In this document: positions 1 through 64,000 of the stretch, piece after piece
How positions within the stretch are numbered: position 1 is the stretch's first letter
Layout of the letters: each line of letters begins with the position of its first letter
Source of the DNA: Tubulanus polymorphus
Lineage: Eukaryota > Animalia > Nemertea
Direction of reading: 5' to 3'
Assembly (NCBI RefSeq): GCF_964204645.1
Contig: NC_134025.1
Location: 23,602,299-23,666,298 of the forward strand
DNA length: 64,000 bases
Notes under the pieces: generated by a model
The model's input: the letters and a program-made list of their open reading frames with translations, nothing else
What the model was told of the DNA's origin: nothing
Database searches by the model: none
Made by a program: the position numbers and the translations under genes

Positions 1-1
1 A

Positions 2-3000
2 GAACGAGAAAACCAGACTTTAAAAATCCGCAAAGACAATATTTCTTCTTTGTGGCAACGTGTTGTTGAGTTGGAAGAACTGAACAATAATCTGCTTAAG
101 TGTATGGCGGAAATCTCTAATATAATGGCCAATGAAAATGAATTGAACGGATTCCGTGTGTTCCTAAAGCGTAAAAGAGCAACAGGATGTTTATTGGACG
201 CTGATACTTTACCAGAAAATATAGACCATATTATATCGAGTGAAATTCCTCCCGAACTATTTTTAATATATCTCCAGGAAAGGCTTAGCGAGCTACAAAG
301 ACTCAATTTGACAATATCTGAAATCAAAGAAAATAATATTTCATTAGAGGAAGAGAACAGCAAATGCAACAAAATGATTCAAAAGTTGGAAGAAGAAAAG
401 AGCGAACGTCTTGAACTAACAACAGACGAAAGTTCAGAAAATCGGGCGTTATCGTCTCAGATTAAAGGGTTCAAACAGGAATTACAATGCCTTCGTGACG
501 TGGAATTAGAAATGACAAATGAAATGGAAGAGAAGGACAAAGCCATTCAAGAACTAACTATGAAAGTGCGTAGACTAAAAGGGGAGGTATACGATGAGAA
601 AAACAAGAAAATAAGTACACTAGAGCGTGAAAACGAAACGCTACGAAAATGTGAACGTGAATTTAAAGAATTGCAGAAGGTATGCAAGGATAACGCAGAG
701 GAAAAACGGGATCTGATTACTGATTACGAGGAAATGCAACTTCGTATTACTTCGCTGATATCAACAAATTCATCCTTAGAACGTGAGGTCGAAAGGCTAC
801 GGACGTTAGCCATCGATAGAACAGACGAAAACGTTGAACTGGAAAACGTTGAACATCAGTGTCAGACTCTGAGAAAAGAAAATCACGAGTTATCGCGTGA
901 AAATTCTCGATTACGCCAGGAAAATAGAGAACAACAAGTCATAATTGAAGACAATTCGGATGTAGTTGAGAAACTTCGAGCCGATGTTAACCATCACGAA
1001 TCCGCCAACTACGATCTTCAGAACAAAGTAACAGAATTACACAAAGAGAACGTTGACTTGGTTGACGATCGTCTTGAATCCGAGAAAATACGCGGTCAAC
1101 TTATCAAAGCTCTTATGGATGGTGACAGACTTGAGGGTGAACTTAATCTTTGTAAGGAGAGGCTGGTTGAATTGCAAGGAACATCTGATGTGCTGGGAGA
1201 ACAAAGCAAACGCTTACAAACGGAAGAGAATCGGGTTAACAAACTGGAGGAATATACCTCAAAAATAGAAGAAGAAAATCGAGGTCTGAAAAAGTCTTTG
1301 ATTGATAATGACGATATCAAGCGGAAATATGAAGATTTGGAATCCGATTACAGGAGAACGCTAGCTAGATTGAAAGAAGAAAGGGATAAAGGGGAAAATC
1401 TCTTGACACTGACTGAGGCTTTGGAAAATGACAATAAATCTTTTACTAATCAGTCGGAGCATATAGTACTTCTTATGACAACTATCGAGAATCTGAAATC
1501 AGAAAATGAGCATTTTCTGGAAGAAACCACACGTCTTCAACAACAGTTGAATTCGACGCAGCACATTTCCGTGGAAAGTGATAAACTAAAAGAAGAAATT
1601 CAACGGGGACGAGAGAACTTAAGAGACGCGATGCTGGCAATAGGGGATTTGACTGCTGCTAATAGGAAGTATCACACACAAGAACAGGAAGCGATTATAA
1701 CTCTAGCGAAATTGGACGAGTTTGAGCAAGAAAATATTGAATTGAGATCTAAAATCAATGAAATTCCGATACTAAAGTCGTATATACAGGAATTAGAACT
1801 GAAAAATACGGAGAATGTACGAACGTCCTCGGCAGAAATTGAGACTTTAAAGGAGGAACTAAAACGGGGTCGAGACAACATATGTCAAGCTATGCTAACA
1901 ATAGGAGATCTCACAGCTACCAATAAAAAGTATCAAGCAGATGAAATGGAGCTTATCAATAGTAAACATCAGATGAATTCATTGGAAAACGAAAATCATA
2001 GATTGGAAGCTGTTGCTTCAGATCTACAGTCTCAGTTGGAATTGTTACAGCAAAACAATAGGCAATTGGCATCTGAGGTCCTGGACACACAGAAAAAACT
2101 ATCTGAAGAATACAATCGTGCGCGTAGCTTATTGGTCCAAGTTCAGACTTTAAAAGAGGTCGAAAAACAATTTGTAAAACTTAAAGATGAAAATGCAAGT
2201 TTAGCTTTAGAACTTAAGATGCTGAAAGAATGTAAAAGAGAGACAAAGGGTGAACTTGATAATGTTGAAAGTAAACGTGATGACGAATGTGCGAGTAATA
2301 CAATGAAGGAGGAAAATACCGCTTATCGTGAACAGGTTTCACAGAGTATTGAATGCGGCTTACGCGGCACGGTAACAGATGATTTGACGAAACTAATAAA
2401 AAATGTCGTATTCAATATCGAAAAAGACCGAAGTGTACTGGAAAGCTGTCGTGTTGAGTTGGGCCGACTGCAGCATCATTTAAATCACATTGAAAGCGAA
2501 AATAAATCAACCCGTTCAGAACTTTACGATCTCAGACTGGACGTAGAACGTAATCGAAAGGACCAGGATAGTACCCTAGAATTTGAGACATTTGACGAAC
2601 GTCTTCGAAAATTAGAGCGAAACTATACGAATCTGGACGGATTTTATGATAAACTGACAGACATAGAGGAAAATCTACTCGATATTGATAGGTTTAAACT
2701 AAAGGTTATTGAGAAAGCTAATATCATGCAGCAGAGTTTAGATCGTCTGACTGAGCAGCGAAATGAACAAGAAATGGAAGTAGATAATCAGACTGTTGAA
2801 GCACCTCTAAACAAACGTCTTAGTGGTCGAATTCGTAAGGCACCTAAACCTGTCCAGCTACAAGTTAAAATCAAATCCCTTAGTGTAGATGATATAGAAT
2901 CGGCATCTGGCGGCAGTCGTGATATTGCCACTAAGATGAAAAAGAAAAATCCGCTCAATTGTAAACGGACAACCTATGGCAAAGTTTACAAGCAAACGCC

Positions 3001-5365
3001 GCACCGGCTTCATTCATTGTTTAGATACAAGCTGATTTTAAGTCGAATCGAAGAAAAACTCCGTACACAAGAGAAAGGCCTAAAAGAGGTTGGGTGTAGT
3101 GGACCTCTCAAACACAAAAATCCTTGCTTCGAATTAGAAACACTGAACAAAGAGTTGAAATCAAAATTAGAAGATCGTGAGATTGAGGTAGATTTACTGA
3201 TTCACGGAGAAACCGAACTGGAAAACACCAATCGCAACCTCTCTTCTGAAGTTCACGAATTAAAGGAATTTAAAATCAAATATGGTATGTATAGTCTTCT
3301 TAGTAGTTATTTTTTCGAAGAACAAAATAGACCTGACTTATGATGTTTATAGAACTTCTGAAGCAAGATCATGCTGGACTGATGATAGAATGTAGTCGAT
3401 TAACGAGCGATCTTAGAGTTTTGGAAGTAGATCGTAACGCTATTGAATCAGAACTTAACCGCATGAAACAGCATTTAGAGTCCACAAGGCTTGCAAAAGG
3501 TATATAAAATGCAAACCAATAAAAATGATGTTTTAAACCTAAAGAAAAGCTAATCCAAATGAAATACTCTACCGTCAGTTGGGGTTTAAAAACATGTATG
3601 TAATGTTATAGATTTACTGGAGACCGATAGAAAGGAGGCAGAAAATGAGGAAAGACGGCTACTACAAAACACTTTAGATATGAAAGTCGAGAAGAGACAA
3701 CTTCGAATGCACATTGAGAGAATTGAAAATGAAATATCACAACTTGAACGACACAGAAGTTGTTTTATTGATCATTTGTAAAAAAGCATATTCAAATATA
3801 TATGTTTCCATTGAATTATATGGTTAATCGATGTTTCAGGAAAATTGACCAGAGCCCTGATGACGAAAGACGAACTAATGTTTAAACAACGAGGTATCGT
3901 GAAACGATCTCTGCAGAAAAACGAAGAACTAACTGTAAGTTAACTTCGCCTTCAGTGTCGAGGAATTGGCTTCACTTTTTAGGTTCATGAATGTGTTTCG
4001 ACGAATGTAGGATCTGGTAAAAACAATACAAAGACGAAACAATCGTGTATTTTCCCAGTATCTTGACGAACTGAATCGAACTGCTGAGGAAAAATTGAAC
4101 GTCGTTAAAAGTCGTTCTCCCGGTAAGGGTTTTATTGATAGCTCGAATCGTTGATCCTGACTACGTCCGGCCAGTGGGAAACTGCCACCAGGGTGCCGTT
4201 TCACGAACAAGTTTAAGGCTTAAACGGTTAAGTTTGAATTGTTGTCCTCATTGAAGAAATGAAGTAACCAATGGCAATTACACCAAAAATTTGAGTTTAT
4301 TTTTTTGTGAAACTGGGCCCAGTTCTTAAATTATTCATACAAGACTTTGAACGTTCATGAAACTAACTCCCATCCGTATTGCGACGTTGTATCAACAGAT
4401 TTGCCTAAGTTTCTACGAGGAATGTTTCACAGATCCGAAGAAAAGGCAATGAATTTAGAAAAACAACATATTCATCAGCTGGAGAAGGTACGGGTTTAGA
4501 AATAAAGTTTTGAATATTAGAAATATAATTCTTAGCTAAGCAACGTTAAACGTATCTGATTTATAGAACGAAGAGTTAGAAATGATAAGAGTTGAACAGC
4601 AAGCGATTATAGATCGGCTAGAACTGGCTTTATCTTCGACGCATATAGAAATCGATCAGCTACAATCAATCAAAGATGTTTCTGAAATAATACTGCTCAT
4701 ATCATACCGCGATGCCGAACGGACATTAACTCTTCAACCGTCCAACGATTTCTTATCACCGATTACATCGAAAGACTCGATGAACTGCACAAAAGAAAGC
4801 GATTCCATTCGACTCACTACATTCAATGAGTTCGATGCTGATGATGGAAATGGGAATGATCTGAATAAAGTCGATGACTTACTGGTTGACAATAATATCA
4901 CTCATCCAGTTGTGGTGATTGGAGACGCGCACGATGGGTCGATGTATCCTTCAATGATTATGCCAGTAGCCACCAGCACTCCTAAAAAGAGAGTGGCATT
5001 TGCTAGTAATGATGAAATATTCACAGGTATATCATGACTGCGATTGAAGATTGATTCTTGACTAATAGTTTTATTTTTGGAGAAATTGCGATCCAATGCA
5101 ATATCCGTGGCGAAAAGAGTAGAATGAGATGATTTTTTCAATGGAGCAAGAAATTGAAATTGAAACAAGTATAATATATAACGTAAAATTCGTAAATGAT
5201 TAAGTAAGATTTCGTTCTATTGATTTAGATAATGAAGCGTATGAAAGAGAGACAGTGAAACCACCGCCAAATTCACCAGAAGACCAAGCGCACAGCATTC
5301 TCACGATATCTCCGCCACAACCTTCCCCACGACAAAAATCGAAAGCTGACTCACCAGATTCATGA
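2..5365 (+). CDS. Long multi-exon coiled-coil protein, 5'-truncated (exons approx. <2-3284, 3353-3499, 3612-3758, 3840-3934, 4011-4122, 4399-4487, 4567-5026, 5229-5365)
   Basis: The frame is open from base 2. The protein is E/K/L-rich with heptad character for >1,000 aa. Downstream GT-AG exons splice in compatible phase to TGA at 5363-5365. No family recognised. Confidence 0.8.
4189..4322. mobile_element. Short intronic MITE-like element
   Basis: Imperfect terminal inverted repeats: CAGGGTGCCGTTTCACGAA versus TTGTGAAACTGGGCCCAG. Confidence 0.45.
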
Positions 5366-5649
5366 CAACTTTTCAAATTTGCGTTTGAATAGAAAAAGAA
5401 CGCTCTAAAATTTGATGCATCATTCGATTAATGACTTTCGTCGGCCATCATGTTTCGGATGAGTAGCCTTATTTAGCTCGATTAAGAATTTTATTACTCG
5501 AAGCAATAAACTGAACTAAATTATTGATAGTTCCGTTCAATAAAGTAGGTGAAATTTTATGATTCCGGTGGTCTATTTATTGGGGAAGATGAAAGAAGTT
5601 GATACCGCACTATATCTTTCATATTCACTACAAACGTTCTGTGTGTATC

Positions 5650-7184
5650 ATGGATTGGAATTCCGTATTTCTATGTCAGATTTTTACATATATCATGATT
5701 GTGAGTATTCTACGTTGCATATAAGATGGTAAATTGACGCAAAAGATATTAAGGATAAAAATTAACATTTGCTCGTGTTTGACTCATGGATAACCACTCA
5801 TTTATATTGAAAATTTGTATGTAGATATTGGTTTCACCGTTCCCAGTATACGAAGTGGTCGAGTACGGTCTAACGGATAGTGATTTGGAGGAGGGGAACT
5901 TTGTAGAAGTAGATAGTGATAGTAACATTAAGAAGCAGCTTAATTCGGAAAGTACCGAATATAATTCATCGTCTGATTTACTGAAAAGGGAATCCGTGGA
6001 ATTAGTCGAGTTCAGTGACGACGATTGGATCAATAAATGGGAACAAGATCTTGAAAATGATCCTTGGTGGAATGAAAGCGATTATGATTACAATCTTGAA
6101 TCAGATGACGAAGAACATGGTGTAAAAGATACAAGGGCTGCAGTTAATGAATTAGGATTGCCATCGGGTGAGTGGGATTAACATCTTCCTATTCAACATG
6201 GCAAATGCAACGCATAAACTGATAAGACTATCCAATTATGTGTAGATAATGAACAAGGAAAGGATGCTACAGATTTTTCGCCGATGGAATCAAATCAAGA
6301 CGAACAAAAAAAGGATGAAAATAAATATTTAGATTCGTTTCTAGACGGCAGTGGATCCGGCGACCAAGGTCTAGTATTCAAAATACGAAAAATAACAAAA
6401 TATACAAACTGCGCCTTGACCTTTTCAATAATGATTTCAGGTAGTGCTTCAGAACCACAAGCTTTCCTAGATCCAGGTAGGTATTCTAGTGAATATATAC
6501 ATTCTGTAACACGTTTAGTGCAGTGAAAGTTTCAAGGTGCATGTATTCATTCAATTAACGATTTTTCTTATACACAGAAATAGATAATTGCGGAATTTGG
6601 GTGAAGTGTCAGATTGAATTTTTGAAGTCGTACGAATCATTCGTGAACGCCCTCCCGCGATGCCCATGCTATTATCCGATGGGGTTGAAGTATTTCAGCG
6701 AGGTATGGGACAATGTGTCCGAAAGATACATCAGGTGGAAAGACATTGATGGTAAAAATGAACGTATCGATGTTTACAAACCGGATGCGGTGAACTGTAT
6801 CCGATCGGAATCACCGGGTTCATCCGTATTATCTGCTCAGGTTTGTTGCTACGATACATGGATGATGCTGATAACAAGGGGTCGAGGGGCCGGTACTTTG
6901 AATCTAGTAAGCCCAGACATTTCTTATACTTTACATCAGAAGATGGATATTCAACCGTGGGTCGTCTGTAAAGGTAACTGGTCAAAGTAAGAAATGATTT
7001 GATTATGTGCATTGAATTTCTGTCGAGATGTCCAGAAGTTGTTCATTTTCATCTGGAAAGTATTTCCTGTTTTCTCATTATCAGGTACCAACTTGGGCGA
7101 CCGACCGACAAACAAAATAACTGTTTGCCAAACCCAGAAGATACGGAATTTAAAAAGCAATTTAAAGAATTGATGTACAGATGA
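5650..7184 (+). CDS. ISM: Isthmin-like secreted AMOP-domain protein (exons 5650-5700, 5825-6167, 6246-6368, 6441-6476, 6578-6986, 7085-7184)
   Basis: Signal-peptide-like N-terminus (MDWNSVFLCQIFTYIMIILVSP). The C-terminus (LPRCPCYYP...YKPDAVNCIRS...AQVCCYD..MLITRGRGAGTLNLVS...DIQPWVVCKGNWSKY..RP) matches the isthmin AMOP domain residue for residue in its motifs. Confidence 0.9.
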
Positions 7185-8250
7185 TTATTGACGATAAATG
7201 TAATGATTCTTACTGCCAATTTAGTGCAATGGTGCCTGTAATACACGTTGACTGAAATGATGAAGAAAGACGTCGAATGAGCAATGAATCATAAACCATT
7301 CTGTGGTGTAGTGTAGCGTAATCCTCCGGATGTTATAAACCAAAAAATTTAAATTCTCTTTTAGTAATAAGCATTTATTATACAGTCTTATTGTACAGTC
7401 TTCAAATGTTCTTTGACAATATAGTTTGATTCGAAATTTCACAACGTTTCCGTTTTTGATACCATTCCCTGTCATGTCCAAAGATTGTGCCACATTTACT
7501 AATAGATACAACAATCTTCACTTGATATATGTAACATATTTTCATCAATTTTGAAATATTCTAAAAATCCAGTTCAAAACCCTTCTTTTAAAGACTGAGG
7601 CCACCCACAGTGAAAGAGTCTGCTCAACAATTGTCAACGATCTCATGAAATCACCAGAAAGATACAAACAATATAGAAATATGCTCACCAAAGAAAGGAA
7701 AGAGAATCAAATTCTAAATATTGATCAAGAACAAACTTTGGAAAACAATTTCATAAATTTGCATATTAATACAGTATTAAGTACAACAATGAAATGATAG
7801 CAGATAACATCATAAACATGAAAAGTAATACAACTAATATGATAAAATTTTCCAGGATAATTGAGCATATAACAGATATGACATACTAAAAGGTAGAAAT
7901 CGCGGCATTAGAACACATTGAGGTTTGAAAGCTATAATAAAATAAATACAAATAAATACTGTGCATATATATACATATACACATACATTTATTTCAATAA
8001 AATCTAATTAAAACCATAAATAACATTCATAAAGGAACAGTACAGACCAAATAATTATATCTTGATGAAGATTATCTGCATTCGTAATATCATCTGGATC
8101 TATCTAGAGTCAATTCATCAGAAATAGTAGATCACAAGTAAAATCAAACTACAGTAAATCTTGTGTATGTCGGATTAGTCTGAACCGGAAATAATAATTT
8201 CTGTCTCTAAATTAAGGAAATGAGTTTCCATGTTTCGGATTTTCATTTTT

Positions 8251-11200
8251 CTAAATCGGATCTTTTTCAAAGAAGTCCCTTAATCCAACTAGTTCATAAT
8301 CAAATTTTTTCGAAGGTCTGACATATTTTACCAGTCCCACATTTTCCAACTTACACGAGTTATACTGTAATTCCAACACCATATTTAACATAATATCTAA
8401 TTTGTCATGTGCGGTTCCTGATCTGGTATGAAAAGTTTCAGAAGCATGTTCAGCAGTGTTATAGTCTCTTGACAACCATTTGGTAGCTGGCGCAATGTCC
8501 AAACTAGCTGGAATTGTTCTTTTAAGCCCAATAACCTTAATAAATAAATATGATATCGTATTATATCATACAATTTCTACACATAACAATACATAGGGAT
8601 ATGTATTGATATATCTGAAGAAGTGCCAAATAGAATTAAATCAGTATTTGGGTAAAGATTAAAACCGACTTGTCGCTGCCCGTGCAGATATGCCAGTATT
8701 CAAAACAAATGAACCAAAACGCACCTGTTTGCCAGATCAGTTTTTGCAGTTGCTGGTAGATTTGATATACCAGCGTTTATAACTGCAACCCCTGCAGATG
8801 GACAAGGATTACGGCCACAGTTTGATAAAGCACGTCCAATCCTGAATAATGAGATACCATTTTTCAAACATTGTTATGCTCAAATTAATGAATAATATGC
8901 ACAAAATTTCTATTAGGTGAAGCATCAACGATTTCCTTACCTATTAGCAAACATCATCAGATCAATTGTAATATTCAGTTCCTTAATAATAGCCTCATTT
9001 TGGATGCATTTAGGATGAGCAGACATCAATTCACTGGCACATTTTCGAATATGACGCATTGCTTTCTAAAAAAAAAAAAAACTAACTTGGGGTCCAGGGG
9101 TGCCATTGGTCTGAAATGCTCGAAATTCTGACAATTTTGATATTCAACGCCCCCTTGCCAACAAATACAGAAACCTTCATAAAATATGTGATGGGCTATA
9201 ACTTTGCAATTGATTGTGGTTATGCAATATGCATGATTGTATGATTTAACATCTTACTCCCTTAGTGTGAAGAACAAAAAACTTTATAATCCCAATCCCA
9301 CATGAAGTGTATGTCCTATGACAATGCTGACAATAATGCAAAACCAAGACTTCACCCAGTGTGTCAAAACCTTTTGATTTTATAATTTTATCTATGAATG
9401 ATGACTGATGAAAGTAAGATGGCTGCCATTTGCGTAACAATCCACTGATCGAAAATGTTTTATGGATCAATTGCTAAACTATACCCAACTCAAATTTCAA
9501 TCAAATATAGCGAAGCATACAAAAGCTACAGGCCTATGATTTCAGAACAACCTACTTGGAATATATCTGCAGGGAGATTTTCAAGATTCACTTCATTTGG
9601 ATGTACCAAAAGCCGGAAAAGTGAAGAACCCAATTCTGCTGGTAAATTGTTCACATCATTTTCTGCAAAAGAGTTTATTAGACTTTGTAAACTTGTTAGT
9701 AATGAATCATTAGTCTCTCTAGTCCGTAGCCGTTTTTATACCTGATTGCTTTTTTGAACAGCGCAGCACATAAGTTTCCGCCCGTCCCAGTTCTACGATC
9801 ACATGCCCAAGTTTATTATTGTCGTCATTAAACACATGCATATTCATCAGTTCAGCCAAGTTAGCATGCATAAAATCCTGTCAAAAGATACCAACAGAAA
9901 AGTCTGATTAGAGGATATCATTACAAATATTCATTCTTTTTTAATCTAAACTCATGTGTTAGTTTGAAGTACAGTAAAATGTATCTCCGGAAATTTTCTT
10001 TGTGTTTAACCTGATGAATGATTGAATTCCATGAGAGTCCAGCACCAACAACATATCCCGACCAGCTAATGGATTGTGGGGTCATATGACCAATACCCGA
10101 CCAGTTACACAGCAACATTCCTAATGCATTATGATTAACAGCAGCTTCTATTGCACCAGTAACATTCGATAAAGCAGCTTCTGGGCAGCCAGCCAGACTA
10201 AAAGTTATAATTTGTAAAAACTGTACGCGTTTTGGCTATTTGCAACCTAAGCTTATATATAGGGTTGATATATCAAATTTTGTAATTTGTGTAACGATAC
10301 ACACCTATTCCATGCTGAAGTACCAGGACAAACCATAAATGGCAGGCCGCTTTCCTCATATTCTTTGCAATACTTAGAAAAATTGTAGTCAGCCTGTGAG
10401 AGGTGTAAAAGAACCACATGGATGAATTGATCCAGTACCAGAACAAGCATTTTAACGGAGTGTTAGGTATAGAATATTAGAGTAAACTTCAAAGATTTTG
10501 CAATGAGTCATACATGTACATGTACAACAATTTGGTAGTTCTGATTTTGAGTAAGATACCTGAAAACCATACTCCATCAGTATCATATTCAGAGGCAGAT
10601 GAGGCATTGTGTCTATGCCGCCATGAAAAACAAATCCACAAAGTTGTACAGTGTGATCAGCTTTTAATGGCAACAACCGATGAGCATCATCCAAAAATAG
10701 TGCATCATCTTCAGTTGTGTTGAGTAGAAAGCTGCTTAGTCTAGGACCAACATTAACATAACTGAAGAAAGTCAAAGGTTAAAATAATTTTTGAAAGAAC
10801 TACGGTATCTTCTTCTGAGATGGTATATGTTCAGAAAAGTTAAAACACTATTCAGCTAAATTCATTCGGGTTATTATGAAATCTCTGAAGATAAGTGGTT
10901 TACTGATTCGACTGGTACGGAGCGATAGCAGTCATTAACTGAAATCAATTACAAACCTGGATGATGGGAATGCATTTAGAAATTCTCCAAACGTATAGTA
11001 GAGTTCCGGTATGTCATTGAATGCAACAGTAGGACACACATCTAACACAGGAATCAGTGTTATGAAAAGTAATGTACAAAAAGATTCTAAATCAACCAAC
11101 TCCCTGGAAATATAGAGCAAACATCACACTTAACCAATCCACAAAGAGTGAAATTCAATGATTGTTACAACAGGACTCATGTAGTTTTGGACTCGTTTAA

Positions 11201-14200
11201 TTTCATATGCAAGATGTAACACTGATAATTGAAATCTAAAATAACTTTTTTCCCGGATTTTCAAGCCAGTATCTTGTATGCCGTAGCTATAGCTACATCA
11301 TGTAATAAATACGTACATTACCGAGTATGGAAGTTGCCAGCCATGATTGGTTGGTTTCGTAAATCTAGTGTAGAAATGCACCTGAAATATAAAACACACC
11401 GCTAGGCATCAAATTGCGAATAGTTAATTTTGACCACAAGAAACATAGCAGCAGGTAGCAAGGTAACGGTTTATATGGAAAGATCTCTACAAATCTAAGC
11501 AGTTGTGTTGAATGGATAAGATTCACAAGCATTTTTTCCCCACCAACAAACCCTTCAAGGGTAAAACAGCTATCGTTCATACCTGATTAATTTTTAGAGT
11601 CGCTAACAGCTGAATAGTTGACTTAAGAGTTTCCTGAAATGCAGCAAACATATTCACAATGAATAAACAAAAACAAGCCAAACAGAAAAATTTCATATAC
11701 TTGCATACGCACCACAGTAGGGAGTCTTCCTTTAGATAGGTCCAATAGCACTCCTCTGACTGGCAATGCCGGGTGATCTAGAATCTGAAATATTGATTCA
11801 AACACCGTCAAAGACTTTGGTAGACTGGTATTAAGCGTACAGCTATTTTTGTTGCAGCAGAAAGTCAACAAAATCAGTTTACCTTTAAAGATGGAATTCC
11901 GTCGTCTTTAGTACACATAACTAGCATTTGACTGAATGTACATATTGCATAATATAACCCAGCTAAATCGTGTGATACAATTTTGATCTGTAAGAATAAT
12001 TGAAAATTACACAAACATAATGAAGTAGATCGAGTGATATAAACGTCCTGAACTTCATCGAACTGGATTAAGCAAGCTAGAACAAATTTGTCACTGAATT
12101 CTGGATTCCTGTTCGGAACAAATGATACGGTGATAAATCAATCTACATACCACATCATTATTAACTGATAATGAATATCCCTCGGGTTTGTTGACTAGAC
12201 GGGGATTTATATGACACATAATGTGCGGTTCATCTAATTTAACCGATGCATGGTGTAAACTCAATTCTAGAGAATATCCGAGTGTTTTTAGATAGTCTCG
12301 TTGTGATTCCCATATTCGTTTCATTTGCTGAACTGATTCTGAAATTTTGATATCAGTCGGTCACACATTTTGTGTATTTTCAGAACAAATTACTCCTCTA
12401 CCTGGTTGTATTCAATTACTGGCACTTTGAAAATTACCAGACTTACCAGAATGTGGTCCTGGAATGATACAAATTTTCAGATTTTCGGCAGGTTTGAATG
12501 GTTTTCCTTCTCTTTGGATGATTTTCTGAGGGGTTGGCCATAATAAATGCAGTCTGGTATCTGTGACTATGTTCGGCAAACTGGAATTGCTCAAACGTGG
12601 CTGAAATTGAATTAAAACCATGAAAATGTTCGAAGTTTGCATAAAAAATTGACTGATTGAAAAACCCATCTGGATATGTCAAAGATCCTTTCTCAAAGTA
12701 TACCCATCATGGATTTCAATAAAAATGGGAAATAAAGTGAATAATAAGTAGGCTAAAAAATCATAAGAATATTAAATGATCTAAATACTTTTTCACTGGA
12801 GATAGTATTTTGTTCTATTGGAAGTATTTTAGCAGGCAGTTCCGTAGGTGAATTGCACTTGTTCATATTCAGATCATTCAATTCTGAAAAACGAGATTAC
12901 AGTGTTTTATTGTTAATTACCTTCGTAACCTTTTCTGGTTACTTTGATAAATTCAACGATTAAAGCTCGACTCATTCAGGGGTCAGATTGCTGATTTTTC
13001 AAATTTTTTTTTCACATCCTTACGACTGGCTTTTATATCACAAAAATTCCACGCTTTTTCATTTTTTTTCCACATAACTTTTTTACAGATTTTTCTAATT
13101 TATTCACAATCCACAGGCAGAATCCACAGTTTTTACATCAATCTGACCCTTGCTCTTTTAAGTTGAACTTTTTCCACGAAGCTGGGACCAACAGGTAAAA
13201 TTAATCACAAGCTTACCAGAAGCGAGGTCATCGGTTGAGACATTTGTTATAGGACTTTGACCTCCAAGCTCAATTATTCTTTCCATGTTTGTGCCTTTGG
13301 CCATTTCAAGAGCTGATAAACCAGCATATTTGCTTGAAAATTATTTCATAATCATAACATATAAATTTTCTTTCTATGATTTAATTACTAGTAAAGATTA
13401 TCAGGAATGTTATCATGGTATTTGTCATACCCGAATTCAGCTTTGATTGAAGAATCAGCACCATAACTGATCAGTTCCTCCACTATGCTAATATCTCCTC
13501 TACAAACTGCATCATGAAGCGCAGTACTCCCTTGAGCATTTTGTACATTTATGTTAGCTCCATGTTCTATAAGAGATAATATAACGGTATCATTAGAGAA
13601 TGGATGAATATTAAAATCTCTTAGGAAAAAGCCACACATATAGGCCTATACCATCAAAGATTATCATTTTTCGTTTAATTCACTGACCACATAGACATTG
13701 GATCATTTCTTTGTCCGCAAAGCTAGCTGCCCAGTGCAATGGTGTGTTCTGACTTTCAGCACTATCTATCAAGTTTATATCAACACCAGCATCCAATATC
13801 TCACAAACACGAACAACACTAATAAAGGAAATATAAGGAATTAGTAAGATTTCTCATTGCTGTTTTAATATCTCCGTCTATAAATCTTACTTTGATTGAG
13901 CCACTGCCTGCAAAAGTTCAGTGTTGAAAACCTCTAATACTTTATCCATGGTAGCGCAATTGAACGGCGACACGCCGTTCTTGTTCCGTAAACCGGGATC
14001 AGCACCAGCGGCAAGTAATGTTCGGACAATATCAGGTCGACCAAGCTATTGGGAAATAACATATTGATCACAATAATAATGATAGTAAATTTGTATATGT
14101 TCACCAGCGCTTTTATTATAGTGATACTGAATTAGATCATAACAACTGGAAAAAAGAAATGTCCCAAACTGTTCATTAATTCTATTTACCTTGGACGCTA

Positions 14201-14531
14201 AATGAAGGATTGTACCATCATCATTAACATCGCTATTCAAAAGCGCATCCCGATCAAATAAATCCGGATTTGTCTCAGTAGCTGAAATAATAACAAAAAT
14301 ATTTGGCCATGAGAACATCTACAAAAACAAACGGATGAAATACTCCAAGGCTATAGGTAATACTAGTAGAGATATTGCTAATATAGACTTTATTTGAATT
14401 GGATTTATTCATCATCGTGTAATTTGTCTCTCACTCTTACAATAATTGCTCAGAAGATTGGCGATTATATCGGCTCGTCCAGATTCGACAGCTGTCGTTA
14501 AGCTGTCAGCCAGTTCCTTGTCCATTTTCAT
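8251..14531 (-). CDS. Ankyrin-repeat protein fused to a GH20 beta-hexosaminidase-like region (domain 2 plus TIM barrel), multi-exon
   Basis: N-terminal ankyrin repeats (GTILHLASK, NTPLHWAAS, GSTALHDAV). Then LWPTPQ and PEGYSLSV (GH20 domain 2), DHPALPVRGVLLDLSKGRLPT, MEYGFQADY, FMVCPGTSAWNSLAG and LLCNWSGIGH, which follow the HEXDC-like/bacterial GH20 barrel order. ATG at 14531 or 14525; TAG at 8253-8251. Confidence 0.85.
12977..13152. mobile_element. Intronic MITE with CAGGG-type TIRs (hAT-like)
   Basis: CAGGGGTCAGATTG ... CAATCTGACCCTTG terminal inverted repeat (13/14 match). No clear TSD. Confidence 0.55.
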
Positions 14532-14577
14532 CAGGAAAGTGGCAGAAATCTAAAATCCACCGGCAACGAACGTGGAC

Positions 14578-14586
14578 CCGGAAGTA
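14578..14586. promoter_or_regulatory. ETS/GABP-type motif CCGGAAGT just upstream of the ankyrin-GH20 start
   Basis: Exact CCGGAAGT about 50 bp upstream of the ATG, typical of TATA-less housekeeping promoters. Confidence 0.4.
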
Positions 14587-14626
14587 TAGCAGCTGTCATC
14601 TAAACGCACTAATTACCGACGTACAC

Positions 14627-14797
14627 CTGGGGCGTACTCTTTTATGACCTCCGAAGTCTCCGGTTCGCTCCACACAAAATCCGAATCACACCACCTCGAC
14701 AGAAAGGTTTCGGAGACTCCAAAAAGTCACGTGACCAATAAAAGAGTACGATTGTAGGCAAACGGATTCTCCGATCCGATAAAAGAGTTCGCCCCTG
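14627..14797. mobile_element. MITE-like palindromic element in the ankyrin-GH20 promoter region
   Basis: CTGGGGCGTACTCTTTTAT versus ATAAAAGAGTTCGCCCCTG (17/19 inverted match), with an internal third copy TAAAAGAGTACG. Confidence 0.6.
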
Positions 14798-15473
14798 TGT
14801 GCAAAATATTTTTACACACGCGCATCATGATGAATTCAGGTTCGAATCTTGGCCAAACTCAAGATTTGAGTCAGTTAAGTTCTTCCGGATTCACATTTCA
14901 CTAAATAATAGGAATAAAATCCATAATAATATAAAAACAAAAATCCACTATTGATATCATGGGTTATTTATTATGCCATATGGTGGAATAAAACAACAAT
15001 ACCACAATTCCATGTATAAATTTATATAATTTGATATTGTAATATAACATACATATATAAACAAAACAAAATTGCTATTCACTACAAAATAAATAAATAC
15101 AGGCTCTAGATGCACTGAAACTCTAATAGGGTATCTATCCAAATTTCTAATATCTTAGAAACATTGAGAGTGGATGGTTTTGAAGATATTGATGTGACTG
15201 AATAAAAAGACAATGTAATTGTGACCTTAAGCAAGAAAAAAAATTCCATTTAATAACTATGCGACTTGGATAACTGTAGCTTAAGTAACCGTCTAGCTTC
15301 ATTCTTTGTATTCAGTTTGCACATTAATTGCTTCTGAAAGATGGAATAAAGGCCTAATAGCAATAATACAGGCAACTAAATTAATGAGATTCTCAAGTGT
15401 ACAAAAAGCCAAGTTAAAATAAACCAAACAGCTCATAGTTAGTTATAAATAGATCCAAATATTAGATGTGTTA

Positions 15474-15733
15474 CAGGGTCCAATCTAAGGAATAAAAACC
15501 ACTTGCCCGGAGCCAAGCATATCTGAAATCTTACTTGCCCTCTCAAAAATCTACTTGCCCTTTCAAGAATCTACTTGCTCTACACAAGCAGTGCAACTGT
15601 TGTATCGATTGGGAAAAAGCTTTGAGACATTTAAATGCACCAGCCCGGTGGACAAGTGATAATGAGAACCTACTAGCTCTAATGATAATATACTTGTCCC
15701 GGGCAATCGGACAAGTGCTTTGATCGGACCCTG
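15474..15733. mobile_element. MITE with CAGGGTCC TIRs and internal ACTTGCCC subrepeats
   Basis: CAGGGTCCAATCTAAG ... CTTTGATCGGACCCTG. Repeated TACTTGCCC / GGACAAGT subterminal motifs. Confidence 0.65.
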
Positions 15734-15864
15734 ATTTAATCATCATAGAATCTCTCGATCACCAGTTTCACAACTAATAATACCAGTCTTTTCTGCAGTA
15801 TACAGAGGAATGAATTATAATTCATCGGGTACAGTGAATTTTGTATATTTTTCGAGGAGGAATG

Positions 15865-17139
15865 TCACAATCGCGGAGAATTTTTCGCTTGCAGACGAGA
15901 TCCCGAAGTCGTTATGTTGTTCCTCTTTAAACTCAATCTTAACAAAAAGTTAAGAATCATAACAATACCTGTAAATACTGGCCAAACAACTCAAAACCGA
16001 CTTAAATCCAGAACACGTTCAAGAGATTTAAAAGGATACATCGAATCATTCAGTTCCTTGAGCTGGAAAATAAGAAGTGATTTACCTAGAATCATGGGTC
16101 TATTTTTCATATAATTGAGATCAAGCTGATCTAGTTCTTCGCACTGAAATAAGCAGTTCCTTACCTTATCCATGAGCTTATCTATATTCTTATTTGAAGT
16201 CTCACCGGAATTTGCATCCTTTTCTGGTCTAGTAATAGAAAATCCGTACAATTGTTGTTAAAATACGGTACTCATAAAGGGAAAATGCAGTGAACCACAA
16301 GTCTCCAGTTAGCAAAAAATAATGAACATACCCAGAAATATCCTGTTGAGTATCAATTTCAAAATGCAGTTTTGCTAATCTCTCCTGTTGTTCTCTGATG
16401 CTGTCCATTTTTTCAAAAGTACAATCTTGCCCTAATCAAACAAAAAATTAATGTTAAACAAGCTGACACGGCAATAACAAGTGGTAACCTGGATTCAGAA
16501 CTCACCAAATGCTTGAAGTTTTCCCGAATGGAAATCATCGAGAAGCTGAAGCAAACCCTGTTCCATTTCGCGTACATCTGCTACATCAGTTAGGAATGTG
16601 TGCTCTTTGCAGGGGCGATTGCTGCCGCCACTATCAACGTGTTTACCTGGAAAAACAATCAGATATTTCGGATAATTATTCATAAAGTATGAACGTTTGT
16701 CAAACCATATGTTGCAGGCTTGAAACATACACAGGCTTGAAATGAAATTTTTTTCTGCAATTCTGGGTAGACAAATCCGATATCAGATGATTATAGCAGT
16801 AAACATGAATATGACTCTATGAGAAATTAAAAGGGCATCGTCTGCCTGCCAAAGACATCCTTAGACAGCATTTAATAGAACAAGAGCTTGTCTACTTGAG
16901 CATGTATTTCAATTTTTAAATTTTCGCAAGCTATGTTCAATACCATGATTAGGGAAACTGTAGTTTCAACCATTACCTGAACTCAAATGATGATGTTGCC
17001 TCTGCAAACTGCCATGAGATGATTTTCTACTTGAAAGGCCTGGTTTGGGATGACCGGGAGACTGCGCTTTCAGATCACTGTTACCACTAGTGTTTGTGCC
17101 ATGCCATGGAGATCGAGATACAGAGGGATGTGTTTCCAT
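15865..17139 (-). CDS. CCDC28: Coiled-coil domain-containing protein 28 (exons approx. 17139-16977, 16647-16506, 16432-16331, 16226-16166, 16062-16040, 15937-15865)
   Basis: KEHTFLTDVADVREMEQGLLQLLDDFHSGKLQAFG...EKMDSIREQQERLAKLHFEID is the diagnostic CCDC28A/B core. Confidence 0.92.
15938..16039 (-). other. U12-type (minor spliceosome) GT-AG intron, last intron of CCDC28
   Basis: 5' splice site GTATCCTTTT. Branch-site-like TTCTTAAC (15956-15949) about 10 nt before an AAG acceptor. Splicing keeps the frame (NDSI-LSLK). Confidence 0.85.
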
Positions 17140-17638
17140 AATTTCTTTCTTCGATGATCAAATTCAGCTTAAATCTTAATGCTACAAAACAGTAAAACAC
17201 TATTACTCGGCGCAATTAGAAATAACATTTCCCTAATATGTGTTCCTAGTCTAGCTCTAAAACCTTTGCCTAACCCTAAAATCTTTATACCCTAATTGTT
17301 AAAACTAATTTTTTTCTAATCAAATTTAATCATTAGGTCAGCAACATAGCGTTTAGTGGAATATATGCCTTATTTGCAAAGAATCGACCCCTCAATTTAA
17401 AATTATGATTTAATCTTCATTATCTTAAGTATGACATTGCAGGATAAGTGTCACCAGGGTCACATGACATAATGAAGCCGTTGGGCTGGGAATGGGTTAG
17501 AAACAGGGGCCAAGGGAGATTGGGAGGATGGACCACCACTACTTATTCGTCCTGTATCAATAAGCTTAAGGCATTGTTTCCAAGAACCCGTAAACGACTG
17601 GTATTCAGAGACTCGACCAGCGCACACAGGGCCCAGCC

Positions 17639-17706
17639 TAGTCTGAATAAACCAGGCAATGTACGGGTTCCCCGATGTTTGGGAACAATGGCTAGATACT
17701 CGACTA
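17639..17706. mobile_element. 68-bp palindromic micro-element TAGTC...GACTA flanked by a 9-bp direct repeat GGCCCAGCC
   Basis: GGCCCAGCC at 17630-17638 and 17707-17715 flanks the element exactly. An inverted related copy lies at about 17570-17613. Confidence 0.55.
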
Positions 17707-17948
17707 GGCCCAGCCAGGAGAACGGTTGTCATAATTTACGCGCCCAGCAAGCAGCGACTCGTACAGCATACACAGGAGAGCGGGGTCTTCTTATCTTTTC
17801 AGGTCTGAGTGAGAACAAATTCAATGTTTTCTGTATTCTAGAAAGTCAAGAACAATGTCGAATACAACATGCATTTACAGAAATTTAACATACCAAGCTC
17901 AAAAAGTAGTAGAGGTTCCACTTCTGTTTGACATTTTCAATAATTATC

Positions 17949-17994
17949 CCGCCAGATGTCGCCCTGTCAGATAATATAAGGCGCCACCTACTGG
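17949..17994. promoter_or_regulatory. Pair of convergent CTCF-like motifs
   Basis: CCGCCAGATGTCGC (+, 17949-17962) and CCAGTAGGTGGCGC (-, 17994-17981), both fitting the CTCF core CCASYAGRKGGCRS (the first has mismatches). Confidence 0.55.
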
Positions 17995-18249
17995 CTAAAA
18001 AAACTGTATACATTTACAAAGTTCTTTGCTAAATGCGCATTGTACAAACAAGAGACCGAGAATATTTTTCAATACGCAAATCTACCCTTCTTTGCTATCC
18101 TATGATGTGGTTGACGTCCACTGCGAAGAATTGAACAAAGCAGAGTAATCTAAATCAAAACTTTCAAGTTGCGAAGTTTTTCACTTGTTAGTTGGAGCTA
18201 AGACGAAAATGATTTGACGAAACGTCGTGTAATTAAGAAATTGCGATTT

Positions 18250-18487
18250 ACCTCTTGAGACCGCGGCATTTGATCAACCTCGATGTTAGGTAGTTGCTTT
18301 GTGTATGTTTAATGAGAATGTACTTTTGATAAGATTTACGTTCATTTTGAAGGGAAATTATCGCCTTGTTGCGGAAGATATATCGGGTACAGCTTCTGCG
18401 TTTTCGATGTTTCCAAAGATGGCGCCGATGAAAAAGCAGGCATGTGCGCGGAATTAGCCTGTAAAATATACCAACACAAGCGTCACA
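18250..18487. promoter_or_regulatory. Probable bidirectional promoter for CCDC28 (-) and UTP20 (+)
   Basis: Head-to-head arrangement. YY1-type AAGATGGCG at about 18416-18424. Minus-strand donor GAG|GTAAAT near 18251 suggests a non-coding first exon of CCDC28. Confidence 0.45.
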
Positions 18488-21400
18488 ATGCGTAACAAGT
18501 CTTCGAATCACAAAGAACAGAATACGTTTAAGGTACCGGTACCGCAGAATCAAAATAGACGTGGCGTAGAATTATCTTTCAGTAATCATTTGAAAAGAAT
18601 GAAGATAAAACTTCTAAACAGTTTCAAATTCAATTCAACGAAGAACTTAAACAGTGCGATGTTGCGGGAGTCAACAGGTATAACATTGATGCGTTTGAAT
18701 TGAGCATCACGGCAGCAATTCACTTTGGTAATAAAATGCATTCTCATGACCTCAGAGGGTTTCCGTTGTTTTTCTGACTTAAAATACTGAGAAAACTTGA
18801 ACTTCCATCCCACCCACGGCCACACAGCACAAATGCTTCCATGACCAGAGGCGGGCATGCAACAGGATTTTTTCAGCAGAATACTTCTCCAAAATATTCT
18901 TTGAGAAAATTACTACTACAGACTTTGTTTTTGCACGGTACATGAAATGATAGTTTCCATGGGGTATGAAACTGAAAGGTTAAAAAGGCTTCAATATTAA
19001 AACTATATTGTTAGGGCCCAAAAAGATGACAGACCTCTATAATGATTTTTTTCTGGGGCCCCCTGGAATTTTCACGTCAGGATTCTGGGAACTCAGCCTC
19101 AGACTTGGAACTAACATGCAACAACTTTTATGGACATGCAATGTTTCAACAGTTAATTTGTTGTTTCGTTTTTTAGTTTCAGACGTTCACTGATCGGATT
19201 GCGAGTATCAATGTTGATGTTATCCGCAGGATAGGCAAACGTACAGAAACTCCTGAGGTAAAATTATTAAGCCACTTGCATGAGATTGGCTGCTGGATTG
19301 TACATTGTCTCCAGTTCCAGTTAGATTCAACTCTTGAGTTGAAATGAATTCATCTTAAGTTAGTCGAATGAATTCCTAACTCAGAACTATGGAACTGAAC
19401 CCCTGACTCTCTTGTATTTCAGGATGCAGATACATTTTTCAGCGAGAACCTTCAAAAATGGATCGATTTGAATTGCACTCAACACTTTAGTAAGTGATCG
19501 GATTTATTCAGTGCGTTTATATTCACATAACTTGAAAGCTAAGACACTTCCTAAAGGCCTGTAGAATCAGTTTGTTGTAGCTTGATTGTTGATCAGTTTC
19601 TTTCATTTCCAGCGACCTTCCGCAAAGAGATATCTAGTCAAGTCCAAAGTCTACCTCAACTTCTGTTCCACGAGGTGATTCAAGAAAACAAGCAGAAAAT
19701 TCAACTGCATTATTGAACCAGTAATGGAATAATCGATATTTTAACTATTTTCAGGCAACTATTGCAGAGGCTTTAAAAAGACATCTGCAGGTTCCAGAAT
19801 CTTTGGCATTAGAGCCCCTTCTTGAGTAAGTAAAGGAAAAACATGAATTATTACCTTTCTCTGTTAGAAATAATGAAATTTATTTAACTTTCCCATGTTG
19901 CATTGGAACCTGATTTAGTCAGAGATGGAAAATTCACTTATGATACCAAACTAGTATATATCAAGACAAAAATAATGAGGTATATGTAGTCATACGGTGC
20001 TTTTAACCCAATTATTGCTTTGATTTCAGTCTTACAGTGCATCTAGCTCGCGATTTACAGCAAGACTTCTACCCAAAATTTGCCAGCTTCTTTCAAATTA
20101 TTATTGGGCTTTTAGAAAAACACCATAAAAATGCGGAAGTATTGGAACAGCTTTTTACAACGCTGTCGTATCTGTTCAAATTCCAGTGGAGATATATGAC
20201 ATCGGATATAAAAACAATATTTAGGTGAGTATGGAAATATAATTGGACATTAGAATAGATGATTGTGACATTCACATTCATTAGTCAGACTACATGAAAC
20301 CCTATGTTGGCCTCCATTGACGCTTGTGACTATATGAAACCCTGTTTTTGCCTGCTTTGTAGCTTATATCTGCCACTATTGGATGGAGACAAGAAACACT
20401 ACATTCGTCGCTTTGCCGCTGAGAGTTTTGGATTTCTTGTGCGCAAAGTAAGATATGGATTTTGAGACGTGTTTGCTATGAAAATTGACAAGGCAAGTGA
20501 AGAAGAAAAATATTGATTCCTGTATTTCCAATTTCAGTGCAGAGACCAGGATGAATTTTTCTTGTACATATTGAAATGTATAGAAGAAAACAAATCAGTA
20601 AGTTTCCCCTGAATCCAAATTGTACTGAAAAAAATGAATTGTAGAATTTTTGTAGCTTAAAACTATTCTTGATTTTCAGTTAGTGGATGGTATCGGTCGA
20701 GTGATATTTGAAGTGGTGAAAGGAGTAAAAGAAAAATTGCATAGCAACGCGGAAACTGTTAGTATCAGCCTTTCTGTTTTCCCCAGTGGTTAGGAGTTAA
20801 TTGCTGTGATTTGATTTCTTGAACATTTCTCACCTAGGTTTTGAAGTTATTGCTATCAAGGCTGAAGCCATCAACTGAATATTCTCCTGATTTGGCGTAT
20901 GAATTGCTTGAAGTGACTTTACAGTGTATTCTAGAACATACCACAAAAGATAATTTGGCTATTGTTTGGAAAGTGGTGCAGGTATGATGAGCATTACAAA
21001 TCTTCTGGTCAGTATTGCGCAGTGTAGCAAACTATGTTTCATCGTTCTTTCAATTCTTACAGAATTGCGTCGAAAGTCAGCACGAGGTTCATGAGAAAGC
21101 GCGAGGAAATAAACGCATCGAACAAGGCCAATATAAACACAGATTGCTGCAAGTGCTGCTGTTACTAGTCTCTCATAAAGATGGCGTCGTTATTTATGAC
21201 GTGGAATCATTGTGCATCGTAAGTTCAGGAATTATGCTGAAGAATGATTATCGCACCTAGTTCTCGGTAGTTAAACATTGAATTAATCAATGGAATTATT
21301 TGATTTGTGCTAGTTGTTGGTGAAGTTGCTACAAGGCGATCATCAAGATTATGAAGTCACTGACGTTCTTTTCAATGTAGTGTCTAGTTTATTAATGTCA

Positions 21401-24400
21401 CCTCATTGCAAGCTCTCTATTACTGATATTCCGAAGCTCATTTCATTAGTAAGTTTTGTACATTCTTTTAAAACCCCTTTGTATGCGATGACTTAGTTAA
21501 AATTGATAGTGCTCGTTTCTAACTCGTTCAGGTGTTCAAGGCAAAATGTTCTCGTCATTTACAAATCGCATTTACTGGCCGAATGTTTTCGATGAACATG
21601 TTCGAGAAGGATATGTTACCACCGCTGCTTAATTTCTGTCACACGATCATCAGCGCGAAAGATGAGGAAGCCCACATCGATGTTTTAGCCCTTGTGACCG
21701 AGCTCCTGTTGTTGAAAGCTCCGTTACATGTGGATAGTTCTACGTTGGATACCTTTCACTCTTACATGCTTGATTTTAGCGTCGTTCAAAAAGGGTAAGT
21801 TCATCTGAACATCCGATAAACTGGATGCATTTGATTTTGATTACAAAATGACTCGCGTGAATTGATTGTAATTCTTCATTTGTTTGTCGTCGATGGGTGG
21901 TCATTTAGTCCCATGAAGAACGTGTTATTATCATGACTAGATGCACACTCATCGCTGACTTGCAAAACTTGCTGCAGATAAAAAGTATATGATGTTGGTT
22001 GTTAAACTTAACTAGCTTTTGATACGGTATTTTGCTTCTTATTCATGGATTAAGTATGTTTTGATGTATTGATGTTGTCAATGGATGGGTGAATGTCTTG
22101 TCCATGTCCACGTAGAAAGCATGACTAGATATACACTCATCCCCTTACAATATTCTAACCTTCATTTCATTGCCTGTTTCTTGCGATAGGAGTTACGTTG
22201 TATTCTGAGTGCTCCACATATTGGCTGAATTTATGGTTACGATGATGGGTATTCATCTAGAGCTTGTGGCGTATGTTTCATGACTAGATGTATACTCATC
22301 CTTGTTATCGTAAGAAATCTACTCGACTGGAAAATGCTTATTGTGTGAATGCGGTTTGAGATAGATGTGTACCTCGCTAGTCTATGTAGTGATCGTTTCA
22401 TGACTAGAAAGTTACTCATCTATGTCGAACTGAAAGAAACGCTGGAAGGAAGGTACTCGGCCAGAACTGCATTACCGATTCTTGCCTTAGATGAATGTCT
22501 ATCTAGTCCATGTTCTAAGATTTCATGACTAGATGAACACTCATCCCGGGCATGAATCCCCATCGTTGGTCGACCTTTGAAAATTCCTTCAAATCTCTTC
22601 AACGATGAAATTGTCGTATGTGCTGGGTTTATGTCTAGTCCATGCTTTATCGAACACATGACTAGATGTATACTCATCTCGTAAGGCTATTATAAACGGC
22701 TAATGATTTGATCGTTTATTAAGGCGCTCAGTGCGATGAATGTTTGTCTCGTCCATGAATCAAAATGACATGACTAGATATACACTCATCTCTTATGTCC
22801 CGCCATAATCAACAGTGGTGAAAGAATAGAAAGGATTTCGTACTTCTCTGTCCAGATCTGCTCATAGCTTTGATTTATTTAGACTCTTTTGATACTTTGA
22901 ATTACAGTTCATTTGAATATTTCAGGATAGTGCGTCGTGCGCGTACATTTCCGTCATACATTCTGTCAGTAATCGATGAATGTAATCTCGATCAGCCGCT
23001 GAATATCTGGGCTGCACTTGTCTGTTTGCCTCATATCCGTCCTATCGATGATAAACAATATAACGAAGCCGTGTCAACTGCAATAGATAAGTTGCTAACT
23101 TCTCTTGAGACTACACCCGAGTCAACTGAAGGTATTTGAGTTGTTTATTATGTTCCTTTAAAGGTGTATAATTTTGGCCTATGATATTCCATTATATGGT
23201 ATTGTATGGTTTAGTAAACAGGCAAAATGTGTGAAATAAAAGTTAGTAACTATAGTTTTAATGAATATTCACGAGTTTTTGGATTTCACGCTTTTACATT
23301 TTAGATGTCAAAGAGGCATTATTATTTCAAGCTATCCATTGTCAAATGTGTAAACAATGTCCTGGAGAATTCTATAGTTCGATTGAGTTTTTACGCCTAT
23401 TAGATTGGCTTAAGTATGTCTGCAGATATTGCGAATTTAATAATCCAACTCAACATACGGTGTTCCAAAAATTGAAATTCTTACATTCATTTATGTTGCA
23501 GGAGAAATCCCACGTCAGAACATGCTCTGAGAAGTTTTGATATCTATCTGTATTATACCGTTACGAATGGACATGAAGAGAATATCAGTAATGAAACATT
23601 CCAAGATGTTTATTCCATATTGAAATGGAATCTAGCATCATCTAGTCACCAAGTAAATATGATATTATATATTTGATGGATATCTAGACTTATCGTTAAC
23701 TCGTCGGTTTTCTGATGTATGTCCTTGGTACGTTTAGGTGCGTTTGATGTCGTTGCGAATTTTATCCCAGTTTCCTCTACGCTACCCAACACTAGAAGAT
23801 CAGGGCGCTGAACAGCTCGGTGTATTTCGTATATGCCTAGAAGCAGAACTAGTACCGCTGACAGTGCACCACTATCGCACTAAATTGATGTACCTGCAAA
23901 AACTAGAATGTAACATTGTTTACATTAATCTTCCAGTTATTGAGGGAAACTATATGGAGGTAACTTATACGAAAGATATTTGCTGAAATATGAATTAACT
24001 GATCAGTTTTCCTTTGAATGTTTGAAAAAGAGATTCTTTGCTAAATGTACTATAATTTTCCTATTTTTCAGGCTCCACTTCTTTTCTTGCTTGGTAATTT
24101 GTATATCAATTTTACCTTGATATGGCAACCAATAAGCAATTTGATTGCGTCATACTCGGAAGGAATGGACAGAGCACCATTCTGGAAGTTATTTGCCCAA
24201 CAACTCAAAAAAGCTACTGATATTGCAGGTAATAAAACAGATCAGATCACAGCTACCCTTTATTTACGCACAAAGTTTCCCTAATAAACTAAGTTCGAGT
24301 TAAAAATGTTTTGATCTTATAACCAGCACTTTTAATGGAATTCATATTTTGGGACCAAGATGTAGACTATGATTAAGGCAAGTTTCTCAGGCAAATTGAT

Positions 24401-27400
24401 CTGAAATAAGAGGGGAAAATCAGGACTTGTTGTAGTATGATTTGTCAGTTGACCTGACTGATCGATTTTACTCATTTTCAATGTTATAGAAATAGTCAGC
24501 TGAATGGCTAGTATTCTATATTTTTATTGCTATTTTCAGAAGCTATGGTTGGTGTCGGGGGATCTGCTGTATCTAGTACACAATCATCAAAATGCATCAA
24601 CTCTACCCAAGCACCAGATACTCTTCGACAGATTTATACTAGTCAATACCATTCTGAGTTAACGGCTCCCTACCGACCAGATCATTGTAACTATCGGCAA
24701 CTATTGTGGCAGACGATGCACCTATTTTCAGATGTTTGTGAAGCGAAATCACGTGACCTAGTACCTCTACTAGTTCGATTTTTGCAGTGAGTATTCGCTC
24801 TAAGCTTTTTGCTGACGCGATTTTTCTTGCGTGGTGAGATTTAGTGAAATACGTGAATTGACCTAATCACTTACAGAAATGAGTTCTACAGCGCTGACCA
24901 CAACAGTGCTCCGACGCAAGATTTAACCCGAAAGGTTGCTTCAGATATGGAATCGTCCGAGAAAAAAACTGACGAATGTATGGAGACTGAGAAGGATGTA
25001 AGTTTTGCAATGGAAGATCAGGAAGAAACAGAGGAGGAAAAAGAAGATGTGAAAACAAAAAGAAGTCGTAAAATGGTGATAAAGTAAGTTTTTGTCCGTG
25101 ATATAATCTGGATGACTGGTACCATAGTAGAAAAATGAATATGCCCAAAGCCTCCCTGTTCATTTAGATAATATCATTTTCTCTTATTAGGTTAATGATT
25201 GCCAAGTTACGACTGCTTGCTAAATTTCACAGTCCTTTATCAGTTTATTTGGAACCGAAATTAAAGGAGCTTTATTTTGAAGTGAGTAGTTGATACCAAG
25301 AATGTAAGAATCTACGTGATGAAACTTTCTGACACTTCATAACAATTTATATCCCTCCTTTTGTAGCTATTAGCCCATAGAAATTGTGAATTACAGAAGG
25401 TTGCGTTTGATTGTATTATGACATACAAGTACAAATACTTGATGCCATACAAGTGAGTGGGCGTCTGATTTTTTGTTCCTTTTCCAGTTTACAGAGTTCT
25501 GTCATATGAAAAGATTTTTAATTCCAGAGAAAACTTCATGCGGTTATTCGATGACAGGAGGTTCAAGACTGAAATTGTCATGTTCAGCATCGACAGTGAA
25601 AGCAATGTAATTCTTGAAGAACATCGAGAGGAACTTCTTCCAGTTCTGATGAGGTAAACTTCCGAAATATACAATTGAACTTCTAATGTGCAACGTTTTA
25701 TGTTCAATTTCATGTAAATTCATTTCGATATTCAGGATCTTATACGGAAAGATGCATAGCAAAACTGGAAAAGACACATCAGGGAAGAGTAACTCCACCT
25801 ATAGAAAGAGTATCGTGTTTAGATTCTTAGCTGGCTGTCGACAGAAGGAATTGAAAGTGTTCATTGATCTTATCTTCGGACCATTTCAGAAATTTACTGT
25901 TGGTTAGTATTGAAAAAGTTAAGTCCAATCTGAAGGTTTTATCTTTTCTTCCCACTTTTACGTATTGCCTAATGTGTTGTCTTTCATTCGCAGGTGATGT
26001 ATCTACTGTGATCTCTGAACTTGTTGATAATCTTGATCTAGAAAAGATGATCCCCATCAGAAGGCAACAGAGGTATGTTGATGCAAATCGTTTTTCTCTC
26101 CTTTAAATAGATCATATAAAGCGAATTTACCAATGTCACTTATATGCACCCGGATATCTATATTTCAGTATTCTTTCAACGATGGATGTTGTTTTCAAGA
26201 AGTTGGGTAATTTAATTGATGTTTACTTGCCTGATATGTTGAGGATAGTGTTGTGTTTGACGGCGATAACTCAAGCCGTTTTGGATCGACGGGTTCAGGT
26301 TAATCCCAAAGCCATAACAATGTTGAAAACTCTCAGGATGCTCGGTTTGACGCGTATTATCCAGGTTTGTCCTGCTCCGAAATCGATTTCTAAGCATTTG
26401 TATTTTAGGAAATTTATTCTGAAAATATATCTATAAATTTTAGTTCTTTGCTTCTTTTGAGACGTATAATTTCACCAAAGAAGAAATCGATGCAATATTC
26501 CAAGCAGCCATCTGGCCTCAGGTTTGTGAAAAGTTTAACAGAATATTTTATCTCGGGGTATTTGTATTGATCGATAAGTCGAAATTTATTTGAAATTTAT
26601 TCGATATTTTAGTTGAAGAGATTACCGGTCGAAGGGGTTTATCATCCGACAGCTTTACTGAAGCTTTTGAATGTTTGGAGCCGAGATCCTAGGTATGTAA
26701 GATATACCTGTATCTCAGGATTCTCAATTCAAATACTGGTTCGTGCGATCGATGTACGTTTCTTCTACGCTCGCATTCTCTCATTTAGATTCTTGCCGTT
26801 ATTGGGTAAATGCCTCGATGACGATCGAAGCGTGTACCCTGTACCGTTTATCGTGAAACTTCTCGTTATGAAGAATGTCAGCAAGACAGTGGTTCAGGTA
26901 GTAATGGAAATCGTCGAAAGTTTACTGACAACTGAAGATTTTGAAGAGACCGAAGAATTGAAAGCCATCGGCGATATCGGTTCAAGCGCGGAAGTCGCAA
27001 CGGACAGTAAGTTCTTAATGTTAATCGTCTTGATTGTTGTCGACGAAAAGAATTTTCAAATAACTTTTTGGTTTCGTGAATTTCAGTTGAAGTGAATTAC
27101 GGCAGTCGTCTGCTGCTTCCACACGTTCCAGTTGTGCTCCAGTATTTGAGCAGCGTTGTTCGTGAAATGACTTCTCAGAAACCGAAGAAATCTGCACCAA
27201 CCAGAGATCTTAATATTCTGTCGCAGTAAGTTTAATGCATTGATATGTTACCATGATTGTCAAATTTTACTTCATTGAATTTATTGATGTAAGTGTTTAC
27301 TCACCTGATATATTTTCAGTATAAGTCAATACGTAAAAGATGCCCAGCAAAGCGGTGTCATCATCAATTTGTTTTTGCCGTACCTTGCCCGTCTAGTGGT

Positions 27401-30400
27401 CAAAGATGAAGATGCAGAAGTGCACATTATTAATTCGTTAGCGAATCTGATCAAACAAGTTGATCAGCCTGTCGACTTCGTGATGTAAGTCCATCTACTG
27501 TAAAAACGATGAATATATGCTATATCTGGCTTTAAGCACTTAAATATCACGTGATTTGATTCTGTTACAGACCCGTCTCAAAACTTTTCTCGGTCATTAT
27601 CAACCGGTTGTCTCGGACTGCTTTGTGCAGTATTGTTTTGGTATGTATCGAATATTTAACATTCAGATTCACCTTGATGTCGATTGCTTTAAGTTACGGT
27701 ATTATTGTCATAATAAACGTCATTTCTCTTGTATTTTTTCATCAGTCTATTGCTGATAAGGCACCCTGGTTGAAAGAAGCAGCTGAAATTGTTGATAAGG
27801 TATGTACGATTAAGATATGTGAATTACAACTATAGATTCAACAGGTGATGCTAGATGATGTCTCCCACTTATACTTGTATCTTGATTGTGGAGCCTTTCT
27901 AGTGGAAGACATGAGTGTTGGTTATAAGATAAATGTTTTCCAAGAAAAATAAGGCTCCATTCATTTAACTGCCCTCCTCTCTCTGATGATAAGAACAGTC
28001 TAGTTGGATTGAGTGATAATGAAAATCATATTTCTTTCAGTTGAATTCATGGGATCCACGTCGCGTTGAAGAACCAGATTACAACACGAGATTAGATGCG
28101 TTCGAAACAATCAACAAGATTGTTCGCGAGATGAAAAAACTGCGCGAACATTTCATTATTCTAGTCATGCATAACTGCTCTTATTTTATGGCTAATGTAA
28201 GTTGTATCATCTTGATTACTTCTAATTCAAGAGTAAATTGCGGGTGAACGAGGTATGTCTACATGTTCATTCTCTACATCTGTCATTTTTCAGCTGGATG
28301 ACATTTCGATTAGGGCAAGCTCGTCGTTTTGTATGACGGAAATTATCAAAAAACTGTCGTCGATGTCGATAGAATCTTCGAAACGCCAAAACTTCCTCAA
28401 CAATGTATTGTTACCAGAAATTAGGTCTGGTCTGAGAATTAAAAAAGAGGTAATGATAGTTGAGTGACCATACCCTGCATCAGTATTTACAATCGTACAT
28501 TTTCTGTATATGATAATTCCTTCCGTCGTAGGCTCCTCGTCATGAATTCATCAAGATTTTAGCGTGCGCAGTAAGGTCCTTCCCTAAACACGAAGTATTC
28601 GCCGAATTGTCGCAATTGTGCGACGCCGAAGACATCGAAAAAGACTATTTCGAGAACATACAACACATTCAAATGCACAGGCGATCTCGCGCAATGAAAC
28701 GCGTCATGTATCTCCTAGCTGAAAAGTCGATCAGTCACAAGATATTGCTGGCGTACCTGATGCCTATGGCATCGGCGTATCTCCAGGATAGGACATACGC
28801 GGCGACGTCGCATTTGATCGACGCTGCCATTGAAATGGTCGCCGCGATTTGTAAACGTCTCCCGTGGAAACAGTACAATCAAATATTACGCCACTTTCTG
28901 GCACAGCTTCCGAAAAGTCTGGAAAATCAGAAAATGATCGTCCGGTAAGATGACCTCTTATTTTCATGAATTTAGAAGTGACGTATTATTGCATAACAGT
29001 TCATTAGATATGAAATATTCACTTTTGCAGGGTTTTGGTGGCTATTCTGGATTCATTCCATTTTGATCTCTCGGCTGCTCCAGAGTTGGGTCTTTCCGGA
29101 ACGAATGTAGCTCCACCGAAACAACTGGATGGTCGAGGTTAGTTTTTCCTTTGTTGAATTTTTGACCTGATTGAGCTGGTAAATGATATCCAAAACTCTT
29201 TTTATCTCGTGTAGATAATGTAGAAGATGAAGATGACGTTGAAGATGAGGAGAAAAATGAGGATTCTCACTCGGCTGTTGAGACTAAGTGTACTCCGGAC
29301 GAGGCGCTGAGGATCCATAGCGCTATAATCGGCTCAATTCTGCCGCAGTTACGTGGTATCCTTACGCAAAAAGTAAATGTTCATTTTCTCTCATTAGTCT
29401 TTGCAATTATACCGCTTAACAAAGTCTTACATTTGCATGTTCTAACAAATGATATTTTCTATAGTTGAATATTCATGATTGTAGGTCAAAGGAGATGACA
29501 TTCACAAAATGGCGGGGAGCAAGTATGCTGAAGATGCAGAGATTCTACGTGTCCCGATTGCTATAGCGATGGTGAAACTACTTCAGCAGCTTCCAAAGAG
29601 TACATTCAGAACATATTTACCAAGGTAAATGAGAGAATAAGAGGGGACGGCTCTTAACATCTGGACTGAATTATTATGTCATCTGTAACATTGTTTTTCA
29701 GTGTTCTTTTGAAAGTTTGTGAATTTTTACGATCGCGGACTATAGAAATCCGTGATACGGCACGCGATACGTTGATGAAGATTTTGAAATCGCTCGGTCC
29801 GGCATACTTCGTTACTATATTAAGTGAACTGCGAACAGCTTTAACAAGAGGTTACCAGTTGCATGTGCTTGGTTATACGGTCCATGCCCTTATGAAATCG
29901 ATCGAATCTGATTTGACATGCGGCATTCTTGATAAAACTCTCGCAAGTCTTGTACAGGTAACTATTCTAGCCGAGTAACTCGGAACTCCTCCAAACATTT
30001 CCGTTGAAAAAATAATTATTCCGATTGAAAGGTATTTCAAGAAGAACTGTACGGTGAAGTTTCGAATGAAAAGGATGTTCGCGGAATAACCGAGAAATGT
30101 CCGGAAGCTCGTAGTGTAAGGAGTTTCGATGCGTACGAGATGGTTGCTACGTATGTTGGTAAAGGCATGATCACTAAATTACTTACTCCACAGAAAGAGG
30201 TGAGTTACCGATCGGTGTTAGAGGCATGAATTGTATTAAGTCGAATCGCTTGATTTAATTTCTATCCAAATAACCTTGCTCCATCTAAATTGGAAGAATA
30301 TACAGTCATGAAATTGGAGTGCAGATTTTGAAATTATTCATATATCGTAGATACTAGATACGACTCATAATCGTAAAACAGTGCAACGTGTACATGAAGT

Positions 30401-33400
30401 CTTACAGCGTATTGGCAACGGTTTATTAGAGAATAAAGATCTTCCGGTTGATTCGCTATGTATGCTTGCTCACGGTCTCATTATGGAATCTCTGCCATTG
30501 ATGACTTCAGTTGCGAAGTAAGTGAAAATGTTCAGTTCAAGAAATGATTAACTAATGACTAGTTTTGTCAATTTTGATTACCAGGTTGTTGTAAACGTAT
30601 TTACTTCCCCTATTAGAAATATTTTTAGTTTTGAAAATGAGATTCTTTTCTGGTTATGGTAATATCCCATTTTGTCTTTTTGGTACGCATAGGGCAAAGC
30701 AAGCTGAGCCGGCACCAGTTGATCCAACTAAAAGACCGCCAAGCTCTCTCCTGATAACTCATGCTGCACCTAGAGGTGGAATCAAACCTAAACATAATAC
30801 AAAAACAAACATGCACATTGTGGTGGAATTTGGATTACAGGTAACGATTAATCATTGCTTGCTTACATGAATTTCAGTTAAATATGCCACATCTAACCTG
30901 AGACCTGAAATAAGATTTGTGACTTTAAGAAAATCAATGTATCCGATAATGTATCCACAGGTGTTGTATATGCTGCTGAAAAGAGGCCGTTTGATTGCTT
31001 CTCAAGGCAATAATATGGAACTACTTGACCCATTTGTTCCGATCCTTACTGACTGCTTAGAATCTAAACATATCAAAGTAGGTTGGATGTAAATGACTGT
31101 ATAATTTTCCTGCACTTTGCGAAATAAATCTTATGAAATGCTTGTGGTTATCTTTCAGATCACAACTGTTGCGTTGAGGTGTTTAGCTTGGATTATCAAA
31201 CAGCCTTTGCCTTCTGTCAAAGATTGCATCACACGAATAACAAATGCCATATTTGTGCTGCTGAAAAACTATGCCGTACCTGGCGCAGCGAAGGGTGATA
31301 ACTTTGAAATGGTTTTGATGTGTTTCAAGGTACATCCATCATCTTAGATTTCAAGAACATTTTTCCTTGAATTTTAATATTCTAAAGAACTGAAACAACA
31401 CTGTTTGTTAATGGCTTGTCGTTTATTATTAATCCTCTCTTGATCTTGGTTATTATAAAGTCCTGTTTCTAAAGATATGGCCACATTAAGTTTTTAAATC
31501 CATTGTTTGGTTTTGTTTAGGCAGTTACTGTTTTAGTGCGTGATGTTCAACACCATACAATTTCCGATGAACAACTTCAAGTATTGCTAAATTATGTTGA
31601 AGCTGATATGTATGATTTCACCAGACAATCAACTGCTTTCACTCTCTTCAAGGTACTGAAAAGCATCATTCGTAATTATGTAATTATTGATTTATTTGCT
31701 AAAGGAAATTAATAAGGTTTCCATTTTATGATTTAAGGCAATTTTGTCGCGGAAATTAACGTTGCCAGAATTGTACGAAGTGATTGAAAAAATAGAAAAG
31801 ATGTCGATAACCGATGAGTCGCCATTAGTTCGTCTGCAGTGTCGACAAGTCATCTTACAGTTCCTACTCGATTACCCGTTCACTATCAATCAGATGAAAA
31901 AACATTTGGATTTCTACGTTACGCAATTGAACTATGAACGCGAAACCGGGCGAGAGTCGGTGTTGGAGATGCTCGCGTCGATATTTATGTCGTTTCCTAA
32001 GAAACTGTTGCATAGCTATTCAGGATATTTCTTCATTCCCATGGCTGCTCAGCTGGTGAATGATGATTCGGCTAAGTGTAGGAAATTAACGGCGCTTGCT
32101 ATGAAGTCATTAATGGAAAAGGTAATGTTCAACTTTACTCAACGACGAGAGATGGAAAAGCACTAAAATAAAATCTCAGTCTCCATATCCTGTATACGGA
32201 ACAAGTGGTTAGGGTACCCCAATAACTAGTACACTTTATCTCATTTGATGTAAGACCTTTCGAGCTTACTAAAGTATAGATTCTTTGCAGATCGAAGCAT
32301 TTAAACGCGATGAACTGTTCGCTATTATCAAGCTCTGGTGGCACGATGAGAAAGTGGTTCACAGACGTCTCGCCGTTCAGTCAGTTGGACTGATGGTTGA
32401 GGTTGAGTCTGCAACATTTGAACGACGTCTGCCGGATGTTATCCCGATTATTCAGCAACAGATCGAACCAGGACGTTATTCTGAGGTATCTACCTAGACA
32501 TTTACAAGCTTTTTCAGCTACGTTTTAAACTATTGGTTGCATTGTATAAAAAATGTTGTTTTTGACGCTCAAATTTCAGACTGATACGGAAAGTGAAGCT
32601 AAAGTCATGGATCATGTTCTTTTCAACCATCTGACAACATTAGCAAAAATCCTCAAGGAATGTTACGTAATCGGCAATGCCAATCATGCAGCAGATATGG
32701 CTGTAATATGGGGTAAGTGGGCATTTTGTATCTGAACTTAGTTACTTGGATGTTTAAGTCTAAATGTAGCTTTGGAAATGATTGAATTTTATAATTGCAG
32801 ATTATGTACGTAGTCACTTACGATATTCACACACTTGGGTTCGCTTAGCTGCTGCTCAGCTATTCGGTATTCTGTTTGCCTCGCTGAAAATAGAGGACTT
32901 TAACAAATCTGATGTGTCCAGCAATGAATACATGTTTGTTGATTCCAAACTGAAGGTATGCGATGAAAATGGTCTAATGTCTAACAGACAAGTCTGAGAA
33001 ATCAAATTATCTGCTACACTATTGCAGAAATATAAGCGGATATACACTTACCTCTTACTCTTATATATACTTGCCTCTTCAGATTCGTGAGCTTACCCGA
33101 GAATTTCTCCATCAATTCAAGGGTTTCTTTGATGATGAGCTAGGTGAACAGGTAAATTGTGTTGAACATTAAACAAAAAAATTGCGTTCCACCTTGAGAA
33201 TGTTGTCGAAAAATTGCAACTAATATTTTTGTTAATGTGATGTGCTTTTAGTTAGATTCGATTACAATACAATTTTGTTTGCTAGGTCATAAAAAATCTA
33301 GTCTTCCTAGCGAAAGTTACCACTTCAGTAAATCCCGACGATCCTGTTCCTGAGAATAAGGACGACGATGAGGAGGTTGATAAGACAAAGAGAGTTCCGA

Positions 33401-34760
33401 GTCTGCGTTGGCTGATCAAAATGATGTGCAAAGAAGCTACATTTGAGGGCGCTCAGAATCAACTGACAACTGTGAAGGTAGGAATCAAATAATTATTGAC
33501 TTATTCATTATGAAGTGGTTTAACATGTTGGTTTTTCATTTGGCTTCGATTTATTTTCAGCGAACATTAGCTTTTAAATTTCTGGGTGCTATCGCCACTC
33601 AGCTGGACAAGGAGAAGCTGTCTTACTATCTGAAATTCATGTTGCCGCCAGTCTGCAGGGCCGCAACTGATAATTCATCAATTTCTGGTAAATTCTGATG
33701 AATATTGAATACTTCGAAGTTATCGGCTTTCGTGTATTTTCCAACGTCGAGAGTTGAAAGAAAGAAATAGAACTGTAAGGTTCGGTCGTTTCAGATGAAG
33801 CCCTGAAGCTGTTGGCCCAAGAAGTGCTCGAGGTGATGAAGGGAATTGTAGGTGTAGAAGCATTCACGAAAATGTACGCTACAGTTTACAAAACGATGGG
33901 CGAAAAACGTGAAGAAAGGAAGAGAAAGCGAGCAATGGATGTACGTTATTCAGCAATATACTTCACGGAAAATTTAAAATGCCTGTGTTGCCTATTCCCT
34001 TTATTAAAATCTTCAAAGCTGGGAAGAGATTTTAGAATTGCTTTTACATGGCTTATACAATTTTGGGTACTAATGAATGCTAATCACGAATGATTAACAA
34101 TTCGTAATAATTTCATTCCACTTATGGCACACTTTACCCCCCATTAAATAATGTGCAAACAGTGGATGTGGCACATTGTTTTCACAATAATTGTCGCCGA
34201 TTATTTGAAGTAGTGGATAATTATAGCATTACATCGGATTGTTGTGATGTCAGCGTAATTGTGTTCAGCTGTGACCGGAACCGATTACGGCGCATTAGCC
34301 AGTCTGGTCTTTGTGCATGGAGAGATTTACACCTGTTGAAAAAGAGCTTTGTTTTTCAATGCAAAGTCACTAAGTGTTGAGCACCAGCCGCTTCGATAAA
34401 CAATGGTTATAATCACTTAGCTCTTCAAAATTACTAATTATTTAATCCTTTGCAAAGCGAATAATTCTTCCCAATACAGTGTTTATTATTATAATTCTCT
34501 TACTTCCTCTAAAAATCTTTATGTGTGATTTATGACAGGTTTCTTAGAAGTTAGAATGTCAATACTACGTATCAATTACTGAATTTTCTTGCCTTATTTT
34601 TCTATTTCTATAGGCTATTTCAATGCCGGAGGTCGCCGCACGACGCAAGATGAAGAAGCATTTACAGAAGCAAAACTCTAAAAAACGAAAAATAGTTGAA
34701 ACGCGTACTACGAAAACTTTCAAGAAGAAAAAATTGTCCGATAAAAAGTCTGAATATTAA
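18488..34760 (+). CDS. UTP20: Small subunit processome component 20 (HEAT-repeat, DRIM), dozens of short exons
   Basis: N-terminus MRNKSSNHKEQNTFK|FQTFTDRIASINVDVIRRI. Internal motifs include LARDLQQDFYP, YIRRFAAESFGFLVRK, FLLGNLYINF, RILYGKM, NSWDPRRVEEPDYNTRLDAF, DYFENIQHIQMHRRSRA, LTRGYQLHVLGYTVH and QLNYERETGRESVLEML. Basic C-terminus ends in TAA at 34758-34760. Confidence 0.96.
21888..21962 (+). ncRNA. mir-279: miR-279-family pre-miRNA 1 (3p UGACUAGAUGCACACUCAUCGC from 21934)
   Basis: 5p arm GATGGGTGGTCATTTAGTCCCATG pairs with the 3p arm. Seed GACUAGA and ACUCAUC 3' end match miR-279. Confidence 0.9.
22080..22148 (+). ncRNA. mir-279: miR-279-family pre-miRNA 2 (3p UGACUAGAUAUACACUCAUCCC from 22122)
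   Basis: 5p arm GATGGGTGAATGTCTTGTCCATG complementary to the 3p arm, with a short loop. Confidence 0.88.
22238..22312 (+). ncRNA. mir-279: miR-279-family pre-miRNA 3 (3p UGACUAGAUGUAUACUCAUCCU from 22281)
   Basis: 5p arm GATGGGTATTCATCTAG. Extended basal stem TTACGAT/ATCGTAA. Confidence 0.88.
22356..22429 (+). ncRNA. mir-279: miR-279-family pre-miRNA 4, divergent (3p UGACUAGAAAGUUACUCAUCUA from 22401)
   Basis: 5p arm ATAGATGTGTACCTCGCTAGTCTATG pairs with the 3p arm; seed retained. Confidence 0.8.
22483..22553 (+). ncRNA. mir-279: miR-279-family pre-miRNA 5 (3p UGACUAGAUGAACACUCAUCCC from 22526)
   Basis: 5p arm GATGAATGTCTATCTAGTCCATG; basal TGCC/GGCA stem. Confidence 0.88.
22616..22684 (+). 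ncRNA. mir-279: miR-279-family pre-miRNA 6 (3p UGACUAGAUGUAUACUCAUCUC from 22659)
   Basis: 5p arm GCTGGGTTTATGTCTAGTCCATG pairs with the 3p arm. Confidence 0.87.
22730..22797 (+). ncRNA. mir-279: miR-279-family pre-miRNA 7 (3p UGACUAGAUAUACACUCAUCUC from 22771)
   Basis: 5p arm GATGAATGTTTGTCTCGTCCATG pairs with the 3p arm. Confidence 0.85.
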
Positions 34761-37518
34761 TGATTGTTTTGTAAATAGATATTTTATATCTGTATTGGAA
34801 ATTGTAAATATGAGAAAAAACTGATGGTTTATTAAATAGAGGGAATATTAAGCGAATTTAGTATCGTTGTGTTTTCAAATTCGAAAGGATCTGGTATTAT
34901 GTCAGTTTTACGGGGTACGTCTTGGAATTTATCGGGATCCACGAGATGTTCGATTTCGAGGGCGGTTGAGATGACTCTGAAACAACGCCCCAGAACTAAA
35001 TTACACAGTGCGAAGGCCACTTAACGTCGAGAATATCATCAGATTTTCAACGAGTAGCCGTAATTTGCGCCTAGCCCATCATATGTTTGTTAGATCAGTT
35101 ACAATGGTTTCCAAGTAAACGTTTCATTCTTTGACCAGTCTAGACTATCATTTCAAGTTAAGTTTTTAGTAGAAATATTTAAATTACTTGTATCCTATAT
35201 ACTGTATTGTTATCAAGTTTTAATAGTTTTGCTATTGAAAAACTTAGAAGTTATCCATATTCATATTATCTACACTAAAGAATATTCTTTGCACTTATTT
35301 CAACTGTGATAAAATGTGATATCAATTTTAAGATGAAGTAGAGTATTACAAGTTAAGTGTCTTTATGGAATGATTGTCTTCGATATATTGCACTGTTACA
35401 GTATACGAACCCCAGTATACACCCATGCTGTAGTTGGGTTCCACTCTGCTTCCATTCATTTTCATGACAAGTGAAAAACCGTAATAAAAAACGTTCCATC
35501 GATATATCGACGTTGAGGATCAGCATCTGTGAAGCAATATTGAGGGACCTTGAAATATATTCCATAAGCGCTCTAGATTTAATAGCTGATACATTTGTTT
35601 TATCTCATAGACCTAAAACTTTTGAAACTGTGAATTATGATTGACTTGAGTAGATGTCTGATCATCTTAATCGAAAACCGGTAATTCAATCATGCAGACG
35701 TTCGGTTAATTAGACTGATTGATTAGTTAGTGCGGACGATAATCGATTAATTAGGCACGACTCGGCGGCGCTAATACCAACACGCGATATATTATGTCGC
35801 GTCAATGGAAAAAACAATTCAATGAACAGTCTTTCGTTGACAAGTTGCGAAATTTACAAGCATGCAAGAATTTACAAGAACTATGCAATTTCGATGCCGC
35901 TTAGTGGGAGCTGGCGTTATTTATGGCAGAATCACCATCATACGGCTCTGGGAGCGTCAAGGGCATCGTGCTTAGAAAAATCGAATTTGTTCTTATGTCG
36001 AGTTATATCTCAACATGAAGTCATTCGCGACCAATAAAAAGTTTTGCTGATTCAATGAAGTTGAGCTAATACATTCACATGAATCAATTTATGATTCACA
36101 CATGTTTTGCCGATTCTATGTCAGATACTGTCTTTTTCAATTTAGAATTCTATTTTTCGTCGAGTCCCACTGCCGATTAGGGGAAACCATTTACGAAAGC
36201 TGATAATTCGATTCTACGTGTTGAGTTATGATCTCGTCATTAAATGAATCAATGCCGAGGTGTGATTCTCGATATAAAATCAAATTTTTTATCAATCGCA
36301 AATGATTCGACATTCATATACAATTCTATTCTTTTTCCATAAATGAGATGTCCTCATGACGCTCCGGGCAGCTATAGCATTCCCCGATTTTCCCTATTCG
36401 ATTCAGGTCGTTTGTTACCGGTCCTACGACACGGCACGGCAGATGCGGTATTTACCCGAATCCAGGCAGGCGCAATCTATTATTATCCCGCTACTCTACC
36501 TTTCACAATATTTCCCTATATTAAACAACTATGCATCTTTACTTGAGAGCGCAGAGAGAACTATTTTCAGTACCAGAAGTTAATGACCAAAAGCCATCAA
36601 ACAGTATAGGCTTACGTGTAGGTGTAACACGAAACAACGCGAGAGGAATGAAATAGAAATAGACGCATCCCTCGGTATAATTTTTGTTCGCGTTTAACGC
36701 ATAACAATTCTGGTAAAACCAGACAATGATAAAAACAGATCTTTCAAAGACGTGGAGGTTGTTGTAATGGGTACTCCTCCAAGCACAATATGGCCGAATA
36801 GAAAAATCATTAATGAAGTCTTCGTGTAGTTTACTGAACAAACATTTTGCACATGATAATATTTTTAATCATTTGTGTATTTTCTATACGAATGCAGTTA
36901 GGTACATTAGCCATTCGGTACTAATTGAGAACAGAAAATAAAAAATACTCAGATATCTATCACTAATCAAGTTATACATTCTATACATAACTGACTCTTG
37001 TATCGATAAAAACGCACTCCGAGCAGGTGCATGCAAAATATAAGTTTTACTTTTCTTTTAAGATGTAAAAAATTACTCAGTTTCAGGCACAACTCGAAAT
37101 ATCGATAAATTGTCAACTTAAATTTTGCAAATGGAGCTTTGATCCAAAGCTTCACTGCAACGATGCATTACACACAGTCATTTGAATTAAGGATCTGATT
37201 GATTAATCTGCTCACGCGCTCATAAAGACTTTCATAAGATTTTCATGCTCATTTTAACACGTGAAATGCACTGAGCTATATAGGCTGTTACACTAATCCG
37301 GGTTAATTCCGGCTTTTGATCATCGATCAGGCGTCTCAAAAACCAAAATTGTACCCAAATCCCGACACAAAACCCCGACCGTTGGCAAACTCAGACTATT
37401 GTTTGCTGTAAACAGATTAATTAGCGGTCGCTGGCGTAAACAATAGTAGATTAGCTGACTAGCGATCACCGGCTCTCCGTCGTGTGATGATCTCATAACA
37501 AAAGTGTCAAACAATCAC

Positions 37519-37570
37519 TGACCAATCACTGCTTTGGCGTGTGACCAATTTTGGTTGGCCTGTATAAATA
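37519..37570 (+). promoter_or_regulatory. Homeobox gene core promoter: two CCAAT boxes and a TATA box
   Basis: TGACCAATCA (about 37519), TGACCAATT (about 37542) and TATAAATA at 37563-37570, about 120 bp before the ATG. Confidence 0.65.
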
Positions 37571-37687
37571 CCCCGCAATCGATGGGCGTCTAATCATTCG
37601 GAGTTTTTCTCTTGGACTGTACAGAATCTTAAATCTATCTCACTGACCACCAACGTAAATCAAAAGAAGGAATATATCATTTCAAAG

Positions 37688-39229
37688 ATGGTAAGTACAT
37701 GGACTATAATTGGTTTCGATCGTGAATTTCTTAATCTTCTAGAAATACTTGACACAATTCCAAAATTTAGGATAATGCTTTTGAATATTGTTTTCAACGT
37801 TATCAAAATATCTAGGTTTAACTAGACGAATAATAATGTCCATAATCAATCATATCATGTTTGATAATTGATTTAATTTCATATTTATTTCAGATCCTGT
37901 CTGCTCGCAAACCTTCCGTCAACTTTCATTGCGTAGAGGATCTGGCGCGTTCAGCTGTCCAAATAGATTATGACGGTAAATATGATCTCTAAGTAAAACG
38001 TTTGAAAAAATTTGAAGTAAATACAATCCTTAGTAGACAAATACAATCCATTCGTACGCGTTAAAAATCCTCATATTCTACTTGTATTTGCTTTAAACGA
38101 TTGAATGATCGGTAACGAAAATTCGCGAGGACCAATCCTAATACATAGTTTCCTACCATTTAGATAATAATCTTTTCTTTATTTTTTCAGAATATCCAAT
38201 TCCATCGTCGTCACCGGTCAATAGCGTATGTTCTCAACAGTCTATAGACGAAACGCTGTCGTCCAGTCGAAGTTCAACGCCGCCTTCCGAAAATTCGTAC
38301 GGAGAAAGCGCCGATGAAAAAACGCCAGCATCCAAACAGAAACAGCAGAAAAAATCCCGTTCACTATTCAAAAGCCAGCAAACAACCGTACTAGAAAGTT
38401 TCTTTCTTCAGAATCGCTATCCCGATATCAGCGACATTGAAAATCTAGCCAAAAAACTTAATGCATCAGAAAGTAAAATCAAGGTACGGTATTCCAAAAA
38501 ATACATACGATCTTATTATATTAGGGGGTATCTTACGTTACCCCCTAAAACTATGATTTAATTTTTCTCCTGCATCATTTGCCCAAAACTGTATAATGAT
38601 ATATAAAAAGATATTGGTATATAAAGATCAATGAACTTTAGATTTGATTGGAAAATAGGTAATCATCTTGACGACACACTAAATTCCCGTTGAAACCATA
38701 TTTCAACAAAATCCCGCTATGCATTAAGAAACGTTTCCCTTGAGCTATAGGCTAGTTAACTCTAGCTCCAGGAAACCTCCACGACCTTTATTGTATTGTG
38801 GTGTTTGACTGTTTTGATATAGAATATTTTCACAACAATTGGAAAAAAATTACGGAATACAAAACTGTTGCATATTTTGCTTTTCATCTAACGATATCAA
38901 TTGTATATTTACAGGTTTGGTTCCAAAACAAACGCGCTCGTAACAAGCGACGTTTGGCACAGCAACATCAAGACGGGACGACATCACCGCCGTTATCTCC
39001 TCCGATTAGTGATTCCTCCGCGAAATACCAAAAAACCATCGCATGTTCGTCGCTTATGAAGAATATCAATCCAGTGTATCAACAACAACCTCAAAAGCAG
39101 CCGAATTTTTACCACCATTCACAACAGAGCCACCACGCTCAGCGACTTTGTCATAATCAGACCTACGGATTTCAGTATCAAATTCCGAACTCTCAATTTT
39201 TGTATGGATACAACTTTTATGGACTATAA
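37688..39229 (+). CDS. Divergent PRD-class (Q50) homeobox protein (exons 37688-37690, 37894-37975, 38191-38483, 38915-39229)
   Basis: Homeodomain QKKSRSLFKSQQTTVLESFFLQNRYPDISDIENLAKKLNASESKIK|VWFQNKRARNKR, with YPD and an intron between codons 46 and 47 (PRD-class hallmark). N-terminal FHCVEDLARS motif. Confidence 0.88.
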
Positions 39230-39744
39230 CTGCAAAGGTTACGAATAATCCCCGGATAAATCAGACGTGCTCCTGTGGAATAAAGTGTGCTATTGGTGCT
39301 ATTAATAACGTTCTTTTCGCTTATCGCGAATGAAAACTGTAAATAGAATATGATAATAAAAACACATTTGAAAATAATACATACTTCGTATATTTTTGTT
39401 CGGTTTTACAACGGTACGGTAGCCTTAAGTTGTATGCATAGCAGGTTTTATGGTTAACTTATGGGTCATTTTTCTACTAATTTTCGACTCTAAACTCGGG
39501 GTAGTCATTTGACAAATGAATACTCCAAGCTCAATTCGCATCAAATCTCTAAATCGAAATGTATGTAGCTTACTTGCACTGCAAAATTCATTTTCATTTC
39601 GAAAAAGGTCCGTCGTTCCCCTATAACTCACATCCGCTAGTAAAAAGTATCGCTGCTAAAAAGCATCACTGAATCTCCTCCATTGTGGACAGAAATGGCA
39701 GACAATTTTAGCCATCAAAAGGTGGATGTGAGTGATACGATATA

Positions 39745-40025
39745 AGCCGCGATCACACGGAGACGATTTGGCCCGGGTCAAATTAGCACGGATCAGGATT
39801 GGGCCAAATTTTGTCCGTGCCTAATTAGAGAGTTTTTCACACGCAAACCATTCACTCGATACTAAATGCTCAAAGCGGAGTGGATCTTTTCCGGTGCTAG
39901 TTGCAATTAAAACGCAATCATTTGTCTGGTGCTAAAATTTGGCTCGGTGTGATCGCGGTTCATTTTAGCCCGGAACCACGGGTGCCAAATGAGCCCGAGC
40001 CAAAAATGCTCGTGTGATCGCGACC
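39745..40025. mobile_element. PIF/Harbinger-type MITE
   Basis: About 35-bp imperfect TIRs (AGCCGCGATCACACG... / ...CGTGTGATCGCGACC) flanked by a 3-bp ATA duplication. Confidence 0.7.
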
Positions 40026-41038
40026 ATAGTGAAACCCAATGTGATATGGTTAACCATCCTGACGTGATCCGTTTGTTTCTCGACATGACCCGAAGTTGCT
40101 TAAAAACAACTCATTTCTACAACACAGTGCAGCCTGGTTCCGAGGTCTGATACGAGGACAAATGGCAAGATTCCATACGGTGATATAGTCTGACGATACC
40201 ATTCAATCCTCATTAAATCCTCATGATCTTCAATCATTCAATATCATAAGCCAACGAAAACAATGTTTTCAATTTTCCAGTTACATGCGGCATCATAAAG
40301 TTAATGTATGAAATAAAATAATATAAAATGATATGATTTTCATTGATTCTCTATCTCGCGAATATCGACAGAAATTCGGTAGACCAACTGAAGTTGCGGA
40401 TTTGAATCAGATTTACTGTAAACCATGTTCCCATCCAGGTTTGAAAATAATTGAGAACATTGAGATGAATCATATTTAAATTCTGTAAATTCGACCGATC
40501 ACACAACTGTATATCTGTTCTTCGATCAAAATCAAACCCCCCGTTTCGCTCGTGGGAGGTGTGGTGGGTTTGTAAGGGACACTAAATCAAATTTGTTCAA
40601 AACAAATTCACCAATCAAACAAACAAGAGGAACAACCATCCCATCGAAACGAAACGTCCAAGATCTGACATAGCGTTGATCTAAAATGTCCAAATGTGGT
40701 TTCAATCGCGTAAACACCATCTGAATATACAAGTGACGTGGTTTGAAAAATGTTTGGAATCTTAACCCTAAAAAGAAATTTAACATGTCAACATCTGTTC
40801 TATTGTTTGCTCAATGCGCGAATATGGTTCTGATTTCTAATCATATTGAATTGTGGCTCGGAGTCTGTCATAGCATTTTGGTCATCAGTGTCGCGAGGAT
40901 CCGAAGTCACAAGCATTTCACTGCAAAGAAGGTAATAAAATATTCATTTTCTCTAATTCTTGCGTTAAAGTGACAAAGTATGTTCGATTAAAGAACTGGA
41001 AAAGAGGAATTAGCCAATTTCTTTTACACATTAGGATT

Positions 41039-43324
41039 ATGAAGTGCTTCATCATCGTTATTGCGCTCATTGCGTCAGTGTACAATGTCGGTAAGAATAC
41101 TTTTTGTAACTTCTACAGTAGACCCCGCTCAAGTCTGACCTCTTGGGACCGTAAAAATGTGTCCTAATTGAGATCGATATCCGAGTTGGGGTGTTATGTA
41201 TTTCTTAAATAGTGTCACAAAAATATTTCAACAAACATCCAAGTTAAACGATTATCCGAGTTGATCAGATCCGACTCGAACGGAGTCTTCTGTATCTATT
41301 TCTGTATATTTCCCATACCTTTGTTATGAATCGGAATTTTGACTATTGAACTATACTTAAAACCCCTCTTCATTACATTTCACCGTCTAGAATATACTCA
41401 ACTTCACATCTATTTTCTCTTTATATTCGTTCCTAAATGAAATTCGAATTAATATATATCGCAATGAAAATAATTTTAACAATTTGAAATACGAAAATGA
41501 GCAAACTTGTTCTTTGGAATAGACGGAGTTTGTGATTGCGGATGGAAGCAGATCGGTAACCGTTGTTTCATCGTTATAAACGAAGCGAAAAGTTGGAACG
41601 AAGCTCGACAAAGCTGCAAATCATTGGGCGCAACCTTGGGTATTATTTACCGAGCTGTAGAAAATCAACATATCGCAAGTACGTTCGTCGATGTCGACCG
41701 TTGAATTTCTGTGGTGTCGTCATGATTGATTTTCTTTTTTTGTTATATAAATATCATCTGCAATTTCCTCTCACGGGTGATAACTTTTCCAGGTGAAGCG
41801 AAAATTATCGGACAGAGTAGTTGGATCGGCTTAAACGATATTTCCGATGAAGGATGGTTTGCATGGAAGGTGAATAAGAATTATTTCATTTTGAGTTTAA
41901 ACCATCATTTTCTCATCAAAGCTGTACAACAATTAGTGAAATAAAACATTATGTTTTGTGCATGACGAATTAAACGTTTTGTCTTCGAATGATACTTCGT
42001 TCGAAGCTTTGTTATCGTAAATCGTTTTATATTTTTACATATTTCCGATTCTGTGCAGCTATGATTCGAGTTCAGAACTCAAAAATATTGTGTACTTAAT
42101 GATGGGCAGGAAATTATTCAAATTTTGCTCCATAGATCTGCATAGCTGATGATTCTTTTGTTTCAAATGTTTTTTTACCGTTTACGGTAGATATCAACTT
42201 TATTTATAGAAATTAATTAGCTATAATTGGTTCTTTGTTTACAGGATCAATACACATATTACCACGCGGGTGAACCAAACAACAGTGGTAACGGTGAACA
42301 CTGTAACGTTTTCAATTGGGGTAGCGGTACCGGAAAATGGAATGATATCCCGTGTCGTTTAATTCGTTATCCATATCTTTGTCAAAAATTTGGTATGTCG
42401 CATCGGGTTTTTCGTATTATTTCAAGTAAACAATTATCGTATTGGCCCTATATACAGTAAATAAAATCAGTATATCATCTTGTTTATTTTTCTGAATGAA
42501 GGTCACCAAATCCTCTTGATTAACAAGTGATGCTCCTTTAATGATATTATTGGCACATTTATATTCTATGAAGCTTGATTGTCTTATTATCTGATACAAT
42601 ATTTCTAGCAAGTGTATGCCCAACTGGATGGAAACAACATGGCGCCAAATGCTTCCAGATATTCCGCGATCAACAGTTTAGCCAAGATGCAGCTGCTCGA
42701 TGCCAGGCGCGTGGTGGTGAATTAGGTAGAATCGAAGGACCGAAAGAACAAGCAGCCGTGAATAGTAAGAGAAAGCAGGGAGGATATCCTTGGTGAAAGA
42801 AAGAAACCATAAATCTTAGGAGTTTATAGTAACTTGCCATAGTTCAATGCTCGTATAGTATATACAGATACACAGAGAACCTTGTTTCACGTATGCAACT
42901 ACATATTTCTCTGACTTGGGCTACGAGGACAAACGAATATATTTAGCGAATCGAAGCACATATCTTTCTTTTTTATCAGCAGGCCTCGTAAAGAAATCCT
43001 GCATCCTGCAGTAATTTTCTTGTTCTTATTTTATAGGTCTCTTGTCTGGTGGAGAAACGCCAACAATTGGGTATATGGAGGATGGCACCAATGGAGCCAA
43101 ACGCCACTGGTATTGGAAGGTATGCATACGTCTGTACTTAAGCGACCGTCAATTGTGTGAGAAGTCAATATTGTTTCTTCTATTCACAGCCGAGGTACAC
43201 CAACTGGCAATCCGGTCACAGGAATGCGGCTACCAAAGATTGCGTTTCGCTCAATGTTTCGGGCAAATGGGACAATGCGTATTGCACTAGTAAACTTCCT
43301 TACTCTTGTTCCAAAGAAGCTTAA
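41039..43324 (+). CDS. Secreted C-type lectin with two CTLDs (7 exons)
   Basis: Signal peptide MKCFIIVIALIASVYNVDG. CTLD1 has CDCGWKQIGNRCF, WIGLND, EPNN and WNDIPC. CTLD2 has CPTGWKQHGAKCF, YTNW, DCV and KWDNAYC..LPYSC. TAA at 43322-43324. Confidence 0.92.
41116..41292. mobile_element. Tc1/mariner-pogo-type MITE in lectin intron 1
   Basis: TA|CAGTAGACCCCGCTCAAGTC ... GACTCGAACGGAGTCTTCTG|TA: imperfect 20-bp TIRs with a TA duplication. Confidence 0.7.
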
Positions 43325-45251
43325 ATGTTTTGAATATGATGTTCGATTTCAGTTTCGACCTCAATTTGCGTAAATATCCCTGGAAAAACATGAACAACTA
43401 AAATTACAGTGCACATGGTGTATTAATAAAGATGGACCATCCGCCGACTCGTCGTTTCATTCCCTTTTTCGTGTTGTAGCAGGTCTTTTTGTATAAAAGC
43501 CTCTCAGTATCTGGTTTTAAAGTCCATGGTATTACACAAGCTTAGTGTTCATTCCTCGCGTTAAGATGCTAATAATTGGGCTGTTCTAAGTGTAACTGCG
43601 TGTAATGAAAATTTACTAATATTGATAAATTAAAAGAATTATTAAGTTCCAATGTGTTGAAATCGCCAAACTAATAATATCAGTAATGATAATACACCAA
43701 TACGAGCAGGGTAGTTCACTTTTTGAAGTACATCTAATACGTAGATATCCAGAATTTAAACTACTACAAGAATATAATTTGAGTACTGCTGCAGGTTTAT
43801 CAAACGAAGATAAATTCGTTGCATTGCACGAACGTTGAGTGTTTGGAACTAAAATAGAACTACTTCGGCTATATTCTATTGCGCTGAGAGTTGAATCTAC
43901 ATGAAGATATTTTTTTATTACCATACATCTAGGGTAACCATATTTACCTGTAAGAAGAATACTTCTTCAGGTCTACATATTTTGCGTATAAAAATTAAGT
44001 CGACATTGTGATTATTTGCCTCGCTATCTTGCTGAGGAATCATTCACGTACTTTAAAATGTTATTATATCTTTTTCTCTAAGATATCAAAGATTCATAAT
44101 TCTATACGGTAAATTCGATATGCATTAAAAAGCTTGCTGAGTGCATAGGAATATGTTCATCGTTAAAACTACCACGAAATACTGAAAAAGAAATACGCTC
44201 TTGCGCACCGGTTGCAAAGGAATGTGTGCCGATCGAAAAAATCGCAAATTACAGTAGGTTGTATGTAATGGTGAGGCAATGGTTTATACACGGGAAAAGA
44301 AGTGTTTGAAAATCTTTGTATTTCCACAAATGCCGATTCGACAGTGAATTCTTAGGAAATCCTTAGGTTTGGAAAATCCTTTCAAAACATGCAGTGTTCC
44401 TGGATATCCTGGTGGTTATCTGAAAAAGGACTATCGAAAATGGATATTACGAACATAAAAAACAACATTTCACATAATATAAGTCATTATTTAACTCGCA
44501 TCTTCAAGGAATTAGTTAACTTTATTTCACCAATGCATATGTGCCAACAAAATATCTTTAACAAATTAAGTTGTGATATCAAAACAAATACACGTATATA
44601 CTCATCAATAGTATAATTACACATATTAATAGTGTTTATTCGAGGAAACCTTCGAGTTTTAGAATCAAACATTTGATTGGATCAAATTCCTCGGGTTGAA
44701 TAGGTGACTCGTTACCATAGACGCTTATTGAGTTATCTTATAACGCTGAAAGATTAGTACCGATTCAGTATAACAGCAAAATTAATGAACATGAGAAGGT
44801 TGCCCACTTGCAAAACATTCCTGACCAGATGTTGAAAATGAATGATTATGAACATAATGGTTATCAAAACAAAAAGTTTTTTTTATAGTATATGCTGTAT
44901 GTAAAACATAATTCTATAAATTGGCAGTTAGTGGGAATCCAAAAAGTTTTCTGGAAAAATGTATATCGTGAAATCAGAGCTAACAAACGGAAAACATTTA
45001 AGTTCTAACTAAGCAAAGTATATATTAAACTTTCGAATACGAAGTGATAGACTATTACTATTGTAACAAAATAGATAATTACTAGTATACGTAACAAAAT
45101 CTTAATCTAGTTGTGAAAAAGGTAATTTTCGAAAAATCTATCACAGCCTTTTTCGGGCGCTTTGTTAAACCGAAAACAATACACATGTTAAAGTTCTTCG
45201 TTTGACTGCTTTTACACAAATTGTAGTTGTTTCTTATTGATGGACCATCAT

Positions 45252-48200
45252 TTAGTTCGCTGCTGCCAATTTTCGATCGGTCATTGTATGATAAGCAATG
45301 ATGCCGGCAATTCCTGTTAAACCACAGTTGATTAAAGTATCACCAAACCTGAAATATAAACCTGTTCACATTGATTTTTGGAAAAAGCTTAACATATCTA
45401 TGTAAGTAGGGAATAACAATCGAAAAAGCAGATGTAATACGTATTTTGATATATATATATAAGATTAATTGAACCCGCATTGAGAGAATTTTTACTTACC
45501 CAAATGCTTTCTTCTTTTGGAACTTATCGACATCATTGTTTGTAGAGGCAGGTTTGATATTTGTGTATCTCTGAAATGCAAAAGACATTCCATTCACCAT
45601 TTCATTTGGAGAGATTGTGAGATGATATACATGTATGCAATGTGAAATTAGCTTATTAATTTACTTACACGATCGTTCTCCTTTCCAAATACCACACGGG
45701 TATCTCTTAGGTCACTAAGTTTGTTGAGACGAATATCTCGTCTATCAGCACGGGTATCCCTCATATCAGCACGGGTATCTCTCATGTCTCGTCTATCAGC
45801 ACGGGTATCCCTCATATCAGCTCTGGTATCTCGCATATCTCGTCTATCAGCACGGGTATCCCTCATATCAGCACGGGTATCTCTCATATCAGCACGGGTA
45901 TCTCTCATGTCTCGTCTATCGGCACGAGTATCTCTCATATCAGCACGGGTATCCCTCATATCAGCTTTGGTATCTCGCATGTCTCGTCTATCAGCACGGG
46001 TATCTCTCATATCAGCACGGGTGTCTCTCATGTCTCGTCTATCAGCACGGGTATCTCTCATATCAGCACGGGTGTCTCTCATGTCTCGTCTATCAGCACG
46101 GGTATCTCTCATATCAGCACGGGTGTCTCTCATGTCTCGTCTATCAGCACGGGTATCTCTCATATCAGCACGGGTGTCTCTCATGTCGCGTCTATCAGCA
46201 CGAGTATCTCTCATATCAGCACGGGTGTCTCTCATGTCTCGTCTATCAGTACGGGTATCTCTCATATCAGCACGGGTATCTCTCATGTCTCGTCGATCAA
46301 GTGACTGTGTGCTGGCTCGGGTATCTCTTACATCACGTCTATCAGCACGGGTATCCCTCATATCAGCTCTGGTATCTCTCACGTCCCGTCTATCAGCACG
46401 GGTGTCCCTCATATCAGCTCTGGTATCTCTCATATCTCGTCTATCAGCACGGGTATCTCTCATATCAGCTCTGGTATCTCGCATGTCTCGTCTATCAGCA
46501 CGGGTATCTCTCATATCAGCACGGGTATCTCTCATATCAGCTCTGGTATCTCTCATATCTCGTCTATCAGCACGGGTATCCCTCATATCAGTACGGGTGT
46601 CCCTCATATCGGCACGGGTATCTCTCATGTCTCGTCTATCCGCACGGGTATCTCTCATATCAGCACGAGTATCCCTCATGTCTCGTCTATCAGCACGGGT
46701 GTCCCTCATATCAGCACGAGTATCCCTCATGTCTCGTCTATCAGCACGGGTGTCCCTAATATCAGCACGGGTATCCCTCATATCGGCACGGGTATCTCTC
46801 ATATCAGCACGGGTGTCCCGCATATCGGCACGGGTATCTCTCATGTCTCGTCTATCAGCACGGGTGTCCCTCATGTCAGCACGGGTATCTCTCATATCAG
46901 CTCTGGTATCTCTCATGTCGCGTCTATCAGCACGGGTATCTCTCATATCTCGTCGATCAAGTGACTGTGTGCTTGCTCGGGTATCTCTCATGTCTCGTCT
47001 ATCAGCACGGGTATCTCTCATATCAGCACGGGTATCTCTCATGTCTCGTCGATCAAGTGACTGTGTGCTGGCTCGGGTATCTCTTACATCCCGTCTATCA
47101 GCACGGGTGTCCCTCATGTCAGCACGAGTATCCCTCATATCAGCTCTGGTATCTCTCATATCTCGTCTATCAGCGCGGGTATCTCTCATATCAGCACGGG
47201 TATCTCTCATGTCTCGTCGATCAAGTGACTGTGTGCTGGCTCGGGTATCTCTTACATCACGTCTATCAGCACGGGTATCCCTCATATCGGCACGAATATC
47301 CCTCATATCAGCTCTGGTATCTCTCATGTCTCGTCTATCAGCACGGGTGTCCCTCATATCAGCACGGGTATCTCTCAGATCGGCACGAGAATCTCTCATG
47401 TCTCGTCTGTCAGCACGGGTATCTCTCATATCGGCACGAGTATCTCTCAGATCGGCACGAGAATCTCTCATGTCTCGTCTATCAGCACGGGTGTCTCTCA
47501 TATCGGCACGGGTATCTCTAACATCACGTCTATCGGCACGATTGTCCCTTATCTCGGCACGAGTATCTCTCATATCGGCACGGGTATCTCTTATATCTCG
47601 TCGATCAGCACGGGTGTCCCTCATGTCAGCACGAGTATCCCTCATATCAGCTCTGGTATCTCTCATATCTCGTCTATCAGCGCGGGTATCTCTCATATCA
47701 GCACGGGTATCTCTCATGTCTCGTCGATCAAGTGACTGTGTGCTGGCTCGGGTATCTCTTACATCACGTCTATCAGCACGGGTATCCCTCATATCGGCAC
47801 GAATATCCCTCATATCAGCTCTGGTATCTCTCATGTCTCGTCTATCAGCACGGGTGTCCCTCATATCAGCACGGGTATCTCTCAGATCGGCACGAGAATC
47901 TCTCATGTCTCGTCTGTCAGCACGGGTATCTCTCATATCGGCACGAGTATCTCTCAGATCGGCACGAGAATCTCTCATGTCTCGTCTATCAGCACGGGTG
48001 TCTCTCATATCGGCACGGGTATCTCTAACATCACGTCTATCGGCACGATTGTCCCTTATCTCGGCACGAGTATCTCTCATATCGGCACGGGTATCTCTTA
48101 TATCTCGTCGATCAAGTGACTGTGTACTTGCTCGGGTATCTCTGACATCACGTCTATCAGCACGGGTGTCCCTCATGTCAGCACGAGTATCCCTCATATC

Positions 48201-49799
48201 AGCTCTTGTATCTCTCATGTCTCGTCTATCAGCATGGGTATCCCTCATATCGGCACGAGTGTCCCTCATATCAGCTCTTGTATCTCTCATGTCTCGTCTA
48301 TCAGCACGGGTATCCCTCATATCAGCACGTGTATCCCTCATATCAGCACGGGTATCCCTCATATCAGCACGGGTATCTCTCATATCTCGTCTATCAGCAC
48401 GGGTATCCCTCATATCAGCACGGGTATCTCTCATATCAGCTCTGGTATCTCTCATATCAGCTCTTGTATCTCTCATGTCTCGTCTATCAGCACGGGTATC
48501 TCTCATGTCTCGTCTATCAGCACGGGTATCCCTCATATCGGCACGAGTGTCCCTCATGTCAGCTCTGGTATCTCTCACGTCTCGTCTATCAGCACGGGTA
48601 TCTCTCATATCAGCTCTGGTATCTCTCATATCAGCTCTTGTATCTCTCATGTCTCGTCTATCAGCACGGGTATCTCTCATGTCTCGTCTATCAGCACGGG
48701 TATCCCTCATATCGGCACGAGTGTCCCTCATGTCAGCTCTGGTATCTCTCATGTCTCGTCTATCAGCACGGGTATCTCTCATATCAGCTCTGGTATCTCT
48801 CATATCAGCACGAGTATCTCTTATATCTCGTCGATCAAGTGACTGTGTACTTGCTCGAGTATCTCTCACATCACGTCTATCAGCACGGGTATCCCTCATA
48901 TCGGCACGAGTATCTCTCATATCAGCTCTGGTATCTCTCACATCCCGTCTATCAGCACGGGTATCTCTCATATCAGCTCTTGTATCTCTCATGTCTCGTC
49001 TATCAGCACGAGTGTCCCTCATATCGGCTCGGGTATCTCTCATATCTCGTCTATCAGCACGGGTATCCCTCATATCAGCACGGGTATCTCTCATATCTCG
49101 TCTATCAGCACGGGTGTCCCTCATATCAGCACGGGTATCTCTCATGTCTCGTCTATCAGCACGGGTATCTCTCATATCAGCTCTGGTATCTGTCATATCA
49201 GCACGGGTATCTCTCATGTCTCGTCTATCAGCACGGGTGTCCCTCATATCAGCTCTGGTATCTCTCATGTCTCGTCTATCAGCACGGGTGTCCCTCATAT
49301 CGGCACGAGTATCTTTCATATCAGCTCTGGTATCTCTCACGTCCCGTCTATCAGCACGGATGTCCCTCATATCAGCTCTGGTATCTCTCATGTCTCGTCT
49401 ATCAGCACGGGTATCTCTCATATCAGCTCTGGTATCTCTCATGTCACGTCTATCAGCACGGGTATCTCTCATATCGGCACGAGTTTCTCTCATATCAGCT
49501 CTTGTATCTCTCACGTCCCGTCTATCAGCACGGGTATCCCTCATATCAGCACGGGTATCTCTCATATCAGCACGAGTATCCCTTATATCAGCCTGAATTT
49601 TTTTCATGGCGATTGCTGTATTGAATCGTGTTTCCCGTCGAAAGGGGCCATAGCTAGCCAATTTGTTTTCTTTCATCTGCGCAAAGGTTTCATGAGAAGT
49701 ACTTCTCCATTCCAATTTGGTGTTGACTGCATCTGGGACGACAGTGGTAATACATATAAGTACTACAATTAGACTTAACGAGGCACGTTGTCCTTCCAT
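45252..49799 (-). CDS. Secreted or membrane-anchored Asp/Arg polyampholyte repeat protein (coding exons 49799-45669, 45570-45500, 45348-45252)
   Basis: Signal peptide MEGQRASLSLIVVLICITTVVPDA. About 1,280 aa of in-frame DMRDTRA/DRRDMRDTRA repeats with mostly synonymous variation. Canonical splice sites lead to a hydrophobic C-terminus LINCGLTGIAGIIAY and TAA. Confidence 0.85.
45725..49595. repeat. Coding minisatellite of 21-bp and 30-bp units with higher-order duplications
   Basis: Units TCTCATATCAGCACGGGTATC and TCTCATGTCTCGTCTATCAGCACGGGTATC. Seven STQSL-encoding inserts; 507-bp block duplication (47221 versus 47728). Confidence 0.95.
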
Positions 49800-51934
49800 C
49801 GTTGCTCTGAAATGATGAAGATTTCTTATTTCAATTATCAATTAGATATACGACAGGTATTATATCATTTAGATTTACAATGCCCGACCTAGCATTCCAA
49901 AAATAGAAACAAATTTAAAGTTTTATGAAATATCTGTCAGTGTAAACAATTTTCGTTTTTGGATCAACCATTTCAATGCACTGATATTGACGAGTCAAAG
50001 TACATTGACCACACCTTTCTGCTCTCAGAGAAAGTGTCTTATCCTGTCCAATTTTAGAGTCCTCGTGTAGAGATTAATCAATATCTGCTCAAGGTTTTTG
50101 AACGATGATTGAATACGATTTCATATTTTTCTTGTGTCCAATTACGATTATAAATTCTGATTAACTTGTGAATGTTTGCGATAGTTGCGCGGTTTACAGA
50201 GAGTATGCAAGAAAAAGATGGTCAGAAAGATAGCACACGATCTTTAAACACACCTTGTGTGTGAGGCGAAATGGAAGTTGATATCAGTACTGAGACACAT
50301 TGACGGGTCAGTTCACCAGAGGGGTAGCAAAGCGTTCATTCATAAAGGAAACAGCTCGTAACCACACAACAGCGTGTTAGTTACCATAATCTTAAAAGGA
50401 CTAAGCAGCCAATGAAATAACTGAATTTCTGAGTCCTTTCAAAGCATGTTCTTCTTGACCCCTTAATGAATCTTTCACCACGATTATCTATCACGCTTAC
50501 TTGCTTGCGCGTCCGTTAGTTCATAGACACACGTCAATTACAGTTAGGCCTAACTGTGACTGTGCAGTTCGCCACTTACACATTTGACTTAAGTTTATTT
50601 TTTCTCTGGGATCGGTTTTTGGATATTTCGCTCAATAAAACGAAATGTCTTTTGAACACACACCTCAAATTGGTAAAGAGGCTCAATTTTATGAACTAAA
50701 TCAGTTTCCATTCCTGGCATTCAAAATCAAATCACATTATCAAATTCTATTCAATTAAAAGATCATGGTTCGTAGGCATGGAAACACAGGAAATATATTG
50801 TTTAAAACCAAAAAATGACCGGTCATTGCTCTGTAAATATGAGAAAAAAGAGTTTCCGCAATCCTTCAGTACAATTTGTGCATGTTCAAAATTTAAGAGA
50901 AATACCCCCAGACAACCCCCTGCAATCACAGTGACATTTTGAAAGAATAGTCTTGCTCCCTTTGAAAAAATTGGCAAAAGTTACTCAATAAGGTGATCTG
51001 AATTGGTGTTGTTCCGTGTATGAAAACGTTACGAGACTATTACGTAGAAACCCCCTGCTTTCACACAAAATTATTCTCTGGATGTCTTTGTAGCCTAAAG
51101 ATTATCATTGTTAAGAATAGTTATAGAATTCAGAAAGGTATTCTAACAGGTTCTGTTCCATTGATAATATGTTATAGACATATTACATACTGATTGGAAT
51201 AATTCAATTCAATGCGGAGATAGAGCACATTTATAAAACTTTTAGGTGAGAGATTTAAAAAAAAACTAAAAACCTCGAAAATTGAAATAACACGATACAG
51301 GGAGCCGCGAAACTGCAACATCGCAACAAATGATAATTATACATCCGTTTTCACATTAAGAAAATTGTGTATAGATTTTTTTTATCTATACGTTTATCAA
51401 TTATGCATACGAGAGAGTTGCGCGTTATATAAATGAGCAGGAATCACTAGTAGGTTATGATCCGGTACGTAATTTTAGTGTAATTCGACTCCTCACTAGA
51501 AGTATGGAATGTCTTAGAACAAAAACACGAAGGTCAGAAGAAGAACAGAGTGGAATGCATCTTTAACCAAAGAGAGCTGAAATCTATTTTATGCGGTGTA
51601 AAATGAGAACAACATAACCGCTGTTGCAGGTGTGGTAAACTTCTCGATGAACCCTAAGTGAAAAGCTCGTTCATTATTGCGTTACTGTAACTTATCAAAC
51701 ACGATTTATCCCTTACGTGTTTTGACTTTTCAAGCAAACAACCCTTTTCATTTTGAAAGTCTTGATAGAAAATATATATAGTGATAAGCTTTTTATCATT
51801 TGCAAATTGTAAAAAATAGGAATTAGGAGATTAGCAAAAAATAAAACCGGAAAGAGATAAGCAGATTTCATAATCATGTAAACTTGCGTTGTTAGTAAAG
51901 AAAAAAGTCATAATCAGAATATGAATTGTCCTAC

Positions 51935-52011
51935 CTTCGATGAAAGATCCGCATGAAACGATTTCTGAACTAACTGTAATGGTATGTTGTAGAAATGCCG
52001 CTCTTTTATAA
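51935..52011 (-). promoter_or_regulatory. TATA box and probable non-coding first exon of the repeat-protein gene
   Basis: TATAAAAG on the minus strand at 52010-52003. Donor GAAG|GTAGGA at 51935/51934. Acceptor CATTTCAG at about 49807, just before the ATG. Confidence 0.55.
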
Positions 52012-55000
52012 ACTTCTTGTCGGGGTGAAGTAACCTCGCTTCACTGACGGAGATATTTGAATAATAAAGCAGCTAATCTGCAATTATACAAGGTGCCCGC
52101 CAGGGGCTGCACACGCACCGCAAAATACACACGAATTCGATTAGGTAAAAATGAGATTTCCAGATTCAATTAGACATTCATTGATGAACGTCCACGAAGC
52201 GAATGAGCGCGCTTTCGAAAAGCTAATGAAACGAACCAAACTGATGGCAATGTTCCTCAAAAGTGAAGTAAAATGTTTGTAGTGAGCACCGGATAAATTT
52301 CCTGCCTTTATTGCCGGTATCGATCAGCTGCGATTGATCTTAAGCAGTCGTAATCGAATATTTGAGCGTCACCGATTTGACCATAATCGTGTGATAAGCC
52401 GGAAAATTACACGCGGGAAATGATGACGTAGAAGATTGGCGAACCCGTCCCGGCTCACGTATCACATTCCCAGTTTAACCTTTAACGCGGAAGCTTGGTA
52501 CTAAATTTATCACATGAAACAAATTATTGATTTTTATAGTCCATTTCTATCAGTCAGTCCGAACGGTCAGTCTAGCTGTCATTCAGTTATGCTCAAGTAT
52601 CTGACTCTACCGCTCGAGTCAGCACCTTTAAAAATCATATCATGAAGTACCCTGTGTTTAGTGTGATACCGATATTGCAAGATTTTGTTTTCTGTCAATC
52701 AATAAGAAAGGGAGCCCAGACATACGTAAAAAATATGCGACGCAATATCAAGATCATTACAATGGCTAATACATTAACTCGTTTTGTCCAAATTGCATAG
52801 ATGTAGGCTATAAGGACATCCAAATATCATGATATCAAGTATTCTTATATACATACGTACACACGAAGTACTTACAGCTCAAGCATTACTGAATGAGTTT
52901 TAACTAAGTAAATTAGGTAGATGACAATGTACAAAATATTTTTCGTAGGACATACTGAATCACATATTGAATCAATTGGTTTAATAGAAGCAGCGATAGA
53001 AAACAAGTCCTGAAACAAGGTGGTGTTTTCAGGACCTAAGAGGTGCTGAAATCAACGTTACGGCCTATAACAAATAAAAGTGTTTTCAGGACCTAAAAGT
53101 TGATTCCAGTAGGTGCAGAAATCAACTAGTTGTTTACGTGACGTGCTGAAAACAACTTTCTTAAACTTTTTTTAGAATCGACATGAGATTCTGTAGCCCG
53201 AATCAGCAACCAGAGTTAGCAATTCAGGCATTAAAACGTAGGCATACGTATCTCCCCCCTCGATTGTGAAATAAGGAATTGTAAGAAGCGCGACTATGTT
53301 ATTTAGTGCATTCTATACGTCCACACGCCAATCATACGATTTTTTAGCATGTGATTTTATTATCTCGCTTTGATATATATTATGAATTACGGGAAATTAA
53401 TGGATCCTGTTTGACATAGTTCTTTTTAATGGTCCACCTTTCACGATGAACACACGGCTATAAACTGAAAACTGTGGGCATGTGAAAAAAGGTATATGTC
53501 AGTGAAAATTCATTCAAATCGTGTGGCTGTCGTCTTACAAGCACAAATTTTTACGTGAGCGTTCATAATAATTCATATTTGAGCCCCTGTTTTTAAAAAT
53601 GGGGTGTTCATTGAACTGAATACATACACGTAGGCATATACTGGTACCGAGGACGTCCTAAATAGCGCCGCTCGTTTTCAATTCTGACCACCCGTATAAA
53701 AACATAACCGTATTTTAATGAACAAATAATGGGTTCCTTTGAAAATTCTCTCGGTTAATGCAAAGACGGGTTTAACCCGTTGTGGGTAAATTATTAATTC
53801 AGTTGAAGCGTTTACGCATTCGTGATTTTACATATATGAGACGTGCGTATATTTTCATACATATAATGGGGTGCGTAGGCCTAATTCAAATTTCATTTTT
53901 TGCACCGGACATATTTTTTTTCATAGTGTCAAAGCCGAGACAGAAATATTGATCCGATCCAAGAGATTGATGTTAAAACCCTACAAATCTATAGAAAACA
54001 TAGAAATTGAGATTTGAGTAAAAAAATAGAAGAAAATAATTCTTTTGCAGTTGAAGCAGATCTGTAATGGCCAAATTGAGACATGGGTGAGATGCATTTT
54101 GTCCACTGTCGAAATTGTTTTATGCCAATAGAGGAAATAATGTGCATAAAATAAAACCAACGGGTTTTAGACAAACATTCTAAGATACAGCCGAAAGGTA
54201 ACAACACTGGCATTGGCGTTTTGAGTAGCGCCAAAGTTGCAAATCTATTTTCGTACGGTTGATTGGTTTCCAGCTTGTTGTACGAAATTGATTCGGATTG
54301 ACGCATAACCTATAATCCTCATCACTTCGCACTGTATGCCACCTAGATATCCGGAATCCGATTTTTCATTTAAAATATATCTCTGATTTGCAGACGCTAG
54401 GGGGATTAGTTACCAAATAAAGACATGCTTTCGATAAACAAGTAATAAATGATATACGCATCTGATTTCACCTATCAACGTAATAACTAACTGAATGTAT
54501 TACTGGTTTATAATAACATTACCAATAACTATAATGCATCAATACACACAAAACGTGATACACACGAAACGGGCTTTGGCAACTTGGAAGAACAATTTAC
54601 GTTAACCTATAAGATATAGAGTTATCAATCCAAAATTTGAAGAAAGACTGATTTCCGCCGTAGATCTGTTTGTTTTCCTAAACAAGCGAACAGTCTGAAC
54701 CTATTTTGTAAGCACGACGGAACGCCCATGAAAAATCAAACCCCAGTAGCATTTCCTTTTCACACCGGAAAAGCAATTATTAACGGTCCTCTGATTGTGC
54801 AATGGACTGACTAAAACGATATCGGGGTTACGTATCACTGGCGACATTAGAATACAGCTCATCGGCTCCGATAGTCCGCTAGTCAAGTTTCTCTCCACGC
54901 TTGTCAGTTTCTTCATTTCAAATCGCTGTTTCTTCCTTGCACCACGAGAGATAACCAGCCAACATTTAAGAGATTTCTAGGTTAATTTTGCAAAATGAAA

Positions 55001-56687
55001 ATTCACTTTATCTACAAAAACAAGCAAATTCAACTTCAGCACCGTTCAACTCACGAATTTTGATTTTACTTTCTTCCTTTCTTCCGTACGAAGCGTTATT
55101 GAAAAATTTTTATGATTATCATCCGCATTCGGTTGATCTTAGATGATTTGACCGATAGTTGTGTAGCATTCAGTAGATCTCAGCACGGAATCACTATATT
55201 TAATGCCAAGGAAAAAATGCTTAATCAAATCAAGGACCTTGCGCAGGAGATCATGCAGGTATGAATCTGTATCAATGAACCGGCACCATCAACAGTCGTG
55301 TTCTAGATCTGAACGGTCATTTTTGGAAGTATCGTAATCTACAATATTAGGCTTTATTGTTAGACATTTTGATAAGTAATGTTTTTTGTGAAGTTTGGAT
55401 ATTCATAAAATGGCCGACGATCGTCGATAATTGTGTCGAATGTGAGAAAAACGGACAGGCCTCAGATTATCTTCCCCTTTCACATTCGACACATTAGTCA
55501 AAATTAAAAGATCCAAAATTTGAATCGTATTCATAGATCCGTATCGTCTCACACCCTATTTAAACAGCTATAAATTAAAACTGATATCAATTAGAAGAAT
55601 TTATACGGTGATTACTTTCTTATATTTCTAAAGCATTTTTTGGTTTTCTGCAAGTGAATATTGATAGATAGAGTAAATATGACTGCGCCATCTTTACAAA
55701 TTACATCGTAATGCGATGTTTATTAGTCAACTGGAGTCCAACCTTTGCGAGGGAAATTCCATTGGGCTAACCAGGGGGTGCCTGTGGGCGTGATCTACGA
55801 TTTCTAAAATGTTAAATGTGCCCATACGCACTGACTTAATCGGTCATAGATATTATAGTATCTTTTTTTGAAATATCGGGCAATTAGGCCTATAGGGTGG
55901 GTTTTGTGGTAACAAATATATGACCGTGGAAACGGGCACACGTATTGCGATAGGTTCATAAACTAAACGAAAAAGACATAGTCTCGAAAATAATGTTGAT
56001 TTATGTAGGATGCTAGTAAAATGGATGATTTCAAGTTTGGTGTAACTTTAAGCTAAATGACAGATGTAATTTTGTTGATACGGATTAACTCCAGGGCCGA
56101 AATACCCATTTCCTTTTCGGATCCTCTGCTAGGATTGAATTACACCCTCAAAATTAACAGCGGACAGCGGACGTATAATATTTCAACGTTTGTTTTTTAA
56201 AGTACCGTGGCTGGGACTGACTGTAGTCGCAGTGACAGAAAGGTACAGTTTAGGGGGTCAATCAGGCATAACACGGAATGCCTCACACTGTAAAGCTGCT
56301 TGCTATTAATATTGTTTTTCATCTATAAAAAACTAAGAAATTGTCTGTTGCCATCATGTATTTTGTATTTGAAGAAGGATATGAACAACAAAGATATCTT
56401 TCATTAACCGTCAGTCGAGACAGCCTTGTACGGTTAATTACTGGTCATGTCAAATTGCGGCCAACCAATCTCTTAAAATACCTCGTATAATCACCTCGCT
56501 TCGTTTCCTCTCTGTAGTTGGTATCGGTATATAATTTCACATAAAAAAGAAATGATTTATATAGGCCCTATTGTATTTTTCATTACACTTGGGGATGACC
56601 ATTAGTGCGTGGTCGAGAAATGTATGTATTTTTAAGTCTATGTCTGAATGAACTCCAGGCCCGTAGAGTGGGGTGCGGTGGCCGTAA

Positions 56688-58127
56688 AGCCCGCGCACAC
56701 GGCATAACATTTGTTTCGCCAAACAGAAAACATGTTTTTCACATAACGTTTTTCGTATAACGTTTTGCCCGCAAACGATAAAATGTTCAACACACACGGC
56801 ATAACGAAAATGCGCAGAAAACATTTCTTGCACCATGGACTCCATGGAGACAACAACACATTCGTTTACTCACATAAATTTTTGTATTTATTATTATTAT
56901 CTTTATTGCTCCATTTTTTTAAACAAAATTTCGATCACAGAAAAGAAAATAAATTATTGTCACATGCATACATACATATATACAAATTACAGTTTTAGGG
57001 TTCCGGTTTAAATTCGGAGTTAGAGTTGATAAAGCTCGTTTAGTTTCTTCAGAAAAATAGATAAATTACGCAGCACAGTGAATGTCTTTTGAACTAAATA
57101 GCTGCGAGAATTTATGAAGATTTGGGTTTTCATAGAAATATGCTAATATATATAGTTTACGGAGGTCTTCAAAGAAACTACACTCCAAAACAACATGATA
57201 CTCGTCACCGATTTTGTTTAGGTTACATCTGGTACAAATTCGTTCTTCTCTCGGTATATTTACGTATCTGCCTGTTTCTATGGGTAAGGCATGGTTCGAG
57301 CATCGGAATTTTATCAGTGTCATTCTCAGATTAGGAGTAAGTGAGAGTGAACATGTTTCCATACCCCATTCTGGTCTTATAATGTTATAAGTATCTAGTT
57401 TTGACGAATTTTCTTAGTTTTGACGCCAATCTTGTCTAAATTGATCTTGCAATCTAAGTTTCATTGATTCCATTAAATAATTAACGTTGGGGAAATTTTG
57501 TTTATACCAGATGTAACCTAAACCACAGTTTTCAAAAATCGATTGAACGTAACTAGTCCATTTACTAGGCTTATCGTTGAGGTGATTTTCGTATACAATA
57601 CGGTACATTTTCACAGAATGGGTCTCTTCGTGTAAAAAGGTGGGCCCAAAAAACTTAACTACTTTCAGTTTTACTTGAATTTCTATTGGAAAACATCCAG
57701 TTTCTCCATATACCATACAGTTTGGCGTAGAGCGCTTTAATTTCAAAATATATTTACAGAACATTAGGTGTATACGTTCTATTTGTGTAGGGTTTGCAAA
57801 AACCAGACCTCGCTATCAAAAAGGATTGGGGCGACTAGTGCATCAAATAAACGAATACCATAATGATGCATTGTTGCTCGCTGATTGGTTATTCAGCCGT
57901 GGATGTTTTGCAAAACACAAAACATCGATCCACCGAACATGGGACGAAAAACGTTTTCAACAAGACACGAAACGTTTTTCGTAAATCAAGCAGTGCTTGT
58001 TTCGTGAAAAACGTTTTTCTGTTCGGCGTTTTGTGTTTTGACTCCCCGCACACGGCATAACAAAACACATCAAAACCGTTTTTCGCGAGAAAAAAATGTT
58101 TTTTTTCGGTGCCGTGTGCGGCGGGCT
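56688..58127. mobile_element. PIF/Harbinger-type MITE interrupted by a LINE insertion
   Basis: TAA|AGCCCGCGCACACGGCA ... TGCCGTGTGCGGCGGGCT|TAA. Internal AAAACGTTTT and CACACGGCATAAC repeats occur on both halves. Confidence 0.75.
56880..57860 (-). mobile_element. 5'-truncated, frameshifted non-LTR retrotransposon 3' end (RTE-X/L2-like ORF2 C-terminus)
   Basis: LFDALVAPIL..SEVW, FCKYILKLKRSTPNCMVYGETG, KFRCSNHALPIETGRY...EERICTRC...GDEYHVVLEC (CCHC finger). AATAAA followed by a (TAA)n-like tail at about 56910-56880. Confidence 0.85.
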
Positions 58128-59533
58128 TAACGACTGTGAGTTCGCATGTACGTCCAATACATCCAATTCAAAGCACCCCCCCCCTAACGACTTTTGCTGA
58201 ACTTAGTTCAAATAGAATTTCTTATGTAATGTGTTCTAAAATTGCCGACGATGAATAAGACAGAATATTTAAAAAATAGATTTATTTTTAGATTGAAAAT
58301 ATTGGCAATTGAACTGAATTTGCAACCAGCGGTAGCCCAATATTTAAGACCGTAGATATAATGCGGCGCTAGAACCGATAAAATATTAAATGATTATATC
58401 TCTCTGAGAAAACATTCAGATAAATAAACTCTGAAATATAATCAAAATATTTGAGAATACATCCAGATTATCAGTCAACCTGACCTAGTATTAAGGATCA
58501 TAAGACGAAAATGATAAAGGTTAAAAATCCAATGGAACTCGAGGACCCTTTCATGGTCGAATAAAGTTCACCAAGATGTTGGTTTTAACAGAGAGGACGG
58601 ATATACTACTATGGTTCCATTTTAAATTTTCGTGCGAGACAAGACTTTTGATTGTTCTTCTCTAGGCTTACTCCAGAAAAATGTTGTTCAGTGCGGTCCG
58701 AGCCACTAAACACAGGCGCAGATCCAGACTCATGAGGGGTGGACCCTTTCTGACCAAGCGCCCTGAAAATCACGTGAAAAAAATTCTTGAAACCCGACAT
58801 CATTCCCCATTTTTGAGTCCGAGTACAGCAGTTTCATGCACTAGAATTGCATAAAATGAACCTATATTTTCAAATTTTTCGTGGGGAGCTTCTTACAGAA
58901 TGCTGAACCTGTTTCAGAATCTTCAAACTCGATTGAGAATTGAGAGACTCAGACTACACACACACAGTGTACGGTATTTATAATTTATGGTGTATTATCA
59001 CTTCTACGTACAGATCGTATTCTATTGCTGTAAACTTATTTTTATCATCCTTTAAAGTTTAGAAATTCTTGTGGTATTTTCAATCATGTCTGTAAATATA
59101 TACTCTATTGTTCAAAATCCAATGTACATGTATTTGAATGGATCAATATAGATTTGAATTTGAATTGAATCCTATCGTTTATTGGACGATGGCGCAAGCT
59201 GTGTTACGCGACTGCTGATTGGTTTAGATCTACCATTCGCGAGTAATGTATCCAATAGCTGACTGCGTATTATCGTATCCCTACTTGTCCTGTTTAGAGT
59301 GTGTTTTCGCAAATTTGCAATGTTTGTAGTGTATGAAACGATTGTTGCGTCGGACTGAAGTCTGCATTGAGGTATATTATGAAAATTAAATTATGTCGTG
59401 GACTGTTCGACCGACTGACGCTTTATGATGCATTATGTTGACGCACTTCGGAATGAATTTCACTTTTCCGCCCATTGCGCTGGTACTACTACCGCTCGCT
59501 AGTTGGCTCTGTGGTCACTCTCAGTACCAATGA

Positions 59534-59668
<135 letters not shown>

Positions 59669-60910
59669 CATTTTCGAAGATGAGTAACTTATTGAAACTG
59701 ATTGATGATGATTTACGCAATGAACTTGGCCCACTTCATACTGTGAGCAAAGCCCTAACAAATCCTTGTAATGTAGTGGGCCTAGACTACATTTTTTGTC
59801 TGTAACCGTTTTTTGCAATATTTCGCTGAATTATTTGAGTAAAGATCTCAAATTGATCGCGATATGAACAGTGAAATTGTGCTGTCTGAATAAATCATTG
59901 TTTCATATCCTTCATACAGTATATCGAAAGATTGCCAGTCTTTTTTAGCCTCAACTTGATTTGGAGAAAAACTAGGCCTACCCCATTTTTGAATTAGATC
60001 GAAGTTTAATTACTGGCCTGTATCCCTGCCTACAGAGAGAAGTTATCTTAAAATTATCAAAATCATTTGGGGGCATGGAAACTTAAAAAACCCATTGTTA
60101 CCGTAAAGAATGGAGTCACTTTTTATTTTCTGGCCGTTCAACTTGCATTAAAGGAAATTTTTCAGCGATCCTTCAATTACATGTAATATGAATATAAAAT
60201 TGATTGTTCATTCAGACTGCATAATTTCACTGGTCATCTTAACACCAATTTGAGGTTTGTACTCAAAACATTTATGCGAAATACTCTGAAAACAGTTAAG
60301 AGACCATAAAATAATAATATAGACTATGATAGGCCAAGTCGTAGCTGATACCCTCAAGCTCCAGTCGAGATCCCAGTCCTGGATGTGCCTGCAATCACTT
60401 CCAGGGTACATGTATTAGCACAGGCTACGTACTTATGAATTGCTGCTTTAGTTATATTGGGGTTATATTATTTTACCATAGGGTGCTCTTGCACCTCCTT
60501 GATATATCTAAACTAAACAGCACTCATGGTCCTATTCCCTCAAATACGAAGAACCAGACATACCATGTACATGGAAATAGGTACATAAGAATTGAAAAGA
60601 ACTTTTCATTGGATGATTGGAAAATAGAGTTACAAATGTACTTCAGATTGGAAAATAGACTTACTACAGTTACAATTTGAAGCGGCCTAATTGGCCAACA
60701 CGCAAGCTATATATGTAATGTACACATTTTCTCATTTTAGCAACAGAAGGTGTACATGAAATACTTAGATCTTACTTTTTTGACTGCTGTAACAATGTGA
60801 TCATTTGATTATAATAAAAGGTAAAAAACGTCTATCATTCAAAGACCTATCTTAAATTGCCCTTGCCTTTAATATCCAACACTGATATATATGAACTTTT
60901 TGTATTACAG

Positions 60911-63900
60911 ACTTAAACTCGATTGATGATATGCAACAATCACCATCCCAACAATCACCATCTAACTTAGGCCTACCACGAATAGTTCAGTGGTATCAAA
61001 AAACTAATGCGCTTATCGATGGAATACCTACAAGCTTACTCTTGCCCATCTATGGAAAAGACTTCAAGGTTTCGAATCAATGCCTTGGAAGTAATGATAT
61101 AGAAACACAACCTTGCGATCTTGAGGGAAAAGGCGGAAAAGTAGTAACTAATTGTATTAAAGCGGATAAAATATCAGAAAAGACAAAGAAAATAAATGCA
61201 TACGATTCTTTTAAAGCACAATCAGCGGCATTCCCAGAACTGGAGACGCACGAACCATCTACGATATCATTATTGGGACAGAACACATCATTCGATAAAG
61301 GACAACAAGACATTACATTGCAAACATCTCACCAAAGGTTAGCTTTGCCTTTGAACAATTGTTCAAGCACAATAAGTAATGTTCATAAACAAATTGATGA
61401 AAAACAAACTGGTGTGCAGCATCAGCTGTTCAACACAAACTACAACAATGCATCGATGCCGCCATGTACAGCTAAAGATTTGACCTACGAACGACCAAAT
61501 CTCTTTATTCCTGATTCGCAAATACAGACGAAACCCGATGATTCGGGTACGGGTAACTGTCGAAAGATCTTGGCTCCTAACAGTTGGAATGCAAAAAATG
61601 TTTTGATATGCAACCCATCCAATCCAGCAAAAGATATAAAGAAACCTAGTAAAAGATGGGTAAAGAATAAAACTAAGCCTATGAAAGCTAAATCGACGTC
61701 AAGGTTCATAAAGCAGACACAAAGCGGGATGGAAATCCGAAATATAAATTCGATTTGTCCTACCTCCATTAGTCAGTTTACGCCTATTAAATGTGTAACG
61801 CCGAAAGAAAAAACCGAGACAAACCAGTTATGTTTGAAAGGTTATGTACCAAAAGCAAAATCAGAACCGAGTGTACTAGATACGCGCAGAGGTGCAACAA
61901 ACCGGTTACGTTCTGAAGACTACACGAAAGTTCTATCTCTATCATCTGGAGCAGATATAGCCGTAAAGCCTGGCGTAACGAACCATTCTAAGTCGTGTTT
62001 AGAAATCAACGCAGAAGTTCCCTACTCCAAACTGGAAAAACCATTGACACATCAGCACGGGTTCATTCGTCTTCCAGTTACGTCTAATTTAGTTGATTAT
62101 GGCGATGAAGGCTCCGGTAGCTTGAAGATACAAGATGTTTTTTGTCGCGACCCACGTTTCACAACAACGTGCACGGCGAAACAGTTGGTACCGTCGAACA
62201 ATGATGGGGTCCAAACGAAACCAATAAAAAACTCGGCTGGCAAGAAATCGCTTAGAAACGAACCAGATAGTAAGCTGACTGAGCACGCATTCGCGAAACC
62301 TCTCAAAGTGAGCGAAATTGCTTATCCAAAAAGGAAATGCGAGTCCATCATGTCTTCTTCCACCGTGAACAATGGAGATGTGGTGCGAGGCGACAATTAT
62401 CAAGTACTTTTGGCCCAATTAAATGTCGACAAACTTGCTGTAGATGAAACAGCTGTTGCTCCTGCGAACTCAGAAAATTATTCAAATGTTGATTATTCGA
62501 TGTTGCCAGTACAAATGACTGGCAAACAGTATAAATGTTCGAAGCCGTTCAGACTGGTAAAACGACAGCTAATTGAGGGAAAATTAAAATCATTTGTTTT
62601 GCCAATAAACGAAGCAGCTAATGCGGATGTTATACATGCATTACCACCCAAACCGAGTGAACATGGGAAGAAGGTGCCTGCCGTGAGAAACGAAGTTAAA
62701 CGATGTTCCTTGGATATGAAAAGAATGACGTCGAAATGCCGACCGAGTTCGGTTGACAAAACACCAAATTCCAATCAACAGCGAGGCGCCTTTGATAGTT
62801 TAGCTCGCATCTTTGCCGAAGTTATCGGTTCATTTTCCGATAAAAACGATACTCCTATTGAACAGAATGCAAATGAAAGTGAATGCGGTAGAACTTTTCC
62901 TGATTCCGGGCTGAAAGAAAAAAACATTGCTGACGATGGGCCTGTTTCGTTCCATGTAAGCGATGTCAGCGGAGCGAACCACACAGGCGTTGTTGAAAGT
63001 GAATCATCACTTGAGAAAATTAGTAAAGTGTCTACTATATCAATTTCCGAAGGAAAAACTGATTTGGCGAGCAAACCTGATGTGGCTGCCAACGGAAACC
63101 CGTGTGATGCAATCGGCAATATCCAGCCTGATTCGAAAAAGACTGTCGTTTCCTTATCCGATATCGTCAATCCCGATCCGATGAAAAGCGATGATAACAT
63201 GACGGTCGGTAATGTCCATTCGGAATCGAATGAGCCGATAGTTTATTCAAGGGTACCAGCCCCGCCGCGAATCTGCAAAGCTTATCGAGAACGATTTGGT
63301 ATCGTAAAAATGCCAATAGTTCGCTTGAAGAACGTCGGCTATTTGATGCGCAACAAACCGTCAGTTTTGCTAACACAGCCGAAAATGAAGAGATATCTCC
63401 GTCGAACGTATCCTCATGTACTAGATTCGTTGTCAGGGAAAGGTTTTCTCGCATCCTTGTCCCCAGATCTTGTACAGACACGCCCCCGTGTAACCAAACG
63501 TGGTCGAAAAAGTATAGCCGGATCGACTACTAAAACCGATGCAAACGATGCGCGAAATGGTAGATTTTCTTGCGCCACTGGAAGCCATTCAATCGACGAC
63601 GGAAAAACCGTGGAAAACATGCTGCAATGCAAACCGAAAAGCTCACCTGATAGAAGCACGTGTCTCGAAGTAGATGAGAAAGCCAGATATATTCGTTCTA
63701 GCGATTCAGTTCCCAGAAAAATCTCTCGACTGAAAACCGATTTAGTTATAGCTGAAGACGAGAGAAAAACCACCATAAGACGGCGGGTATCCAGATTGCA
63801 GACGCAAAAAGGCCTATGCACCAAATCAAAACTGATGAATGATGTGGATGAACACAAAGAAATCCCTTCTGCTGTCTCAAGAATACGTAGGAAATACATT

Positions 63901-64000
63901 AGAAAAGGAGTCGCGGAGAGATTGAAATCTACTAAAAGGCAAAAAAAGAAATCTGGGCGGTTGTATGAAAAGTCTCAAAAAGAATTATCATTAATATGTA
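60911..64000 (+). CDS. Large exon of an uncharacterised, mostly low-complexity S/K/T/N-rich protein, open at the window end
   Basis: Acceptor TTTTGTATTACAG at 60910, ATG at 60931. I read frame 1 to 64000 with no stop (>1,020 codons). It is absent from the ORF track because it has no stop in the window. Confidence 0.85.

Follow-up and report, generated by a model that had tools for sequence, protein, structure and literature searches.

A seven-hairpin MIR-279 cluster in a UTP20 intron of Tubulanus polymorphus and predicted miR-279 sites in the coding sequence of its host gene

MicroRNAs of the MIR-279 family (RF00754; MirGeneDB node Protostomia), such as Pdu-Mir-279-1a of Platynereis, are 3p matures with conserved nucleotides (nt) 14-20 and with the seed GACUAGA, which is given in the available part of PMC4238352 and in the Platynereis supplement. 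According to the same part of PMC4238352, mir-279 has been amplified repeatedly in arthropods and forms clusters within introns of POLA2 and further essential genes, as in the case of insect mir-279/996 in POLA2 and of the clusters in GB18694 of Hymenoptera and HMEL003294 of Lepidoptera. The clade-specific amplifications described in that paper may include clusters similar in size to the one reported here, and its available text gives no targeting of the host by the insect clusters. For lophotrochozoans, one survey lists one MIR-279 copy in Crassostrea, one in Lottia, two in Lingula, three in Capitella, two to four in Platynereis and seven genome-wide in Eisenia; Cte-Mir-279-o12/o13 of Capitella are a tandem pair, located 221 nt apart. 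Targeting of a host gene has been described for Drosophila miR-92a/b on jigr1 (PMC4441384) and for human miR-579 on ZFR via a 3'UTR site (PMC4370670). In both systems, the miRNA lies inside a gene whose mRNA bears its seed sites, resulting in negative feedback.

Here, we analyzed a stretch of 64,000 nt from T. polymorphus (the window), which contains the gene encoding UTP20, and found seven MIR-279 hairpins in intron 13 of this gene:

18488..34760, + strand: UTP20 host gene, from ATG to stop, 55 exons, 2,708 aa; small subunit processome component 20
21795..22925, + strand: UTP20 intron 13, 1,131 nt; carries the hairpin cluster
21878..21967, + strand: MIR-279 hairpin 1; predicted 3p mature 21934-21955; CNNC +17; Rfam 58.7 bits; z -5.5
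22070..22155, + strand: MIR-279 hairpin 2; predicted mature 22122-22143; CNNC +17; Rfam 57.1 bits; z -4.6
22230..22314, + strand: MIR-279 hairpin 3; predicted mature 22281-22302; CNNC +17; Rfam 49.1 bits, below gathering; z -4.3
22350..22434, + strand: MIR-279 hairpin 4; predicted mature 22401-22422; no CNNC; centre most diverged; Rfam 40.6 bits, below gathering; z -5.0
22476..22559, + strand: MIR-279 hairpin 5; predicted mature 22526-22547; no CNNC at +16 to +18; Rfam 58.9 bits; z -6.9
22608..22692, + strand: MIR-279 hairpin 6; predicted mature 22659-22680; CNNC +17; Rfam 59.0 bits; z -2.9
22721..22803, + strand: MIR-279 hairpin 7; predicted mature 22771-22792; CNNC +18; Rfam 35.0 bits, below gathering; z -2.8

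The UTP20 protein of T. polymorphus (P0139, 2,708 aa) matches the window with 0 mismatches in a spliced match across 55 exons. Pfam UTP20_N, UTP20 and UTP20_C each match on a single exon, and the gene product matches the human UTP20 chain with an E-value of 2.9e-37. In assembled contigs of run X4 (runs X1 to X4 are contig sets, all from one study), 13 GT..AG joints agree with the gene model, and one contig skips exactly the 1,131 nt of intron 13 with GT..AG ends. Intron 13 is the longest of the 54 UTP20 introns (the next are 673 and 644 nt, the median is 94 nt), and the exact gene model together with the spliced contig confirms that the seven-copy cluster lies on the sense strand of this longest intron, as stated in the earlier note. 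Run X4 was taken as RNA solely on the basis of its spliced contigs, and its 0 contigs on intron 13 say nothing either way on expression. The unspliced contigs of runs X2 and X3 that span intron 13 were taken to be DNA instead of evidence for intron expression. Two loose contig ends in X2/X3 are reverse complements of each other, which presumably reflects something like a proximity-ligation bridge.

The seven copies of the 3p arm motif start exactly at the positions claimed in the earlier note (21934, 22122, 22281, 22401, 22526, 22659 and 22771, + strand), with distances of 188, 159, 120, 125, 133 and 112 nt, which is the claimed range of 112-188 nt. With one mismatch allowed, 0.09 matches of the arm pattern are expected by chance in 64 kb, but eight were seen, a number reached in 0 of 100 shuffles; these are the seven exact copies and one unrelated one-mismatch match at 36222 on the - strand. 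That each 3p arm is preceded by its own complementary 5p arm was borne out by folding (dG -24.5 to -35.9; compared with 300 dinucleotide-shuffled sequences, z ranges from -2.8 to -6.9). In six of the seven, i.e. all but hairpin 5, the fold is better on the + strand than on the reverse. All seven match Rfam RF00754 on the + strand with E-values of 8.8e-5 or better; the gathering score of 56 is exceeded by four, and the other three reach 35-49 bits (E 1.4e-8 to 8.8e-5). Together with the seed GACUAGA (nt 2-8) and the conserved 3' end, both present in 7/7, this supports the proposed assignment to MIR-279.

The hairpin dimensions, with arm ends as predicted, agree with a canonical animal microRNA (a precursor of about 60 nt, a loop of at least 8 nt and about 19 paired nt): the predicted precursors are 58-64 nt long, with loops of 9-18 nt and 17-19 paired nt, and the means in MirGeneDB are 60, 16 and 19, respectively (PMC11701709, available part). 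The 5p arm ends resemble the homologous, read-supported star end of Platynereis Pdu-Mir-279-1a, which likewise has a precursor of about 60 nt. In the seven-row alignment, 87% of the cells are paired, which was reached in 0 of 500 shuffles and compares with only 31-46% in a slid-partner control, and two-sided changes were observed in 13 of 31 alignment pairs, of which 11 belong to the basal stem; these pair counts are inflated, since the consensus structure was built from the same seven sequences. The basal stems are kept through compensatory changes. Canonical spacings are +16 to +18 for the CNNC motif and -14 for the basal UG. A CNNC at +17 or +18 is present in five of the seven hairpins (binomial P 5e-5 to 1.5e-4 for +16 to +18 against the intron background), and 56 of the 79 distinct MIR-279 hairpins from metagenomes have a CNNC in the same position range. 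The basal UG at -14 occurs in only two of the seven. A mirtron was excluded, since the hairpin ends lie off the splice sites: about 85 nt separate the donor from the first stem, and 122 nt separate the last stem from the acceptor. We conclude that the seven hairpins are very probably a real, processed miRNA cluster.

Compared with the listed lophotrochozoans, T. polymorphus stands out, since 0.9 kb of a single intron carries seven copies and a second locus adds three or more. The lineage-specific expansion proposed in the earlier note is thus supported, given one to seven annotated copies genome-wide in lophotrochozoans and a same-family tandem listed only as the Capitella pair, and the cluster is likely dosage-amplified. 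Its likeness to the insect intronic clusters consists in a copy that moved into the intron of a protein-coding gene, duplicated locally and diverged outside the seed, the POLA2 host being essential; it differs from the POLA2 cluster in phylum, in host gene and in having seven copies instead of two. In contrast to the ancestral Mir-36_Mir-279 cluster, the T. polymorphus copies lack the ancestral centre, and no Mir-36 partner was found in the window. As claimed before, none of them has the canonical centre: none equals the commonest metagenome MIR-279 20-mer, which is the Platynereis mature, and the differences number one to five. The neighbouring Mir-36 that had been considered was not found in the 64 kb, where the Rfam scan gave no match besides mir-279 and the exact Mir-36 seed octamer occurs only at 6811, inside an AMOP-domain exon and not in a hairpin arm. 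An arm-like octamer at 12192 was rejected as an additional hairpin due to its weak fold (-17.8) and the missing 3' motif; it is better read as a miR-279 site on the - strand ORF 12094-12360.

Similar clusters were found among metagenome contigs. A single-arm scan of 35 of the 64 parts of the contig set gave 116 loci, 84 of which hold a hairpin according to our cut-offs, eight of these with two or more; the invariance of nt 14-20 among these loci is forced by the search pattern. The tandem two-arm pattern with a gap of 92-122 nt gave 0 stretches in metagenome contigs. One contig from another animal (L108) carries five MIR-279 hairpins in 1,083 nt, and another one (L054) carries three around an exon-like stretch, which had no identifying match in Pfam, Atlas or PDB. 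Both clusters share the anatomy and the spacing range of the T. polymorphus cluster, but differ from it in that no UTP20 is present in their flanks and no similarity exists outside the hairpins. None of the flanks retrieved for the 116 loci, which are short (0.5-3.4 kb), contained UTP20.

Within the coding sequence (CDS) of UTP20 itself (8,127 nt), three 8mer sites, two 7mer sites and one 6mer site are predicted for miR-279:

19633..19640, + strand: predicted miR-279 8mer site, UTP20 exon 4 CDS; accessibility 90th percentile
21165..21170, + strand: predicted miR-279 6mer site, UTP20 exon 11 CDS
23641..23648, + strand: predicted miR-279 8mer site, UTP20 exon 16 CDS; accessibility 86th percentile
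24639..24645, + strand: predicted miR-279 7mer-A1 site, UTP20 exon 19 CDS
28160..28167, + strand: predicted miR-279 8mer site, UTP20 exon 34 CDS; accessibility 88th percentile
33297..33303, + strand: predicted miR-279 7mer-m8 site, UTP20 exon 52 CDS; residues conserved in many homologues

The counts of three 8mers, four m8 matches, four A1 matches and six core 6mers compare with 0.11, 0.24, 0.48 and 0.92, respectively, expected from 5,000 synonymous shuffles (P 2e-4 to 1e-3), and under this shuffling the complement of the seed is the most over-represented of all 16,384 A-ending 8-mers. Across five null models, including junction-aware shuffles (6.7e-3 and 1.3e-3) and order-2 and order-3 Markov models (2e-4 and 1e-3), the 8mer excess has P-values between 2e-4 and 7e-3. 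The sixth and most conservative one, an order-4 Markov model for which the same CDS served as training sequence, gives 0.058. These models judge the excess within UTP20 and not across the T. polymorphus transcriptome. Enrichment rises with match length, from 1.4x for the 4-mer to 27x for the 8-mer; the 4-mer core itself is mildly over-represented (25 vs 17), and the excess persists after conditioning on the 5-mer core (P 0.0026). If sites of at least 7 nt are pooled, the seed ranks 3, 8 or 37 of 16,384, depending on the control used. No miR-279 sites were found in the antisense of the UTP20 CDS or in the other UTP20 introns (7 kb), and the 47.7-kb flank holds 0 8mers on the + strand and one on the - strand. 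The three 8mer sites are not encodable at the aligned residues of any of the 16 homologues examined, including that of Lineus. UTP20 trees were calculated with LG+G4 without a mixture model and with an ab initio gene model; the rows identified in them included no ecdysozoan, phoronid, bryozoan or flatworm. The site excess had not been part of the earlier note.

With respect to the region, the CDS test was post hoc, since the 640 nt past the stop codon were examined first; these contain 0 miR-279 sites, in difference to the 3'UTR site of the ZFR host and to PMC4370670 (available part), where host-targeting intronic miRNAs are defined by sites in the 3'UTR of the host. A single ATTAAA at 34831, 3' of the stop, suggests, as judged from the sequence, a UTP20 3'UTR of about 90 nt. 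Sites within a CDS can act, according to the available part of PMC3613578. In flies, however, repression through ORF sites is much weaker than through sites in the 3'UTR, and long ORFs resist it more strongly, as stated in the accessible text of PMC6172730, and the UTP20 ORF is long (8.1 kb). The predicted duplexes between miRNA and sites are seed-only, with -11 to -18 kcal/mol.

Our preferred reading, to which we assign a probability of roughly 0.55, is that a co-transcribed intronic MIR-279 cluster represses ordinary targets and, as predicted from the CDS seed sites, also the UTP20 mRNA. It is plausible that the cluster is coupled to UTP20 transcription. One copy likely moved into the intron and was then duplicated in tandem. 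Drosha/Pasha would cut each hairpin co-transcriptionally from the UTP20 pre-mRNA, and Dicer would release a 3p mature of about 22 nt, whose first nucleotide, judged from the homologous, read-supported Platynereis Mir-279, would be the U of the conserved arm. The seven copies would yield five distinct matures with the same nt 1-8 and 14-20, and would thus mainly raise the dose and not the specificity. Each round of UTP20 transcription would likely provide a high dose of miR-279 for the regulation of other genes, and the UTP20 mRNA would probably be dampened through the seed sites in its own CDS. Since one transcription event would give rise to both the mRNA and its repressor, this would represent an incoherent feed-forward loop, which could buffer UTP20 protein and tie miR-279 output to transcription for ribosome biogenesis. 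A functional feedback of miR-279 on its host appears slightly favoured over its absence. In contrast to miR-92/jigr1 and miR-579/ZFR, which were shown experimentally, repression of UTP20 is predicted and involves CDS-only sites, a seven-copy cluster and a core ribosome-assembly host. A further-reaching version, which we put forward tentatively and consider to fall somewhat short of even odds, is that UTP20 captured the cluster and that its CDS was reshaped in the same lineage into a multi-site target. Transcription of UTP20 would then set the miR-279 level of the cell together with a translational brake on UTP20, and the gene would act as a self-contained dosage compensator.

The alternative that survives best, albeit doubtful, is that the cluster is real and co-transcribed and only borrows a broad housekeeping promoter for miR-279 dose, with CDS matches that are due to chance or too weak to act. 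This would agree with the lack of sites past the UTP20 stop codon, with the P of 0.058 under the order-4 model, with the weakness of ORF sites in flies and with the same pattern in arthropod mir-279/996 (POLA2) and other clade-specific intronic clusters. However, the excess of seed complements is strand-specific, length-dependent and first in rank among the 16,384 8-mers under synonymous shuffling. Moreover, co-expressed non-targets are expected to avoid miRNA sites and not to gain them, which also counts against this alternative.

Less probable by far, although intronic miRNAs can have their own promoters, is expression of the cluster independently of UTP20 from an upstream or internal promoter (e.g. 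in neurons or embryos), with UTP20 as an ordinary target in trans. A second MIR-279 locus, located outside the intron (X1 record 2), comprises at least three more copies according to contigs and shares arms with the intron cluster; the arm of hairpin 5 is common to two of its copies, so that miR-279 need not come from intron 13. Among the copies observed at the two loci, the matures of hairpins 1, 3/6 and 4 occur in the intron only. This copy number is based on contigs of run X1, which is possibly the source of the window itself. On the other hand, the cluster lies on the host strand, and its first stem about 85 nt past the 5' splice site leaves little intronic room for a promoter. The earlier note did not mention the second cluster.

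Even more improbable is that the copies are kept mainly for different targets through their non-seed sequences. Two of the earlier observations hold, i.e. the seed is invariant in 7/7 and copies 2/7 and 3/6 are identical over nt 1-20, which leaves five distinct 20-mers; the variable range is nt 9-13, and not nt 9-14 as claimed, with nt 14-20 invariant in 7/7. The claimed diversification of supplementary pairing is weakly supported, because only nt 13 varies within nt 13-16 (C in four copies, U in three), the remaining variation being at nt 9-12. Divergence of function could be seen in the five distinct 20-mers, in the hairpin 4 arm, which differs at five positions, and in Drosophila miR-279/996/286, which keep distinct non-seed sequences (PMC4238352, available part). 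Against it stand the invariant nt 14-20, the supplementary region varying at nt 13 only, the two identical copy pairs, the repetition of the same arms at the second locus and the recurrence of the 20-mer of hairpins 3 and 6 in the clusters of two other animals (L108 and L054).

That the unit is a repeat (a dispersed repeat, MITE or satellite) or a set of dead, unprocessed copies is hardly credible in spite of three hairpins below the gathering score, since the copies have retained their arms, the pairing of the basal stem and the CNNC spacing while the spacers are unrelated (none of 28 pairs reaches similarity at p<0.05), and only few contigs of DNA run X1 (at least two of 951,646) match the intron at 80% likeness. 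The earlier description of unrelated loops and spacers thus holds for the spacers, but not wholly for the loops, as a 56-nt stretch of hairpins 5 and 7 that covers the loop is 79% alike.

Returning to the preferred reading of a co-transcribed cluster with host repression, the novelty of the locus is to be seen mainly in its sites. Since the MIR-279 family and its habit of amplification and entry into introns are known, the UTP20 cluster alone is a new member, and with the arthropod intronic clusters described in the available part of PMC4238352 and the five-copy cluster of L108, the earlier note overrated how surprising it is, although its host intron and its expansion remain supported; it is larger than the lophotrochozoan clusters listed in one survey. 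In the library searched, no paper joins UTP20 with mir-279, and none was found on nemerteans with microRNA and mir-279 or on Tubulanus with microRNA. MirGeneDB 3.0 covers the nemertean Lineus longissimus, so that its entries may already include a homologous cluster. What is new here is the excess of miR-279 seed sites in the host CDS. The reading predicts sites in nemerteans with the cluster and none in those without it, and the same signal is worth checking in arthropod POLA2 hosts. If functional, the locus would represent a natural multi-copy incoherent feed-forward loop acting via CDS sites in an essential gene whose 3'UTR seems to be very short, and a coding sequence that evolves towards its embedded miRNA. 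If the dosage-compensator version is true, it would link a developmental miRNA of protostomes to ribosome biogenesis.

Seven MIR-279 arms (h1 to h7) are located on the plus strand where the earlier note had placed them (3p starts 21934, 22122, 22281, 22401, 22526, 22659 and 22771), spaced 112-188 nt from their neighbours; 0.09 matches to the arm pattern are expected by chance in the window. As had been claimed, each 3p arm forms one stem with its own upstream arm (dG -24.5 to -35.9; z -2.8 to -6.9, 300 dinucleotide shuffles each), and the plus strand folds better than the other strand in six of the seven hairpins. The sole Rfam family found in the 64-kb window at gathering score is mir-279 (RF00754), with four matches, all in UTP20 intron 13, and at a relaxed threshold all seven hairpins are matched on the plus strand (35-59 bits), which confirms the proposed identity. 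The cluster is a real feature, and every sequence and structure test agrees with MIR-279 membership. The seed and 3' end are indeed invariant (nt 1-8 and 14-20), but the variable stretch covers only nt 9-13, not nt 9-14; the seven arms comprise five distinct 20-mers, each 1-5 changes off the commonest MIR-279 20-mer. The spacers are unrelated as described (0 of 28 pairs alike at p<0.05), whereas unrelatedness of the copies beyond the arms does not hold for h5 and h7, which are 79% alike across 56 nt. The earlier interpretation as a whole is supported in part.

The predicted precursors (58-64 nt, loops of 9-18 nt, 17-19 paired nt) agree in their dimensions with averages quoted from MirGeneDB 3.0 (PMC11701709). 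The 5p-arm ends resemble the star end of Platynereis Mir-279, whose mature strand is the 3p arm and whose star is read-supported (PMC12257675). The basal stem has diverged among the seven copies with its pairing kept: in the seven-row alignment, from which the consensus structure for the pair counts was itself derived, 87% of cells are standard pairs, and both sides have changed in 13 of 31 pairs, 11 of which belong to the basal stem. This paired share was reached by none of 500 shuffles, and slid partners pair at 31-46%. A CNNC motif at +17/+18 past the 22-nt mature is present in five of seven hairpins (binomial P 5e-5 to 1.5e-4); of the 79 distinct MIR-279 hairpins from metagenomes, 56 likewise carry one. 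A basal UG at -14 occurs in only two of the seven UTP20 hairpins. Judged by these sequence marks, the cluster is very probably processed into miRNAs.

The window encodes the UTP20 protein of the palaeonemertean Tubulanus polymorphus (P0139; 55 exons, 2,708 aa, no mismatches); single exons match UTP20_N, UTP20 and UTP20_C (Pfam) as well as human UTP20 in PDB, and the tree places the protein with Lineus (support 100/100). Of the 54 introns, number 13 (21795-22925) exceeds all others in length (next 673 and 644, median 94), in agreement with the claim that the largest UTP20 intron hosts the cluster. In run X4, which is taken as RNA because its contigs are spliced, 13 GT..AG joints agree with the gene model, and one omits exactly the 1,131 nt of intron 13. 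In X2 and X3, two runs treated as DNA, contigs contain an unspliced UTP20 match to 24173-24800 at higher depth with unrelated sequence before 24173, which may reflect a structural variant or a partly duplicated copy in the sample concerned. Fifth-longest intron 33 (27800-28040) harbors a miRNA-like hairpin at 27889-27964 (plus strand, -31.7 kcal/mol; z -3.9, against -1.3 on the minus strand, inflated because it was chosen as top match of a window-wide scan), which fits no Rfam family convincingly and occurs only once in the window; it is a candidate lineage-specific miRNA. Two single hairpins chosen from the window scan, 41100-41210 (plus, z -3.7) and 17575-17680 (minus, z -4.8), have no Rfam match at gathering score and may be transposon ends or miRNA-like. 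Neighbouring genes are an AMOP-domain exon (6559-6990, plus) and a two-exon homeobox gene (38142-39229, plus). An open frame at 45648-49841 (minus, 1,397 codons; N-terminal hydrophobic stretch, then ~1,290 residues of D/R/T/A/M repeats), with no Pfam or Atlas match, might at a guess encode a secreted structural protein, e.g. a tube or mucus component.

The MIR-279 unit is not a repeat: at 80% likeness, intron 13 matches only 2 of 951,646 contigs of DNA run X1, the locus itself (depth 41.2) and a 2,447-nt contig of single-copy depth (38.5), which together with the unrelated spacers speaks against a dispersed element. The second contig carries at least three arms (matches of 22-29 nt), two matching h5 and one h2/h7; the flanks shown are unrelated, the upstream part, where shown, resembles a complementary 5p arm, and part of the locus also occurs in X2 and X3.

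Second MIR-279 locus (X1 record 2).
1443, 1610 and 1818 (span 1443-1839), same strand: arms of a second MIR-279 cluster, by arm match

Because these three candidate hairpins add to the seven, the genome likely contains at least ten. A Mir-36 hairpin was not found in the window, although Mir-36 adjoins Mir-279 in Platynereis, Capitella and Crassostrea (PMC12257675).

Published lophotrochozoan MIR-279 counts are 1 in Crassostrea and Lottia, 2 in Lingula, 3 in Capitella, 2-4 in Platynereis and 7 in Eisenia (PMC12257675). Among 116 fetched metagenome loci, 84 have a MIR-279-like hairpin, 8 of these at least two, and none has UTP20 nearby.

MIR-279 clusters without annotation, in DNA from other animals.
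L108, 1-1083, minus: five hairpins in 1,083 nt
L054, 1-1655, minus: three hairpins flanking an exon-like stretch

Multi-copy clustering is thus a recurrent outcome for the family, and the UTP20 cluster alone is a further instance of a known phenomenon. Within the literature collection searched, there was no paper joining UTP20 and mir-279, nemertean microRNA and mir-279, or Tubulanus and microRNA.

The new element beyond the cluster is an excess of miR-279 sites in the host coding sequence (CDS; 8,127 nt tested). The region past the stop was examined first and contains no seed site in 640 nt; matches within exons emerged from the same scan, and the CDS test followed.

Predicted miR-279 seed matches in the UTP20 CDS.
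19633: 8mer
23641: 8mer
28160: 8mer
33297: 7mer-m8
24639: 7mer-A1
21165: 6mer

From 5,000 synonymous shuffles one would expect 0.11 8mers, 0.24 m8 and 0.48 A1 matches and 0.92 matches to the core, with P between 2e-4 and 1e-3 for the observed counts. Among the 16,384 8-mers that end in A, this 8mer takes first place, with expectations computed over 400 shuffles, and 1 of 4,511 8-mers of similar expectation reaches three copies. Its excess persists in junction-aware shuffles (P 6.7e-3 and 1.3e-3) and phase-specific Markov models of order 2 (P 2e-4) and order 3 (P 1e-3); the order-4 model, trained on the UTP20 CDS with the sites included, gives P 0.058. For all sites of at least 7 nt, the seed ranks 3, 37 and 8 of 16,384 under the different controls; the excess increases with match length and holds when conditioned on the core 5-mer (P 0.0026). 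Five of the six sites are within the top quarter of predicted accessibility. No site occurs in the antisense CDS or in 7 kb of intron sequence elsewhere in the gene. The 47.7 kb of flank (both strands) contains one 8mer, as do the other open frames scanned (48.7 kb). The sole 8mer outside UTP20 (~12192; 12185-12199) is located in ORF 12094-12360 (minus), beside frames that by eye resemble an ankyrin-repeat gene. The residue triplets bearing the three 8mers have no counterpart at the corresponding positions of the 16 aligned homologues, Lineus among them; the 7mer-m8 site is within conserved residues.

Host targeting has been demonstrated for miR-92 on jigr1 (PMC4441384) and miR-579 on ZFR (PMC4370670), and CDS sites are reported to be selected for and to inhibit translation (PMC3613578). 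In flies, 3'UTR sites are far stronger than ORF sites, longer ORFs are more refractory, and 8mers are the most convincing ORF class (PMC6172730). That the cluster merely borrows the UTP20 promoter is the main rival and a less probable reading, to be weighed against the site excess; we give functional feedback on UTP20 a probability of about 0.55. Diversified supplementary pairing, as previously suggested, finds little room, since the variable nt 9-13 fall mostly outside the supplementary region (nt 13-16), and new specificity is minor at most. Most likely, one mir-279 copy entered intron 13 and was then duplicated in tandem; the hairpins would be cut out of the UTP20 pre-mRNA, and seven matures of the same seed would raise the dose. 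Because the UTP20 mRNA has an excess of sites, a single transcription event would yield both the message and its repressor, which would constitute an incoherent feed-forward loop.
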